Shown here: piece by piece, positions 1-52,059 of the stretch
How the letters are laid out: every line of letters begins with the position of its first letter
How positions within the stretch are numbered: position 1 is the stretch's first letter
Origin: Eubacteriales bacterium
Lineage (GTDB): Bacteria > Bacillota > Clostridia > Oscillospirales > CAG-272
Length of the DNA: 52,059 nucleotides
Assembly: GCA_045659365.1 (NCBI GenBank)
Contig: JAZOWT010000105.1
Coordinates: 1 to 52,059, forward strand
Direction of reading: 5' to 3'
The notes under the pieces: model-generated
Seen by the model: only the letters and a program-made list of their open reading frames with translations
What the model was told of the DNA's origin: nothing
Database searches by the model: none
Program-made: the position numbers and the translations under genes

Positions 1-2541
1 CATGACTGGTACTGGTTTGACGGCAGCTTCGTATGTATGCTTTGCGGACTTAAGAATGCCAACGGCGCAAGCGGATCCATCGTTCTTGAGGATGCGAGCG
101 ACCTTGACGATGATGACGATACCTACATCATCGGCTACTACTTCCGTAAAGATTACGGAAAGCTTGAATACCTCTATGCTATCACCCTTGTAAACCAGTG
201 GGGCGAGGAGCTGGCATTTATCGACCTCGATAAATTCGGCATCGCTATCACTCCTTGGGGCGACGGCACATACGTTATGTTCTATAAGTCTGCGGTTATG
301 AATGCTGCGGCAGAGCTCGGATACACCGAGGATCAGTACGACATCCGCTTCTCATTCGTTCCCGTTGGCTGGTATGAAGACCTTGATTATGCAATCACCT
401 TCGAGGTTATGTCCAAGACCGACGAGTGCAAAAATCATTTTTACAGCCACTATGACGGCTGCTGCGTATTCTGCGGCCAGCCCGAAAAGACCGAATGCGA
501 TCACTGGTACGTTGATGGCTGGTGCCAGAACTGCGGTGAGCGCGATCCCTACTATGAAGAGTGCGGTCACTGGTACGTTGACGGATACTGTCAGTACTGC
601 GGCGAGCGCGATCCTAACTACGGTGATCCCGAAGAAGATCTCGGTGACGCTATTCACAACGGATATAGCGAGGTTTTCGCAGGAGAGGGCGAGGATTTCT
701 ATCGTGCGTGCCACAACATTAATCTCTTTAAGAATGGAATTGCTTGGTATTCCATTGATTACAGAGACGAAAAAGATGAAATAATCAGAACCTTTAATTC
801 GTATGGTTCTTGGAGAAGAGAAAAAGACCCCGTGAACGGAACAGTATTCGTAGTTGACGTCGAAATTGAAGGCGTCTTCTGCGAAATTCGCTACGTTCTC
901 AACGAATACGGCGAGCTTGCAAAGCCCTGCGATCACTGGTACGTTGATGGCTGGTGTGAGTACTGCGGTCAGTGTGAGCATCCTTTCATCGATACTACTC
1001 GTCAGGATGCCACCTGCACCGAGTCCGGTTATATGCGCGATTACTGCACACAGTGTGGTATAACTGTTTACGAAGAGTTTTACAACCCCACCGGACATAA
1101 CTACCTTGATGGCTACTGTGATATTTGCGGCGCCGAGGAGAAGGACGATATCGTTTGCGAGAAGCATAGATTCGATGCTTCCGGCACCTGTATATTCTGC
1201 GGATACCACAAGGGCGAAGAGTGTATGCACGAAATCTACGTTGACGAGAAGATGTCAACCTGTACCGAGGACGGCTACAAGATCGAAAGATGTAAGAAGT
1301 GCGGCATCATCGTTTATTCGGAATACTGGGGCCCCAACGGTCACTGGTTTGAAAATGGCAAGTGTGTAAACTGCGGCGAGAGCGAAAGCTTTGACGATGA
1401 AGCGTGCAAGCACAAGTTCGATGACAAGGGTTACTGCATGATGTGTGGTTACTACGAGGGCAACGGCGAAGCGTGCAAGCACAAGTTCGATGATAAGGGT
1501 TACTGCATGTTCTGCGGTTACTACGAAGGCAACGGCGAGATTGTTGCTTGCGAGCACAAGGATACCTACACCGAAGAGATAGTCGGATCCTGCCAGAGCA
1601 ACGGCATGATCAACACCTACTGCATGATGTGTGGCATTTTGGTTAACCAGATGTACACTCCCTCCACCGGACACAATTTCGATGATAAGGGCTACTGCAT
1701 GATGTGTGGTTACTACGAGGGCAACGGCGAAGCGTGCAAGCACGTTGACTACGACATGAACGGCTGGTGCGATATGTGCGACGAGTACGTTGGCATCACA
1801 GAAGAATGTATGCACGAAAAGATCCGTACCGAGCGTCAGGCGGCTACCTGCACTGAAGCAGGCTACACACGTACAATCTGTGATAGCTGCCAGATGATCA
1901 TCAAGGAATCCTGGATCGAGCCCTATGGACACAAGTTCGATGAAATGGGTAACTGCAATAACTGCGGTTACTCCGAGGGCAACGGTGAGATCGCTTGTGA
2001 GCACAAGGACACATATTGGGATGCTTGGGACTCCTCCTGCACCAATAACGGCGGCAAGATCGAAAAGTGCGCACTGTGCGGATATGTCCTTTACGAAGAG
2101 TATTTCCCTGCTACCGGACATATGTTCAACGAAAAGGGCTACTGTGATATTTGTGGCTACTCCGAGGGCAAAGATGAGGTTGTTGCTTGCGAGCACAAGG
2201 ATACCTACACCGAGGAGATAGTCGGATCCTGCCAGAGCAACGGCATGATCAACACCTATTGCAAGACTTGTTTCACTCTGATCAATCAGATGCCCACTAC
2301 CGCCACCGGACACGCGTTTGACGAAAATGGTCACTGCATGTTCTGCGGTTACTACGAAGGCGACGACGAAGCTTGCAAGCACAAGTTTGATGATAAAGGC
2401 AACTGTGTAATTTGTGGCTACTCCGAGAGCAACAGTGACTCTGAGGGCGAGTTTGGTGAAAGCACCGGCGAGAATGGTTCTATCAAGGTTCCCGGTGTTG
2501 AAATCCCCGAAGATTTCGTGGAAATCGCTCCCATTGGTTGA
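1..2541 (+). CDS. Large acidic Cys/His-repeat protein, 5'-truncated at the window edge; repeated C-x-H...G-x-C-x2-C-G and ATCTExG units typical of clostridial surface proteins
   Basis: Frame 1 is open from base 1 (HDWYWFDGSFVCMLCG...) to TGA at 2539-2541. Many CxxCG repeats, consistent codon usage, followed by a hairpin. Confidence 0.8.
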   Translation, partial: HDWYWFDGSFVCMLCGLKNANGASGSIVLEDASDLDDDDDTYIIGYYFRKDYGKLEYLYAITLVNQWGEELAFIDLDKFGIAITPWGDGTYVMFYKSAVMNAAAELGYTEDQYDIRFSFVPVGWYEDLDYAITFEVMSKTDECKNHFYSHYDGCCVFCGQPEKTECDHWYVDGWCQNCGERDPYYEECGHWYVDGYCQYCGERDPNYGDPEEDLGDAIHNGYSEVFAGEGEDFYRACHNINLFKNGIAWYSIDYRDEKDEIIRTFNSYGSWRREKDPVNGTVFVVDVEIEGVFCEIRYVLNEYGELAKPCDHWYVDGWCEYCGQCEHPFIDTTRQDATCTESGYMRDYCTQCGITVYEEFYNPTGHNYLDGYCDICGAEEKDDIVCEKHRFDASGTCIFCGYHKGEECMHEIYVDEKMSTCTEDGYKIERCKKCGIIVYSEYWGPNGHWFENGKCVNCGESESFDDEACKHKFDDKGYCMMCGYYEGNGEACKHKFDDKGYCMFCGYYEGNGEIVACEHKDTYTEEIVGSCQSNGMINTYCMMCGILVNQMYTPSTGHNFDDKGYCMMCGYYEGNGEACKHVDYDMNGWCDMCDEYVGITEECMHEKIRTERQAATCTEAGYTRTICDSCQMIIKESWIEPYGHKFDEMGNCNNCGYSEGNGEIACEHKDTYWDAWDSSCTNNGGKIEKCALCGYVLYEEYFPATGHMFNEKGYCDICGYSEGKDEVVACEHKDTYTEEIVGSCQSNGMINTYCKTCFTLINQMPTTATGHAFDENGHCMFCGYYEGDDEACKHKFDDKGNCVICGYSESNSDSEGEFGESTGENGSIKVPGVEIPEDFVEIAPIG
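1402..1539 (+). repeat. Intragenic tandem repeat, 2 x 69 bp (ACKHKFDDKGYCMxCGYYEGNGE), with further diverged copies near 1672-1743 and 2371-2430
   Basis: 1402-1470 and 1471-1539 differ at about 6 positions. Other near-identical pairs: 1541-1619 vs 2180-2258, and a 66-bp unit at 496-626 recurring near 928-970. Confidence 0.9.
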
Positions 2542-2561
2542 TAACGTCACCGGATTTTATT

Positions 2562-2610
2562 AAATAATAGCAAGCGCCCCGGCGGAGAGATCTGCCGGGG
2601 CGTATTATTT
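2562..2610 (+). terminator. Intrinsic terminator-like hairpin after the Cys-rich gene
   Basis: gcgccccggcgga-gaga-tctgccggggcgt stem flanked by aaataata / tattattt. Confidence 0.7.
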
Positions 2611-2624
2611 GGTTGAAAAACAAC

Positions 2625-2653
2625 TTGCAAAAGTCACGCACGAATGATATAAT
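2625..2653 (+). promoter_or_regulatory. sigmaA promoter of the RNA methyltransferase gene
   Basis: TTGCAA-17 bp-TATAAT with extended -10 TG. Confidence 0.75.
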
Positions 2654-2684
2654 AAAAAGGAAAATAAAACTAACGGAGTCAGAA

Positions 2685-3512
2685 ATGGCAAGGATACAGG
2701 AAATTACCGATTTCAACGCACCGCAGCTCGACGTTTTCGTGCGTCTGACCGGAGCGCAGCTGAGAAACAAGCTTGAGCCCGAAAAAGGCATTTTTATAGC
2801 AGAAAGCCCAACAGTTATTGAGGTTGCACTCAATGCCGGATGCGTACCCGTGTCACTTTTAACCGACAAAAGACTGATAAACGGAGCGGTCGCAAGCATC
2901 ATTGATCGCCTTGGCGATGACGTGCCGGTATACATCGCAGAGCGCGATATGCTCACTGCGCTCACCGGCTTCGAATTGACGCGAGGCGCGCTTTGTGCGA
3001 TGAAGCGTCCGACACAGCCGAGCGTTGAGGAGCTGTGCCGTGGGGCGCGCAGAGTTGCAGTGCTTGAGGCGGTGACCGACTCGACAAACATCGGCGCGCT
3101 TTTTCGTTCGGCAGCGGCGATGCACATTGACGCGGTGCTTATAACCCCCACCTGTTGCGATCCCTTGTGTCGCAGGGCGGTAAGAGTCAGCATGGGTACT
3201 GTTTTTCAGATTCCATGGACAAGAATCGGCGACACTCCCGCCGACTGGCCGACAAATGGCCTCGAGCGGCTTCACTCACTCGGCTTCAAGACGGCTGCAA
3301 TGGCACTGACCGACAATTCGGTAAGCATTGACGACCCCGGCCTTATGGCAGAGGAAAGATTAGCAATAATCCTCGGCACCGAGGGTGACGGCCTTTCAAA
3401 GCGCACGATTGCAGAAAGCGATTACACAGTAAAGATCCCCATGTCGCACGGAGTAGATTCCTTGAACGTTGCGGCCGCCGGCGCAGTTGCATTCTGGCAG
3501 CTGACGAGGTGA
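2685..3512 (+). CDS. TrmH/SpoU (SPOUT) family RNA methyltransferase
   Basis: Motifs NIGALFRSA, LGTEGDGL and IPM..GVDSLNVAAA. ATG at 2685 has a GGAG RBS; the upstream TTG start would lie upstream of the promoter. Confidence 0.9.
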   Translation: MARIQEITDFNAPQLDVFVRLTGAQLRNKLEPEKGIFIAESPTVIEVALNAGCVPVSLLTDKRLINGAVASIIDRLGDDVPVYIAERDMLTALTGFELTRGALCAMKRPTQPSVEELCRGARRVAVLEAVTDSTNIGALFRSAAAMHIDAVLITPTCCDPLCRRAVRVSMGTVFQIPWTRIGDTPADWPTNGLERLHSLGFKTAAMALTDNSVSIDDPGLMAEERLAIILGTEGDGLSKRTIAESDYTVKIPMSHGVDSLNVAAAGAVAFWQLTR

Positions 3513-3515
3513 GAT

Positions 3516-3718
3516 CCCCTCTCAGTCGCTACGCGCCAGCTGTCTCGCCGCGGCTCGGTCACGTTTCGGCTCTTGCGTTATCAACGCAATTCACTACCGA
3601 AACGCCGCTTCGCTACCCGAAGGGGAGCCTACCTAAAAGATGTCTTTGCGCAAAAGGTGGACAACCAGGGAGCCTCGCCCTCGGGGAGAGGTGTCGAGCA
3701 TAGCGAGACGGAGAGGGT
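3516..3718. repeat. Inverted pair of related short palindromic (REP/REPIN-like) elements; the left copy carries a ~70-bp nested hairpin insert
   Basis: 3516-3630 (cccctctcagtcgctacgcgccagct...ccgaaggggagcct) aligns with the reverse complement of 3671-3718 (accctctccgtctcgctatgctcgacacctctccccgagggcgaggct). Confidence 0.7.
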
Positions 3719-3732
3719 TAATATACAAAGAA

Positions 3733-3776
3733 ACACGGGTATGCCGGCACAAAGCGGTATACCCGTGTAACTTTTT
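3733..3776 (+). terminator. Hairpin plus T-tract between the convergent methyltransferase and pepF genes
   Basis: acacgggtatgccg...cggtatacccgtgt followed by aactttttt. Confidence 0.6.
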
Positions 3777-3792
3777 TCGATTGTTTTATGTC

Positions 3793-3818
3793 GGGACGTC
3801 GAGGACGTCGTCCCCTAC
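3793..3818 (-). repeat. GTAG-type REP palindrome
   Basis: The minus strand reads GTAG-GGGACGACGTCCTCGACGTCCC: a GTAG tetranucleotide followed by an imperfect palindrome. Confidence 0.7.
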
Positions 3819-3830
3819 AATAAGGTTATA

Positions 3831-5633
3831 TTACTTATTTCTATTGTAGATCTCTCTGAACTGGCGAACAGAAGAGGTGAAGTCCCGGATAGCGTCGCTG
3901 ACAACGGCGGGATCGCGCATATCGATGCCGGCAACAAGCAGACTATCAAGGGGTGACTTGGAGTCGCCGCACTTAAGGAAGTCGATATACTTACCAACGT
4001 AGGATGCGCCCTCCTCCTCAATGCGCTTTACGATTGCGCTTGCCGCGGAGATGCAGGTAGCATACTTGTAAACGTAGAAGCAGCTATAGAAGTGAGGAAT
4101 ACGCGCCCACTCGAGTGCGATCTGCTTGTCACATACAACGTCCTTACCGAAGTACTTCTTAACAAGCTTGTAGTAAGCCTTGTTCACACTATCAGCGGTG
4201 AGAGTCTCGCCCTTTTCAATGCGCGCGTGCATCTGCTTTTCAAAGGATGCAAACATGGTCTGACGGTAGAGGGTAGCCTTGTAGGTTTCCATAAGTCCGT
4301 CAAGAATGTAAAGCTTTTCCTCATCAGACTTGCACTCTGCAAGCTTGCGGTGTGCAAGAAGAAGCTCGTTTACGGTAGATGCAACCTCAGCAACGAAGAT
4401 ACGGTAGCTGGAGTTGTGAGGCTCGTTGTAGTGGGTGGAGAACCAGGTATGCATCGAGTGGCCAGCCTCGTGTGCGAGGGTGGAAACGTCGTCATATCTG
4501 CCGTTGTAGTTAAGAAGGATGTAAGGCTCGGTCTCGGGACAGCCGGCACTGAATGCGCCGCCGCGCTTACCCTTGGTGGGATAAACGTCAACCCAGCCCT
4601 TTTCCTTAAGACCTGCTTTAAGGGTGCTGTGATACTCTTCACCGTAGATCTCGGTTGCCTTAAGAACGTCATCAACTGCCTCCTCATAGCTGTACTCACG
4701 AGCGAGAGAGCCAACAAGGGGAGTGTAAATATCGTAAAGGTGAAGCTTATCAAGGCCGAGGACCTCGCGCTTAAGCTCATAGTAATCGTAAAGGGGCTCA
4801 AGGCTGGACTCAACGGTTTTTATGAGGTTATTGTAGATTTCGGGAGTGATCTCATCATTAAATGTGGATGCAGTGAGAGAGTCCTTGAAGTTATGAGTCT
4901 TTGCAATGGTGGTAGCCTCTCTGATACGGCCGTCAAGCAGGGTTGCAAAGGTGTTTGCAAACTGGCCGTAGGTCTTGTACATCTCTCTGAATGCCGCCAT
5001 ACGAACACGGCGCTCACCGGAACGGAGGTAGATGCCGTAGGTTGCATCGGTAAGCTCAACGCGCTTGCCGTCCTCGGTCTTGATCTTACCGAACTTCATA
5101 TCAGAGTTTGCAAAAATGCTTCTGATATTGTTGTGCGAGCCGAAGCAGTCGCCAAGAGAGGACATAAGCTTCTCGCAGTCGTCGGAGAGGGTGTGCTTCT
5201 TCTCGCGCATGGTCTTCTCGATCATACGGCGGAAGGTTTCAAGCTCGGGAAGCTCGACAAACCAGCCCTCAACGGTCTTCTCATCAAGGCGAAGAAGATA
5301 AGGCTTTATAAACCAAGCCGCGCTATCAAAGGTTACGGCAAGGCTTCTCACCTTACCGGTGAGTGCCTGATAGGTGTTGTTGGAGGTGTCGGTGGAAAAG
5401 TTAAGGCTTGCATAGCTCCAGAGTCTTTCGATAGCGCGCTCAATTACGTTCATATCGCAGAGCGCACCGTAGATAGCCTTTGCTGAAGAGGTAAAGGTCT
5501 TCTCATGCTTTTTGAACTCAGCAATCTTGCTCTCAGCAACCTTAAACTCGGCGTTGAACGCATCAACGCTTTCATAGATCACGGAGAGATCCCACTTATA
5601 TTTCTTGTCTATATCTTTTCTTTCGAGTGCCAT
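3831..5633 (-). CDS. pepF: Oligoendopeptidase F (M3B)
   Basis: N-terminal KYKWDL, GKRGGAFS, HEAGH zinc motif, AEVAST and WARIPHFY; 600 aa. Confidence 0.95.
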   Translation of the reverse strand: MALERKDIDKKYKWDLSVIYESVDAFNAEFKVAESKIAEFKKHEKTFTSSAKAIYGALCDMNVIERAIERLWSYASLNFSTDTSNNTYQALTGKVRSLAVTFDSAAWFIKPYLLRLDEKTVEGWFVELPELETFRRMIEKTMREKKHTLSDDCEKLMSSLGDCFGSHNNIRSIFANSDMKFGKIKTEDGKRVELTDATYGIYLRSGERRVRMAAFREMYKTYGQFANTFATLLDGRIREATTIAKTHNFKDSLTASTFNDEITPEIYNNLIKTVESSLEPLYDYYELKREVLGLDKLHLYDIYTPLVGSLAREYSYEEAVDDVLKATEIYGEEYHSTLKAGLKEKGWVDVYPTKGKRGGAFSAGCPETEPYILLNYNGRYDDVSTLAHEAGHSMHTWFSTHYNEPHNSSYRIFVAEVASTVNELLLAHRKLAECKSDEEKLYILDGLMETYKATLYRQTMFASFEKQMHARIEKGETLTADSVNKAYYKLVKKYFGKDVVCDKQIALEWARIPHFYSCFYVYKYATCISAASAIVKRIEEEGASYVGKYIDFLKCGDSKSPLDSLLVAGIDMRDPAVVSDAIRDFTSSVRQFREIYNRNK

Positions 5634-5636
5634 TTT

Positions 5637-7004
5637 TTATTCTCCTTTATTATCCTTGTTATGGTGGTGGAAGAGTTGACGAAGCGCATGTACGTGCGGC
5701 TCGTGAGGACGGCGGAACTCCTGGGAGTCCTTGATTCTTGCACTGACCTTGCCGTCGGGCTTGATGTCGCCTGCCTTGGTAAGAGAGATCTTGGTAAGCA
5801 TAGGACCGAAGAGCTCGTAGATAAGAACTGCAAAGAGAGTGATGTTTGCAACAATAGTACCGATATTAGAAAGATCGCCAACAAACAGTGTCTTAGTCTT
5901 CATAGCCATACCGAGTGCAACACCGGCCTGGGGAAGAAGGGTGATACCGAGGTATTTAACGATGTTATCGTCACAATTCATCATCTTGGAGCTTGAATAT
6001 GCACCAAAGTATTTACCGACCGATCTCGCGATGATATATACAACACCGATCAGGACGATCCAGCCGTTTTTGAACACGGAAAGCTCAAGCTCTGCACCGC
6101 TCAAAACAAAGAAAAGAATTAACACGGGGCCGGACCAACGGTCTGCACGGGCCATAAGCTCATCAGAGAAGTCACATACGTTGCAGAATACAGTACCGAG
6201 CATCATACATACGAGCAAGGACGAGAAAGCAACGTGAATTTCACCGATATGGAAGTCGAGTGAAGAAAGTGCAACCGCCAAAAGCACGAAGCAGATCGAC
6301 ATCGCAAGACGCTTTGAGTTTGAGTGGAAGAAGCGCTCGGCAAAGTTGAAGGCAAAGCCGAGAACAACACCGAGTGCAAGCGAGAGCACAACCTCAAGAA
6401 GGGGCTCGAGGATCACTGCAGCGATAGATACGTTACCGGTTGAGAGCGAGCGGGCAACACCGAGAGATATTGCGAAAAGGACAAGGCCGACCGCGTCGTC
6501 AATAGCAACGACGGGAAGAAGCATATCGGTAAGGGGACCCTTTGCCTTATACTGCTTTACGACCATGAGGGTTGCGGCGGGAGCGGTAGCGGATGCAACT
6601 GCGCCGAGGATGATTGCCGCAGGGAGAGGAAGAACGTCCTCACCGAGTGCAAAATGAAGACCGATAAGAGCACCGTCAACAACAAGTGTTGCAACAACGG
6701 CCTGGAATATACCTACTACCGTTGCCTGCTTACCAATCTTTTTAAGCTGGGAGATTCGGAACTCGTTACCTATTGAAAAGGCGATGAATCCGAGCGCAAC
6801 GTCGGATATGATCGAGTAGGAGCTAACGTCCTCGTGGCTGATAAATCCGATACCGGGAATGCCGATAAGACCGAGCACATAAGGACCGACAAGTATGCCG
6901 GCAATAAGATATGCGGTTACGGCAGGAAGCTTAAACAGCTTTGCCACACGAGAGAGCATAAGTCCTGCGAAGAGTGCGATGGAAAGACTTAAAAGTATTT
7001 GCAT
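5637..7004 (-). CDS. Cation:proton antiporter (CPA2/Na_H_Exchanger family) with a His-rich C-terminal tail
   Basis: About 12-13 hydrophobic segments; GILVGP, ATAPAAT, AIDD and LLPQAGVALG motifs. Confidence 0.9.
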   Translation of the reverse strand: MQILLSLSIALFAGLMLSRVAKLFKLPAVTAYLIAGILVGPYVLGLIGIPGIGFISHEDVSSYSIISDVALGFIAFSIGNEFRISQLKKIGKQATVVGIFQAVVATLVVDGALIGLHFALGEDVLPLPAAIILGAVASATAPAATLMVVKQYKAKGPLTDMLLPVVAIDDAVGLVLFAISLGVARSLSTGNVSIAAVILEPLLEVVLSLALGVVLGFAFNFAERFFHSNSKRLAMSICFVLLAVALSSLDFHIGEIHVAFSSLLVCMMLGTVFCNVCDFSDELMARADRWSGPVLILFFVLSGAELELSVFKNGWIVLIGVVYIIARSVGKYFGAYSSSKMMNCDDNIVKYLGITLLPQAGVALGMAMKTKTLFVGDLSNIGTIVANITLFAVLIYELFGPMLTKISLTKAGDIKPDGKVSARIKDSQEFRRPHEPHVHALRQLFHHHNKDNKGE

Positions 7005-7097
7005 TAGTTTACCTCTGAAAGTTCCTCTTTCAATAAAAAGTCATTTTTATTGGGCTGTCATCAGTAAAAGACGACAGCCCATTTATTAGCGTATTAT

Positions 7098-7126
7098 ATA
7101 CTAGCACAAAATACCTGCATTTGCAA
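7098..7126 (-). promoter_or_regulatory. Probable sigmaA promoter of antiporter-pepF
   Basis: Minus strand TTGCAA-17 bp-TAGTAT with TG extension. Confidence 0.5.
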
Positions 7127-7150
7127 GCCTTTTTATATATTTTTTTAAAA

Positions 7151-8164
7151 TTATTCTTCTATGGAAACCTCGCCACTGATATCGCGCTCCATAAGCTCCT
7201 TTACAACGTTGGCGTCGTTATACTTTGAGAAGAGGTAATAAAGCTTTGCAACGGCAGCCTCGGTGGTCATATCAAGTCCGCTCACGGCACCTGCCGCAGT
7301 CAGATACATACTTGCCGCATAGGCTCCAAGCTCGACCATTCCCTTGCCGCACTGTGAGGTAACGACTATCACTGTGCCGCGCTCACGTGCCGCGTGAAGC
7401 AGAGGAGCAAGCGAGTGACCGTCGGGAATATTTCCGGCACCGAATGCCTCAAGCACGATTCCGCGCACACCGCCGTCAAGCACTGCCGCAAGCAGGTCGT
7501 ATGAGAAGCCGGGGAACATTTTAATTACCGCGATCGGCACGTTTCCAACCTCAAAGAGTGAAAAGGGCTCTTCCCTTTTGCCAAGGAGGAACTTCTTACG
7601 ATAGGTGATAGAGGTACCGACGTCAGCAAGCTTCGGGTAGTTGGGTGATGCGAACGCCTCAAGATCGTCGGCGGAAACCTTTGTAGTACGGTTGCCGCGA
7701 TAAAGCATACCGCCAAAGTACAGGCACACCTCACGCACCTCGCCCGATGCTGCAACGAGCATCGACGTTACAAGATTATCTATACCGTCGCTACGCATAC
7801 GGCACAGGGGGATCTGCGAGCCGGTGAACACGACCGCCTTATCAAGTCCCTCAAGCATAAATGACATTGCCGATGCAGTATATGCCATCGTGTCAGTTCC
7901 GTGCAAAACGACAAATCCGTCAAAGTCGTCATATCTGTCGCGTATAAGCCTGCCGATCTCATTCCACTCGCGCCATGTTACGTCCGAGGAGTCAAGCAAG
8001 CGCGAAAGGCAGATGACCTCATAGCTCGGAAAACCGGGGAGATTCACGTCGTGAATTTTATAAAGCATTTCAGGAAATGCCTTAGGGTTCGGCATATAGC
8101 CGTTTTCGGTAGGCATCATACCTATGGTGCCACCCGTGTAAATTACACAGACATTCTTTTTCAT
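7151..8164 (-). CDS. ansA: Type I (cytoplasmic) L-asparaginase
   Basis: YTGGTIGM, LLDSS, HGTDTM, TGSQ and GNRTTK motifs; no signal peptide. Confidence 0.93.
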   Translation of the reverse strand: MKKNVCVIYTGGTIGMMPTENGYMPNPKAFPEMLYKIHDVNLPGFPSYEVICLSRLLDSSDVTWREWNEIGRLIRDRYDDFDGFVVLHGTDTMAYTASAMSFMLEGLDKAVVFTGSQIPLCRMRSDGIDNLVTSMLVAASGEVREVCLYFGGMLYRGNRTTKVSADDLEAFASPNYPKLADVGTSITYRKKFLLGKREEPFSLFEVGNVPIAVIKMFPGFSYDLLAAVLDGGVRGIVLEAFGAGNIPDGHSLAPLLHAARERGTVIVVTSQCGKGMVELGAYAASMYLTAAGAVSGLDMTTEAAVAKLYYLFSKYNDANVVKELMERDISGEVSIEE

Positions 8165-8176
8165 TATTCCACCACT

Positions 8177-9406
8177 TTACTCGGTAACTATTTTCGCGAT
8201 TCTGACAACGACGCTCTGGCCGTAGGGCTGGGGTGTCGGGTAGAGCTTTACCCTGTCACCGTCCTGCTTATATTCCACTGCATCGCCACTCTCAAGCCAT
8301 GTGATGCTCTTCACCTTGGCACCAAGGTCAAGGCTGATCGAGTATCCCTCGCGCTGGTCATCAGTAAGGGCAACGTTACGGTTGCCGCCCATAGGAAGCT
8401 CGTGGCAGAAGAGGTAGTAGGCATTCTCGCCCTGCATTACAAAGTCGTCACCGTCTACCTCGATCTGAGTAGGCTTTGTACCGACACAAGCCTCGGAAAA
8501 TTTGTCGATCCATTCACCAAGAGTGCGAAGCATCGCGGTATCGAGGGTGCGAAGCTTTCCGCTTGCCAGAGGGCCGACGTTCATAAGGAAGTTGGAGCCA
8601 AAGCGACGGCAAACACAGTAATCGCGGATTATATCTGCAAGGGACTTGAAGTTGTAGTCAAGAGATGCATAGCCCCAGTGATCGCCAAACACCTGACACA
8701 TCTCGCTGGCGATATACTTAGGCGAGTCGCCCATATTGATGGGCTGAGGCTTACCGCGCTCAAAGGTAACCGAGTCAAGCTCGATATGTCCGAGCGCACC
8801 TCTTGCATGCAGACCGGTGTTGTTGATTATCATCGCATCGGGCTGGTGCTTACGGATAAGGGAGTAGAGAGCATCCTCCTCCCAGTCGGCACCCTTTTTA
8901 TCCCACGTGCCGTCAAACCAGAGTCCGCCGATCTTACCGTAGCGGGTGCAGAGTATCTCAACGCTTGCGCGAAGATATTCAAGGTACTTTTTGAAATCGT
9001 TGTTGTAGCTTTCCTCATGCCAGTCAACGAGGGTGTGATAGAAGAAAGGAACAATGCCCTCGGTATTACAAGCATCTACAAACTCGCGAATAAGATCGCG
9101 TCCGGCAAGAGCATGAGGTGCATCGTAATCACTGATCGGCGAAGCATCATAGAGGGAGAATCCCTCGTGATGACGGGTGGTGAGGGTTATGTATTTACAG
9201 CCTGCCGCCTTCGCGGTTTTTACAAGCTCGATCGCCCAGTCGGGATCGGGGTTAAAGCGTTCGGGAAGCTTCGAGTATTCCACGGGGTCAAGCTTACAGG
9301 AATAAAGCGACCACTCTCCCCTGCCGATTATACTATAAAGACCGAAATGAACGAACATTCCAAACTCAAGTGCTTCAAAATTCTTAATACGTTGCTCAAT
9401 TATCAT
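8177..9406 (-). CDS. Alpha-L-fucosidase (GH29)
   Basis: FGMFVHFG, TTRHHEGF, LWFDG and LMNVGP motifs. ATG at 9406 has an AAGGAG RBS. Confidence 0.88.
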   Translation of the reverse strand: MIIEQRIKNFEALEFGMFVHFGLYSIIGRGEWSLYSCKLDPVEYSKLPERFNPDPDWAIELVKTAKAAGCKYITLTTRHHEGFSLYDASPISDYDAPHALAGRDLIREFVDACNTEGIVPFFYHTLVDWHEESYNNDFKKYLEYLRASVEILCTRYGKIGGLWFDGTWDKKGADWEEDALYSLIRKHQPDAMIINNTGLHARGALGHIELDSVTFERGKPQPINMGDSPKYIASEMCQVFGDHWGYASLDYNFKSLADIIRDYCVCRRFGSNFLMNVGPLASGKLRTLDTAMLRTLGEWIDKFSEACVGTKPTQIEVDGDDFVMQGENAYYLFCHELPMGGNRNVALTDDQREGYSISLDLGAKVKSITWLESGDAVEYKQDGDRVKLYPTPQPYGQSVVVRIAKIVTE

Positions 9407-9416
9407 GACATTCTCC

Positions 9417-9908
9417 TTAAAATACAGTCGCAAAAATTACGCCGGTTACTCCGAATGCGATTCCTGTAAGTCCGCCGCAGACCACGTCGCGCACAAAGTG
9501 TATGCCGAGCAGCACGCGTGTTGTGGCAATAAGGATCGCAAGAATTAAAAGTGCCGCAAAAACCATGGGGCTTACCAGCCATGAGAGTGTAGAGATGACA
9601 AACGCGGAATAGCAATGTCTACTCGGGAACGATTCACCCTTTTTCTCTCTCGGCTTAACTGTGTAAAAGCTGTAAACCTCGTAGGGCCTTGGGAGATTTA
9701 TAAGCTTTCTGGCAACGGTCACGGCAAGATATCCGATCGCCGCCGCACCGGCAGCAATAACCGCATCAAGCCAATCGTCACCAAGAGCGAGAATCACCAG
9801 GTTTAAAGCGAAAAAGACAACGTTTGTACAGACACATGCCTTACCGATAATGGCGAGGCACTTTTTCTTTTTTTCAGATGCATATACAGTACGTAACAGC
9901 TTCTCCAT
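9417..9908 (-). CDS. PAP2 family membrane phosphatase
   Basis: K-x5-RP, SFPSRH and TRVLLGIHF..D motifs. ATG at 9908 has a GGAGG RBS. Confidence 0.85.
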   Translation of the reverse strand: MEKLLRTVYASEKKKKCLAIIGKACVCTNVVFFALNLVILALGDDWLDAVIAAGAAAIGYLAVTVARKLINLPRPYEVYSFYTVKPREKKGESFPSRHCYSAFVISTLSWLVSPMVFAALLILAILIATTRVLLGIHFVRDVVCGGLTGIAFGVTGVIFATVF

Positions 9909-10000
9909 CCTTAACCTCCCTGCGATTTCTATCAAGGAGATTTTAACACACAATTGAAGAGAAAGTCAATAGATTTACATTATTTTTAAAAAGTATGCAC

Positions 10001-12355
10001 CTATGCCGCGAGCACGCGCATGACCGAAACGGTGAGGTCATCTTTGGTTTTTGATTTTTCACGCGCCAGGGCAAGAAGCTCCTCGGCATACTCACCCGCC
10101 GATTTGTTGGTAGGCTTAGCAAGAAATTCAAGTAGCCACGGCACCTCATCCGGAAGCACCGAAACACCGTCAGAGAGCATTACGACGTAGTCGCCGCCCT
10201 CAACCCTTGCCACAACGCGCTCCGAATCCACGGAGGAGGAAAGCCCTACGGGAGCGGTGCGGGAGCGGATGCGGTATATCGAATCATTATGCTTGACGTA
10301 CGAGGGGGCGGCGCCGCATTTTGTGAAGCTCGCTTCCCCTGTGACAAGGTCAAACGAAAATATATCAACAGTGGTCGAGCACTCCTCACCGCGGTGCTTG
10401 ATTATGCCGCTTAGGGAGTCGAGCACCAAGGACTCGTTACCGGTACGAAGCATCTCGGAAAGAAAACGACAGGCAAACCGGGAGGTACGCATAGCCACAA
10501 CGCCCGAGCCCATTCCGTCACAAAGCAGAGAATAAAAAACCTCGCCGCGCTCTACAAAGTCGACACTGTCGCCCGAAAGACCGGTGCTGGGAGAGGCAAG
10601 CGAGGCTGTCGCGCTCTCAATTTTCCACACGGGTGCGGTCTTACACTCCAAAACGGTGATATTTTCACTGCTCTCGCAGGACAAAATCTCAAGCCGCGAT
10701 CCCATCACCCGACCAAGCTCGGAGAGTACGTTAGCGGTGGCAAGCTCCCTGCCGGGCGATTGCTCGGCGGCAACGATAACTCTACCCTTTCCTTCCCCTA
10801 AAACGCGCACACACCCCTCGGGAAACCCAAGAGATACAAGCGCACCGGTAAGCCTTTCTGATAAAGCCACGTCAATTTCAGATAAATTCATAGCATCAAG
10901 CCGACTGCCGCCAATCAGCTTGGATATGACCTCATATTCGCCGGCAAGGTCATCCATCCGGCATTTCTCGTAGCACTCGCGCTCATACTCTCCACACAGA
11001 TGTAGTAGCTCCTCGCAAACCTTCTCTGCGCCCTCCGAATGCCCCAAAACACGGGCTATATCCACCGCGCAAACGCACTCGCCCTTATATAGCTTTGATG
11101 CAATTGCATCGATTTTTTCTTCACACGGGGTGGGGTCAAGCGAGGACGTGGCAACTATAACGATATTCCTGTACTCCTCAAAATCGCCACGCGACGATCC
11201 CTGCCCATACTCCTTGATAGCACCTGCCGCGAGAATCAATGAGGACTCAAGCGAGTCGGACTCGCGAAGCTTGTCACGACACCGTCTTACCGCCTCGTCG
11301 GCTACCGTTTGTCCAAGATGAGAGCTCTTGGCAACCTCCTCAGTGCCGGACTCCCGCCTTGCGCCCTTCAAATACGGAGTCATCAGCATGGCGGCAATAC
11401 CATACTCGGGCATGGTTGAGAGAAAATCAACAAGCCCACCGGCATAAGCACACCAAGCGCAAAGAAGCGCGCCGCCACCAAACAAGGCATATCCAAGCCC
11501 GATAGAGAAAAGAAGCCCCGAGCCAAGTCCGGCAAGGGCAAAGGCGACGGCCCCGGTAGCACTTATACCTATCGCACTCACAAAGCCCACAACACCTGCG
11601 CGTATAGGCCCGAACCTGCGAGCCACGAAGAGGGTTATTGCACCGACGAATATGTAGGAAAGCGAGATACCGAAGAAATCGTATCCATCAAGAGAAAACG
11701 CAGTAAAAAAGCAAAGCAAAAGTGAGGAGATCTGAAAGAGGATGAGCGCCGCGCTCTCGCGATCATTTCGCTTGCCGGAAAATATCCTGCGCCCCTTTCC
11801 GAAAAGCTCGACAGGATCTATATCATAGGTGAATACACCGAAGAACGAAAAGGCCAATGCGACCGTTAAGAGCACACCCGTGCAACCAAAAAGGATAGAT
11901 GAGAGTGAAAACGAGCCCAAAAGAACCTGGTAAAGCGCACCAACAAACGAGCCTATCGCCGCCGATGCTACCCTCATCACGTACGGCTCACAGAAAAGCC
12001 GCTCAGCCATGCCGTCCTCACCCTTGATGCCGCCCGAAATTATGATGCGCAGAAACACGATTATCAGTGATATTATTGCATGCAAAAGCCCGGTACGGCC
12101 GAGCGAAAGCGATCCAAAAAGCATACCCGCAAGTGCCACTCCCACGCGGGATGGAAGTGTGGCGACGAGCGCCGCACCAAGGGGGTATGAGCCGAATGCT
12201 ATATGACAACGCGAGAAAAACAGAGAGAGCAGAAGCACCGAGATATCCACGACGATCGCGCCCTTTGTCTGCCGTCTGCGCTCAGCCTCCCGCCTTGCGC
12301 TTGAAATTATTCCGTCGAAAAACGACCAGCGCTTAGGTGTTTTTCTTTTATCCAT
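10001..12355 (-). CDS. spoIIE: Stage II sporulation protein E (membrane PP2C phosphatase)
   Basis: N-terminal multi-TM region plus C-terminal PP2C motifs SGD, CDGMGSG, TTVD, LSDGV and DDLTV. Confidence 0.85.
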   Translation of the reverse strand: MDKRKTPKRWSFFDGIISSARREAERRRQTKGAIVVDISVLLLSLFFSRCHIAFGSYPLGAALVATLPSRVGVALAGMLFGSLSLGRTGLLHAIISLIIVFLRIIISGGIKGEDGMAERLFCEPYVMRVASAAIGSFVGALYQVLLGSFSLSSILFGCTGVLLTVALAFSFFGVFTYDIDPVELFGKGRRIFSGKRNDRESAALILFQISSLLLCFFTAFSLDGYDFFGISLSYIFVGAITLFVARRFGPIRAGVVGFVSAIGISATGAVAFALAGLGSGLLFSIGLGYALFGGGALLCAWCAYAGGLVDFLSTMPEYGIAAMLMTPYLKGARRESGTEEVAKSSHLGQTVADEAVRRCRDKLRESDSLESSLILAAGAIKEYGQGSSRGDFEEYRNIVIVATSSLDPTPCEEKIDAIASKLYKGECVCAVDIARVLGHSEGAEKVCEELLHLCGEYERECYEKCRMDDLAGEYEVISKLIGGSRLDAMNLSEIDVALSERLTGALVSLGFPEGCVRVLGEGKGRVIVAAEQSPGRELATANVLSELGRVMGSRLEILSCESSENITVLECKTAPVWKIESATASLASPSTGLSGDSVDFVERGEVFYSLLCDGMGSGVVAMRTSRFACRFLSEMLRTGNESLVLDSLSGIIKHRGEECSTTVDIFSFDLVTGEASFTKCGAAPSYVKHNDSIYRIRSRTAPVGLSSSVDSERVVARVEGGDYVVMLSDGVSVLPDEVPWLLEFLAKPTNKSAGEYAEELLALAREKSKTKDDLTVSVMRVLAA

Positions 12356-12554
12356 AAAACAACCTTCCTTCTTATTTAAAGTTATATCCCGATTTTACCA
12401 CGTCGTATCAAAAAATACCGTCGCTTTTTGCGAGCGGCGGGGTAAAAGGCATGACGGTGGCGGCAGAATGCTGTAAAACCCTGTCGCAGGGTGGGGAGTG
12501 CGGTTGATTTGTGAGAAAATTTGCTTTATTTAAACCGAATATTCAGGGCGGTTA

Positions 12555-12583
12555 TTGAAATACGCTTTATTTTATGATAAAAT
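12555..12583 (+). promoter_or_regulatory. sigmaA promoter of truB-addA
   Basis: TTGAAA-17 bp-TAAAAT with TG extension. Confidence 0.7.
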
Positions 12584-12607
12584 ATTTACAAAACGTTTGA
12601 CGATGGG

Positions 12608-13513
12608 ATGGAGACCAAGGTGAAAAGCGGAGCAGTTATAATATACAAGGAACAGAATATGTCCTCGCAGGGAGCGGTGTCACGCCTGAAGCGTATTTTA
12701 GGCGAGAAAAAGGCCGGCCACACCGGAACACTCGACCCGCTTGCGACCGGTGTTTTACCCATACTTGTAGGACGCGGTGTAAAGGCGAGCGAGTATATTC
12801 TCACCGAGGACAAGCACTACCGCACCACCCTGCTTCTCGGCATCACGACCGATACCGAGGACATAACCGGCACCACTCTTACGGAGTGTGACGAAATTCC
12901 CGACGAGGCGGCAGTAAGACGTGCGGTTCAGGGAATGGTTGGCGAGATCGAGCAGGTCCCCCCTATGTATTCGGCAATCAAGGTTGGTGGCAGGAAGCTT
13001 TATGACCTTGCGCGCGAGGGCAAGACCATCGAACGCGAGGCGCGTCTTATCACCGTCTACTCTATCGACTGTGAGAAGCTTTCCGATAAGGAATATGCCC
13101 TTGACGTCCACTGCTCTAAGGGAACCTACATACGCACGCTTTGTGCAGATATAGGCAAGGCGCTTGGATGCGGCGGCACGATGAAAACGCTTGAGCGCAC
13201 CGAGTGTGCCGGCTTCACCCTCAAGGATGCACACACACTTGAAGAAATAGAAAAAATGTCCGAGGAGGAGCGAGAAGCACTCATAATCCCGACCGAGGAG
13301 CTCTTCCCCACCGTTGAGTCACTGACACTCTCACCCTTTTTCACAAGGCTTGCAAGATGCGGTGTGGAGATATATTTAAAGAAGATCAACGTCACAGCAG
13401 AGGTCGGAAAGAGATTCAAGCTCTTTGACGAGAGCGGCTTTTTCGCCCTTGGAGAGGTGCGCGAGTTTGATGACGGACTCGCCATCAAGCCCATCAAGCA
13501 ATTTGATATATAA
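12608..13513 (+). CDS. truB: tRNA pseudouridine(55) synthase
   Basis: GHTGTLDPLATGVL, QVPPMYSAIKVGG and CSKGTYIRTL motifs. Confidence 0.97.
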   Translation: METKVKSGAVIIYKEQNMSSQGAVSRLKRILGEKKAGHTGTLDPLATGVLPILVGRGVKASEYILTEDKHYRTTLLLGITTDTEDITGTTLTECDEIPDEAAVRRAVQGMVGEIEQVPPMYSAIKVGGRKLYDLAREGKTIEREARLITVYSIDCEKLSDKEYALDVHCSKGTYIRTLCADIGKALGCGGTMKTLERTECAGFTLKDAHTLEEIEKMSEEEREALIIPTEELFPTVESLTLSPFFTRLARCGVEIYLKKINVTAEVGKRFKLFDESGFFALGEVREFDDGLAIKPIKQFDI

Positions 13514-13524
13514 AGGAGAAAAGC

Positions 13525-16500
13525 ATGGCAAGAGTATTCTCTAGGGAGCAGCTCTCGGCAATAGAAACGCGCGACCGCACACTGCTTGTTTCAGCGGCAG
13601 CGGGATCGGGCAAAACAACCACCCTGACCGAGCGCATTATCCGTTCCCTGCTTGACGAAAGCCGGCCTGAAAGCCTTGAAAATATGCTGATCGTAACCTT
13701 TACCAATGCCTCCACTGCCGATATGGGGCGCAAGATTGCCGAGGCGTTAAAGGAAGCGATCAAGGAAAATCCGGAAAACAAAAGACTGGAAAAGGAGCTG
13801 TATCTGCTCCCCTCCGCACGCATAAGCACGATAGACTCCTTTCTCAACGAGGTCGTCCGCACCAATGCCGAAAGGGTAGGCATACCGCCCAACTACCGAC
13901 TGGCGGAAAAGGCCGAATGCACAATACTTGAATGCGCGCTTATAGACAATCTTATAGCGGCGGCATTTGACGGCGCGCTGCCCGAGGTCGGCACACCGGA
14001 TGAATTCGAGGCAATGTGCGACTGTCTTACCGACTCAAAATCCACGCGCAATCTTTCGGATATTTTCCGACTTTTGCACAACAAAAGCAAGAGCGCGATC
14101 GAGGGTGTGGGCATTTACCAGGTTCTTGCAAACAATTATTTACAAAAAGAGGGCTTTTCCGTAGAGGATACCCCTTATGGTCAAGACCTGATAAGTCTCA
14201 CAAAGGATGCTATTAAATTTTACACGGGTATGCTCTTTGCCTTAGCAGACGAGCTTAGCGCAGGCACCGCCGCAGAGCAGGCGGATGCAGACGTACACAG
14301 ACAAAATGCAGAAAAACTCTCAGGTCTTGAAAATCTTGATACGTATGTAAAATTCCGTGACGTATTGCAAAATCTCAAATTTGCGGATATGCCACGCTGC
14401 CCCAAAAACGACCACACCGAGATGCTTGATTTCGGGCGCGACGAGTTTACAAAAATCAAGAAGCAATTAAGCAAGCATTACACCGAATTTTATATCTACA
14501 CCGAGGAAATGTGGCGCGCGCTTTTCTCCGAGCTTTACTCAAAGCTTTCCTGCCTTGCAAGGTTTATGAAGGTCTTTGACACTGCATACACAAGAGAAAA
14601 GGTGAAGCGCGGAATGCTCGAGCACTCTGACGTTTCACGTTTTGCTTATGCCTGCCTTTACGATGAGGACGGTAAGCCGAGCGATATCGCCGAGGCATAT
14701 GCAAAGCGCTTCACGTCTGTATATATAGACGAGTATCAGGACGTCAACGCGCTTCAGGACGCGATCTTCTCAGCTGTTTCAAAAAACAACCGCTTCATGG
14801 TTGGAGATATAAAGCAGTCTATATATAGCTTCCGATCCGCAAAGCCGGAAATATTCGCAGAGATGAAGAGCCGTTTTCCGAAGCTCGAGAGCGGCACGTA
14901 TACCCCCGCATCATCCATCTTCATGTCACAGAACTTCCGTTGTGACCGAGGCATCATCGACTTTACCAACGAGGTCTTTGACCGTATGTTCGGCATAGTC
15001 AAGGACAGCATCGGATTTATGCCCGAGGATGCGCTTGTATTCTCAAAGGTATATAAGGATGGCAAGGAGCCACCCTACCAGCCAACACAGATATATCTTA
15101 TCAAAAAGCCGGAGAGCGACGATCTTCTTGAAGAAAAAACCTACGAGCTTCGCTTTATCGCAAGAAAGATACGCGAGCTTATAGATACCGGACACCTCGC
15201 AAACGGCGATGCGATCAAGCCCTCCGACATAGCTATTCTTCTTCGTAAAAAGGACGGCATCGAGAGTCTCGCGGCAGCACTCGAGGACGAGGGTGTGCCC
15301 TGTGAGGCGTCAAACCCGCCCGGATACTTTATGAATTCCGAGGTGCTTCTGACACTCTGCCTTCTCAACGCGATCGACAATCCGCAAAAGGACGTATATC
15401 TGGCGGGACTCATGTGCTCGCCGCTTTACGGCTTCACGGCCGACGATCTTCTGACCTACCGCATGACCGACCGCGACGGCACACTCTGGCGCGCGGTATG
15501 TAAATATGCCGAGGAAAGTCCGGAGGACGAAAGACTCAAGCGCTTCATCTCCTCGCTCGCACATTACAGATGCCTTGCCGAGGGAATGAACGTCGATGCA
15601 CTTATCTGGCGACTTTACAACGAAACGGGACTTCTTGCCCTTGCATCAAAGCACGGCGGCAAGGACAACCTGATGCTCTTGTATAACTACGCGCGTAAGT
15701 TTGAGGGCTCCTCATTCAAGGGGCTTTACAGCTTTATAAACTACGTAAATAACGTTGCCGCGCGCGACGACGGACTCGAGGACTCGGACAACAAGCTTAC
15801 CGACAACAACACCGTTAAGATCCTGACGGTGCATTCCTCAAAGGGACTTGAGTACCCGATCGTGTTCCTTTCTGAGGCATCGCGCAAGCTTACCAACAGA
15901 GACCTGAATGACCGCATCGCGTATGCAGAGGGATACGGAATGTCCTTTAATCTTCGCGGCCCCGACGGACTCTCGCTGGTGCGAAACCCAATACAGAGCA
16001 TCATACACGAAAGAATAAACCGCAAGTTCTACGAGGAGGAGCTTCGAATCCTGTACGTAGCACTCACACGAGCAAAGGAGCGCCTGTTTGTTACCGGTGA
16101 TATGAAGGCAAAGTCACCCGAGGCATACTTTGCGGAAATGGAGATCAGCGGACAGGCACTGACACCGTTTGGTATAACCAGGCTTAACTCCTACCTCGAT
16201 ATGATAATGGCCTCCGGCGCCGGCGCCAAGGTCGAATATATCGACGATTTCGACCCCCAGGATGCACAGGATGTCTTAAATATCCCGGAACGTACACCGA
16301 ATTTCAATACCGCAGTCGAAAACTCAACCGACGGTGCCGACAAGATCTACAAGGAAATATTGGAGCGATTCCTTTACGAATACCCCCACCGCGTGGCTAC
16401 CGAGATCCCCGAAAAGATGTCGGTTTCCAGGCTTTATCCCACTGTTCTTGACGGCAGTGAGGAGTCGGTTCTGCTCTTTGATGACGGGAAAGCGGAGCAC

Positions 16501-17127
16501 GAGGCGGCAGAGGGAGAGGTTGTGCGCCGTAATGCCCTACCCGACTTTATGACGGGCACCGAGGCGGACGAGAGCGCGCGCCGCGGAATTGCCACACACA
16601 TGGTGCTTCAGTTCTGCGACCTTGAAAATTTGAAATCAAACGGCGCACGCGCAGAGCTTGAAAGACTGCACGACCTGGACTTTCTCTCATCGCGCAACAA
16701 GGATAGAGTACGTATCCGTGAGATCGACCTTTTTGCAAGATCCGAGCTGTTCCAAAGAATGCTGACAGCGAAAACGCTTTACCGAGAATTGCGCTTCAAC
16801 TGTCGCTTGCCTGCCCACCTTTTCACCAAGAATGAGGAAAAACAGGCCGAATTACGCGACACGGGTATACTCGTACAGGGTGTTATCGACTGTCTGATAG
16901 AAGATGGCGAGGGCAGGCTACACCTTGTAGATTACAAGACCGACCGACTGACTAAGGAGGAGCTTGCCGACGTTGATGCCGCATCAAAAAAGCTTAACAG
17001 TAAGCATGCATTACAGCTTTCGTACTATGCTATGGCAGTCAAGAAAATGTTCGGACGTGAGCCAAGCACAGTCAGTGTATATTCAATGCCCCTCGGTCGC
17101 ACGGTAGCGATCGATATCAAAAAATAA
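13525..17127 (+). CDS. addA: ATP-dependent helicase/nuclease subunit A (UvrD helicase plus C-terminal PD-(D/E)xK nuclease)
   Basis: AAAGSGKT, TFT, DEYQD, VGDIKQSIYSFR, TVHSSKGLE, YVALTRA and GVID..VDYKT..QL..Y motifs; 1200 aa. Confidence 0.9.
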   Translation: MARVFSREQLSAIETRDRTLLVSAAAGSGKTTTLTERIIRSLLDESRPESLENMLIVTFTNASTADMGRKIAEALKEAIKENPENKRLEKELYLLPSARISTIDSFLNEVVRTNAERVGIPPNYRLAEKAECTILECALIDNLIAAAFDGALPEVGTPDEFEAMCDCLTDSKSTRNLSDIFRLLHNKSKSAIEGVGIYQVLANNYLQKEGFSVEDTPYGQDLISLTKDAIKFYTGMLFALADELSAGTAAEQADADVHRQNAEKLSGLENLDTYVKFRDVLQNLKFADMPRCPKNDHTEMLDFGRDEFTKIKKQLSKHYTEFYIYTEEMWRALFSELYSKLSCLARFMKVFDTAYTREKVKRGMLEHSDVSRFAYACLYDEDGKPSDIAEAYAKRFTSVYIDEYQDVNALQDAIFSAVSKNNRFMVGDIKQSIYSFRSAKPEIFAEMKSRFPKLESGTYTPASSIFMSQNFRCDRGIIDFTNEVFDRMFGIVKDSIGFMPEDALVFSKVYKDGKEPPYQPTQIYLIKKPESDDLLEEKTYELRFIARKIRELIDTGHLANGDAIKPSDIAILLRKKDGIESLAAALEDEGVPCEASNPPGYFMNSEVLLTLCLLNAIDNPQKDVYLAGLMCSPLYGFTADDLLTYRMTDRDGTLWRAVCKYAEESPEDERLKRFISSLAHYRCLAEGMNVDALIWRLYNETGLLALASKHGGKDNLMLLYNYARKFEGSSFKGLYSFINYVNNVAARDDGLEDSDNKLTDNNTVKILTVHSSKGLEYPIVFLSEASRKLTNRDLNDRIAYAEGYGMSFNLRGPDGLSLVRNPIQSIIHERINRKFYEEELRILYVALTRAKERLFVTGDMKAKSPEAYFAEMEISGQALTPFGITRLNSYLDMIMASGAGAKVEYIDDFDPQDAQDVLNIPERTPNFNTAVENSTDGADKIYKEILERFLYEYPHRVATEIPEKMSVSRLYPTVLDGSEESVLLFDDGKAEHEAAEGEVVRRNALPDFMTGTEADESARRGIATHMVLQFCDLENLKSNGARAELERLHDLDFLSSRNKDRVRIREIDLFARSELFQRMLTAKTLYRELRFNCRLPAHLFTKNEEKQAELRDTGILVQGVIDCLIEDGEGRLHLVDYKTDRLTKEELADVDAASKKLNSKHALQLSYYAMAVKKMFGREPSTVSVYSMPLGRTVAIDIKK

Positions 17128-17128
17128 A

Positions 17129-17182
17129 CAAAAAAAAGAGAGAACAAATCAGCTGAATAGCCGAGATGCTCTCTCTTTTATT
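17129..17182. terminator. Bidirectional terminator between convergent genes
   Basis: A-tract, agagaga ... tctctct stem, T-tract. Confidence 0.6.
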
Positions 17183-18835
17183 TTATTTTACAACAACAAG
17201 ATTCTCGACGATCCTGTCCATTCCATAGTTGTAATAAACGTTTTCATCGAAATATTCGTCACCGTAGTAATCAAGCATTTCCTCCTTGATCTCTGCGGCG
17301 CGCTTATCGTACGCCTCACCGGTAAGCTTTGAAAGCTCCTCGGCATTGATCTCAAGGTAATACTCGTAGTGGGAGTCGATGATATCGTTGCGGATCTCTT
17401 CAAACTCCGACTTGCTGGGGAGATAATTTTCCTCTCTTACAATATAGTAGAAAATCATTTCCTCAAGGGCGGTTTTCTCCGCCTTTTCCCTCAACGTAGC
17501 GCGCCAGTCAGAGCCCTGAGGCAAGGAAAGGTAATCGGTTGCCGCAAGATCAAAGCTGGTGTAATAGCTGCTGTAAACGGAGTAATAATATGAAACCTCG
17601 TTATAGTAGGTATCGTAATACTGTTCAACGTTATATTCGGGCATCTTCTCAACCTCGACAAGGGCAAAAAGATGATCCCAGACCTTTTCAACAATAAGCT
17701 TTTCGTTGGTGTCGTCGATCTCTTTTTTCAAGCTCTTTTCAAGATGATCCTTGTATTTTGCAACAAGGTCCGCTCCCTCGTAGCTTGCAAGATCGTCTGC
17801 AGTAAGCTTAAGGGTTTCGGTGATGAACTTCTCATCGAGCTCAGGGACTTCATAAACGATCGCGCTGGCGATGTAAACCTCGAAGCAAGCCTCAACACCG
17901 CGCAAAGATGCCTCGGAATAGCTCGCAGGGAAGGTAACGTTGATGGTCAAGGGCGCATTCTCGCATCCGCGGGTAGCGTACTCTATCTTCATGTCACTGT
18001 ATCCGGCGCTGCCTGTACCGTAGGAGAAGGTCTTGGAGGAGAGCTTCTCACCGATGCTCTGCGCCTCGGTGCCCTCGGCAGTGCCAAGGAAGAAGTCCTT
18101 GAAGCCCTTACCGTAGGTCGCATCAACGTCCTCACCAAGATCTATTCTCTCTGCGGTCACCTGCTTGTAGGTTCCTGCCTCATCGGGGTAAAACGCGGTA
18201 TAGGTAAGGTAGATAACGTCACCCTCCTGAACCTTGCCCTCGCTGTACTTCTTGAAGGGCTCGTAGTCCATAGGAACCTTACCGAGCATACCGTCGGTAA
18301 ATCCGGCAATGAAGTATCCTGCATCGCCCGACTCGTCAATTATCTTGCCGGTTCCAACCTCAAGCATAATATGTGTATCCTGCGCAAAGTTGGTGGATAT
18401 TTCCTTTTCCTTACCGTTCTCGTCAATGTAATATCCGCGATACATCAGGGATACAACGTCGCCAAGAGTGATCGGCTTGCTTTTGTAAGCACTGCCGTCG
18501 TAAAGAGGATCCTTGCTCTTGTTCTGAACAAGTATATCGTTTATCTTGCGGACAAGATCCGTTTCGTCATATTCCTCAAGCGCAAGCTCAACGGTTATGT
18601 TTGCATAATCGTCACGCGAGAGGGTGATATACTTTGAAAGATTGTCCTTCATAAGATCGACAGGGCCGCCGCGAATAGCACGAACTATAAGCACGACTGC
18701 CGCCGCAACGATCGCTATTATAAGAATGGAAGCGACAATGGTGAATATTTTCTGTTTTTTGGTCATCGGAATGCTCTTTTTCTGTGCTTTAGCGCTACCC
18801 GTGTAACCTTTTTTGTTATTTTTGTTAGTTGCCAT
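17183..18835 (-). CDS. Membrane-anchored trigger-factor-like FKBP-type chaperone/PPIase
   Basis: Basic N-terminus plus one TM helix, then GDVVSLMY..LEVGTG..FIAGF..G, INVTFPASY..LRGVEACFEV and VPELDEKF, followed by a TF C-terminal-like helical region. No GFRxGxxP ribosome-binding motif. Confidence 0.7.
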   Translation of the reverse strand: MATNKNNKKGYTGSAKAQKKSIPMTKKQKIFTIVASILIIAIVAAAVVLIVRAIRGGPVDLMKDNLSKYITLSRDDYANITVELALEEYDETDLVRKINDILVQNKSKDPLYDGSAYKSKPITLGDVVSLMYRGYYIDENGKEKEISTNFAQDTHIMLEVGTGKIIDESGDAGYFIAGFTDGMLGKVPMDYEPFKKYSEGKVQEGDVIYLTYTAFYPDEAGTYKQVTAERIDLGEDVDATYGKGFKDFFLGTAEGTEAQSIGEKLSSKTFSYGTGSAGYSDMKIEYATRGCENAPLTINVTFPASYSEASLRGVEACFEVYIASAIVYEVPELDEKFITETLKLTADDLASYEGADLVAKYKDHLEKSLKKEIDDTNEKLIVEKVWDHLFALVEVEKMPEYNVEQYYDTYYNEVSYYYSVYSSYYTSFDLAATDYLSLPQGSDWRATLREKAEKTALEEMIFYYIVREENYLPSKSEFEEIRNDIIDSHYEYYLEINAEELSKLTGEAYDKRAAEIKEEMLDYYGDEYFDENVYYNYGMDRIVENLVVVK

Positions 18836-18843
18836 ATTAAGTT

Positions 18844-19284
18844 TTATCCTTCCAAAAAGGAGTCTGCAAAGGATGTGGCAAGAGCATCGCAGCGCTCGTT
18901 GTAAGCGTGTCCGTCATGTCCCTTGACCCATATGAATGTGACCTCGTGGCGCTTGGTAAGGTCATAAAGGCGCTGCCAGAGATCGGGGTTTTTAAGCTCG
19001 TCCCTACCTCGTTTCCAACCGTGGGAGCGCCAGGAGTCAACCCAGCCCTCAAGGAATGCATCGACCACATATTTTGAGTCGGAGTATAGCGTTACACGGC
19101 AGGGCTCCTTAAGTGCCTCAAGTCCGGATATCGCGGCTAAAAGCTCCATGCGGTTGTTGGTGGTTTCCCTCTCACCGCCGGACATCTCCTTCTCATACTT
19201 ACCGTACACGAGTATAGCGCCCCAACCGCCGCGACCGGGGTTGCCACGGCAGGCGCCGTCCGTATAAAGCTGTACTTCTTTCAT
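18844..19284 (-). CDS. rnhA: Ribonuclease HI
   Basis: [24 protein letters not shown] and WVKGH..NERCD motifs. Confidence 0.97.
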
Positions 19285-19301
19285 TTTATATTTATTAACA
19301 G

Positions 19302-19333
19302 GAAATCCGACAGTTTAATTGCTGTCGGATTTC
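19302..19333 (-). terminator. Hairpin downstream of the lipoprotein gene (weak U-tract)
   Basis: gaaatccgacag ... ctgtcggatttc inverted repeat. Confidence 0.65.
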
Positions 19334-19345
19334 ACAAGGTCTTTT

Positions 19346-21508
19346 TTACTCAGTCTCGGTCTTCTCGGTAAGCTCTTCTACGCGCTTAACGGTGCCGATG
19401 TAATCATTCTTATACTCGATAAGAGTAGCGATGCCGTCCTCTTTCTCCTCGGACTTAACAAGCTCGTTCATAAGCTTGTCGAGCTGATATACAATCTCGA
19501 AGCTATCTTCGTAGTAAAGATCTACGTAGTACTCGTAGGTGTAGTTGTCATCAGTGAGATCCTTGAACTCATCCTTGGTGAGAGCAAGATCGAAGGTCTG
19601 TGCAACAAGGTTGATCGCGATAGCCTCAGCAACGTGTGCCTTTGCTGCGTTCTCAACCGCCTCAACAGCCTGCTCGTAGGTTGCATCCTTGATGTCGTAC
19701 TCATTGTATGCAACGTGCTGTGCAAGGAAGTTCTTGAAGCTTCCGTTGTACTGGCTGTAATAGCTCTGTGCAGCGGAGGAGTTGGAGGTGCCGTCGAGCT
19801 TGTAGTTCTCATAGAAGCAGTACTCGTAGCTGTCGATGAGGTACTTGTAAGCTGCCTTAACAGCCTTCTTGGGGTAGTCGGTAACCTTTACGTTCTTGAT
19901 GATCTGATCGTATACGTAAGTAGCAACCTTAGTCTTGATGTCGGAGTTATAAGCGTTCTCAAGGTCCTTGTAAACGACGTTATTCTTGTAACCGGTTACG
20001 ATAGCATCAGCGCCACCCTCAACAGTAGCGTTAAGCTCCTTGATGAGCTCGTTTCTCTTTTCAACTGCATCGTTGTATTCCTTATCGGTACCAACAACAG
20101 CCTTTGTATCCTCAGTAGCCTCTGCGCCGAGGTAAGCCTTTTTGGTCTCCTCAACGTCGTCCTCAGCGGACTTAAGCTTTTTGTTAGCCTCTTCAAGAGC
20201 CTTCTCTGCATTGGTAACTGCAGTCTGGTTAGCGTCGGTGTTCTCCTGAGTGAGCTTATCCTTTGCAGCATCGAGATCAGCCTGCTTGGTTGCAACAGCG
20301 GTCTTTGCCTCTTCAAGAGCGGTTACTGCCTTGTCATACTTGGTCTTAGCAGCCTCGTTAGCAGTCTTGGTATCATTTACCTTGGTCTGTGCAGCGGTAA
20401 GCTTGGTTACGAAGTCCTCAAGAGAGATCTCCTCACCCTCAACGGTGAACTTATACTTCTCAAGGAGCTTGTGTGCGGTATCATCCTCCTCACCCTCAAC
20501 GTGCTCGTGCTCGGAGTAATCCTTACCAAAGAGGATGGTAGCGAGGTTAGCAAGAGTAATGTCCTTGCCGTAGATATTGTTAAGAATGGAGTCAACGGTG
20601 ATGTCAGCAACCTCTACGTAAGAAACTGCGTATACGTGGTAGGTAAGCTCAACGTCCTTGAGATCCTTCTTGGTTGCGGTATTGCCGGTGTAATAGGTGG
20701 GAGCCTCGGTCTTCTCAGTGGTGTAGGTCTTGTCAGTGAAGGTCTTCTCAGTACCCTGCTCTACCCAATCAACAGTGATGTTTGTGTAGGTAGCGGTATC
20801 AACCTTGAGCTCACTGATCTTCTTACCAACGGAAGCGTTGTTGGACTCGGTGTTGAAGTACTCAACAAGAGCTGCATGGAATGCATTGTCGGTAACGTTG
20901 ATAACTTCTCTGTGAAGCTTTGCGTTCTCGGTTACGGTAGCGGTAGCACCCTCAGCGTCAACCTTATCGTAGGTCTTGGTGTAGGTGATGAATACCTTGT
21001 CGCCGTCCTTGATCTTGCCGGTGGTTACCTGCTTGTAAGCAGAATCAGCGGTAAACTCGAAGCCTGCAAAAGCCTCAGCAAGCTTCTTAGCGAAATCGGT
21101 GGAGTAGTCGCTAAGGCCAACCTGAGTGCTGCTTGCTGCGCTCTCCTTCATCTTATCGGTGTAGAAGATCTGCTGATCAGCGCCCTCGCCGATGGTTACG
21201 TAGTAGCAATAGTAGATAAGATCGTAGGTATCAATGGTACCCTCAGTCTTCTTATCGGTGGTGTCTGCCTTCTTAGCAAGAGAGGCCATGATGGTATCAA
21301 GTACCTTCTGAGTTCTGGTCTCGGCATTCTCGGTGAAGTCACCGTCCTCGATCTCGAACTCTGCAAGTGCAGCAAGGAATGCCGCCTTGTCGAATGTGGC
21401 ATAGTCGGTCATATCGTCGTCAATGTAGCTGTAAGCGCAGCTTGCAAGGGCGAGAACAGACATTACTACCACAAGAATTAAGCTGATAATTCTCTTTTTC
21501 ATTGTCAT
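19346..21508 (-). CDS. Lipoprotein, divergent trigger-factor-like, with a coiled-coil insertion
   Basis: Signal peptide with lipobox LAS-C; degenerate FKBP-like strands (DLIYYCY, GDKVFITY, DVELTYHV); Ala/Lys-rich coiled coil; TF-C-like region (VKVTDYPKKAV..AAKAHVAE..IAINLVA). Strong codon bias. Confidence 0.6.
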   Translation of the reverse strand: MTMKKRIISLILVVVMSVLALASCAYSYIDDDMTDYATFDKAAFLAALAEFEIEDGDFTENAETRTQKVLDTIMASLAKKADTTDKKTEGTIDTYDLIYYCYYVTIGEGADQQIFYTDKMKESAASSTQVGLSDYSTDFAKKLAEAFAGFEFTADSAYKQVTTGKIKDGDKVFITYTKTYDKVDAEGATATVTENAKLHREVINVTDNAFHAALVEYFNTESNNASVGKKISELKVDTATYTNITVDWVEQGTEKTFTDKTYTTEKTEAPTYYTGNTATKKDLKDVELTYHVYAVSYVEVADITVDSILNNIYGKDITLANLATILFGKDYSEHEHVEGEEDDTAHKLLEKYKFTVEGEEISLEDFVTKLTAAQTKVNDTKTANEAAKTKYDKAVTALEEAKTAVATKQADLDAAKDKLTQENTDANQTAVTNAEKALEEANKKLKSAEDDVEETKKAYLGAEATEDTKAVVGTDKEYNDAVEKRNELIKELNATVEGGADAIVTGYKNNVVYKDLENAYNSDIKTKVATYVYDQIIKNVKVTDYPKKAVKAAYKYLIDSYEYCFYENYKLDGTSNSSAAQSYYSQYNGSFKNFLAQHVAYNEYDIKDATYEQAVEAVENAAKAHVAEAIAINLVAQTFDLALTKDEFKDLTDDNYTYEYYVDLYYEDSFEIVYQLDKLMNELVKSEEKEDGIATLIEYKNDYIGTVKRVEELTEKTETE

Positions 21509-21572
21509 TCTTTCCTCTATGTTTTTTTATTTTAAACGGTTAAAAACGCAACGTATATAACGCGCATCAATC

Positions 21573-21601
21573 ATTATATCATACTTTTTCAAAAAAATCA
21601 A
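21573..21601 (-). promoter_or_regulatory. sigmaA promoter of the lipoprotein gene
   Basis: Minus strand TTGATT-17 bp-TATAAT with TG extension. Confidence 0.7.
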
Positions 21602-21635
21602 ATGTTTTTTTAAATTTTTATGATATTTATTAAAA

Positions 21636-24593
21636 TCAGAAGTCATAACCGCTCTCAAGGTCGAATTCCTCGCCGTTAACAAGAGCAATAAAGTTATTTA
21701 CGATCTTCTTGAAGCCGTAGGTCGAGATGTAGAAATCGGATACTGCATCTGACTGGAGCATATTTCCGTTTTCATCCTCCTGATACAGGCGGACAACCAC
21801 GCGGCGGTCTGCGGTACGGTAGAACTCATAGGTGTAGTAATTCTCGTCGGTGTCGTCGCCATCCTTATCGGTGTCGATCTTGAGCGAGAATCTCATAAGC
21901 ATCTTGCACTCCTCGATTGCAAAGTCCTGCTCTGCCTGATCAACAGCACCCTCAAAGTCAACGTAGAACATCGAAAGGATGAACTCCTTGAAATAGGTGG
22001 TACCGAGAGTATCGGGGAAATATGCGTTATGCTTATCCTTATCCGCTATGGTATTCTCATAAAGCTCATCAAGAGTATAATACTTTCTGTCATTCTCCTG
22101 CATAAGCTCAATGAGTTTGTTGGAGGTACACTCTCCGCTTGTCTGAACGTTGACCTTTATGCGGTCGAAGGTGTCAGAGTAGCTTTCGGGAGCCTTACCG
22201 CCGATCTGGATACCGGTAGAGGTGATGTAGGAGAGCTGATGTATAATGTCAAGCTCGTAGTTTCCTACAAAGTCATCGAGTGCAAACTCGATCTTGATCT
22301 GTTGCATGAACTCAACGTCGGTCATGAGCATATTCTTTCTTGCCCAGAGATCGACGAAGCTCTCCTCAAGGAAGAAGAAGGGAGAGTTATCCGCCTTTAC
22401 TATAATGTCGTAAAGATCGGAGGCGATTATTCTTGTGCCGTCATCCTGAATATCACTGATATAAAGGGTGAAGCCAAGCTTCTCGTAGTAGGTGTAGTCA
22501 TCGAGGGTCTCGTCATCACCACTGTCGATAGCAACAAGGTTTCTCGGAAGCTCGAAGTAAATTCTATGCTCGTAAAGGCCGAGCTCATAAAGCTTCTCGG
22601 GAGTGATACCAACCGCAACCACCTCGACACCCGAAAGACCGACGGAGGTAGAAGTGTTATCCGAAACACCGCCGATAAGCTGGAGGATCTGGTAGCATAC
22701 GTTGTAATCAAGACCGTAGAGGAGATAATCGTCAGTCTTGTTCTCGTAAATCGAGTCGCCGTAGAACGGATCGCGCTCGGAGTAGGAGAGGAAGCTGAGT
22801 GATACGATCTCCTTCTTTGTGATGAAGTACTTGATCTGACTGATCTGGTAGGTGCTGAAGTTCTTGAACGCCTCGAAGTACTGAGGCTCAAGATCAAGGG
22901 TTATCGATATGAACGAGGTGGTCTTACCGATTATGAGATCCTTGAGCTTGGTTTCAAACTCATCAGCAGGTTTTTTGAGATCGATGATACCGATATGCTC
23001 CTCGTCGTCAAGCACACCGTTTATAATGAGCTGGTAGCGGAATGAAACAATCGAATCCTCGGCAATCTTCTCGACCGCCTTACCGTCCTGGTTTTCGATC
23101 TCGATGATCTGGGTTATCTTCGCGCTGTAATTTACCTTAGTGGCATTTGCGCGGCTGTAATTGATGTCAAAGGTGATGGGAGAATCAAGCTTGCCGATCA
23201 CACCGGCACGAAGCGCTGCCACAGCGTCCTCAGGAAGTGCCATAGACTCAAGATCGATGATAGCATGAGAGAGCATCGGGCCCTGTGACTTTCCGTCAAC
23301 GGTGTAGTAGTAAGCAACCTTGATAAGGTTGTTCGAGCCGACCGCAGTGCCGACCTTGGTTACGTCGTCACCGTCACCGATTATAGACTCGATCTCGACG
23401 ATCTTGTAGCTGTACTTAACCGAATCCTTAGTCGAAAGATCGATGTTGTGCGATGCATCGGTGTCGGATATTATGGTGAAGATTATAGCATCGTCGCGAT
23501 CCGCAAGAGGATCGGTGGGATCGTAATATTTGCCTATAAGCTTACCTACGACCGCGTTTTTGATAACCGAGTTTACACTGTCAGACGTGAGGTCAATGGT
23601 CATCTCGGACTCGCCGGAAAAGTCGTATCCGTTAAGATAATCGGCATATCCGGAGGGGTCATCGATATAGCTTGAGGGATCAATAGGAACAAAGAGGTTT
23701 GCGGATACGATAACCTCAGACTTACCGGGAACGGCAGTACCCTCGGTATCGCAAAGCTCGGTTACCCAGTGGGTAAACTCGGGAGTGTAGATGGGCTCAA
23801 GGGTTGAGTCCTGTGAAAGACCTGCCGCGATGATAGAGGTCTTTACGTAAGAGAAGAAGCCGCGCATAGCGTACTCGTAGTACGAGGAGAGCGAGCTGTA
23901 AACGTAAGGACGGTCATCGATCATAAAGTAGTATCCGGCGCCGGTAACAAGCGCGTCACCAATGACGATCTTGTGTGTTTTCTGAGAGCCGTCGGTATCC
24001 TTATAATCAAAGGTTATCGTGGTGGTATTCTCATCAAAGCCGAACTCCTTATACTGCTCGGCGCGCTCGGTCTCGTTGGTGGAGAGAGGAATGCGCTCAC
24101 CGAAGTATGCGGTTTCAAGTGCGCTGGTGAGATAGGTTATACGGTGGATGGTTCCGTATCCGTCGTTGGTCTCGTATGCATAGAGGTCACTGTACTCAAA
24201 CGAGCTGTCCTCATCGCATATTGAGGGGTAATACACCTTTATTTCACCGTTATCCATGTACGCGAACATGAAATCATTGTCGGCGATCTCGGAGCGGTAA
24301 AGGGTGAAGTATCCATCCTTGAGGGTGGTGTTGTTTACTGTGATACGGATGATGTTTTTGTCTTCTACAACGGGATAGGCGACTGCGGTGTTACGGTAGA
24401 TTCCCTCTCCGTCAATAATTTCGGGAGGAACCTTGGTTGTTGTACCGTCTGAGCCGGAGTTATCATTCTTGATAGCTACCGATGCGATTATAGCGCCTGC
24501 AAGGAGAACGAGGAACACACCGAGGAGTATCAGTGTCATGCGCATTTTCTTCTTGCTACGCGCGATGCTTTCAATTTGCTGTCTTGTTTTCAT
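21636..24593 (-). CDS. Large single-TM extracytoplasmic protein, DUF4340-like, 985 aa
   Basis: N-terminal TM. YKEFGF..TITF..HKIVIGD...GAGYY...PYVY and LYELGL..FTLYIS segments resemble DUF4340. It lies in the usual position after GldG-like genes. Confidence 0.6.
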   Translation of the reverse strand: MKTRQQIESIARSKKKMRMTLILLGVFLVLLAGAIIASVAIKNDNSGSDGTTTKVPPEIIDGEGIYRNTAVAYPVVEDKNIIRITVNNTTLKDGYFTLYRSEIADNDFMFAYMDNGEIKVYYPSICDEDSSFEYSDLYAYETNDGYGTIHRITYLTSALETAYFGERIPLSTNETERAEQYKEFGFDENTTTITFDYKDTDGSQKTHKIVIGDALVTGAGYYFMIDDRPYVYSSLSSYYEYAMRGFFSYVKTSIIAAGLSQDSTLEPIYTPEFTHWVTELCDTEGTAVPGKSEVIVSANLFVPIDPSSYIDDPSGYADYLNGYDFSGESEMTIDLTSDSVNSVIKNAVVGKLIGKYYDPTDPLADRDDAIIFTIISDTDASHNIDLSTKDSVKYSYKIVEIESIIGDGDDVTKVGTAVGSNNLIKVAYYYTVDGKSQGPMLSHAIIDLESMALPEDAVAALRAGVIGKLDSPITFDINYSRANATKVNYSAKITQIIEIENQDGKAVEKIAEDSIVSFRYQLIINGVLDDEEHIGIIDLKKPADEFETKLKDLIIGKTTSFISITLDLEPQYFEAFKNFSTYQISQIKYFITKKEIVSLSFLSYSERDPFYGDSIYENKTDDYLLYGLDYNVCYQILQLIGGVSDNTSTSVGLSGVEVVAVGITPEKLYELGLYEHRIYFELPRNLVAIDSGDDETLDDYTYYEKLGFTLYISDIQDDGTRIIASDLYDIIVKADNSPFFFLEESFVDLWARKNMLMTDVEFMQQIKIEFALDDFVGNYELDIIHQLSYITSTGIQIGGKAPESYSDTFDRIKVNVQTSGECTSNKLIELMQENDRKYYTLDELYENTIADKDKHNAYFPDTLGTTYFKEFILSMFYVDFEGAVDQAEQDFAIEECKMLMRFSLKIDTDKDGDDTDENYYTYEFYRTADRRVVVRLYQEDENGNMLQSDAVSDFYISTYGFKKIVNNFIALVNGEEFDLESGYDF

Positions 24594-24609
24594 GCTTTTC
24601 CCTCCTTTA

Positions 24610-26289
24610 TCACAGGAAGCGGCGTCTTACACAGACGACTGCACCTGCAAGCAGAATAATGAAAGGAACAGCAGCAACAACGATCGTATATACGATCTTC
24701 TCGGTATTGGAGATACCGAAGTTTACCTTTACAACCTCGGAGGCATCGGGAGCATATATCTCGGTGTCCTCGGTGGAAAGGGTTGTGCTCACGAGCTGCT
24801 TACCGCCGAAGGAGGAGGAGTTAAGAGAGGTGCCTCCAAGCTCGAGCGACGCGTAAACGTCAACGCGGGAGATGTTATTTATAAGCGCCATCATTATGTC
24901 GTAGTTGGCATATGCGGCATTGGAAAGCGATTCATTGGAGAAGAAGTCTGCGGATGCGGCACAGAAGAGGTAGGAGTGAGTGTGCTCAGCGGTAACCGAG
25001 TCAAACGACTGTCTTACCGTAAGGGCCGCAAGATCGAACGTGCCGGTGGAGTCAAGCACCGAGCTGTCGTCATAGTTTCCGGAGGCATCACTGTAAAAAT
25101 AGGAGGATGCCTTATCGGATGATTTAAGGAAGGGGGCGTATCTCTTTACGGTTTCAGCCGAGCCTGCCTCGTTTTTGAATCCCTTCTCACCGTAGGAGTT
25201 GGTGATGTATCCGGTGTTATTAACGGTGGTACGTGCAGAGGTCGCAAGGCTTGCATAATCGCCGTAGATCGCGTTAGCATAGCTATCCACCTCGGTTTCG
25301 TAAACGGCGATAAGGTTCTTGCCCTCACTGCCGGCAACGGAAAGCTCGGTGTCGCGTACCTGAGAGGTGCTGAAATCAAAGCCCCACTCGTGGAGGAAGT
25401 CCTCAAGGTTAGGCAGTGAAAGTGACTGATCGTAGTCCTTGGTAACGATGATAGCACCCTGGTTGTTTACGAGGTACTTATCAAGCTTTTCAAGATCGGA
25501 TACGTACGAGAGGGAGTTGTACTGGTCGGGATAGGTAACAAAATCCTCTCTGGGATTGTTGATTATAAGAAGCGCGCAATCATTGGGGATCTGCTCGATC
25601 TCGGAGATAGCAAGCGTCTTTACCTGCAGACCGCAGTCGGTGAGAAGATTGTAGAAGTAAGCGGTGTTTACGCTCGACTCACAGGTGGGATCAGCGGGGT
25701 TGTAGTAGGTTTCACCGTGGTCGGTAAGGAAGTATGCCACGGGCTGGTTGATGGCGGTTACCGACTTGATAAGGGTTGCCATACGGTACTCGCCGTTGTA
25801 GGAGAAGTAATCGGAGGTCCAGAAGTTGAGCGCGCCGACTATTCTGTATCTGTCGCCGTAGGATACCACGACGTCAGTGGAGTTGATCTTGGTAAGAGAT
25901 GTGCTCTTGTATTTTGTAAGTGCGGTGGGGTTGGTGTTGACGTTTATCGTCTCAACCTCAACGTTTGAATATTTTTTCTGAAGCTCGAGCGCCATGTAGT
26001 AGGTTGCCCTGGTATCGAAGTTCGACACGAGCCTGTCGGGATCGGTGCAGAAGGTTATCTTCACACACTTATCGCCGTCGGTCTCGCCGAGCTTATCTAC
26101 AAAGGCACATTCCTTTACCATCGCTTCGGTCAAGGAGTAAAGTCCCTCCGGTGTGGCATCTATAAACCAGTTGCGCCCGCCGCCTATTATCGACAGGGCA
26201 AGGTTGATGCCAAGGAGCGCGACTACAACACCGACCGTTATGACGGAAAAGATAACCGTGCGCTTGCTTTTTCCTTTAAAAATTCTCAT
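24610..26289 (-). CDS. GldG-like ABC-type auxiliary (uncharacterized transport system) protein
   Basis: N- and C-terminal TM helices; IDATPEGLYSLT, AYFLTDHGE, IPNDCALLIINNPREDF and YANYDIMM motifs; ends CVRRRFL. Confidence 0.8.
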   Translation of the reverse strand: MRIFKGKSKRTVIFSVITVGVVVALLGINLALSIIGGGRNWFIDATPEGLYSLTEAMVKECAFVDKLGETDGDKCVKITFCTDPDRLVSNFDTRATYYMALELQKKYSNVEVETINVNTNPTALTKYKSTSLTKINSTDVVVSYGDRYRIVGALNFWTSDYFSYNGEYRMATLIKSVTAINQPVAYFLTDHGETYYNPADPTCESSVNTAYFYNLLTDCGLQVKTLAISEIEQIPNDCALLIINNPREDFVTYPDQYNSLSYVSDLEKLDKYLVNNQGAIIVTKDYDQSLSLPNLEDFLHEWGFDFSTSQVRDTELSVAGSEGKNLIAVYETEVDSYANAIYGDYASLATSARTTVNNTGYITNSYGEKGFKNEAGSAETVKRYAPFLKSSDKASSYFYSDASGNYDDSSVLDSTGTFDLAALTVRQSFDSVTAEHTHSYLFCAASADFFSNESLSNAAYANYDIMMALINNISRVDVYASLELGGTSLNSSSFGGKQLVSTTLSTEDTEIYAPDASEVVKVNFGISNTEKIVYTIVVAAVPFIILLAGAVVCVRRRFL

Positions 26290-26303
26290 ATATTTTCCAT
26301 TCT

Positions 26304-27875
26304 TTATCTATTTTTGCGTCTGATCACAACGACCGCACCGAGTATGGCGATGGTTGTGGGCACGGCAAGAACTATTGCCGTGTAAAGGTTTGCCGTGCTC
26401 ATAGTGAGATTTTCAAGGACACTGCTGTCGTAGAGTACCGACTGGCATCCGTATGGCATATTCTCAGCACCGTAGAGGTACTCGATAAGAGAATATATGA
26501 AATCCTTGTTTGAATATCCGTTGGTTACAAGTGCATCGGACACTGTCATGTAAATACTGGACACAACGAAGATGTTACCCGTTTCCTTACCGTCGGCAGA
26601 GGTAACGGTGTTGTATGCGGCAACCGGGAATGATCCGCCGGTCTTGGTAACGATGCCTGCATTCTCACAGCTTGCGCTACGTGAGGATGTCAGAAGAGCC
26701 TGTGCGGTACCGCTGAGGGTAAGCGCGCCCGCCTCTCTGATGATAACGTCGTTATCCGAATACTTATCCATATTTTCACTGATCTGGGTGGCAATCGTGC
26801 CGTCAGCGTGCTCAGTTACAATGGTATAACCGTTGGTGGTGATCGCATTGGCACCGTCTCTTACGATATCGCGGTAGATCTTGCCGTCGATCTCGGTCTC
26901 GGAAAGGCCGATGCCGTAGCCCTCAAGAAATGTCTCGAGGCTATAAAGCTTCTTTACGTAGGGGTCAAGAGAAACGTAAAGGTTTCCGCCGCGCTTGAGG
27001 TATGCCTCAAGACGTCCTATCTCAGAGGTTGCAACCGCAACACCCGATCCGTCGATGGATATCTCAAAATCGCTTCTGGGGTTAGAGATCACAAGCAGAT
27101 CTGCATCATCGGGCACTGCACTGTCGCGCAGGCTGATCATATCGCTCTCGTATCCCGCCGCCATAAGAAGCTTTACGAAGCTTGAGTCGACCTGCTCACT
27201 GTGTGTGGTGGTGAAATAAGCCTTCTTATGCTCCTCGGCAAGCACCCAGGATATCATGGTGGCAAAGAATTCCTCGCCGTCGTAGGAAAGGATATAGCCG
27301 TTCGAGTCAAGGGAGTAGAAATCGGCATAGCCGGCGCTTGTGTAAGCATCGGTAACAACCTTATACTCACCGCTTTCAACACACTCGAATATAACGGAGC
27401 TCTTCAGGATCACCTCGTCGTTTTCCGTATAGTTGGAAAGGGGGAAGCGATTACCCTTTGAGTCGCGCTTGGTGATTATGTTGATGTACTCTATGTCTAT
27501 AAATTCAGGATATCTTTCCTTATAAAGCTGAGCCGTTTCGTAAACGAGAGAGCCGGTATCGTGTGCGGAAACCGTTTCCTCATCGTTACAGAAGTAGATC
27601 TTGACCGTTCTCTTCTTTGCAATAGCCTCGGCAAAGATGGCGTCGGTCGAGCCGGTAAGGGTCTGCGGATCGTCCTTTGTGGGCGAGAAATACAGACGGA
27701 ACAAGGAAGCAAGGATATAGAACATCACGTTGAAGACGAGAATTACCGCTATTACCATGACGGTAACAGAAGCGGAGAACACGCGTTCCTCACGGACTAT
27801 CGGGCGCTCTACGTTGCGCTTTTCAACAGGCGCGCCGGCTTCCTTTCTTTTTTCGTTTTGTGGATATTTTTTCAT
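26304..27875 (-). CDS. GldG-like ABC-type auxiliary protein (second paralog)
   Basis: Same topology; AYFTTTHSE, VPDDADLLVISNPRSDF, YLKRGGNL and YSNKDF motifs; ends IRRKNR. Confidence 0.8.
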   Translation of the reverse strand: MKKYPQNEKRKEAGAPVEKRNVERPIVREERVFSASVTVMVIAVILVFNVMFYILASLFRLYFSPTKDDPQTLTGSTDAIFAEAIAKKRTVKIYFCNDEETVSAHDTGSLVYETAQLYKERYPEFIDIEYINIITKRDSKGNRFPLSNYTENDEVILKSSVIFECVESGEYKVVTDAYTSAGYADFYSLDSNGYILSYDGEEFFATMISWVLAEEHKKAYFTTTHSEQVDSSFVKLLMAAGYESDMISLRDSAVPDDADLLVISNPRSDFEISIDGSGVAVATSEIGRLEAYLKRGGNLYVSLDPYVKKLYSLETFLEGYGIGLSETEIDGKIYRDIVRDGANAITTNGYTIVTEHADGTIATQISENMDKYSDNDVIIREAGALTLSGTAQALLTSSRSASCENAGIVTKTGGSFPVAAYNTVTSADGKETGNIFVVSSIYMTVSDALVTNGYSNKDFIYSLIEYLYGAENMPYGCQSVLYDSSVLENLTMSTANLYTAIVLAVPTTIAILGAVVVIRRKNR

Positions 27876-27889
27876 CGTGTACCTCGTTA

Positions 27890-28597
27890 TCAGTTATAGC
27901 GACGACGGTCGTAGATACGAACCGTGAGGTATCCGAAGATAATTGCTACGGAGATGTAGTACACTATCGATGCGATATCGATAACACCGTTTGTGAAGTA
28001 CTGGAATCTGGTGAAGATGGAGAGAAAATTAAATACGTAGCGGATCGCGTAGTCGGAGGGGAAAAGGCTTCCGATAAGACCGATAGCAAGGAATCCGAGG
28101 ATGATCGCTATGGTGCCGATAGCAGCGGTAAGCTGGTTCTCGGTAAGTGCAGAAACGAAAAGTCCGATCGCGATAAATACAAGGCCCACAAGCAGGGATG
28201 CGATAAGGCAGCCGAAAAGCACCGCAACCTTGAGTGAGGAGTAGTTAAGAAGAACGAGGCAGTAAAGGGTGTTGAGCACCATACAGCCGGCATAGATCGA
28301 GTACGCGGCAAGGAACTTACCTACCACGATACCGATAATAGATACGGGAGCTGTGAGCAGAAGCTGCTCGGTCTTTACCTTACGCTCCTCGCTGAACGAC
28401 TTCATCGTAAGAAGAGGAAGAACTATTCCGGAGAGAAGAAGCATGATGGTAAAGTAGCTGGTAACGTCCGAGGACATCGAATAAAGGGTGGTGTAGCAAA
28501 GCACCGCACCCGAAAGTGCAAGATAAAGCACGAGGAATACGTATCCGATTACGCTCGTGAAATAGGAGCGCATTTCTTTTTTGAAAACTGCAAGCAT
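27890..28597 (-). CDS. ABC-2 type permease, GldF-like
   Basis: KKEMRSYFTS..GYV, PLLTMKSFSEERK..TEQLLLTAP and GKFLA motifs; about 6 TM helices. Confidence 0.9.
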   Translation of the reverse strand: MLAVFKKEMRSYFTSVIGYVFLVLYLALSGAVLCYTTLYSMSSDVTSYFTIMLLLSGIVLPLLTMKSFSEERKVKTEQLLLTAPVSIIGIVVGKFLAAYSIYAGCMVLNTLYCLVLLNYSSLKVAVLFGCLIASLLVGLVFIAIGLFVSALTENQLTAAIGTIAIILGFLAIGLIGSLFPSDYAIRYVFNFLSIFTRFQYFTNGVIDIASIVYYISVAIIFGYLTVRIYDRRRYN

Positions 28598-28609
28598 TTC
28601 TGTTCCTCC

Positions 28610-29599
28610 TTAATGTGCGCGCTTGCGCTTCTGCGACTGTGTGGGCTCTACTCCGTCGGAGCGGTCAACAAGTCTGATGAATATAGATTCAAGGTCGGTG
28701 CCAACGGGCATCATACCTATGATAGGCCAGCTCATACGTGCGCAGAGATTGAACACCGACTTACGTACGTCGATGCCGCGCTCGGACTCGATACGGAACG
28801 CGAAGGAATCTGCATCGCGCTCGTTGGTAGCCTCGATCATCTTAACGCCGGGAAGCTTCTCAAGTGCGACCTTGACCTCCTTCTGGGGGCCGCAGATCTT
28901 AACCTGATAGCGGTAGCCGTCCTCAATGGTCTTGGTAAGGTTCTCGGTGCGCTCGTCAGCGATGATCTTACCCTTGTTGATGATTATGATACGCTCGCAG
29001 ACAGCTTGTACCTCTGCAAGAATATGAGTCGAAAGAATGACGGTGTGACGCTTACCGAGGGTACGGATAAGGTTTCTTACCTCAAGTATCTGCTTGGGGT
29101 CAAGACCAACGGTGGGCTCGTCGAATATAATGACCTTAGGGTCGCCAACGAGAGCCTGCGCGATACCGACACGCTGCTTATAACCCTTGGAGAGGTTCTT
29201 TATAAGTCTGTTCTTAACGTCAACAAGACGAACGACTGAGATGATCTCGTCGAGGTGCTGCTTTCTGTCAAGGGTACAGCCCTTAAGCTCGTAGACGAAG
29301 TTAAGGTATTCGATAACCGTCATATCGGGATACACAGGAGGCTGCTCGGGGAGGAAGCCTATCTGCTTTTTCGCCTTTATCGGCTCATCGAGTATATTTA
29401 TGTCATCAACATAAGCACCGCCGGATGTAGTGGAGAGATAACCGGTGAGTATGTTCATGGTCGTACTCTTACCCGCGCCGTTAGGACCGAGAAGACCGAC
29501 AATTTCACCCTCGCCGATTTCGAAGCTTATGTCGTCAAGTGCATAGTTAGTACCGTATCTCTTTACGAGATGGTCTACCTTGATAATAGAATTTCCCAT
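28610..29599 (-). CDS. ABC transporter ATP-binding protein, GldA-like
   Basis: GPNGAGKST, LSKGYKQR, DEPTVGLDP and STHIL motifs. ATG at 29599 follows a GAAAGGA RBS. Confidence 0.92.
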   Translation of the reverse strand: MGNSIIKVDHLVKRYGTNYALDDISFEIGEGEIVGLLGPNGAGKSTTMNILTGYLSTTSGGAYVDDINILDEPIKAKKQIGFLPEQPPVYPDMTVIEYLNFVYELKGCTLDRKQHLDEIISVVRLVDVKNRLIKNLSKGYKQRVGIAQALVGDPKVIIFDEPTVGLDPKQILEVRNLIRTLGKRHTVILSTHILAEVQAVCERIIIINKGKIIADERTENLTKTIEDGYRYQVKICGPQKEVKVALEKLPGVKMIEATNERDADSFAFRIESERGIDVRKSVFNLCARMSWPIIGMMPVGTDLESIFIRLVDRSDGVEPTQSQKRKRAH

Positions 29600-29817
29600 A
29601 GGAAACAAATTTCCTTTCATTATTTGCAGATATGTATGCTTACGCAATTTTATATTATACTATATAATTATAAATAAATTATGAACAAACGCGCACAATT
29701 TAAAATATATTTGTAAACTAATTTTGGCTGAAATTCCACGTCTTACAGTCAAGTGATCGCAAAACGCGTACAAGTTACAAAAGTTTTCCTCTTGTTGCGG
29801 AAAGTGGCGGATAGATA

Positions 29818-29847
29818 TTGACAAATGGCACCTCCGCGGTGTATAAT
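29818..29847 (+). promoter_or_regulatory. sigmaA promoter of glyA
   Basis: TTGACA-18 bp-TATAAT. Confidence 0.75.
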
Positions 29848-29898
29848 ACACAAAAAATATTTATAATGTCGCAAAAAAGCGACGGATTGGAGCTATGT

Positions 29899-31143
29899 AT
29901 GAAGGACAACGAATTACTCAAGCGCTACGACCCCGAGATCTACGAAGCCGTAGAAAAGGAAACCGCAAGGCAGAGAAACAAGATCGAGCTTATCGCGTCC
30001 GAAAACTTTGTTTCCGAGGTAGTAATGGAGGCTAACGGCACCACCCTTACCAACAAGTATGCCGAGGGCTATCCCGCAAAGAGATACTACGGCGGATGCG
30101 AGAACGTGGATATCGTCGAATCCCTCGCAATCGAGAGAGCAAAAAAGCTTTTCGGTGCAGGATATGCCAACGTACAGCCCCACTCCGGCGCACAGGCAAA
30201 CATGGCCGTGTTCTTCGCTCTTCTCGAGCCGGGCGACACCGTTCTTTCGATGAACCTTGCACACGGCGGTCACCTCTCTCACGGCTCACCCGTAAATATG
30301 TCCGGTAAGTACTGGAACATCGTTCCATACGGAGTTACCGAAAAAGACGGCACGATCGATTACGAGGAGGTAAGACGCCTTGCGCTTGAAAGCAAGCCCA
30401 AATTGATACTTGCAGGCGCATCAGCATACCCCCGTGTGATAAATTTCGAGAAATTCTCGGCAATCGCCAAGGAGGTTGGAGCCTATCTCATGGTAGATAT
30501 GGCGCACATTGCCGGCCTTGTTGCAGCAGGTGAGCACCCCTCGCCCGTACCCTATGCCGACGTTGTTACAACCACCACCCACAAGACTCTTCGCGGTCCT
30601 CGTGGCGGCCTTATCCTCACCAACGACGAGGAGATGGCAAAGAAGATAAACAAGGCTATCTTCCCCGGCACTCAGGGTGGCCCGCTCATGCATACCATCG
30701 CCGCCAAGGCGGTCTGCTTCAAGGAAGCGCTTTCCGATGATTTTAAGACCTATGCAAAAAATGTGGTCAAGAACAGTGCCGCACTCGCTGACGAGCTTCT
30801 CAAGGAAGGCTTCAAGCTTGTATCGGGCGGCACCGACAATCACCTTATGCTCGTTGACCTCAGCGGAATGAAGATAGACACAGGTAAAGAGGCGGAGCAT
30901 CTGCTCGACGAGATCGGCATCACCTGTAACAAAAATGCTATTCCCTTTGACACCAAGAGCCCTTTCATCACCAGTGGCATCCGTCTTGGCTCAGCAGCCA
31001 CCACAACACGCGGCTTCAATGAGGACGATATGCGCGAGGTTGGTCGCATAATTTCGATAACGCTCAAGGATTTTGATGCCAACAAAGAGGAAGCACGCAC
31101 AAGAGTGGCGGCACTCTGTAAAAAGTATCCGCTTTATGAATAA
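29899..31143 (+). CDS. glyA: Serine hydroxymethyltransferase
   Basis: [34 protein letters not shown] and GGTDNHL motifs. ATG at 29899 has a GGAG RBS. Confidence 0.97.
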
Positions 31144-31147
31144 AACG

Positions 31148-31179
31148 AAAGACCGACGGGCTATACCGTCGGTCTTTTT
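31148..31179 (+). terminator. glyA terminator
   Basis: aaagaccgacgg-gctata-ccgtcggtcttttt. Confidence 0.85.
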
Positions 31180-31208
31180 ACATCCTCTTCACTTGCGCTA
31201 TAAAACAC

Positions 31209-31237
31209 AAAAAAGCACTTCTTTCGAAGTGCTTTTT
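31209..31237 (-). terminator. tRNA terminator (bidirectional hairpin)
   Basis: aaaaagcacttc-tttc-gaagtgcttttt. Confidence 0.8.
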
Positions 31238-31312
31238 GGAGCTGCTACCCAGATTCGAACTGGGGACCTCATCCTTACCAAGGATGTGCTCTACCAACTG
31301 AGCCATAGCAGC
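31237..31312 (-). tRNA. tRNA-Thr(GGT)
   Basis: 76-nt cloverleaf GCTGCTA...TAGCAGC-T-CCA; anticodon arm CATCC-TTGGTAA-GGATG; TTCGAAT T-loop; encoded CCA. Confidence 0.97.
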
Positions 31313-31343
31313 ATTTCCACAGATATTTCCGCGGAACAATAGT

Positions 31344-31372
31344 ATTATATCAAAACAAATCCTATTTGTCAA
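31344..31372 (-). promoter_or_regulatory. Consensus sigmaA promoter of tRNA-Thr
   Basis: Minus strand TTGACA-17 bp-TATAAT with TG extension. Confidence 0.85.
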
Positions 31373-31443
31373 GAGATTTTTGAAAATATTTTTCGATAAA
31401 AAATCACAGCCACCCCGTGTAACTTTTTCGAGGTGTTTTTTGG

Positions 31444-32217
31444 TTATTTTTTCGGGTTTTTAATCTCAACATTGTCAATTACGGCAATCCCGAGTTTATC
31501 AAGAAAAGCCTTTGCGACCTCTAATTCCTCTTTAACCGCAACCCTATCAGGCGAGTGAGCATCGCATCCGACAACTACGGTGGCACCAAGGCGCGCTACC
31601 TCGCGCCAAAAAAGATCATTAGGATAATTACGTCCCTCGACCATGCCGAGCAAGTTGTATTCAAGCGGAATGTCGAGTCTTTTTGCCTCGTTTATGAGCC
31701 TGTCCATCTCACTGATGTAAAATTCCTCGTCACCACCGGTATAATTGATCAGATCGGGGTGCGCAACGTAGGTGATAAGTCCGGTGTTCATCGCGGCGAT
31801 AACGTTATTAACGTATACTGTGAGCTTCTCCTTGACGGAAGTTGGACGGATGCTGGCATCTGTTCCCTCCTCGTTTACAAAATGCTGACCGAGGATCAGA
31901 TAATCTATCGGATAATCTTGCCACAAGCGGAGCGATTCCTCCCAAAGATCGGGATAATACTCGGTTTCAAGTCCGATAAGTATTTCTATTTCATTCTTAT
32001 ATTTATCACGCAGGCGAAGCAGTGACGAGCAGTATTCCTCAAGCTCGTCAGGTGTCATCTTATAGTAAGAAACGTAGCCGCCCGGATACGGCATGGGCGC
32101 GTGGTCGGAAATACCAAGCACACGGATCCCCGCACTTATAGCAGCCTTTACGTATTCCTCATCCTCGCCACTCGCGTGATGACAGCGCGCAGTGTGGGTA
32201 TGATAGCAATATTTCAT
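31444..32217 (-). CDS. PHP-domain phosphatase (histidinol-phosphatase HisJ family)
   Basis: YHTHT..C.HA, SDHAP, GLETE, AHPD and GCDAH motifs. Confidence 0.88.
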   Translation of the reverse strand: MKYCYHTHTARCHHASGEDEEYVKAAISAGIRVLGISDHAPMPYPGGYVSYYKMTPDELEEYCSSLLRLRDKYKNEIEILIGLETEYYPDLWEESLRLWQDYPIDYLILGQHFVNEEGTDASIRPTSVKEKLTVYVNNVIAAMNTGLITYVAHPDLINYTGGDEEFYISEMDRLINEAKRLDIPLEYNLLGMVEGRNYPNDLFWREVARLGATVVVGCDAHSPDRVAVKEELEVAKAFLDKLGIAVIDNVEIKNPKK

Positions 32218-32248
32218 TGTCAGATCTCCATTTTAAACAGTGACTGAA

Positions 32249-32671
32249 TTATCCATTGAGTGCGATACAGACGGCAATAGCTATGCCGATAAGCACAAAG
32301 ATCACACCAACAAGAGCGATACGGCGTAGTTTGCGCAGTCGCACGTAACGGCGCGCTCTTCGAAGATACGTGGAAATAGGATCACGCTTTCTCATAAGCA
32401 TGCGGTTAAACGTGACGACCCATGCAACGTCCTGCTTGGTTATTTCATCCACGCGGCGCAAAGCACCAACCTCGTGCGCGAGCTTGTTTCGTAGATTTCT
32501 GTATTTGACAAGCCTCGGAAGAGCGTCGTCACGGCCGGGAGCAAGGCTGGCGTTGTTCAGTCGGTTTATATACTCGGTGACTCCTCCGGTTGTAACACCG
32601 AACTTGCTACAGCAATTCCGGTCAAGCTCGATATACTTAGCCAAAAAGCGCTCGTTTATTCTCTTTCCCAC
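32249..32671 (-). CDS. Small helical protein with an RxxxxH (HEPN-like) motif and a C-terminal TM anchor
   Basis: GTG at 32671 has an AAAGGAGG RBS; RNLRNKLAHE motif; basic stretch then hydrophobic tail. Confidence 0.7.
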   Translation of the reverse strand: MGKRINERFLAKYIELDRNCCSKFGVTTGGVTEYINRLNNASLAPGRDDALPRLVKYRNLRNKLAHEVGALRRVDEITKQDVAWVVTFNRMLMRKRDPISTYLRRARRYVRLRKLRRIALVGVIFVLIGIAIAVCIALNG

Positions 32672-32711
32672 CGGTGCTACCTCCTTTCGGTAATCGCTTT
32701 CGTTCCCTATA

Positions 32712-32740
32712 ATTTTACACCATTTTTTCATCGGTTTCAA
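32712..32740 (-). promoter_or_regulatory. sigmaA promoter for the HEPN-like/PHP genes
   Basis: Minus strand TTGAAA-17 bp-TAAAAT. Confidence 0.6.
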
Positions 32741-32755
32741 CCCCTTGATAAATGT

Positions 32756-34174
32756 TTACGATTTGTTTGCTTTTTCATTTTCAAGATCGCGCTTCTTGGT
32801 ACGGAAAAGCAGGCGACACATGGCGCGACCGTCGAACGGTATGAGGGGATAAAGGTACCTATGACCGTTAAGAGTCCTGTTTGTAGCGGCAAGAAAGCAG
32901 AACACAAGAATGCCGCTGATAAATCCAAAAATACCGAAGATCGCGGTAAGGCCGAGAGTGATAAGTCTCACAAACTTGAACGCGTATCCCAACTCATGAT
33001 TCTGCTGGGCGAAGTTTGCTATCGCCACCACCGCCATATACAGGATCACGTCGGGAGAGAGCCAACCAACCTCAACGGCAAAATCACCGAGAATGAGAGC
33101 ACTGACTATCGACAGCGAGTTTGAAAGCATATCCGGGGTGTTCATAGACGCTATCTTCAGTCCGTCAAGTGCAACCTCCACTAAAAACAATTGGAGAAGT
33201 ATCGGCAACGCGCCCGGATTATCAGGCACAAGGAAACGCAGTGTCTCAGGAAGTCTGTCGGCATTCTCGAGATATAGGTACCAAAGAGGACTGATTATAA
33301 CCGACATTATCAGCATCAGCACACGTACGATGCGAAGATACGTGCCGGTCAGAGGGGGAAAATAATAGTCGTCGGTTTGTTGTAAATAATCAAAAATTGA
33401 GGTCGGAAGTATCATAACCTGGGGGGACGTGTCACAAATTACGAGTACACTGCCCTCCACGAGATGGGCGGCGGCAGTGTCCGGTCGCTCGGTCGTGCGG
33501 ATCTTCGGAAAGGGGTTGAGCCACCCACGTCGTATCAGGGATTCGGCAAGCGACTGAAATCCGAGAGTGATGGATTTCGGCTTGATTTCACCAAGCCTTT
33601 TACATATTCCGTCAACGGTTTTTCTATCCGCTACCCCCTCCATATAGCACACCACAACGTCAGTGCGCGAGCTGCCGCCAAGGTTTATATAGTGCATCGT
33701 CAGGCGCGGATCACGGATGCGGCGGCGGATGAGCGCGGTGTTTATTACAAGTGTTTCGACAAATCCGTCGTGAGCACCCTGCATAACGCGATCACTGTCC
33801 GGCTCCTCGGTTCCTCTCGCAGGATAGGTGCGCAGGTCTATTATTATAGCTTCTGCACCAAAGGTTTCAGCAAGCAAAAGTGTTTGTCCGGAGAGAACGG
33901 CAGTTAAAAGCTTTTCGACATCGTCGGCTCGCTCAACCTCCACGTACGGAAGCCGTCGCTCGGTATACTCGGCATCACCTATATCCTTCAATGATAAAAA
34001 GGTCTGCATAACGCGTTGAAGCTCACTGTCCTTAACAAATCCGTCGATATAGAAAAAGCATATTTGTCTGTCCGACACGGCAAGGCGACGCTCTATCACA
34101 TCAAAGCTTTCCTCGGCGCGCAAAAGCCGTGACATCATCCTCACGTTTTCGGTATAATTACCCGTCAATCTCAC
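32756..34174 (-). CDS. Spore germination protein, GerA family (SpoVAF-like)
   Basis: RTYPARG..EP, DGFVETLVINTALIRRRIRDP, NPFPKIR.TERPD, DDYYFPP and ASMNTP..LSNSLS motifs. Confidence 0.88.
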   Translation of the reverse strand: MRLTGNYTENVRMMSRLLRAEESFDVIERRLAVSDRQICFFYIDGFVKDSELQRVMQTFLSLKDIGDAEYTERRLPYVEVERADDVEKLLTAVLSGQTLLLAETFGAEAIIIDLRTYPARGTEEPDSDRVMQGAHDGFVETLVINTALIRRRIRDPRLTMHYINLGGSSRTDVVVCYMEGVADRKTVDGICKRLGEIKPKSITLGFQSLAESLIRRGWLNPFPKIRTTERPDTAAAHLVEGSVLVICDTSPQVMILPTSIFDYLQQTDDYYFPPLTGTYLRIVRVLMLIMSVIISPLWYLYLENADRLPETLRFLVPDNPGALPILLQLFLVEVALDGLKIASMNTPDMLSNSLSIVSALILGDFAVEVGWLSPDVILYMAVVAIANFAQQNHELGYAFKFVRLITLGLTAIFGIFGFISGILVFCFLAATNRTLNGHRYLYPLIPFDGRAMCRLLFRTKKRDLENEKANKS

Positions 34175-34256
34175 ACTCTTTTTTCCCTTTCTCAGCTATC
34201 TTCGGGCTACGTGCATTTATCGACAAGCCGCCCCTGTTTTTGTAAATTATTTCTCC

Positions 34257-34309
34257 TGTTAACTTTTTTATTCACTTTTGTTGACAACTTAAAGTGTTTG
34301 TGTTAAAAT
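34257..34309 (+). promoter_or_regulatory. sigmaA promoter (TTGACA 34281-34286, 17 bp, TG-n-TAAAAT 34304-34309) overlapped by a BirA-operator-like dyad TGTTAAC-N16-GTTGACA (34257-34286)
   Basis: Direct match to the sigmaA consensus and to the Bacillus/Clostridium-group BirA site pattern TGTtAAC-N14-16-GTTaACA. Confidence 0.65.
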
Positions 34310-34341
34310 ACATTAAGATATTCAATATGGAGTGATATACC

Positions 34342-35142
34342 ATAAAAAACCTTTTTAGCAAGGCTTTTGTAAACAAAGATTTACAAAATTTAAGCCTATT
34401 TTACTACGAAAAAACCGATTCAACCAATACCCGTGCGAAATTATTCGCACTTTCAAGGTCTGCGGAGGATAAAAACCCCGCAGTGTTTCTTACGCGCGCG
34501 CAGAGTGCGGGTAGGGGTACGCGCGGGCGTCTTTTTGAGTCACCCGAGGACGGTGGGCTTTACATGAGCCTGCTTCTCTATCCCGAAATTCACGGCAAGA
34601 ATGCATACCTTCTGACGTGTGCGGCGGCCGTGGCGGTGTGCCGAGCGATTGAAAAAATATGTCCCGATGTGCTGCCGAAAATCAAATGGGTGAACGACGT
34701 TTATGTCGGTGACAAAAAGCTGTGCGGCATACTTACCGAGGGTGAGTGCAAAGAGGACGGTATGCTTCGCTATGCCGTGATCGGGATCGGTATCAATATA
34801 AAAAACGCCCCGCATTCTCCCGAGGTAGAGTCCATCATGACCTCGCTTGAAAATGAGGGAGCAACCATAGCCACCCCCGAGCTTGCCGCCGAGGTAATGA
34901 GCGAGCTTATCGCACTTGCCGGCAACAAAAAAGAGGTTCTTGACGAGTACCGCACACGTTCGATGCTGATAGGCCGGGAGGTCGAGATCTCATCGGGTGG
35001 CGCAGTAAATACAGAGTGTGTTATCGGCATTGATGACGAGTGCGCCTTGTTGACAAGGGGTGCGGATAACACTGCGAAAAAATACATTTCAGGGGATGTT
35101 AAAATACACCCAAAGGAGAAAAACAATGCCGTTCGGAGTTAA
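34342..35142 (+). CDS. birA: Biotin-protein ligase without an N-terminal HTH; probable ATA start
   Basis: QSAGRGTRGR, KWVND, KLCGILTE and GIGIN motifs. The conserved YYEKTDSTN segment lies in frame upstream of the GTG at 34483. GGAGTGA sits 6 nt before ATA at 34342. Confidence 0.8.
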   Translation: MKNLFSKAFVNKDLQNLSLFYYEKTDSTNTRAKLFALSRSAEDKNPAVFLTRAQSAGRGTRGRLFESPEDGGLYMSLLLYPEIHGKNAYLLTCAAAVAVCRAIEKICPDVLPKIKWVNDVYVGDKKLCGILTEGECKEDGMLRYAVIGIGINIKNAPHSPEVESIMTSLENEGATIATPELAAEVMSELIALAGNKKEVLDEYRTRSMLIGREVEISSGGAVNTECVIGIDDECALLTRGADNTAKKYISGDVKIHPKEKNNAVRS

Positions 35143-38100
35143 GGATTACCACAAGTCACTATTCGATATGCACATTGGATGCGAAGATCCGCACGCATAT
35201 TTCATCCCATACGAAAGCGTTCAGAAGGCAAGGCGCGGTGCAAGAGGTGCATCGGCATATTTCAAGTCGCTTGCCGGAGAGTGGAGCTTCAAGTTTTACA
35301 AATCGGTAAATGACGTTCCCGCATCGGTAACCGAGCCTATCTCGTTCACCGAGAAAATGGCGGTTCCCGCAAGCTGGCAGTACTCGATCGGCCGTGGATA
35401 TGACGTGCCGCAGTACACAAACGTCATATACCCATTCCCCTTTGATCCCCCTCACGTTCCCGAGGAAAATCCGGCCGCGGTCTACATGCGCGAGTTCACG
35501 CTTGAAGAAGCGCAATTTTCCGACAAGGACGTAATGCTCAACTTTGAGGGAGTTGACTCCTGCTTCTACCTTTTCATCAACGGCTCGTTTGTCGGATACA
35601 GCGAGGTCACACACATGACCAGCGAATTCAACGTCAGCCGATTTGTACGCGCAGGCAGAAACGTTATCACCGTGCTCGTTGTAAAATGGTGCGCGGCATC
35701 CTACCTTGAGGACCAGGACAAGTTCCGCTCCTCCGGTATAATCAGAGAGCCCTACCTGCTCTTCAGAAACAAAAACAGAATAACCGACATATCCGTAAAG
35801 GCCGAGCCGAACGAAACGTTCAAGAAGGCAACCGTCAGTGCGACTGTAAAAACGAATGCCGCCATCGACGTAGAATACACACTTTGCGATATGGCGGGCA
35901 ACAAAATAGCCTCCGGATGCGAAAAATGTGACACGGATACCACCATCGCGATTGCCGATATCAAAAATCCGTATCTTTGGAGCGACGAGGATCCCTACCT
36001 TTACGAGCTGACGTTCAAGTGCGGCGATGAGTTGATCGTATTGAGTGTCGGTGTCAGAAAGGTCGAGATAAAGAACCGCGTAGTTTACATAAACGGCAAG
36101 AAGGTCAAGGTCAAGGGTGTCAACAGACACGACAGCCACCCGGTGCTTGGCGAGGCGGCCACAATGGAGGATATGGAGCGCGACCTCAGGATCATGAAGG
36201 CAAACAACATGAACATGGTGCGCACAAGCCACTACCCGAACGATCCGCGCTTTTACGAGCTTTGTGACAAATACGGCATGTACGTATGCGACGAAACCGA
36301 CCTTGAATGTCACGGAATTCCGAAATACTACGAGGACGATGACCCGTACTTTACAAACGATCCCGCATGGCAGCCGCTTTACATCGACCGTATCGAGCGC
36401 ATGTACGAGCGCGATAAGAACCACCCATCGATAATCATGTGGAGCGTTGGAAACGAATCGAGCGTTGGTATAAACCACAAGGCCATGATCGAGTTTGTCA
36501 AGGCGCGTGATACCTCGAGAATAATGCACGCCTGTGATGAAACCTGGATGGCGCATCACATCGATATGAAGGAAAAGGGCTATGAGAATTGCACCAAGCC
36601 CTCGAGCTACTACCGTTCGTACACCGAGATCGAGTCGAGAATGTACCCCAATCTTGACGACCTTGAGGACTACTACCTCAAATCAGATAACATGCGTGAT
36701 CCGATATTCCTTTGTGAGTATTGCCACGCGATGGGCAACGGCCCCGGCGACGTTGAAAAATACGTCGACTTAATGTATAAATACGATTACTTCTTCGGAG
36801 GATGTATATGGGAGTTCTGCGATCACTCGGTTGCGACCGGTGAATACAGATACGCAACCCCCGATTTCATCTACGGAGGAGACTCGGGCGAAGGACAGCA
36901 CGACTCCAACTTCTGCGTTGACGGTCTTGTTGATCCGGATAGAAAACTTCACACGGGTATGCTTGAGGTCAAGCAGGCCTACCGTCCCGTCGATTTCAAA
37001 TATGACGACGGAAAGCTCACCGTAACCAGCCGCAGATACTTCACGCACCTTTACGATCTCGATCTTTTCTACACAGTTGAGAGAAACGGAGAGGTGATAG
37101 ACGGCGGATGTCTTGGTACGCTTGACATCGCCCCCGAAAAGTCAAAGACGTTTAAATTCTACTCCGACGTGTGCGACGTTACCACGCTTAACGTTTTCGC
37201 AAGACAAAACGAAGAGACACCGTGGGCGCCCATCGGACACGAGGTAGCAAAGGCGCAGTTTATCCTCTCAGATGATCTGTCCTCAAATCCGAAGCCTACC
37301 AAGGCACACCTCGAAGAAAGCGACAGGGCTATCACAGTTACCTTTGGTGAAAGCAAGGTTAAGATCTGCAAGAAGTGCGGTCTTATATCGAGCATCGAAA
37401 ATAACGGCACCGAAATGCTGGCAGCCCCCATAAGACCTACCGTATGGCGAGCCCCGACCGACAACGACAGAAAGATCCGCCGCAGGTGGCAGGCTGTTGG
37501 CTATGACGTTGAGAATATCGAATGCCGCGGCATAAATATTGCCAAAGACGACAAGAGTTTAAGCATTATCGCTTCGCTTGTTATAATCGGTGTTGACGAA
37601 AAAGAGCTTATAAGCCTTGACGTTACGTACTCGTTCGGTCTTACCGACGGCATCAAGATTAGAACCAAAGCCAAGGTTTCTGAGGATCTTCCTCCCCTGC
37701 CCCGCTTTGGCTTCAAGATCACTATGCCTGAGGGCGCAGAGTGTGTCAGATATTTCGGATATGGCCCGACAGAGTCATATGAGGACAAAAAACTCGATGC
37801 ACGTCTTGGATTTTTCAGGACCACGGTCACCGAAAACTTTGTTAATTACATAAAGCCGCAGGAGAACGGAGCGCACTACGGATGCCGCTTTGCAGACGTA
37901 TCCTTCCACCACGGACAGGGCCTTTACTTCTCGGCTGATAGATTCTCGCTTTCAGTTTCGCACTACTCACCCAAGCTCTTGACCGAAACCGCACACGCGT
38001 ATGAGCTGACACCCGAAAAGGAAACCACCGTTATAGTGGATTACCGTAACGCAGGTATCGGCTCGGCATCATGCGGACCGACGCTTTTGCCCGAGTATAC

Positions 38101-38194
38101 GATAAGCGAGCGCGAGATATATTTTACGTTTAATATAAAGTCGGTATTCATATCCGACGTATCACCCTTTGATGAATTTGTAGGAGATAATTAA
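35126..38194 (+). CDS. Beta-galactosidase, GH2 (LacZ/EbgA type)
   Basis: PQYTNV.YPF, FEGVDS, YLEDQD, KGVNRH, RTSHYP, WSVGNE (acid/base) and LCEY.HAMGN (nucleophile) motifs. ATG at 35126 has an AAGGAG RBS. Confidence 0.92.
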   Translation: MPFGVKDYHKSLFDMHIGCEDPHAYFIPYESVQKARRGARGASAYFKSLAGEWSFKFYKSVNDVPASVTEPISFTEKMAVPASWQYSIGRGYDVPQYTNVIYPFPFDPPHVPEENPAAVYMREFTLEEAQFSDKDVMLNFEGVDSCFYLFINGSFVGYSEVTHMTSEFNVSRFVRAGRNVITVLVVKWCAASYLEDQDKFRSSGIIREPYLLFRNKNRITDISVKAEPNETFKKATVSATVKTNAAIDVEYTLCDMAGNKIASGCEKCDTDTTIAIADIKNPYLWSDEDPYLYELTFKCGDELIVLSVGVRKVEIKNRVVYINGKKVKVKGVNRHDSHPVLGEAATMEDMERDLRIMKANNMNMVRTSHYPNDPRFYELCDKYGMYVCDETDLECHGIPKYYEDDDPYFTNDPAWQPLYIDRIERMYERDKNHPSIIMWSVGNESSVGINHKAMIEFVKARDTSRIMHACDETWMAHHIDMKEKGYENCTKPSSYYRSYTEIESRMYPNLDDLEDYYLKSDNMRDPIFLCEYCHAMGNGPGDVEKYVDLMYKYDYFFGGCIWEFCDHSVATGEYRYATPDFIYGGDSGEGQHDSNFCVDGLVDPDRKLHTGMLEVKQAYRPVDFKYDDGKLTVTSRRYFTHLYDLDLFYTVERNGEVIDGGCLGTLDIAPEKSKTFKFYSDVCDVTTLNVFARQNEETPWAPIGHEVAKAQFILSDDLSSNPKPTKAHLEESDRAITVTFGESKVKICKKCGLISSIENNGTEMLAAPIRPTVWRAPTDNDRKIRRRWQAVGYDVENIECRGINIAKDDKSLSIIASLVIIGVDEKELISLDVTYSFGLTDGIKIRTKAKVSEDLPPLPRFGFKITMPEGAECVRYFGYGPTESYEDKKLDARLGFFRTTVTENFVNYIKPQENGAHYGCRFADVSFHHGQGLYFSADRFSLSVSHYSPKLLTETAHAYELTPEKETTVIVDYRNAGIGSASCGPTLLPEYTISEREIYFTFNIKSVFISDVSPFDEFVGDN

Positions 38195-38198
38195 AACA

Positions 38199-40814
38199 AT
38201 GGAATGGACTTCACTTAACGACTTAAGAGAGAAATTTCTCTCATTCTTCGAGAGCAAGGGACATATAAGACTCCCCAGCTTCTCTCTTGTACCCAACAAC
38301 GACAAATCACTTCTTCTTATCAACTCGGGTATGGCACCCATGAAGAAGTACTTTACCGGCGAGGAAATTCCCCCTCGTAACCGCGTTTGTACCTGCCAGA
38401 AGTGTATAAGAACCCCTGACCTTGAAAGAGTTGGTCACACCGCACGTCACGGCACGTATTTCGAAATGCTCGGTAACTTCTCCTTTGGCGATTACTTTAA
38501 GGACGAGGCTATTCCGTGGGCATGGGAGTTCCTTACCGAAACCCTTGCTATTCCCTCTGATCTTCTCTGGCCCTCCGTTTACGAAAAGGACGATGAGGCT
38601 TATGCAATCTGGCGCGACAAGATCGGTGTACCCGAGGCACACATCGTTCGCCTTGGTAAGGCGGATAACTTCTGGGAGCACGGCACCGGTCCCTGTGGCC
38701 CCTGCTCCGAGATCTACTTTGACCGCGGACTCAAGTACGGCTGCGGCTCTCCCGACTGTAAGCCCGGATGCGACTGTGACAGATTCATGGAGATCTGGAA
38801 CAACGTATTCTCCCAGTTCAACAACGACGGACAGGGCAATTACACCGAGCTTGCACAGAAAAACATTGACACGGGTATGGGTCTTGAGCGTCTTGCATGC
38901 GTAATGCAGGGTGTTGATAACCTCTTTGAGGTAGACACCGTAAGACGTCTTCTTGACACCGTTTGCTCCATCGCGGGCAAGACCTATGGCGCAGATAAGG
39001 ACGACGACGTTTCTATCCGCGTTATCACCGGCCACGTAAGAAGCTCCACGTTTATGATCAGCGACGGCGTTATCCCCTCCAACGAGGGACGCGGCTACGT
39101 TCTTCGTAGAATTCTCCGTCGTGCATGCCGTCACGGTAAGCTCCTCGGCATCAACAGAAAGTTCCTTGTTGAGCTTTGCGAGATCGTTATCGAGCAAAAT
39201 GCGGGCGCATATCCCGAGCTTAAGACCAAATACGATTATATCCTTAAGGTAGTAAGCCTTGAGGAGGATCGCTTCAATGCAACTATTGATGCCGGCCTCG
39301 GCATCCTTTCCGGTATCGTTGAGGATGCAAAGAATAGCGGCAAGACCACCATCAGCGGTGCAGACGCGTTCAAGCTTTACGACACGTTCGGCTTCCCCCC
39401 TGATCTTACACGCGAGATCGCAGAGGAGTCCGGCCTCAAGGTAGACGAGGACGAGTTCAAGGCGCTCATGAACGAGCAGAAAACCCGTGCAAGAGCGGCA
39501 AGAGGAAACATCTCCGGCTGGGCTGACTCGGGCATCAAGCTTGATAACCTTCCCGAAACCGAGTTCCTTGGTTATGACAGCAACGAGTGTGAGGCTAAGG
39601 TGCTTGCGATCATCGCAGACGGCGAGTCTGTTGATAAGATCAACGAGGGTGAGGCAAGCGTAATACTCGACAAAACCGTATTTTACGGTGAGGGCGGCGG
39701 CCAGGTAGGTGACACGGGTGCCATCCTCGGCGGTGTTACCGCTGTTGTGACCGATACCAAAAAGGCTAACGGAATCTACATTCACGAAATAAACGTTGAG
39801 TCAGGCGAGATCAAGCTTGGCGATACTGTAACACTCAAAATAGACGTTGCACGTCGCGCATCTATCAGAAGAAATCACTCCTCCTGCCACCTTCTTCAGG
39901 CAGCGCTCCGCAAGGTGCTTGGCACTCACGTTGAGCAGGCAGGCTCCTATGTTGACGAACACAGAGTTCGCTTCGACTTCACTCATCTTTCGGCTATGAC
40001 GGCTGAAGAGCTTACAGCAGTTGAGACCGAGGTAAACAAGAACATTCTTCTTGCCGAGGCTGCAAACACCACCGTGTGTGATCCCAACACCGCAAGAAAG
40101 ATGGGCGCTATGGCTCTGTTCGGCGAGTAGTACGGCGACAAGGTAAGAGTTGTGGCAATCGGCTCATCCTCTCTTGAGCTTTGCGGCGGTACTCACGTAT
40201 CCAACACCGGTGAGATCGGTCTTTTCAAGATCATTTCCGAAACCAGCGTTGCCGCAGGTGTAAGAAGAATTGAGGGTACCACCGGTCTTGGCGTGCTTGC
40301 ACTTCTTGAGGAAAAGGAAGCACTTATCAAGGATACCGCGAAGGAGCTTAAGACACCCGACGTTAATGCAATCGCGAAGAAGGCAACCTCTCTCCAGGCA
40401 GACATCAAGGAGCTTCGCCGTCAGCTTGACAGTGCAAATTCGAAGATCTCCGAGATGAAGTCCCAGTCGCTTATCGACAACGTAAAGACCGTTGGCAAGT
40501 TCAAGCTTCTCACCGCAAAGGTAGATGCACGTCCCGACGAGGCACGCGCGCTTTGTGACACCTTCAAGTCCAAGTTCTCCGACGGTGTTGTAGTATTCGC
40601 GGCAGTTTCGGGCGACAAGCTTAACTTTGTCAGTGCGGCAGGTGCCGAGGCAGTTAAGGCCGGCGCACATGCAGGCAACATCCTCAAGGATATCTCCGCT
40701 ATCTGCGGCGGTAAGGGTGGCGGCAGACCCGACAGCGCTATGTCCGGTGGCCGTGACATCGACAAGATTGATGAGGCCCTTGCAAGAGTTGAGGAAATTC
40801 TTGCTTCCATTTAA
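38199..40814 (+). CDS. alaS: Alanine--tRNA ligase, 871 codons, interrupted by one in-frame TAG at 40128-40130 (error, nonsense allele or read-through)
   Basis: NSGMAPMK, RHGTYFEMLGNFSFGDYFK, DTGMGLER and NHS..HLL lie before the TAG. ELCGGTH, GVRRIE and GGKGGGRP lie after it in the same frame. Context MALFGE*YGDKVRVV. Confidence 0.9.
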
Positions 40815-40828
40815 TTAAATAAAGAAAG

Positions 40829-40864
40829 AAAAGGCTCTTGGTTACTGTACCAAGAGCCTTTTTT
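40829..40864 (+). terminator. alaS terminator (bidirectional)
   Basis: aaaaggctcttggt-tactgt-accaagagcctttttt. Confidence 0.9.
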
Positions 40865-40874
40865 ATGTGGTTTT

Positions 40875-41246
40875 TCAGTTGCTTATTCCCTCAAGAAGCT
40901 TGGAGAAAAATTCGGGATTGATCGCCACTATGATAATAGATGCCGCGGAAAATATAACGCTGAATATGGAGCAAAGTATTGCCGCGATTATAAAGCCGTT
41001 AAAATATCCCATTTTAACTCTGGCAATAACCGAGAGTATGATCGCCACAGCACCAAGGATAAGTCCCGCCCATCCAAGAGTTGAGAGCGCAAGAGATACA
41101 ACTGCACATATAAGAGCAGTTACCGACCAAATAAGTGTCTTAGGCTTACCCTTTTCGTTTACTATCGCAAATGCGCGATCAGCCTCGTTGTCCTGCTTCA
41201 CCTCGGCAAGCGCGGTAGTTTCGTTTTCTCTTTTCTCGTCGTTCAT
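40875..41246 (-). CDS. Small membrane protein (2-3 TM helices, DUF4190-like)
   Basis: AAAGGA RBS; charged N-terminus followed by hydrophobic helices. Confidence 0.65.
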   Translation of the reverse strand: MNDEKRENETTALAEVKQDNEADRAFAIVNEKGKPKTLIWSVTALICAVVSLALSTLGWAGLILGAVAIILSVIARVKMGYFNGFIIAAILCSIFSVIFSAASIIIVAINPEFFSKLLEGISN

Positions 41247-41339
41247 TTCTCGAGCATCCTTTCTTTTTTATTTACAATATAAATTCTAACACGAAAGAGG
41301 TAAATAATCAATAGTAATTGAAAATTTTCCTTTTTATTT

Positions 41340-41369
41340 GTATATTTTCCTTTTATCGCGGTCAATATA
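41340..41369 (+). promoter_or_regulatory. Possible forespore (sigmaF/sigmaG-type) promoter of the spoVA genes
   Basis: GTATA-N15-GGTCAATATA upstream of spoVAC. Confidence 0.4.
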
Positions 41370-41426
41370 ATACAAACCGCCGGAGCGGATAACAACACCT
41401 CATAGCAGAGCGAAACGGAGAAAAGC

Positions 41427-41873
41427 ATGGAACCAAGCGAAAAATACGTCAGACTGACCGAGAAGTACACACCGAAAACAAGCACACTTTCACACACCTT
41501 ACGCGCCTTTTTCGGCGGTGGGTTGATTTGTGCCGCGGGTGAGTGTCTCGCTTCATTTTATTTATATTTGGGACTTGATGTGAAGGATGCATACCTTGCT
41601 GTTACTCTCACGTTTATACTTATAGGATCTCTTGCAACGGCACTTGGATTCTTTGATAAAATATCAAACATTATCTATGCCGGAACACTTGTACCCGTGA
41701 CAGGATTTTCAAATTCGATAACCAGTGCAGCAATAGATACGCGCACCGAGGGGTATGTAAGCGGTGTTGGAAGCAAGATATTTACAGTAGCCGGGCCTGT
41801 TATACTTTTTGCCGGAATAAGCGGTTCTTTGTATGGTTTTGTTTACTTTTTAACAAGTTTGATACAAAAATAA
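41427..41873 (+). CDS. spoVAC: Stage V sporulation protein AC
   Basis: AFFGGGLIC, AGTLVPVTGFSNS and EGYVSGVGSKIFTVAGPVI motifs. Confidence 0.92.
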   Translation: MEPSEKYVRLTEKYTPKTSTLSHTLRAFFGGGLICAAGECLASFYLYLGLDVKDAYLAVTLTFILIGSLATALGFFDKISNIIYAGTLVPVTGFSNSITSAAIDTRTEGYVSGVGSKIFTVAGPVILFAGISGSLYGFVYFLTSLIQK

Positions 41874-41945
41874 TTCGACACGCCCCCTATACAACGCGCA
41901 TTTTTCGACTAAGGCGCCATTTTTTAAACAAATATTGGAGATACA

Positions 41946-42956
41946 ATGAGAAGGATAATAAAGCTTGACAAAAAGCCGTACTTTTTATCCCACGCGGCAG
42001 TGGGTGGATATGAGGAAAGACGAGGGCCGCTTGGCAGCGCGTTTGACCTTTGTGACGATACCGATCTTTTCGGTATGAAAAGCTGGGAGAGTGCGGAGAG
42101 CGAGATGGGGCGACTCGCCCTAAATCTTGCCCTTAACAAGGCATCACTGTCCGAGGACGTGCTGGACGTAGTTCTTGGAGGAGATCTTGAAAATCAGTGT
42201 GTCGCATCGTCGGGCGGTCTTTACACCTTTGGTATTCCGTACATCGGGCTTTATTCCGCCTGCTCGACCTGTACCGAAGGACTGCTCCTGCTTTCTCTCC
42301 TTTTATCCTTTACCGAGATGAGGTACGGTGCGGGTGTGACCACCTCGCACAACTCTGCCGCCGAGCGCCAGTTCAGAACACCGATAGAGTACGGAGCGCA
42401 AAGACCACCGAGCGCACAGTGGACGGCAACCGCCGCCGGCGCGTTCATAATGTCTGCCGAGCGGCACAACGGACAAAGGGTGTACGTGGACAACGTGATG
42501 CTAGGCAAGATCGTAGACGGACTCTGCAAGGACGGAGCAAACATGGGCGCGTCCATGGCGCGCGCCGCATTCGATAGCATCTACACCTACTTTTCCCTCT
42601 CGGGCTCCTCTCCGCGCGAATTTGACCTTATCGTCACGGGAGACCTCGGTAAGGTAGGCTCAAGTATTCTGTGCGACATGCTCGCAAAGGAAGTCCCCGG
42701 AGCAGAAAGGCTTCATATCGACTGCGGCAATCTTCTCTACAACCAGGAGAAGAAAAGTCTGAACTCGGGTGCATCTGGATGCGGATGCTCGGCATCGGTG
42801 CTGTCAGCATATTTTCTACCAATGCTTCAGTCGGGTAGACTGAACAACATTCTTTTTCTTTCAACCGGAGCTCTGATGAACCCACAAAGCCTGCTCCAGG
42901 GGAACACCATACTCGGAATTGCCCCTGTAATAAACATCCGCTCGGAGGTGAAGTAG
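41946..42956 (+). CDS. spoVAD: Stage V sporulation protein AD
   Basis: E..GPLG, SWESAES, GGDL.NQ, ACST, AERQFRTP.EYG.QRP and TGDLG motifs. Confidence 0.93.
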   Translation: MRRIIKLDKKPYFLSHAAVGGYEERRGPLGSAFDLCDDTDLFGMKSWESAESEMGRLALNLALNKASLSEDVLDVVLGGDLENQCVASSGGLYTFGIPYIGLYSACSTCTEGLLLLSLLLSFTEMRYGAGVTTSHNSAAERQFRTPIEYGAQRPPSAQWTATAAGAFIMSAERHNGQRVYVDNVMLGKIVDGLCKDGANMGASMARAAFDSIYTYFSLSGSSPREFDLIVTGDLGKVGSSILCDMLAKEVPGAERLHIDCGNLLYNQEKKSLNSGASGCGCSASVLSAYFLPMLQSGRLNNILFLSTGALMNPQSLLQGNTILGIAPVINIRSEVK

Positions 42957-42958
42957 AT

Positions 42959-43324
42959 ATGATTACAAGGCTGATCCTTGCCTTTGCCGTTGGCGGCCTG
43001 TTATGTGCCATAGCACAGCTCCTGATAGACAAAACCAAGCTTACCCCGGCGCGCATACTCGTCCTTTACGTCGTTTCGGGTGTCATTATCGGTGCGATCG
43101 GGCTTTACGACCCGATATTCGATGCCGTCGGATGCGGAATATCCCTGCCTCTTGTCGGATTTGGCGGTACGGTTGCGAGGGGTGTACGAGAGGCGGTGGA
43201 CAAGTACGGCGCGTGGGGTATCCTTAACGGCCCCTTTACGGCCATGAGTGCCGGTGTGAACGTAGCCCTGATATCCGGCTTTGTCGCATCCCTTTTCTTT
43301 AAGGGAAAATCAAAGCGATTATAA
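42959..43324 (+). CDS. spoVAE: Stage V sporulation protein AE (AEb-type)
   Basis: AFAVGGLLCAIAQLLIDKTKLTPARILV and P..GFG motifs. Confidence 0.92.
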   Translation: MITRLILAFAVGGLLCAIAQLLIDKTKLTPARILVLYVVSGVIIGAIGLYDPIFDAVGCGISLPLVGFGGTVARGVREAVDKYGAWGILNGPFTAMSAGVNVALISGFVASLFFKGKSKRL

Positions 43325-43354
43325 AAAGAGCCCCTCAAAAAAGAGGGCTCTTTT
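43324..43354 (+). terminator. spoVA operon terminator
   Basis: aaaagagccc-ctcaaaaaaga-gggctctttt. Confidence 0.8.
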
Positions 43355-43402
43355 ACTTTGAAATTTTTTTGACGGAATCCTGTATTTTCCCGCGAATTTT
43401 TC

Positions 43403-43431
43403 TTGATTTTTCCTTTACACTATGTTATAAT
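43403..43431 (+). promoter_or_regulatory. sigmaA promoter of dnaA
   Basis: TTGATT-17 bp-TATAAT with TG extension. Confidence 0.75.
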
Positions 43432-43505
43432 AGTAATAACTATTATAGCAAAAGGCCGTATTATACCCTTTTTCAGGAAAAGCAGCATTTTAAAAGGAGG
43501 ACAAA

Positions 43506-44936
43506 ATGAACGAAGAGCTTAACGAAATAGTGACGGTGATGCTTGATCAGATCAGTGAAAAATTCAACGGTCCGGCATTCAACATTTGGTTTGGCGGCTT
43601 TTCTCTTGCCTCACTCGATGAGGAAAAGGCCGTGTTCACTACCCCCTCAAACTTAAGACAAAAATTTTTATCGGGCAAATACAGACCTCTTATCGAGGAG
43701 GCACTTACCGATGCGATAGGTTTCCCCGTTGAAATTGAAATAATATCCACCGAGAATAACGAGGGATTTGAGGATAAATCCAGCATTGTTATTCCCCAGC
43801 CCACCGAGGACTCGAGAAGAGATTCGGATAAGAGAAAAAAGGAAATAGATCAGTTCCTTTCAGGCAAGGATGACGGCGATGATAACGGTGCTGTTGAAAA
43901 CGGCAACGACTCAAAGCGCAGTGTTGTAAGCAACTACACCTTCGATAATTTCATTGAGGGTGCATCAAACAAGTTTGCAAGAGCCGCTTGTATGGCGGTA
44001 GCAATGGAGCCGGCGACCACTTATAACCCTCTTTTCATTTACGGTAACTCCGGACTTGGTAAAACACACCTGCTTTACGCGATCATTAACTACATAAAGA
44101 ACAATCACCCCAAGATGAAGATCGTTTACAGAAAGAGCGAGGACTTCATAAACGAGCTTATCGCGGCGATCCAGCGCGGTGACACCGCCTCGTTCAAGAA
44201 CGCGTACAGAAACGCGGACGTTCTTCTTATCGACGATATTCAGTTTATCGCGGGCAAGGAGTCAACGCAGGAGGAGTTCTTCCACACCTTCTCCGCTCTT
44301 TACGAGTCAGGAAAGCAGATAATCCTCACGTCTGACCGTCCTCCCATGGAAATAAAACCCCTGGAGGAAAGATTACGCACCAGATTTGAGGGTGGATTGC
44401 TTGCGGACGTCCAAAAGCCCAGCTTCGAGCTTAGAACCGCTATAATCAAGAAAAAAGCGGCTGAAATCAATATGGAGATCTCCAACGATCTCGTCAACTA
44501 CATGGCCGAGCGCCTGCAGCACGACATAAGACAGATCGAGGGTGCGCTCAAGAAGCTGTATGCCGCATCGAGCATCGGCGGTCTTGAGATCACCAAGGAA
44601 ACGATCGATCAGATCATCTCCTCCATCGACCCCGGCAACATCCCGACCGACACGATGGTTGAAAGAATTCTTGCCTCAACCGCGAAATACTACGGCGTAA
44701 CAGTCGAGGACATCAAGTCCAAGAAGAAGAACGACCAGGTTGCAAATGCAAGACACATTGCAGTTTATATAATCCGCCGACTTACCGAGCTTCCCTTTAA
44801 GAAGATCGGAGAGTTTGTAGGACGCGACCACTCAACGGTAATGTCCTCTATCGGCAAGGTTGAAATTAACATCAAGACCGTAAAGAACACCGACTCGGAT
44901 ATAAACAAGATAATCCGCGAGGTTAAAAACGTCTGA
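43506..44936 (+). CDS. dnaA: Chromosomal replication initiator
   Basis: YTFDNF, YNPLFIYGNSGLGKTHL, LLIDDIQF, QEEFFHTF and GRDHSTV motifs. Confidence 0.98.
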   Translation: MNEELNEIVTVMLDQISEKFNGPAFNIWFGGFSLASLDEEKAVFTTPSNLRQKFLSGKYRPLIEEALTDAIGFPVEIEIISTENNEGFEDKSSIVIPQPTEDSRRDSDKRKKEIDQFLSGKDDGDDNGAVENGNDSKRSVVSNYTFDNFIEGASNKFARAACMAVAMEPATTYNPLFIYGNSGLGKTHLLYAIINYIKNNHPKMKIVYRKSEDFINELIAAIQRGDTASFKNAYRNADVLLIDDIQFIAGKESTQEEFFHTFSALYESGKQIILTSDRPPMEIKPLEERLRTRFEGGLLADVQKPSFELRTAIIKKKAAEINMEISNDLVNYMAERLQHDIRQIEGALKKLYAASSIGGLEITKETIDQIISSIDPGNIPTDTMVERILASTAKYYGVTVEDIKSKKKNDQVANARHIAVYIIRRLTELPFKKIGEFVGRDHSTVMSSIGKVEINIKTVKNTDSDINKIIREVKNV

Positions 44937-45130
44937 TAGGTTTTCCACAAAAGAATGTTATTTTACGGTGGAAAACGGTGTTGAGCTCAATAAACAGTAT
45001 TCCACACTTAAGCAACAGAAAATTGTGGAATAAAAGAGGCAAAAAAACCGCGGAATATAAGGGCTCAGACGACATTTCCACAATTTCAACACCCCCTACA
45101 ACGACAACACCTACCAAATAAACCATTATT
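44937..45130. other. Replication origin oriC (dnaA-dnaN intergenic)
   Basis: DnaA-box-like 9-mers: TTTTCCACA 44941, GGTGGAAAA 44967, TATTCCACA 44998, TGTGGAATA 45024, and tandem ATTTCCACA/ATTTCAACA 45074-45091. These are followed by CCCCC, trio-like TAC AAC GAC AAC and an AT-rich stretch. Confidence 0.85.
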
Positions 45131-45229
45131 TGTTCTTCTGCCTCCGGCAAGGAAAACGAAAGCGGCATGGCCGCAAGAAAACAAAATCGGAATGTCTTGT
45201 CCTAGCGGGCAGACGGAATGGAGTATAAA

Positions 45230-46384
45230 ATGAAATTTACAGTACAGAAATCTACTTTTATGAACGTGCTCACTCCTGCGATGGGTACGGTATCGAATAA
45301 AAATACTATCACCTCTATCGAGGGTATCCTCATCGAAACTCTCGATAACGGAAAGGTGAGGATCTCCTCTTACGACATGAACAAGGGCGTGCGTGCCGTG
45401 TTCGAGCCTATCTCTATCGAGGAGGAGGGCCGCTTCATTATCAATGCGCAAAGACTTTATCAGACTGTGCGCGTTCTTCCTGAGGATGAGCTTACCATTG
45501 AGGTAAACGATAAGCTCAACTGCATCATCACCTGCGGAAAGGCAAACTTCTCTATGTTTGCGACCAGAGGCGAGGACTTCCCTAACCTTCCCGACCTTGT
45601 ATCCGACAGAGGCTTTGAGATAAGCTCCTCCGTTCTCCGTACCATAATCGGTAAGGTTGCACACTCGGTAGCGGTTCAGGATAACAGAGTTATGCTTACC
45701 GGTGCTTACTTCAAGATCAAGAGCGACGAGATGGAGGTAGTTTCCTGCGATAACTACACCCTTTCCAAGTGCAAGGTTAAGTGTGAAATCGGCGCGGCAA
45801 ACGAGGCAAGCGCGGTTGACTACTCCTTCATTATTCCCGGACATGCTCTTTCCGAGATCGTTAAGATCCTCCCCGACAACGATGAGTTCAAGTGCGTGTT
45901 CTACCTTTCCAGAAAGCACGCGATCATCAGATGCGACGATATCGTGTTCTTCACCAGAACGATCGATTCCGAGTACATAGATTATAACCGCATCACACCC
46001 AAGGATAACGACATATTCGTTACCGTTGCAAAGGACAGGATTCTTTCCGGTCTTGAGCGCGCGAACATCATTGCTGAGGAAAGAATTCAGGGATCGGGCA
46101 GAAGCTACGTTAAGCTTAAGACCGACGAGCAGACTCTCATAATCACCTCCTCCTCCGTAAACGGCCGCGTATCCGATGAGATGGACTGCGTGCATGAGGG
46201 TGGCGATATCGAGATCGGCTTCAACTGTCGCTACCTCATCAACAGCATCAGAGTTGCAGACGGTGAGAATATCAAGATCTCTCTTAAGTCTCCTACTCAT
46301 GCGATCACCATTGAGCCCGCTGAGGAAAACGGTGAATTTGATTACTTCTACATGATTCTTCCCGTAAGGATGAACGAGCAGTAA
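45230..46384 (+). CDS. dnaN: DNA polymerase III beta clamp
   Basis: MKFTV..., DFPNLP, IGFNCRYL and MILPVR motifs; position after dnaA. Start is 45218 or 45230 (GGAG precedes 45230). Confidence 0.95.
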   Translation: MKFTVQKSTFMNVLTPAMGTVSNKNTITSIEGILIETLDNGKVRISSYDMNKGVRAVFEPISIEEEGRFIINAQRLYQTVRVLPEDELTIEVNDKLNCIITCGKANFSMFATRGEDFPNLPDLVSDRGFEISSSVLRTIIGKVAHSVAVQDNRVMLTGAYFKIKSDEMEVVSCDNYTLSKCKVKCEIGAANEASAVDYSFIIPGHALSEIVKILPDNDEFKCVFYLSRKHAIIRCDDIVFFTRTIDSEYIDYNRITPKDNDIFVTVAKDRILSGLERANIIAEERIQGSGRSYVKLKTDEQTLIITSSSVNGRVSDEMDCVHEGGDIEIGFNCRYLINSIRVADGENIKISLKSPTHAITIEPAEENGEFDYFYMILPVRMNEQ

Positions 46385-47485
46385 ATGATTATAAAGAGAT
46401 TTTGCGCCGAGAATTTCAGAAATATCGAAAAATGTGATATTTCACTTCTTCCCGGAGTAAATCTTCTCTACGGCAACAACGCGCAGGGCAAGACAAATGC
46501 AGTCGAGGGTATCTACGTATTCGCGCGGGGAAAGTCATTCCGCGCAAAGGAGGATAAGGAGCTTTTAAGCTTTGATAAGCCGGGCTTCCGTATCTATATC
46601 GAGTACGAGGACTCGGACGGCGAGCATACCCTTGAATATGCGCACTTCGGCCGTGAGAGAAGAAGAAGGCGCAATGGCTATCCCATAAAAAGCGTTAAGG
46701 AAATGATCGGCGGCTTCCGTGCGGTTCTCTTTTACCCCGATGACCTCGGGCTTGTAAAGGACAGCCCCGAGGAGCGCAGAGCCTTTCTTAACGTGGCGAT
46801 AAGCCAGTGCTACCCAATTTACATAGACGATTATTCAAGATACAAAACCGCGCTTGAGAACAAGAATTGTCTGCTTAAAAGCGCGTCAAAGGGCGGCTAC
46901 GTCGATAGAGTCGAGCTTGAAAGCTGGGCAGGATCAATGGCGGAATATGCCGCGAAAATATACAAAATGCGCACCGACTACATAAAAAAGCTGGAGCTAT
47001 ACGCAAACGCGGTAATGAAGGACATCTCGGGCGGTGCGGAGGAGCTTCGCCTCTCGTACAAGAGTGATATAGACACAGAGGGACTTGATCATAACGGACT
47101 CAGGGATGCCTACTACGGAATATTTACAAGAGAGCTTGAGCGCGAGATGATAGTCGGCTCATCGCTCTGGGGCCCGCACAGGGACGATATGGATATACTT
47201 ATAAACGGTGTCAGCGCGCGCTCGTATGCGTCACAAGGTCAGCAGAGATCTATCGTTCTTGCACTAAAGCTTGCTGAGGGTGAGGTGTGCCGTGAGATAT
47301 GCGGTGAGTACCCGGTTTATCTGTTTGACGACGTTCTTTCAGAGCTTGACGCGGCAAGGCGCGAGTACGTGCTTTCCGACGTTGGAGAAAAGCAGATAAT
47401 AATTACCTCCTGCGAGCCGGATATAGGCGGAGTTAATGCCACTAACGTTATAAAAGTAACGTCAGGAACTTACGAAAGTAGGTAA
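46385..47485 (+). CDS. recF: DNA replication/repair protein RecF
   Basis: NFRN, GNNAQGKTN, GPHRDD, SQGQQRS and DDVLSELD motifs. Confidence 0.96.
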   Translation: MIIKRFCAENFRNIEKCDISLLPGVNLLYGNNAQGKTNAVEGIYVFARGKSFRAKEDKELLSFDKPGFRIYIEYEDSDGEHTLEYAHFGRERRRRRNGYPIKSVKEMIGGFRAVLFYPDDLGLVKDSPEERRAFLNVAISQCYPIYIDDYSRYKTALENKNCLLKSASKGGYVDRVELESWAGSMAEYAAKIYKMRTDYIKKLELYANAVMKDISGGAEELRLSYKSDIDTEGLDHNGLRDAYYGIFTRELEREMIVGSSLWGPHRDDMDILINGVSARSYASQGQQRSIVLALKLAEGEVCREICGEYPVYLFDDVLSELDAARREYVLSDVGEKQIIITSCEPDIGGVNATNVIKVTSGTYESR

Positions 47486-47491
47486 AAGAGT

Positions 47492-47788
47492 ATGTATCTA
47501 CACATAGGAAACGGAGTCAGCATCAAGGATGAAAGTATAATAGGCATCTTTGACCTTGATACTGCGACTGTGTCTAAGATAACCAAGAAATTTATAAATG
47601 AGAGCGAGAAGCGCGGAGAGGTTGAGTATACTGACTACGACTTGCCGAGAAGCTTTATCGTTTGCGGTGACAGGACTGAAAGTAAGATCAAGCTTTCAAG
47701 AATTTCATCTGTAGGACTCAAGCAAAGGCTTGAGGAAACCGAGGCGGCACTTAATATGCCTGTCGGATCAAAAGAGCGTAAAATATGA
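47492..47788 (+). CDS. remB: DUF370/RemB family protein
   Basis: MYLHIG..IIGIFDLD, PRSFIV and SRISS..LK.R motifs; typical position between recF and gyrB. Confidence 0.85.
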   Translation: MYLHIGNGVSIKDESIIGIFDLDTATVSKITKKFINESEKRGEVEYTDYDLPRSFIVCGDRTESKIKLSRISSVGLKQRLEETEAALNMPVGSKERKI

Positions 47789-49744
<1,956 letters not shown>

Positions 49745-49764
49745 ATTACAGAATGGTGAAATAA

Positions 49765-52059
49765 ATGGAACATAATTACAAAAGCACCGATATAGAATTT
49801 CCTCTCCAGAAAATAGAGCTGAGAGATATACGTAAGGAGGTCGAAACCTCGTTTATCGAGTATTCGATGAGCGTTATCACCTCACGTGCTCTTCCTGACG
49901 TGCGCGACGGTATGAAGCCCGGTCAGAGAAGAATTCTCTACGCTATGTATGAGGATAATCTTACACACGACAAGCCCTTCCGTAAGTCGGCAACGACCGT
50001 CGGTAACGTGCTTGGTAGATACCATCCCCACGGTGACAGCGCCGTATACGGAACGATGGTAAGAATGGCGCAGGATTTCTCACTTCGTTACACTCTTGTT
50101 GAGGGCCACGGTAACTTCGGTAGTATAGACGGTGACCCGCCTGCTGCATACCGTTACACCGAGGCAAGAATGTCGAAGATCGCAAGCCATATGATGAGTG
50201 ACATCGAAAAGAAGGTCGTTCCAATGACCAGAAACTTCGATAACACCCGTGACGAGCCCACGGTTCTTCCCTCCCGCTTCCCTAACCTGCTTGTAAACGG
50301 CTCGGTTGGTATCGCGGTAGGTATGGCGACAAACATTCCTCCTCACAACCTCTCCGAGGTAGTAGACGGAACTATTTACAGAATTGACAACCCCGAATGC
50401 TCGGTTGACGAGCTTATGGAGTTCATCAAGGGCCCCGACTTCCCCACTGCGGCTATCATTTACGGCTCTCGCGGAATCAGAGAGGCGTATGAGACCGGTC
50501 GCGGTAAGGTTTACATCCGTGCGCGTGCAAAGATCGAGGACGAGCACAGAAGAATCATCTTCACCGAGATTCCCTACATGGTAAACAAGTCGATGCTTAT
50601 CGAGAGCATGGCTAACCTCGTTAAGGACAAAAAGATCGAGGGCATCACCGCTCTTCGTGACGAGTCCGGACGTGGCGGTATGAGAATCGTTGTTGAGTAT
50701 CGCAGAGATGCAAACGGTGAGGTAATACTTAACCAGCTTTACAAGTACACTCAGCTTCAGGACACCTGCTCGGTAAATATGCTTGTCATTGACGGCGGCG
50801 AGCCCAAGATTCTCTCTCTCGGTCAGATACTTGACAGATACATCGAATTTCAGAAGAGCGTTATCATCAACAGAACTCAGTTCGACCTTGATAAGGCACT
50901 TCGTGAGATGCACATACTCGAGGGCTATAAGATTGCTATCGATAATATCGATGAGGTTATCGCAACCATCAAGAAGAGTGCATCTATTCCCGATGCTAAG
51001 GAAAAGCTGATGGAGCGCTTCGGTCTTACCGAGGTACAGGCACAGGCTATCGTCGAGATGACTCTCGGTAAGCTTTCCGGCCTCGAGAGACAGAAGGTTG
51101 AGGACAGACTTGCAAAGCTTGCAGTTATCGTAGAGGAGCTTCGCGGCATACTTGCCGACGAGAACAAGATCAAGGACATCATCAAGAAGGAGCTTACCGA
51201 GATCAAGGATAAGTTCGGTGATGAAAGACTCTCCGAGCTTTGCGAGGCTACTGAGGAGATCGACCTTGAGGATCTTATCGAAAGACACACCTGCGTTATT
51301 ACCGTAAGCCATACCGGCTACATCAAGCGCCAGCGCGCAGACGCGTACACCGCGCAGAACAGAGGCGGTAAGGGTATAATCGGTATGACTACCAAGGAGG
51401 ACGACTACGTAGAGAACGTTATCGTCGTAAACAGCCATTCTCATCTTCTCTTCTTCACAAACAAGGGAAGAATTTACTCCAAAAAGGCATATAGAATTCC
51501 CGAGGCAGGCAGAACTGCAAAGGGTACCAACCTTGTCAATATCATCGAGCTTCAGGAGGGCGAGTGCGTAACCGCAATAATCTCGGTAACCGACTTCGTT
51601 GACGGCGAGTATCTCACCATGGTAACCAAGCGCGGTGTTATCAAGAGAACTCTTCTTTCCGAGTTTGAATACCAGCGCAAGGGCGGTAAGATCGCTATCA
51701 ATCTTGATGAGGACGATGAGCTTATCTTCGTTCGCCACACCACAGGTAACGAGAGCCTTATCATCGCTACCCGCGAGGGTAATGCAGTAAGATTCGACGA
51801 GAACAACGTACGTTCTATGGGCCGTACTGCAAGAGGTGTTAAGGGTATCACTCTTACAGGTGATGACTACGTTGTAGGTGTTGCAGTGGTTGACGAGGAA
51901 AAGACACTTCTTACTATTACCGAAAAGGGTGTTGGTAAGAGAACAAACTTCTCCGACTTCAGAGAGATGAAGCATCGCGGCGGCCGTGGTGTAACCTGCC
52001 AGAACATTACCGAAAAGACCGGTAAGCTTGCATCTATCATTACCGTTGCCGAGGATGAT
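49765..52059 (+). CDS. gyrA: DNA gyrase subunit A (3'-truncated at the window edge; absent from the ORF track)
   Basis: ATG at 49765: MEHNYKSTD...[36 protein letters not shown] and GyrA-box QNRGGKG; frame open to the window end. Confidence 0.96.

Follow-up and report, generated by a model that had tools for sequence, protein, structure and literature searches.

The region of interest lies within a window of 52,059 nucleotides, by which we mean the whole stretch of DNA that was analysed, and consists of eight open reading frames, all on the minus strand between positions 17183 and 29599. In gene order they encode an ABC ATPase, an ABC-2 permease, two GldG-like proteins, a long DUF4340 protein, a trigger-factor-like (TF-like) lipoprotein, RNase HI (rnhA) and a membrane-anchored TF-like protein, referred to here as TF550 (Table 1). 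The ORF list and Pfam searches confirmed this order and orientation, which had been proposed in a sequence-only reading of the window. The gaps computed from the ORF ends (12, 14, 14, 16, 127, 61 and 8 nt along the cluster) likewise agree with its description of 8-16 nt spacings except around the lipoprotein gene, which is flanked by the gaps of 127 and 61 nt. The ATPase ORF has an alternative start, TTG 29647. The window also carries the sporulation genes SpoIIE, GerA and SpoVA, the host being a spore-forming Clostridia genome.

Table 1. Features of the cluster, with their positions in the window and the evidence for each.
Feature	Position	Strand	Evidence
ABC ATPase, GldA-like, 329 aa from ATG	28610..29599	-	Pfam ABC_tran 112 bits
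ABC-2 permease, GldF-like, 235 aa	27890..28597	-	Pfam ABC2_membrane_2 39 bits; multiple hydrophobic segments
GldG-like protein 1, 523 aa, TM segment at both ends	26304..27875	-	Pfam ABC_transp_aux 28.8 bits (cut-off 34.7)
GldG-like protein 2, 559 aa, TM segment at both ends	24610..26289	-	Pfam ABC_transp_aux 30.6 bits (cut-off 34.7)
Long DUF4340 protein, 985 aa, N-terminal TM anchor and beta-rich ectodomain	21636..24593	-	Pfam DUF4340 32.2 bits (cut-off 25)
Sigma-70-type promoter before lipoprotein gene	21573..21601	-	consensus scan and alignment of related loci
TF-like lipoprotein, 720 aa	19346..21508	-	lipobox; hhalign to TF550 family; no Pfam match
rnhA (RNase HI), 146 aa, cytoplasmic passenger gene	18844..19284	-	Pfam RNase_H 150 bits
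TF550, TM-anchored TF-like chaperone, 550 aa	17183..18835	-	Pfam Trigger_C 19.1 bits (cut-off 22.7)
Weak terminator-like hairpin, 3' of the last gene (TF550)	17149..17164	-	consensus scan alone

The ABC part of the cluster resembles GldA, GldF and GldG of Bacteroidota gliding. The best NCBIfam matches were GldA for the ATPase (TIGR03522, 310.6 bits) and GldF for the permease (TIGR03518, 106.3 bits), and the accessory pair matched ABC_transp_aux, in one copy almost end to end (2-286 of the 288 profile positions). However, all of these proteins score under the equivalog or gathering cut-offs (402.6 bits for GldA, 288.5 for GldF), and the window differs further from the Bacteroidota system in its duplicated GldG, its DUF4340 partner and its spore-forming Clostridia host. 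The two GldG-like copies are 25% identical (E 7e-21), with hydrophobic segments at residues 29-64 and 494-520 in the first and 8-39 and 529-559 in the second. We know of no substrate for an ABC-2/GldG/DUF4340 envelope module.

The DUF4340 protein has one hydrophobic segment (residues 16-44), and 14 of 17 members of its family have a Pfam match. When it was compared by hhalign with the DUF4340 proteins of about 500 aa from the same family, the two aligned at 99.9% (E 2.7e-37) with a large middle part left out; at about residues 300-620 the long protein has an insertion specific to its lineage. FKBP-like domains had also been proposed within it, and this we could not support: Pfam FKBP_C matched none of the 17 family members at E<=1, and a Foldseek search with the AF2 model (pLDDT 77.8) gave no credible PDB fold match and none to FKBP or trigger factor. 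An hhalign match to the trigger factor profile, at 52%, was confined to the membrane-anchor region.

TF550 has the predicted layout of a short cytoplasmic tail, one transmembrane helix (a single hydrophobic segment, residues 26-60), two FKBP-like beta domains and a trigger factor C-domain. Its family profile, searched against the PDB, found trigger factor 1t11 at E 1.7e-8 and the trigger factor PPIase domains 1hxv and 1l1p. With the AF2 model (pLDDT 88.2, pTM 0.77), the top Foldseek matches were the trigger factors 2vrh, 1w26, 7zgi and 3gty at probability 1.0, followed by the tandem-FKBP proteins FKBP51/52; the helical C-domain matched trigger factors, and their PPIase domain was matched as well. 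A conserved junction, FP..Y....L.G....F...V....ELPEL.DEF, aligns with 1t11 and 1w26. Single-sequence matches were weak, Trigger_C reaching 20.6 bits for TF550 and 13.3 bits for the lipoprotein in a six-frame search (cut-off 22.7), and the tig model TIGR00115 reaching 63.3 bits for TF550 against a cut-off of 180.2, with the profile aligned from position 202 onward only. Many TF550 homologs match Pfam FKBP_C and Trigger_C (PF05698), and both orthologs in G427, a more distant genome, match FKBP_C.

The lipoprotein matched neither TIGR00115 nor any Pfam family, and its assignment comes by way of TF550: the two families align by hhalign at 99.7% (E 3.3e-25, 400 columns), and the two proteins by BLASTP at E 1e-5. 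It consists of a lipobox, an FKBP-like region, a coiled-coil insertion at about residues 330-500 and a helical region like the trigger factor C-domain. The signal peptide ends in L-A-S-C, with the cysteine invariant in 16 of 16 homologs, and the protein is predicted to be tethered by lipid at the outer face of the membrane. The TF-like nature claimed for both proteins is thus upheld, for TF550 by PDB profile, AF2 and Foldseek and for the lipoprotein by hhalign.

The sequence GFRxGxxP is the ribosome-binding signature of the trigger factor N-terminal domain. A search for this pattern found it in neither TF550 nor the lipoprotein, and Pfam gave no Trigger_N match at E<=0.01 in either; the canonical tig of the same genome, which is retained, carries GFRKGKAP at residue 44. 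The further claim that both proteins lack the motif and carry export signals, a TM anchor in the 550-aa protein and a lipobox in the 720-aa one, also holds. Rotamase and SurA_N had no Pfam match in the two proteins. From these profiles and models, TF550 and the lipoprotein are predicted to be paralogous chaperones of the FKBP/trigger factor type, with a putative FKBP-type PPIase domain and without a ribosome-binding domain. As in trigger factor, an FKBP-type domain precedes a putative helical 'arms' domain at the C-terminus, but in place of the N-terminal domain they have the anchor or lipobox and are predicted to face outward, and they add a second FKBP-like beta domain and, in the lipoprotein, the coiled-coil insertion. 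PceT/RdhT of organohalide respirers are also TF-like chaperones without the ribosome-binding domain, encoded beside their client system. The likeness lies in a specialised trigger factor minus its N-domain, although PceT/RdhT are cytoplasmic and serve Tat-exported dehalogenases, whereas the proteins of the window bear export signals.

The arrangement is more than a chance association, since the order GldG-GldG-DUF4340-lipoprotein-rnhA-TF-like recurred in every one of the 16 related loci for which 10 kb of upstream DNA was available, as the sequence-only reading would have it; as far as the DNA reaches, the permease was visible in 14 of them and the 3' end of the ATPase gene in 6, these counts not being independent because the genomes are kin. 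All 18 related loci kept lipoprotein (in part), rnhA and TF-like gene, with TF550 identity of 30-72%, and G427 has the full eight-gene order. Where at least 6 kb of downstream DNA was available (13 loci), the flank addA-truB is kept in 7 and not kept in 6, and the cluster therefore outlasts its surroundings. This TF-linked arrangement was found in one subclade only, with a single other genome (G427) among 100 sampled in the family and none in the class sample of 399.

In the 127-nt gap before the lipoprotein gene, behind an A-rich stretch, we found TTGATT, a spacer of 17 nt and TG-n-TATAAT, which matches the promoter consensus at 10 of 12 positions in addition to the TG extension. When 10 intergenic regions of related loci were aligned, the -35, spacer and extended -10 blocks proved identical or almost identical in all 10. 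With a conserved promoter of its own after this gap, the lipoprotein gene need not be co-transcribed with the genes before it. The region holds two adjacent units, the first comprising ATPase, permease, both GldG-like proteins and long DUF4340, and the second lipoprotein, rnhA and TF550. Terminator-like sites were not in excess in the region (14 versus 11.2 +/- 3.3 in shuffled sequences).

The separate promoter lends some weight to an explanation that we consider possible but the less probable one, namely that the two units lie side by side but do not form one machine. In that case the TF-like proteins would be general extracytoplasmic foldases that took over from PrsA throughout the genome, with many secreted proteins as clients, and their place behind the ABC module would be a legacy of ancestral gene order or a sign that envelope genes are loosely co-regulated. 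The embedding of rnhA in the second unit points the same way: this gene is 76-95% identical in 18 of 18 related loci, always between the two TF-like genes, and because its position is as strictly kept as that of the chaperones, conserved position alone is no proof of shared function. Also in keeping with mere neighbours are short TF-like lipoproteins of 357-443 aa, found away from any module in 6 genomes of the family and 3 of other families, with scores of 188.6 and 200.2 bits in other genomes exceeding the tig cut-off of 180.2; being unlinked to modules, they indicate that such chaperones can be general-purpose. The persistence of the cluster beside an altered downstream flank argues against mere neighbours.

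The ABC/GldG/DUF4340 module itself is widespread, occurring in 225 genomes of a Clostridia sample of 399. The window's ATPase is nested in a family-wide module clade of the ATPase tree, a single clade that includes the window, G427 and the PrsA-adjacent modules described below (SH-aLRT 98), and on this basis the ABC/GldG/DUF4340 part of the window is judged an ortholog of the common Clostridia module. The review PMC12445088 describes PrsA as a Gram-positive lipoprotein foldase of the parvulin type, a PPIase-chaperone at the membrane-wall interface. We compared the gene directly after DUF4340 across the window's own family, where the orthologous module could be assessed in 58 other genera. In 17 of these 58 it lies on the same strand and encodes a PrsA-like parvulin lipoprotein, recognised by a lipobox together with Rotamase, SurA_N or both among its Pfam domains. 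The gap between the two genes is -38 to +189 nt, and 10 of the 17 start at most 10 nt from, or overlap, the DUF4340 stop codon, although start calls were taken as the longest ORF and overlaps may be overestimated. One further module has its PrsA-like gene 3.4 kb off. The remaining 40 of the 58 lack an adjacent foldase at the locus and are followed by unrelated housekeeping genes, and at class level, where about 40 families were covered, none of the 38 loci that could be assessed had one. The module accordingly needs no co-encoded foldase, a point that favours the explanation by mere neighbours. An unrelated foldase in the identical slot, often overlapping the DUF4340 stop codon, speaks against that explanation. 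The window proteins resemble PrsA in being predicted membrane-tethered extracytoplasmic chaperones and in occupying the slot behind DUF4340, but they are of the FKBP and not the parvulin class, and there are two paralogs, one held by a TM helix instead of lipid.

The five PrsA-adjacent genomes checked each encode 2-4 parvulins, the one in the slot included, which thus looks like a specialised copy; this again speaks against mere neighbours. Five genomes with the long-DUF4340 form of the cluster, the window's among them, were also checked (G000 and G501-G504): the only parvulin found in them is a protein of about 250 aa without a signal peptide, and no exported parvulin was found in any of the five, G000 being 88.9% complete and the completeness of G501-G504 not being given. 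SurA_N_3 likewise had no match in G000 at this completeness. The check on prsA and tig that had been suggested thus gave a retained tig and, in G000, only a signal-less parvulin. Together with the PrsA-like genes in the same slot, this provides independent support for the suggestion that the TF-like proteins are an alternative to PrsA; equally, a general foldase role must be filled in these genomes, as the explanation by mere neighbours would have it. TF-like and PrsA-like foldases are not mutually exclusive, because G427 has the TF-like pair plus two exported parvulins elsewhere.

Phylogenetic inertia alone, with both kinds of adjacency lacking functional meaning in genomes that are kin, seems very improbable to us. 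The TF-linked loci do all come from one subclade, PrsA adjacency is limited to one GTDB family (0 of 38 loci elsewhere), and starred branches of a quick ATPase tree are compatible with a single origin of that adjacency. Nevertheless the order has held while identity fell to 30% for TF550 and 31% for DUF4340 and the flank turned over, the slot is taken by foldases of two unrelated families, and most of the PrsA-like genes lie close against DUF4340.

We regard a functional coupling of the TF-like pair and the ABC module as plausible, with a probability of roughly one in two. Because a PrsA-like lipoprotein holds the same slot in other genera, we propose that the TF-like pair replaced a module-associated extracytoplasmic foldase to which it is not orthologous. 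Anchored on the outside of the cytoplasmic membrane, the two chaperones would act as holdase or foldase at the membrane-wall interface, either on the large ectodomains of GldG and DUF4340 within the module or on cargo handled by the ABC motor.

Whether ATP would be involved directly is a more speculative matter. NosY, of the nitrous oxide reductase assembly system, is an ABC-2-type permease. In PMC13685413, the ABC ATPase and permease of NosDFY are described as driving an extracytoplasmic partner that binds chaperone or client by turns; in nitrous oxide reductase assembly, the lipoprotein chaperone NosL gives way to the client enzyme when ATP binds. By analogy, ATP hydrolysis might be mechanically coupled to chaperone cycling, and the cluster would be a machine, powered by ATP, that folds or assembles proteins outside the membrane and in which the ABC-2 motor cycles the tethered chaperones through GldG and DUF4340. 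The parts are analogous (an ATPase, an ABC-2 permease with six TM segments and no large ectodomain, anchored extracytoplasmic partners, a lipoprotein chaperone), and the slot behind DUF4340 repeatedly contains a foldase, but we think such a machine unlikely: most modules have no co-encoded foldase, the predicted transcription units are separate, and by Foldseek DUF4340 resembles neither NosD nor any solved fold. The Nos system also differs in that NosL carries copper and does not fold proteins, and neither DUF4340 nor GldG showed a relation to NosD in sequence or fold.

Returning to the coupling of foldase and module, what is new here is the Clostridia-wide orthology of the module and the PrsA-like lipoprotein in the slot behind DUF4340. 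Unrelated foldases in one slot hint at a role of the module in protein folding at the cell surface. It is conceivable, if rather doubtful, that the Clostridia module serves as an all-purpose engine that uses ATP to do work outside the membrane, applied in this family to the chaperone-assisted folding or assembly of surface proteins, with interchangeable tethered foldases (PrsA-like parvulin or TF-like FKBP) docking on GldG/DUF4340. If true, no energy-coupled device for protein folding would have been described before on the outer side of a Gram-positive membrane, where ATP is absent.

The genome from which the window derives spans 1.89 Mb in 138 contigs and is 88.9% complete. The gene content of the window includes SpoIIE, GerA and SpoVAC/AD as well as the dnaA-recF-gyrBA region, so the host is a spore-forming member of the Clostridia and this stretch lies near the replication origin. 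ORF listing gave eight minus-strand ORFs in the cluster, in agreement with the eight co-oriented genes of the sequence-only reading, and the computed gaps of 12, 14, 14, 16, 127, 61 and 8 nt match the spacing of 8-16 bp, except at the lipoprotein, that it had described. The topology first proposed is likewise consistent with simple hydropathy and lipobox analysis, by which all five large proteins other than the ABC and RNase proteins are predicted to be membrane-anchored and to have most of their length outside. The two GldG-type proteins are 25% identical to one another. An Rfam search of positions 16900-30000 at E ≤ 0.1 gave no match.

Features of the cluster, of the remaining window and of related sequences (TF, trigger factor; C, contigs of the window's genome; L, fetched loci of other genomes)
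Feature	Position	Strand	Length	Match or remark
Cluster, eight genes	17183-29599	minus
ABC ATPase		minus		best NCBIfam match GldA, 310.6 bits, under the 402.6 cut-off
ABC-2 permease		minus		best NCBIfam match GldF, 106.3 bits, under the 288.5 cut-off
Two GldG-type proteins		minus		Pfam ABC_transp_aux, 28.8 and 30.6 bits, under 34.7
DUF4340 protein		minus	985 aa	Pfam DUF4340, 32.2 bits, over the cut-off of 25
Lipoprotein		minus	720 aa	no family match in Pfam or NCBIfam
RNase HI (rnhA)	18844-19284	minus		Pfam/NCBIfam; between the two TF-like genes
TM-anchored protein (TF550)		minus	550 aa	Trigger_C, sub-threshold
Putative promoter	21573-21601	minus		TTGATT, 17 nt, TG-n-TATAAT; A-rich stretch before
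ORF at window start	37-2541	plus	834 aa	no Pfam family at E ≤ 1e-5
ORF antisense to lipoprotein gene	19319-21481	plus	720 aa	no Pfam match
alaS	38199-40814	plus		in-frame TAG at 40128-40130
Shadow ORF over dnaN	45086-46300 versus 45218-46384	minus versus plus
Third GldG-like ORF of the genome	C112:2686-2895		645 aa
Canonical tig, full	C16:3976-5214
Canonical tig, broken copy	C121:1-1040
Lipoprotein homologs with extra block	L016:6999-9410; L022:7078-9378; L024:7094-9481
Lipoprotein homolog	L012		1012 aa	coiled coil and insert much longer
Short lipobox TF homologs	L030, L031, L032, L033, L034, L035, L038, L039, L040			several Clostridia families; without ribosome-binding domain

The plus-strand ORF that mirrors the lipoprotein gene nearly end to end has a low-complexity, Leu/Val/Gly-rich translation and lacks a Pfam match, and it is therefore most likely a shadow ORF that reflects how codons are used in the lipoprotein gene, whose product is acidic and Pro-poor; the case over dnaN is similar. 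The stop codon in alaS splits the gene into ORFs of 643 and 220 aa in the same frame (MALFGE*YGDKVRVV across the stop), at a position that normally holds a conserved Lys codon (AAG). The stop might stem from faulty assembly or consensus calling, might be specific to the strain, or might be a genuine nonsense codon, alaS being an essential gene.

The family of TF550 comprises at least 100 clusters, whose members are 500-590 aa long and come from metagenomes and MAGs. A profile of 16 sequences matched the solved trigger factors 1t11 (E 1.7e-8) and 1w26 (E 5e-6) in the stretch where the PPIase domain ends and joins the C-domain. The AlphaFold2 model, made from a 70-sequence alignment (pLDDT 88.2, pTM 0.77), presented a disordered tail and a long N-terminal helix (26-54) over the hydrophobic anchor, together with two domains rich in beta structure and a helical C-domain. 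Foldseek comparison of this model with the PDB placed the trigger factors 2vrh, 1w26, 7zgi and 3gty on top (probability 1.0, E 2e-8 to 5e-6) and ranked FKBP51/52, which have tandem FKBP domains, next; the TM-scores were low (0.2-0.4), which is expected with a flexible multi-domain protein. When the lipoprotein family (16 sequences) was aligned to the TF550 family, hhalign gave 99.7% and E 3.3e-25 across 400 columns, and only the coiled-coil insertion of the lipoprotein, at about 330-500, was noted as unaligned; the 720-aa lipoprotein is a paralog of TF550. The GFRxGxxP motif of canonical trigger factor is found in tig of the window's genome (GFRKGKAP at residue 44), and both this motif and Trigger_N are absent from TF550 and from the lipoprotein. 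Trigger-factor matches, export signals and this absence together bear out the earlier description of two exported TF-like chaperones.

In three homologs of the lipoprotein (L016, L022 and L024) the extra inserted block repeats a 'G-D-x-V-x-V-S-Y-T' FKBP-like strand motif, which points to a putative additional FKBP-like domain duplication in some lineages. The window's genome has two canonical trigger-factor loci, and in the second, which is followed by clpP, stop codons close to the beginning of the contig interrupt the reading frame. A true paralog, heterogeneity among strains, or contamination (estimated at 1.34%) may account for this locus.

The sequence-only reading had also seen FKBP-like domains in the DUF4340 protein, and this did not hold: Pfam FKBP matched 0 of 17 family members at E ≤ 1, hhalign against the TF profile aligned the TM region alone (52%), and the best Foldseek match was DDB1 (probability 0.13, TM about 0.06). 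The AF2 model (pLDDT 77.8) is beta-rich and gave no credible Foldseek match among solved structures. According to hhalign (99.9%), the window's protein is the DUF4340 protein of about 500 aa of related genomes plus a lineage-specific insertion at about 300-620. A tie between this long form and the TF-like genes was considered and rejected, given that one genome with a TF-like pair, G427, has a DUF4340 protein of 618 aa and that DUF4340-type ORFs of 683-1198 aa occur without TF-like genes in 12 other genera.

Scanning one genome per species gave 18 loci with a TF550 relative (30-72% identity), in MAGs of Eubacteriales, Oscillospiraceae or Clostridia. Within this one subclade the position of the chaperone genes is strictly conserved. 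The order GldG-GldG-DUF4340-lipoprotein-rnhA-TF550 was kept in each of the 16 loci for which 10 kb of DNA upstream was available, the permease being present in 14 loci and the ATPase end in 6 where the DNA reaches, and the two shorter loci still have lipoprotein(part)-rnhA-TF550. The synteny of TF-like genes with the Gld module, on which the earlier proposal had depended, was therefore found in related genomes of this subclade. The downstream addA-truB flank of the window is kept in 7 and not kept in 6 of the 13 loci with at least 6 kb of downstream DNA, and since the cluster order persists where the flank is gone, its conservation exceeds general colinearity. G427, labelled as the same genus, has the order ATPase-permease-GldG-GldG-DUF4340 (618 aa)-TF-like (523 aa)-rnhA-TF-like (512 aa). 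The rnhA gene is wedged between both chaperone genes in 18 of 18 related loci and in G427, and its identity across them (69-95%) is far above that of its neighbours (30-72%).

The 127-nt gap ahead of the lipoprotein gene contains the putative promoter, whose -35, spacer and extended -10 blocks show little or no variation across 10 of 10 aligned relatives. It was the only site of the consensus scan with conservation support; the scan gave no excess over shuffled sequences for promoters (20 versus 15.7 ± 4.0) or for terminators (14 versus 11.2 ± 3.3). The conserved promoter suggests two transcription units, namely the five-gene ABC module and lipoprotein-rnhA-TF550. As the consensus scan of the window showed no terminator-like site between them, transcriptional read-through from the first unit into the second is possible.

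DUF4340 was found in 225 of 399 Clostridia genomes scored, an even sample of the class, and in 97 of 101 genomes of the window's GTDB family (a sample of 100 genomes from 97 genera, plus the window's). No full-length TF550-type match was obtained beyond the window's genome in the class sample, where the other TF matches were canonical tig genes or shorter TF-like ORFs, and within the family sample the TF-linked cluster was present in G427 only, besides the window. TF-like genes are thus linked to the module in a single subclade only. Short TF-like proteins of 357-443 aa, with a lipobox, one FKBP domain and the TF C-domain (tig profile positions 105-410), occur in six other family genomes and, outside the family, in three more, and the DNA up to about 10 kb away contains no module. 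Two of three tested exceeded the TIGR00115 cut-off for tig, and some of them would therefore probably be labelled cytoplasmic 'trigger factor' by automatic annotation. Lipid-anchored exported trigger factors are thus, as judged from their sequences, a broad Clostridia family and not peculiar to the cluster. The searched literature, in which subscription journals were not covered, held no description of an exported, extracellular or membrane-anchored trigger factor, or of one with a lipobox or linked to PrsA or Clostridia.

For the gene position directly after DUF4340, we used 72 DUF4340 places from the family sample, taken among the matches listed and having an open frame of at least about 480 aa; shorter frames and 56 further family matches are left out. 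Five places were dropped, four being a second, paralogous module (ATPase at most 304 bits) and one lacking a module, and of the 67 orthologous modules 58 were assessable, with at least 1 kb past the stop codon of DUF4340. For 17 of the 58, all from different genomes, the next same-strand gene encodes a 305-373-aa lipobox protein, at -38 to +189 nt from DUF4340 (10 nt or less in 10 of the 17, by longest-ORF start calls). These proteins carry Pfam Rotamase and/or SurA_N domains, which identify them as PrsA-like foldases, PrsA being the usual Gram-positive membrane-wall foldase (excerpt of PMC12445088). An unrelated membrane-tethered PPIase-chaperone therefore holds the same position in other sampled genomes of the family. 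One further module has a PrsA-like gene 3.4 kb away, and a TF-like gene was found at none of the 58. Where the other next genes matched Pfam, they have unrelated housekeeping roles (peptide deformylase, RimP, Ddl, RF, TGT and others), several have no match, and among the next-gene ORFs scanned no other family recurred except RimP and APH-type kinase genes, twice each. PrsA-adjacent modules have no rnhA alongside. Outside the family, a PrsA-like or TF-like gene was found in the fetched stretch of 0 of 38 assessable loci (about 40 families), using our own HMMs and phmmer seeds and not Pfam.

A maximum-likelihood tree made quickly from 104 module ATPases placed all family modules, including those of the window, of G427 and of the PrsA-adjacent loci, in one clade (SH-aLRT 98) nested among class-level modules, with the paralog apart. 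PrsA adjacency is scattered in this clade, and the well-supported branches are compatible with a single origin. The five PrsA-adjacent genomes checked have 2-4 parvulin genes each, so the adjacent copy looks specialised. The sole parvulin found in the window's genome and in four others with a TF-linked cluster (G501-G504) is about 250 aa and without a signal peptide, SurA_N_3 had no match in the 88.9% complete genome of the window, and G427 has two exported parvulins elsewhere in its genome. The paralogous ABC-2/DUF4340 module occurs in many family genomes (L053, L054, L055, L057) and its ATPases form a clade of their own (SH-aLRT 99). A third GldG-like ORF is present in the window's genome, where no second DUF4340 match was obtained.

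An orthologous ABC-2/GldG/DUF4340 module thus stands beside two outward-facing TF-like FKBP chaperones in one subclade. Two unrelated foldase families in one slot present the pattern expected of non-orthologous displacement of a functionally linked partner, and for this reason we put functional coupling of module and foldase at a probability of about 0.5. The large ectodomains of the module itself, or else a cargo, would be what the foldase serves. A single machine, in which the ABC motor would drive chaperone cycles outside the membrane, seems improbable. It would have a mechanistic precedent in NosDFY-NosL, where ATP binding frees the lipoprotein chaperone and recruits the client (excerpt of PMC13685413); however, most modules have no co-encoded foldase, TF-like lipoproteins occur on their own, rnhA is kept in the cluster equally strictly, the promoters are separate, and the counts all come from related genomes.

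Functional coupling, the reading that we favour, involves kinds already known, a Gld-like ABC module and the TF and PrsA chaperones, and what is new is their testable pairing. We know of no substrate assigned to GldA/F/G-like ABC modules with DUF4340. The GldG literature concerns Bacteroidota gliding, and DUF4340 is scarcely mentioned in the searchable literature (a single occurrence per paper). A recurrent, family-swapping foldase partner is the first concrete, testable functional handle on this module in Gram-positive bacteria, and this work also draws attention to trigger factors that are lipid-anchored and lack the N-domain, a broad class in the Clostridia. If the coupling is true, it would have a bearing on the way in which monoderm bacteria, with no ATP outside the cell, fold their large surface proteins.
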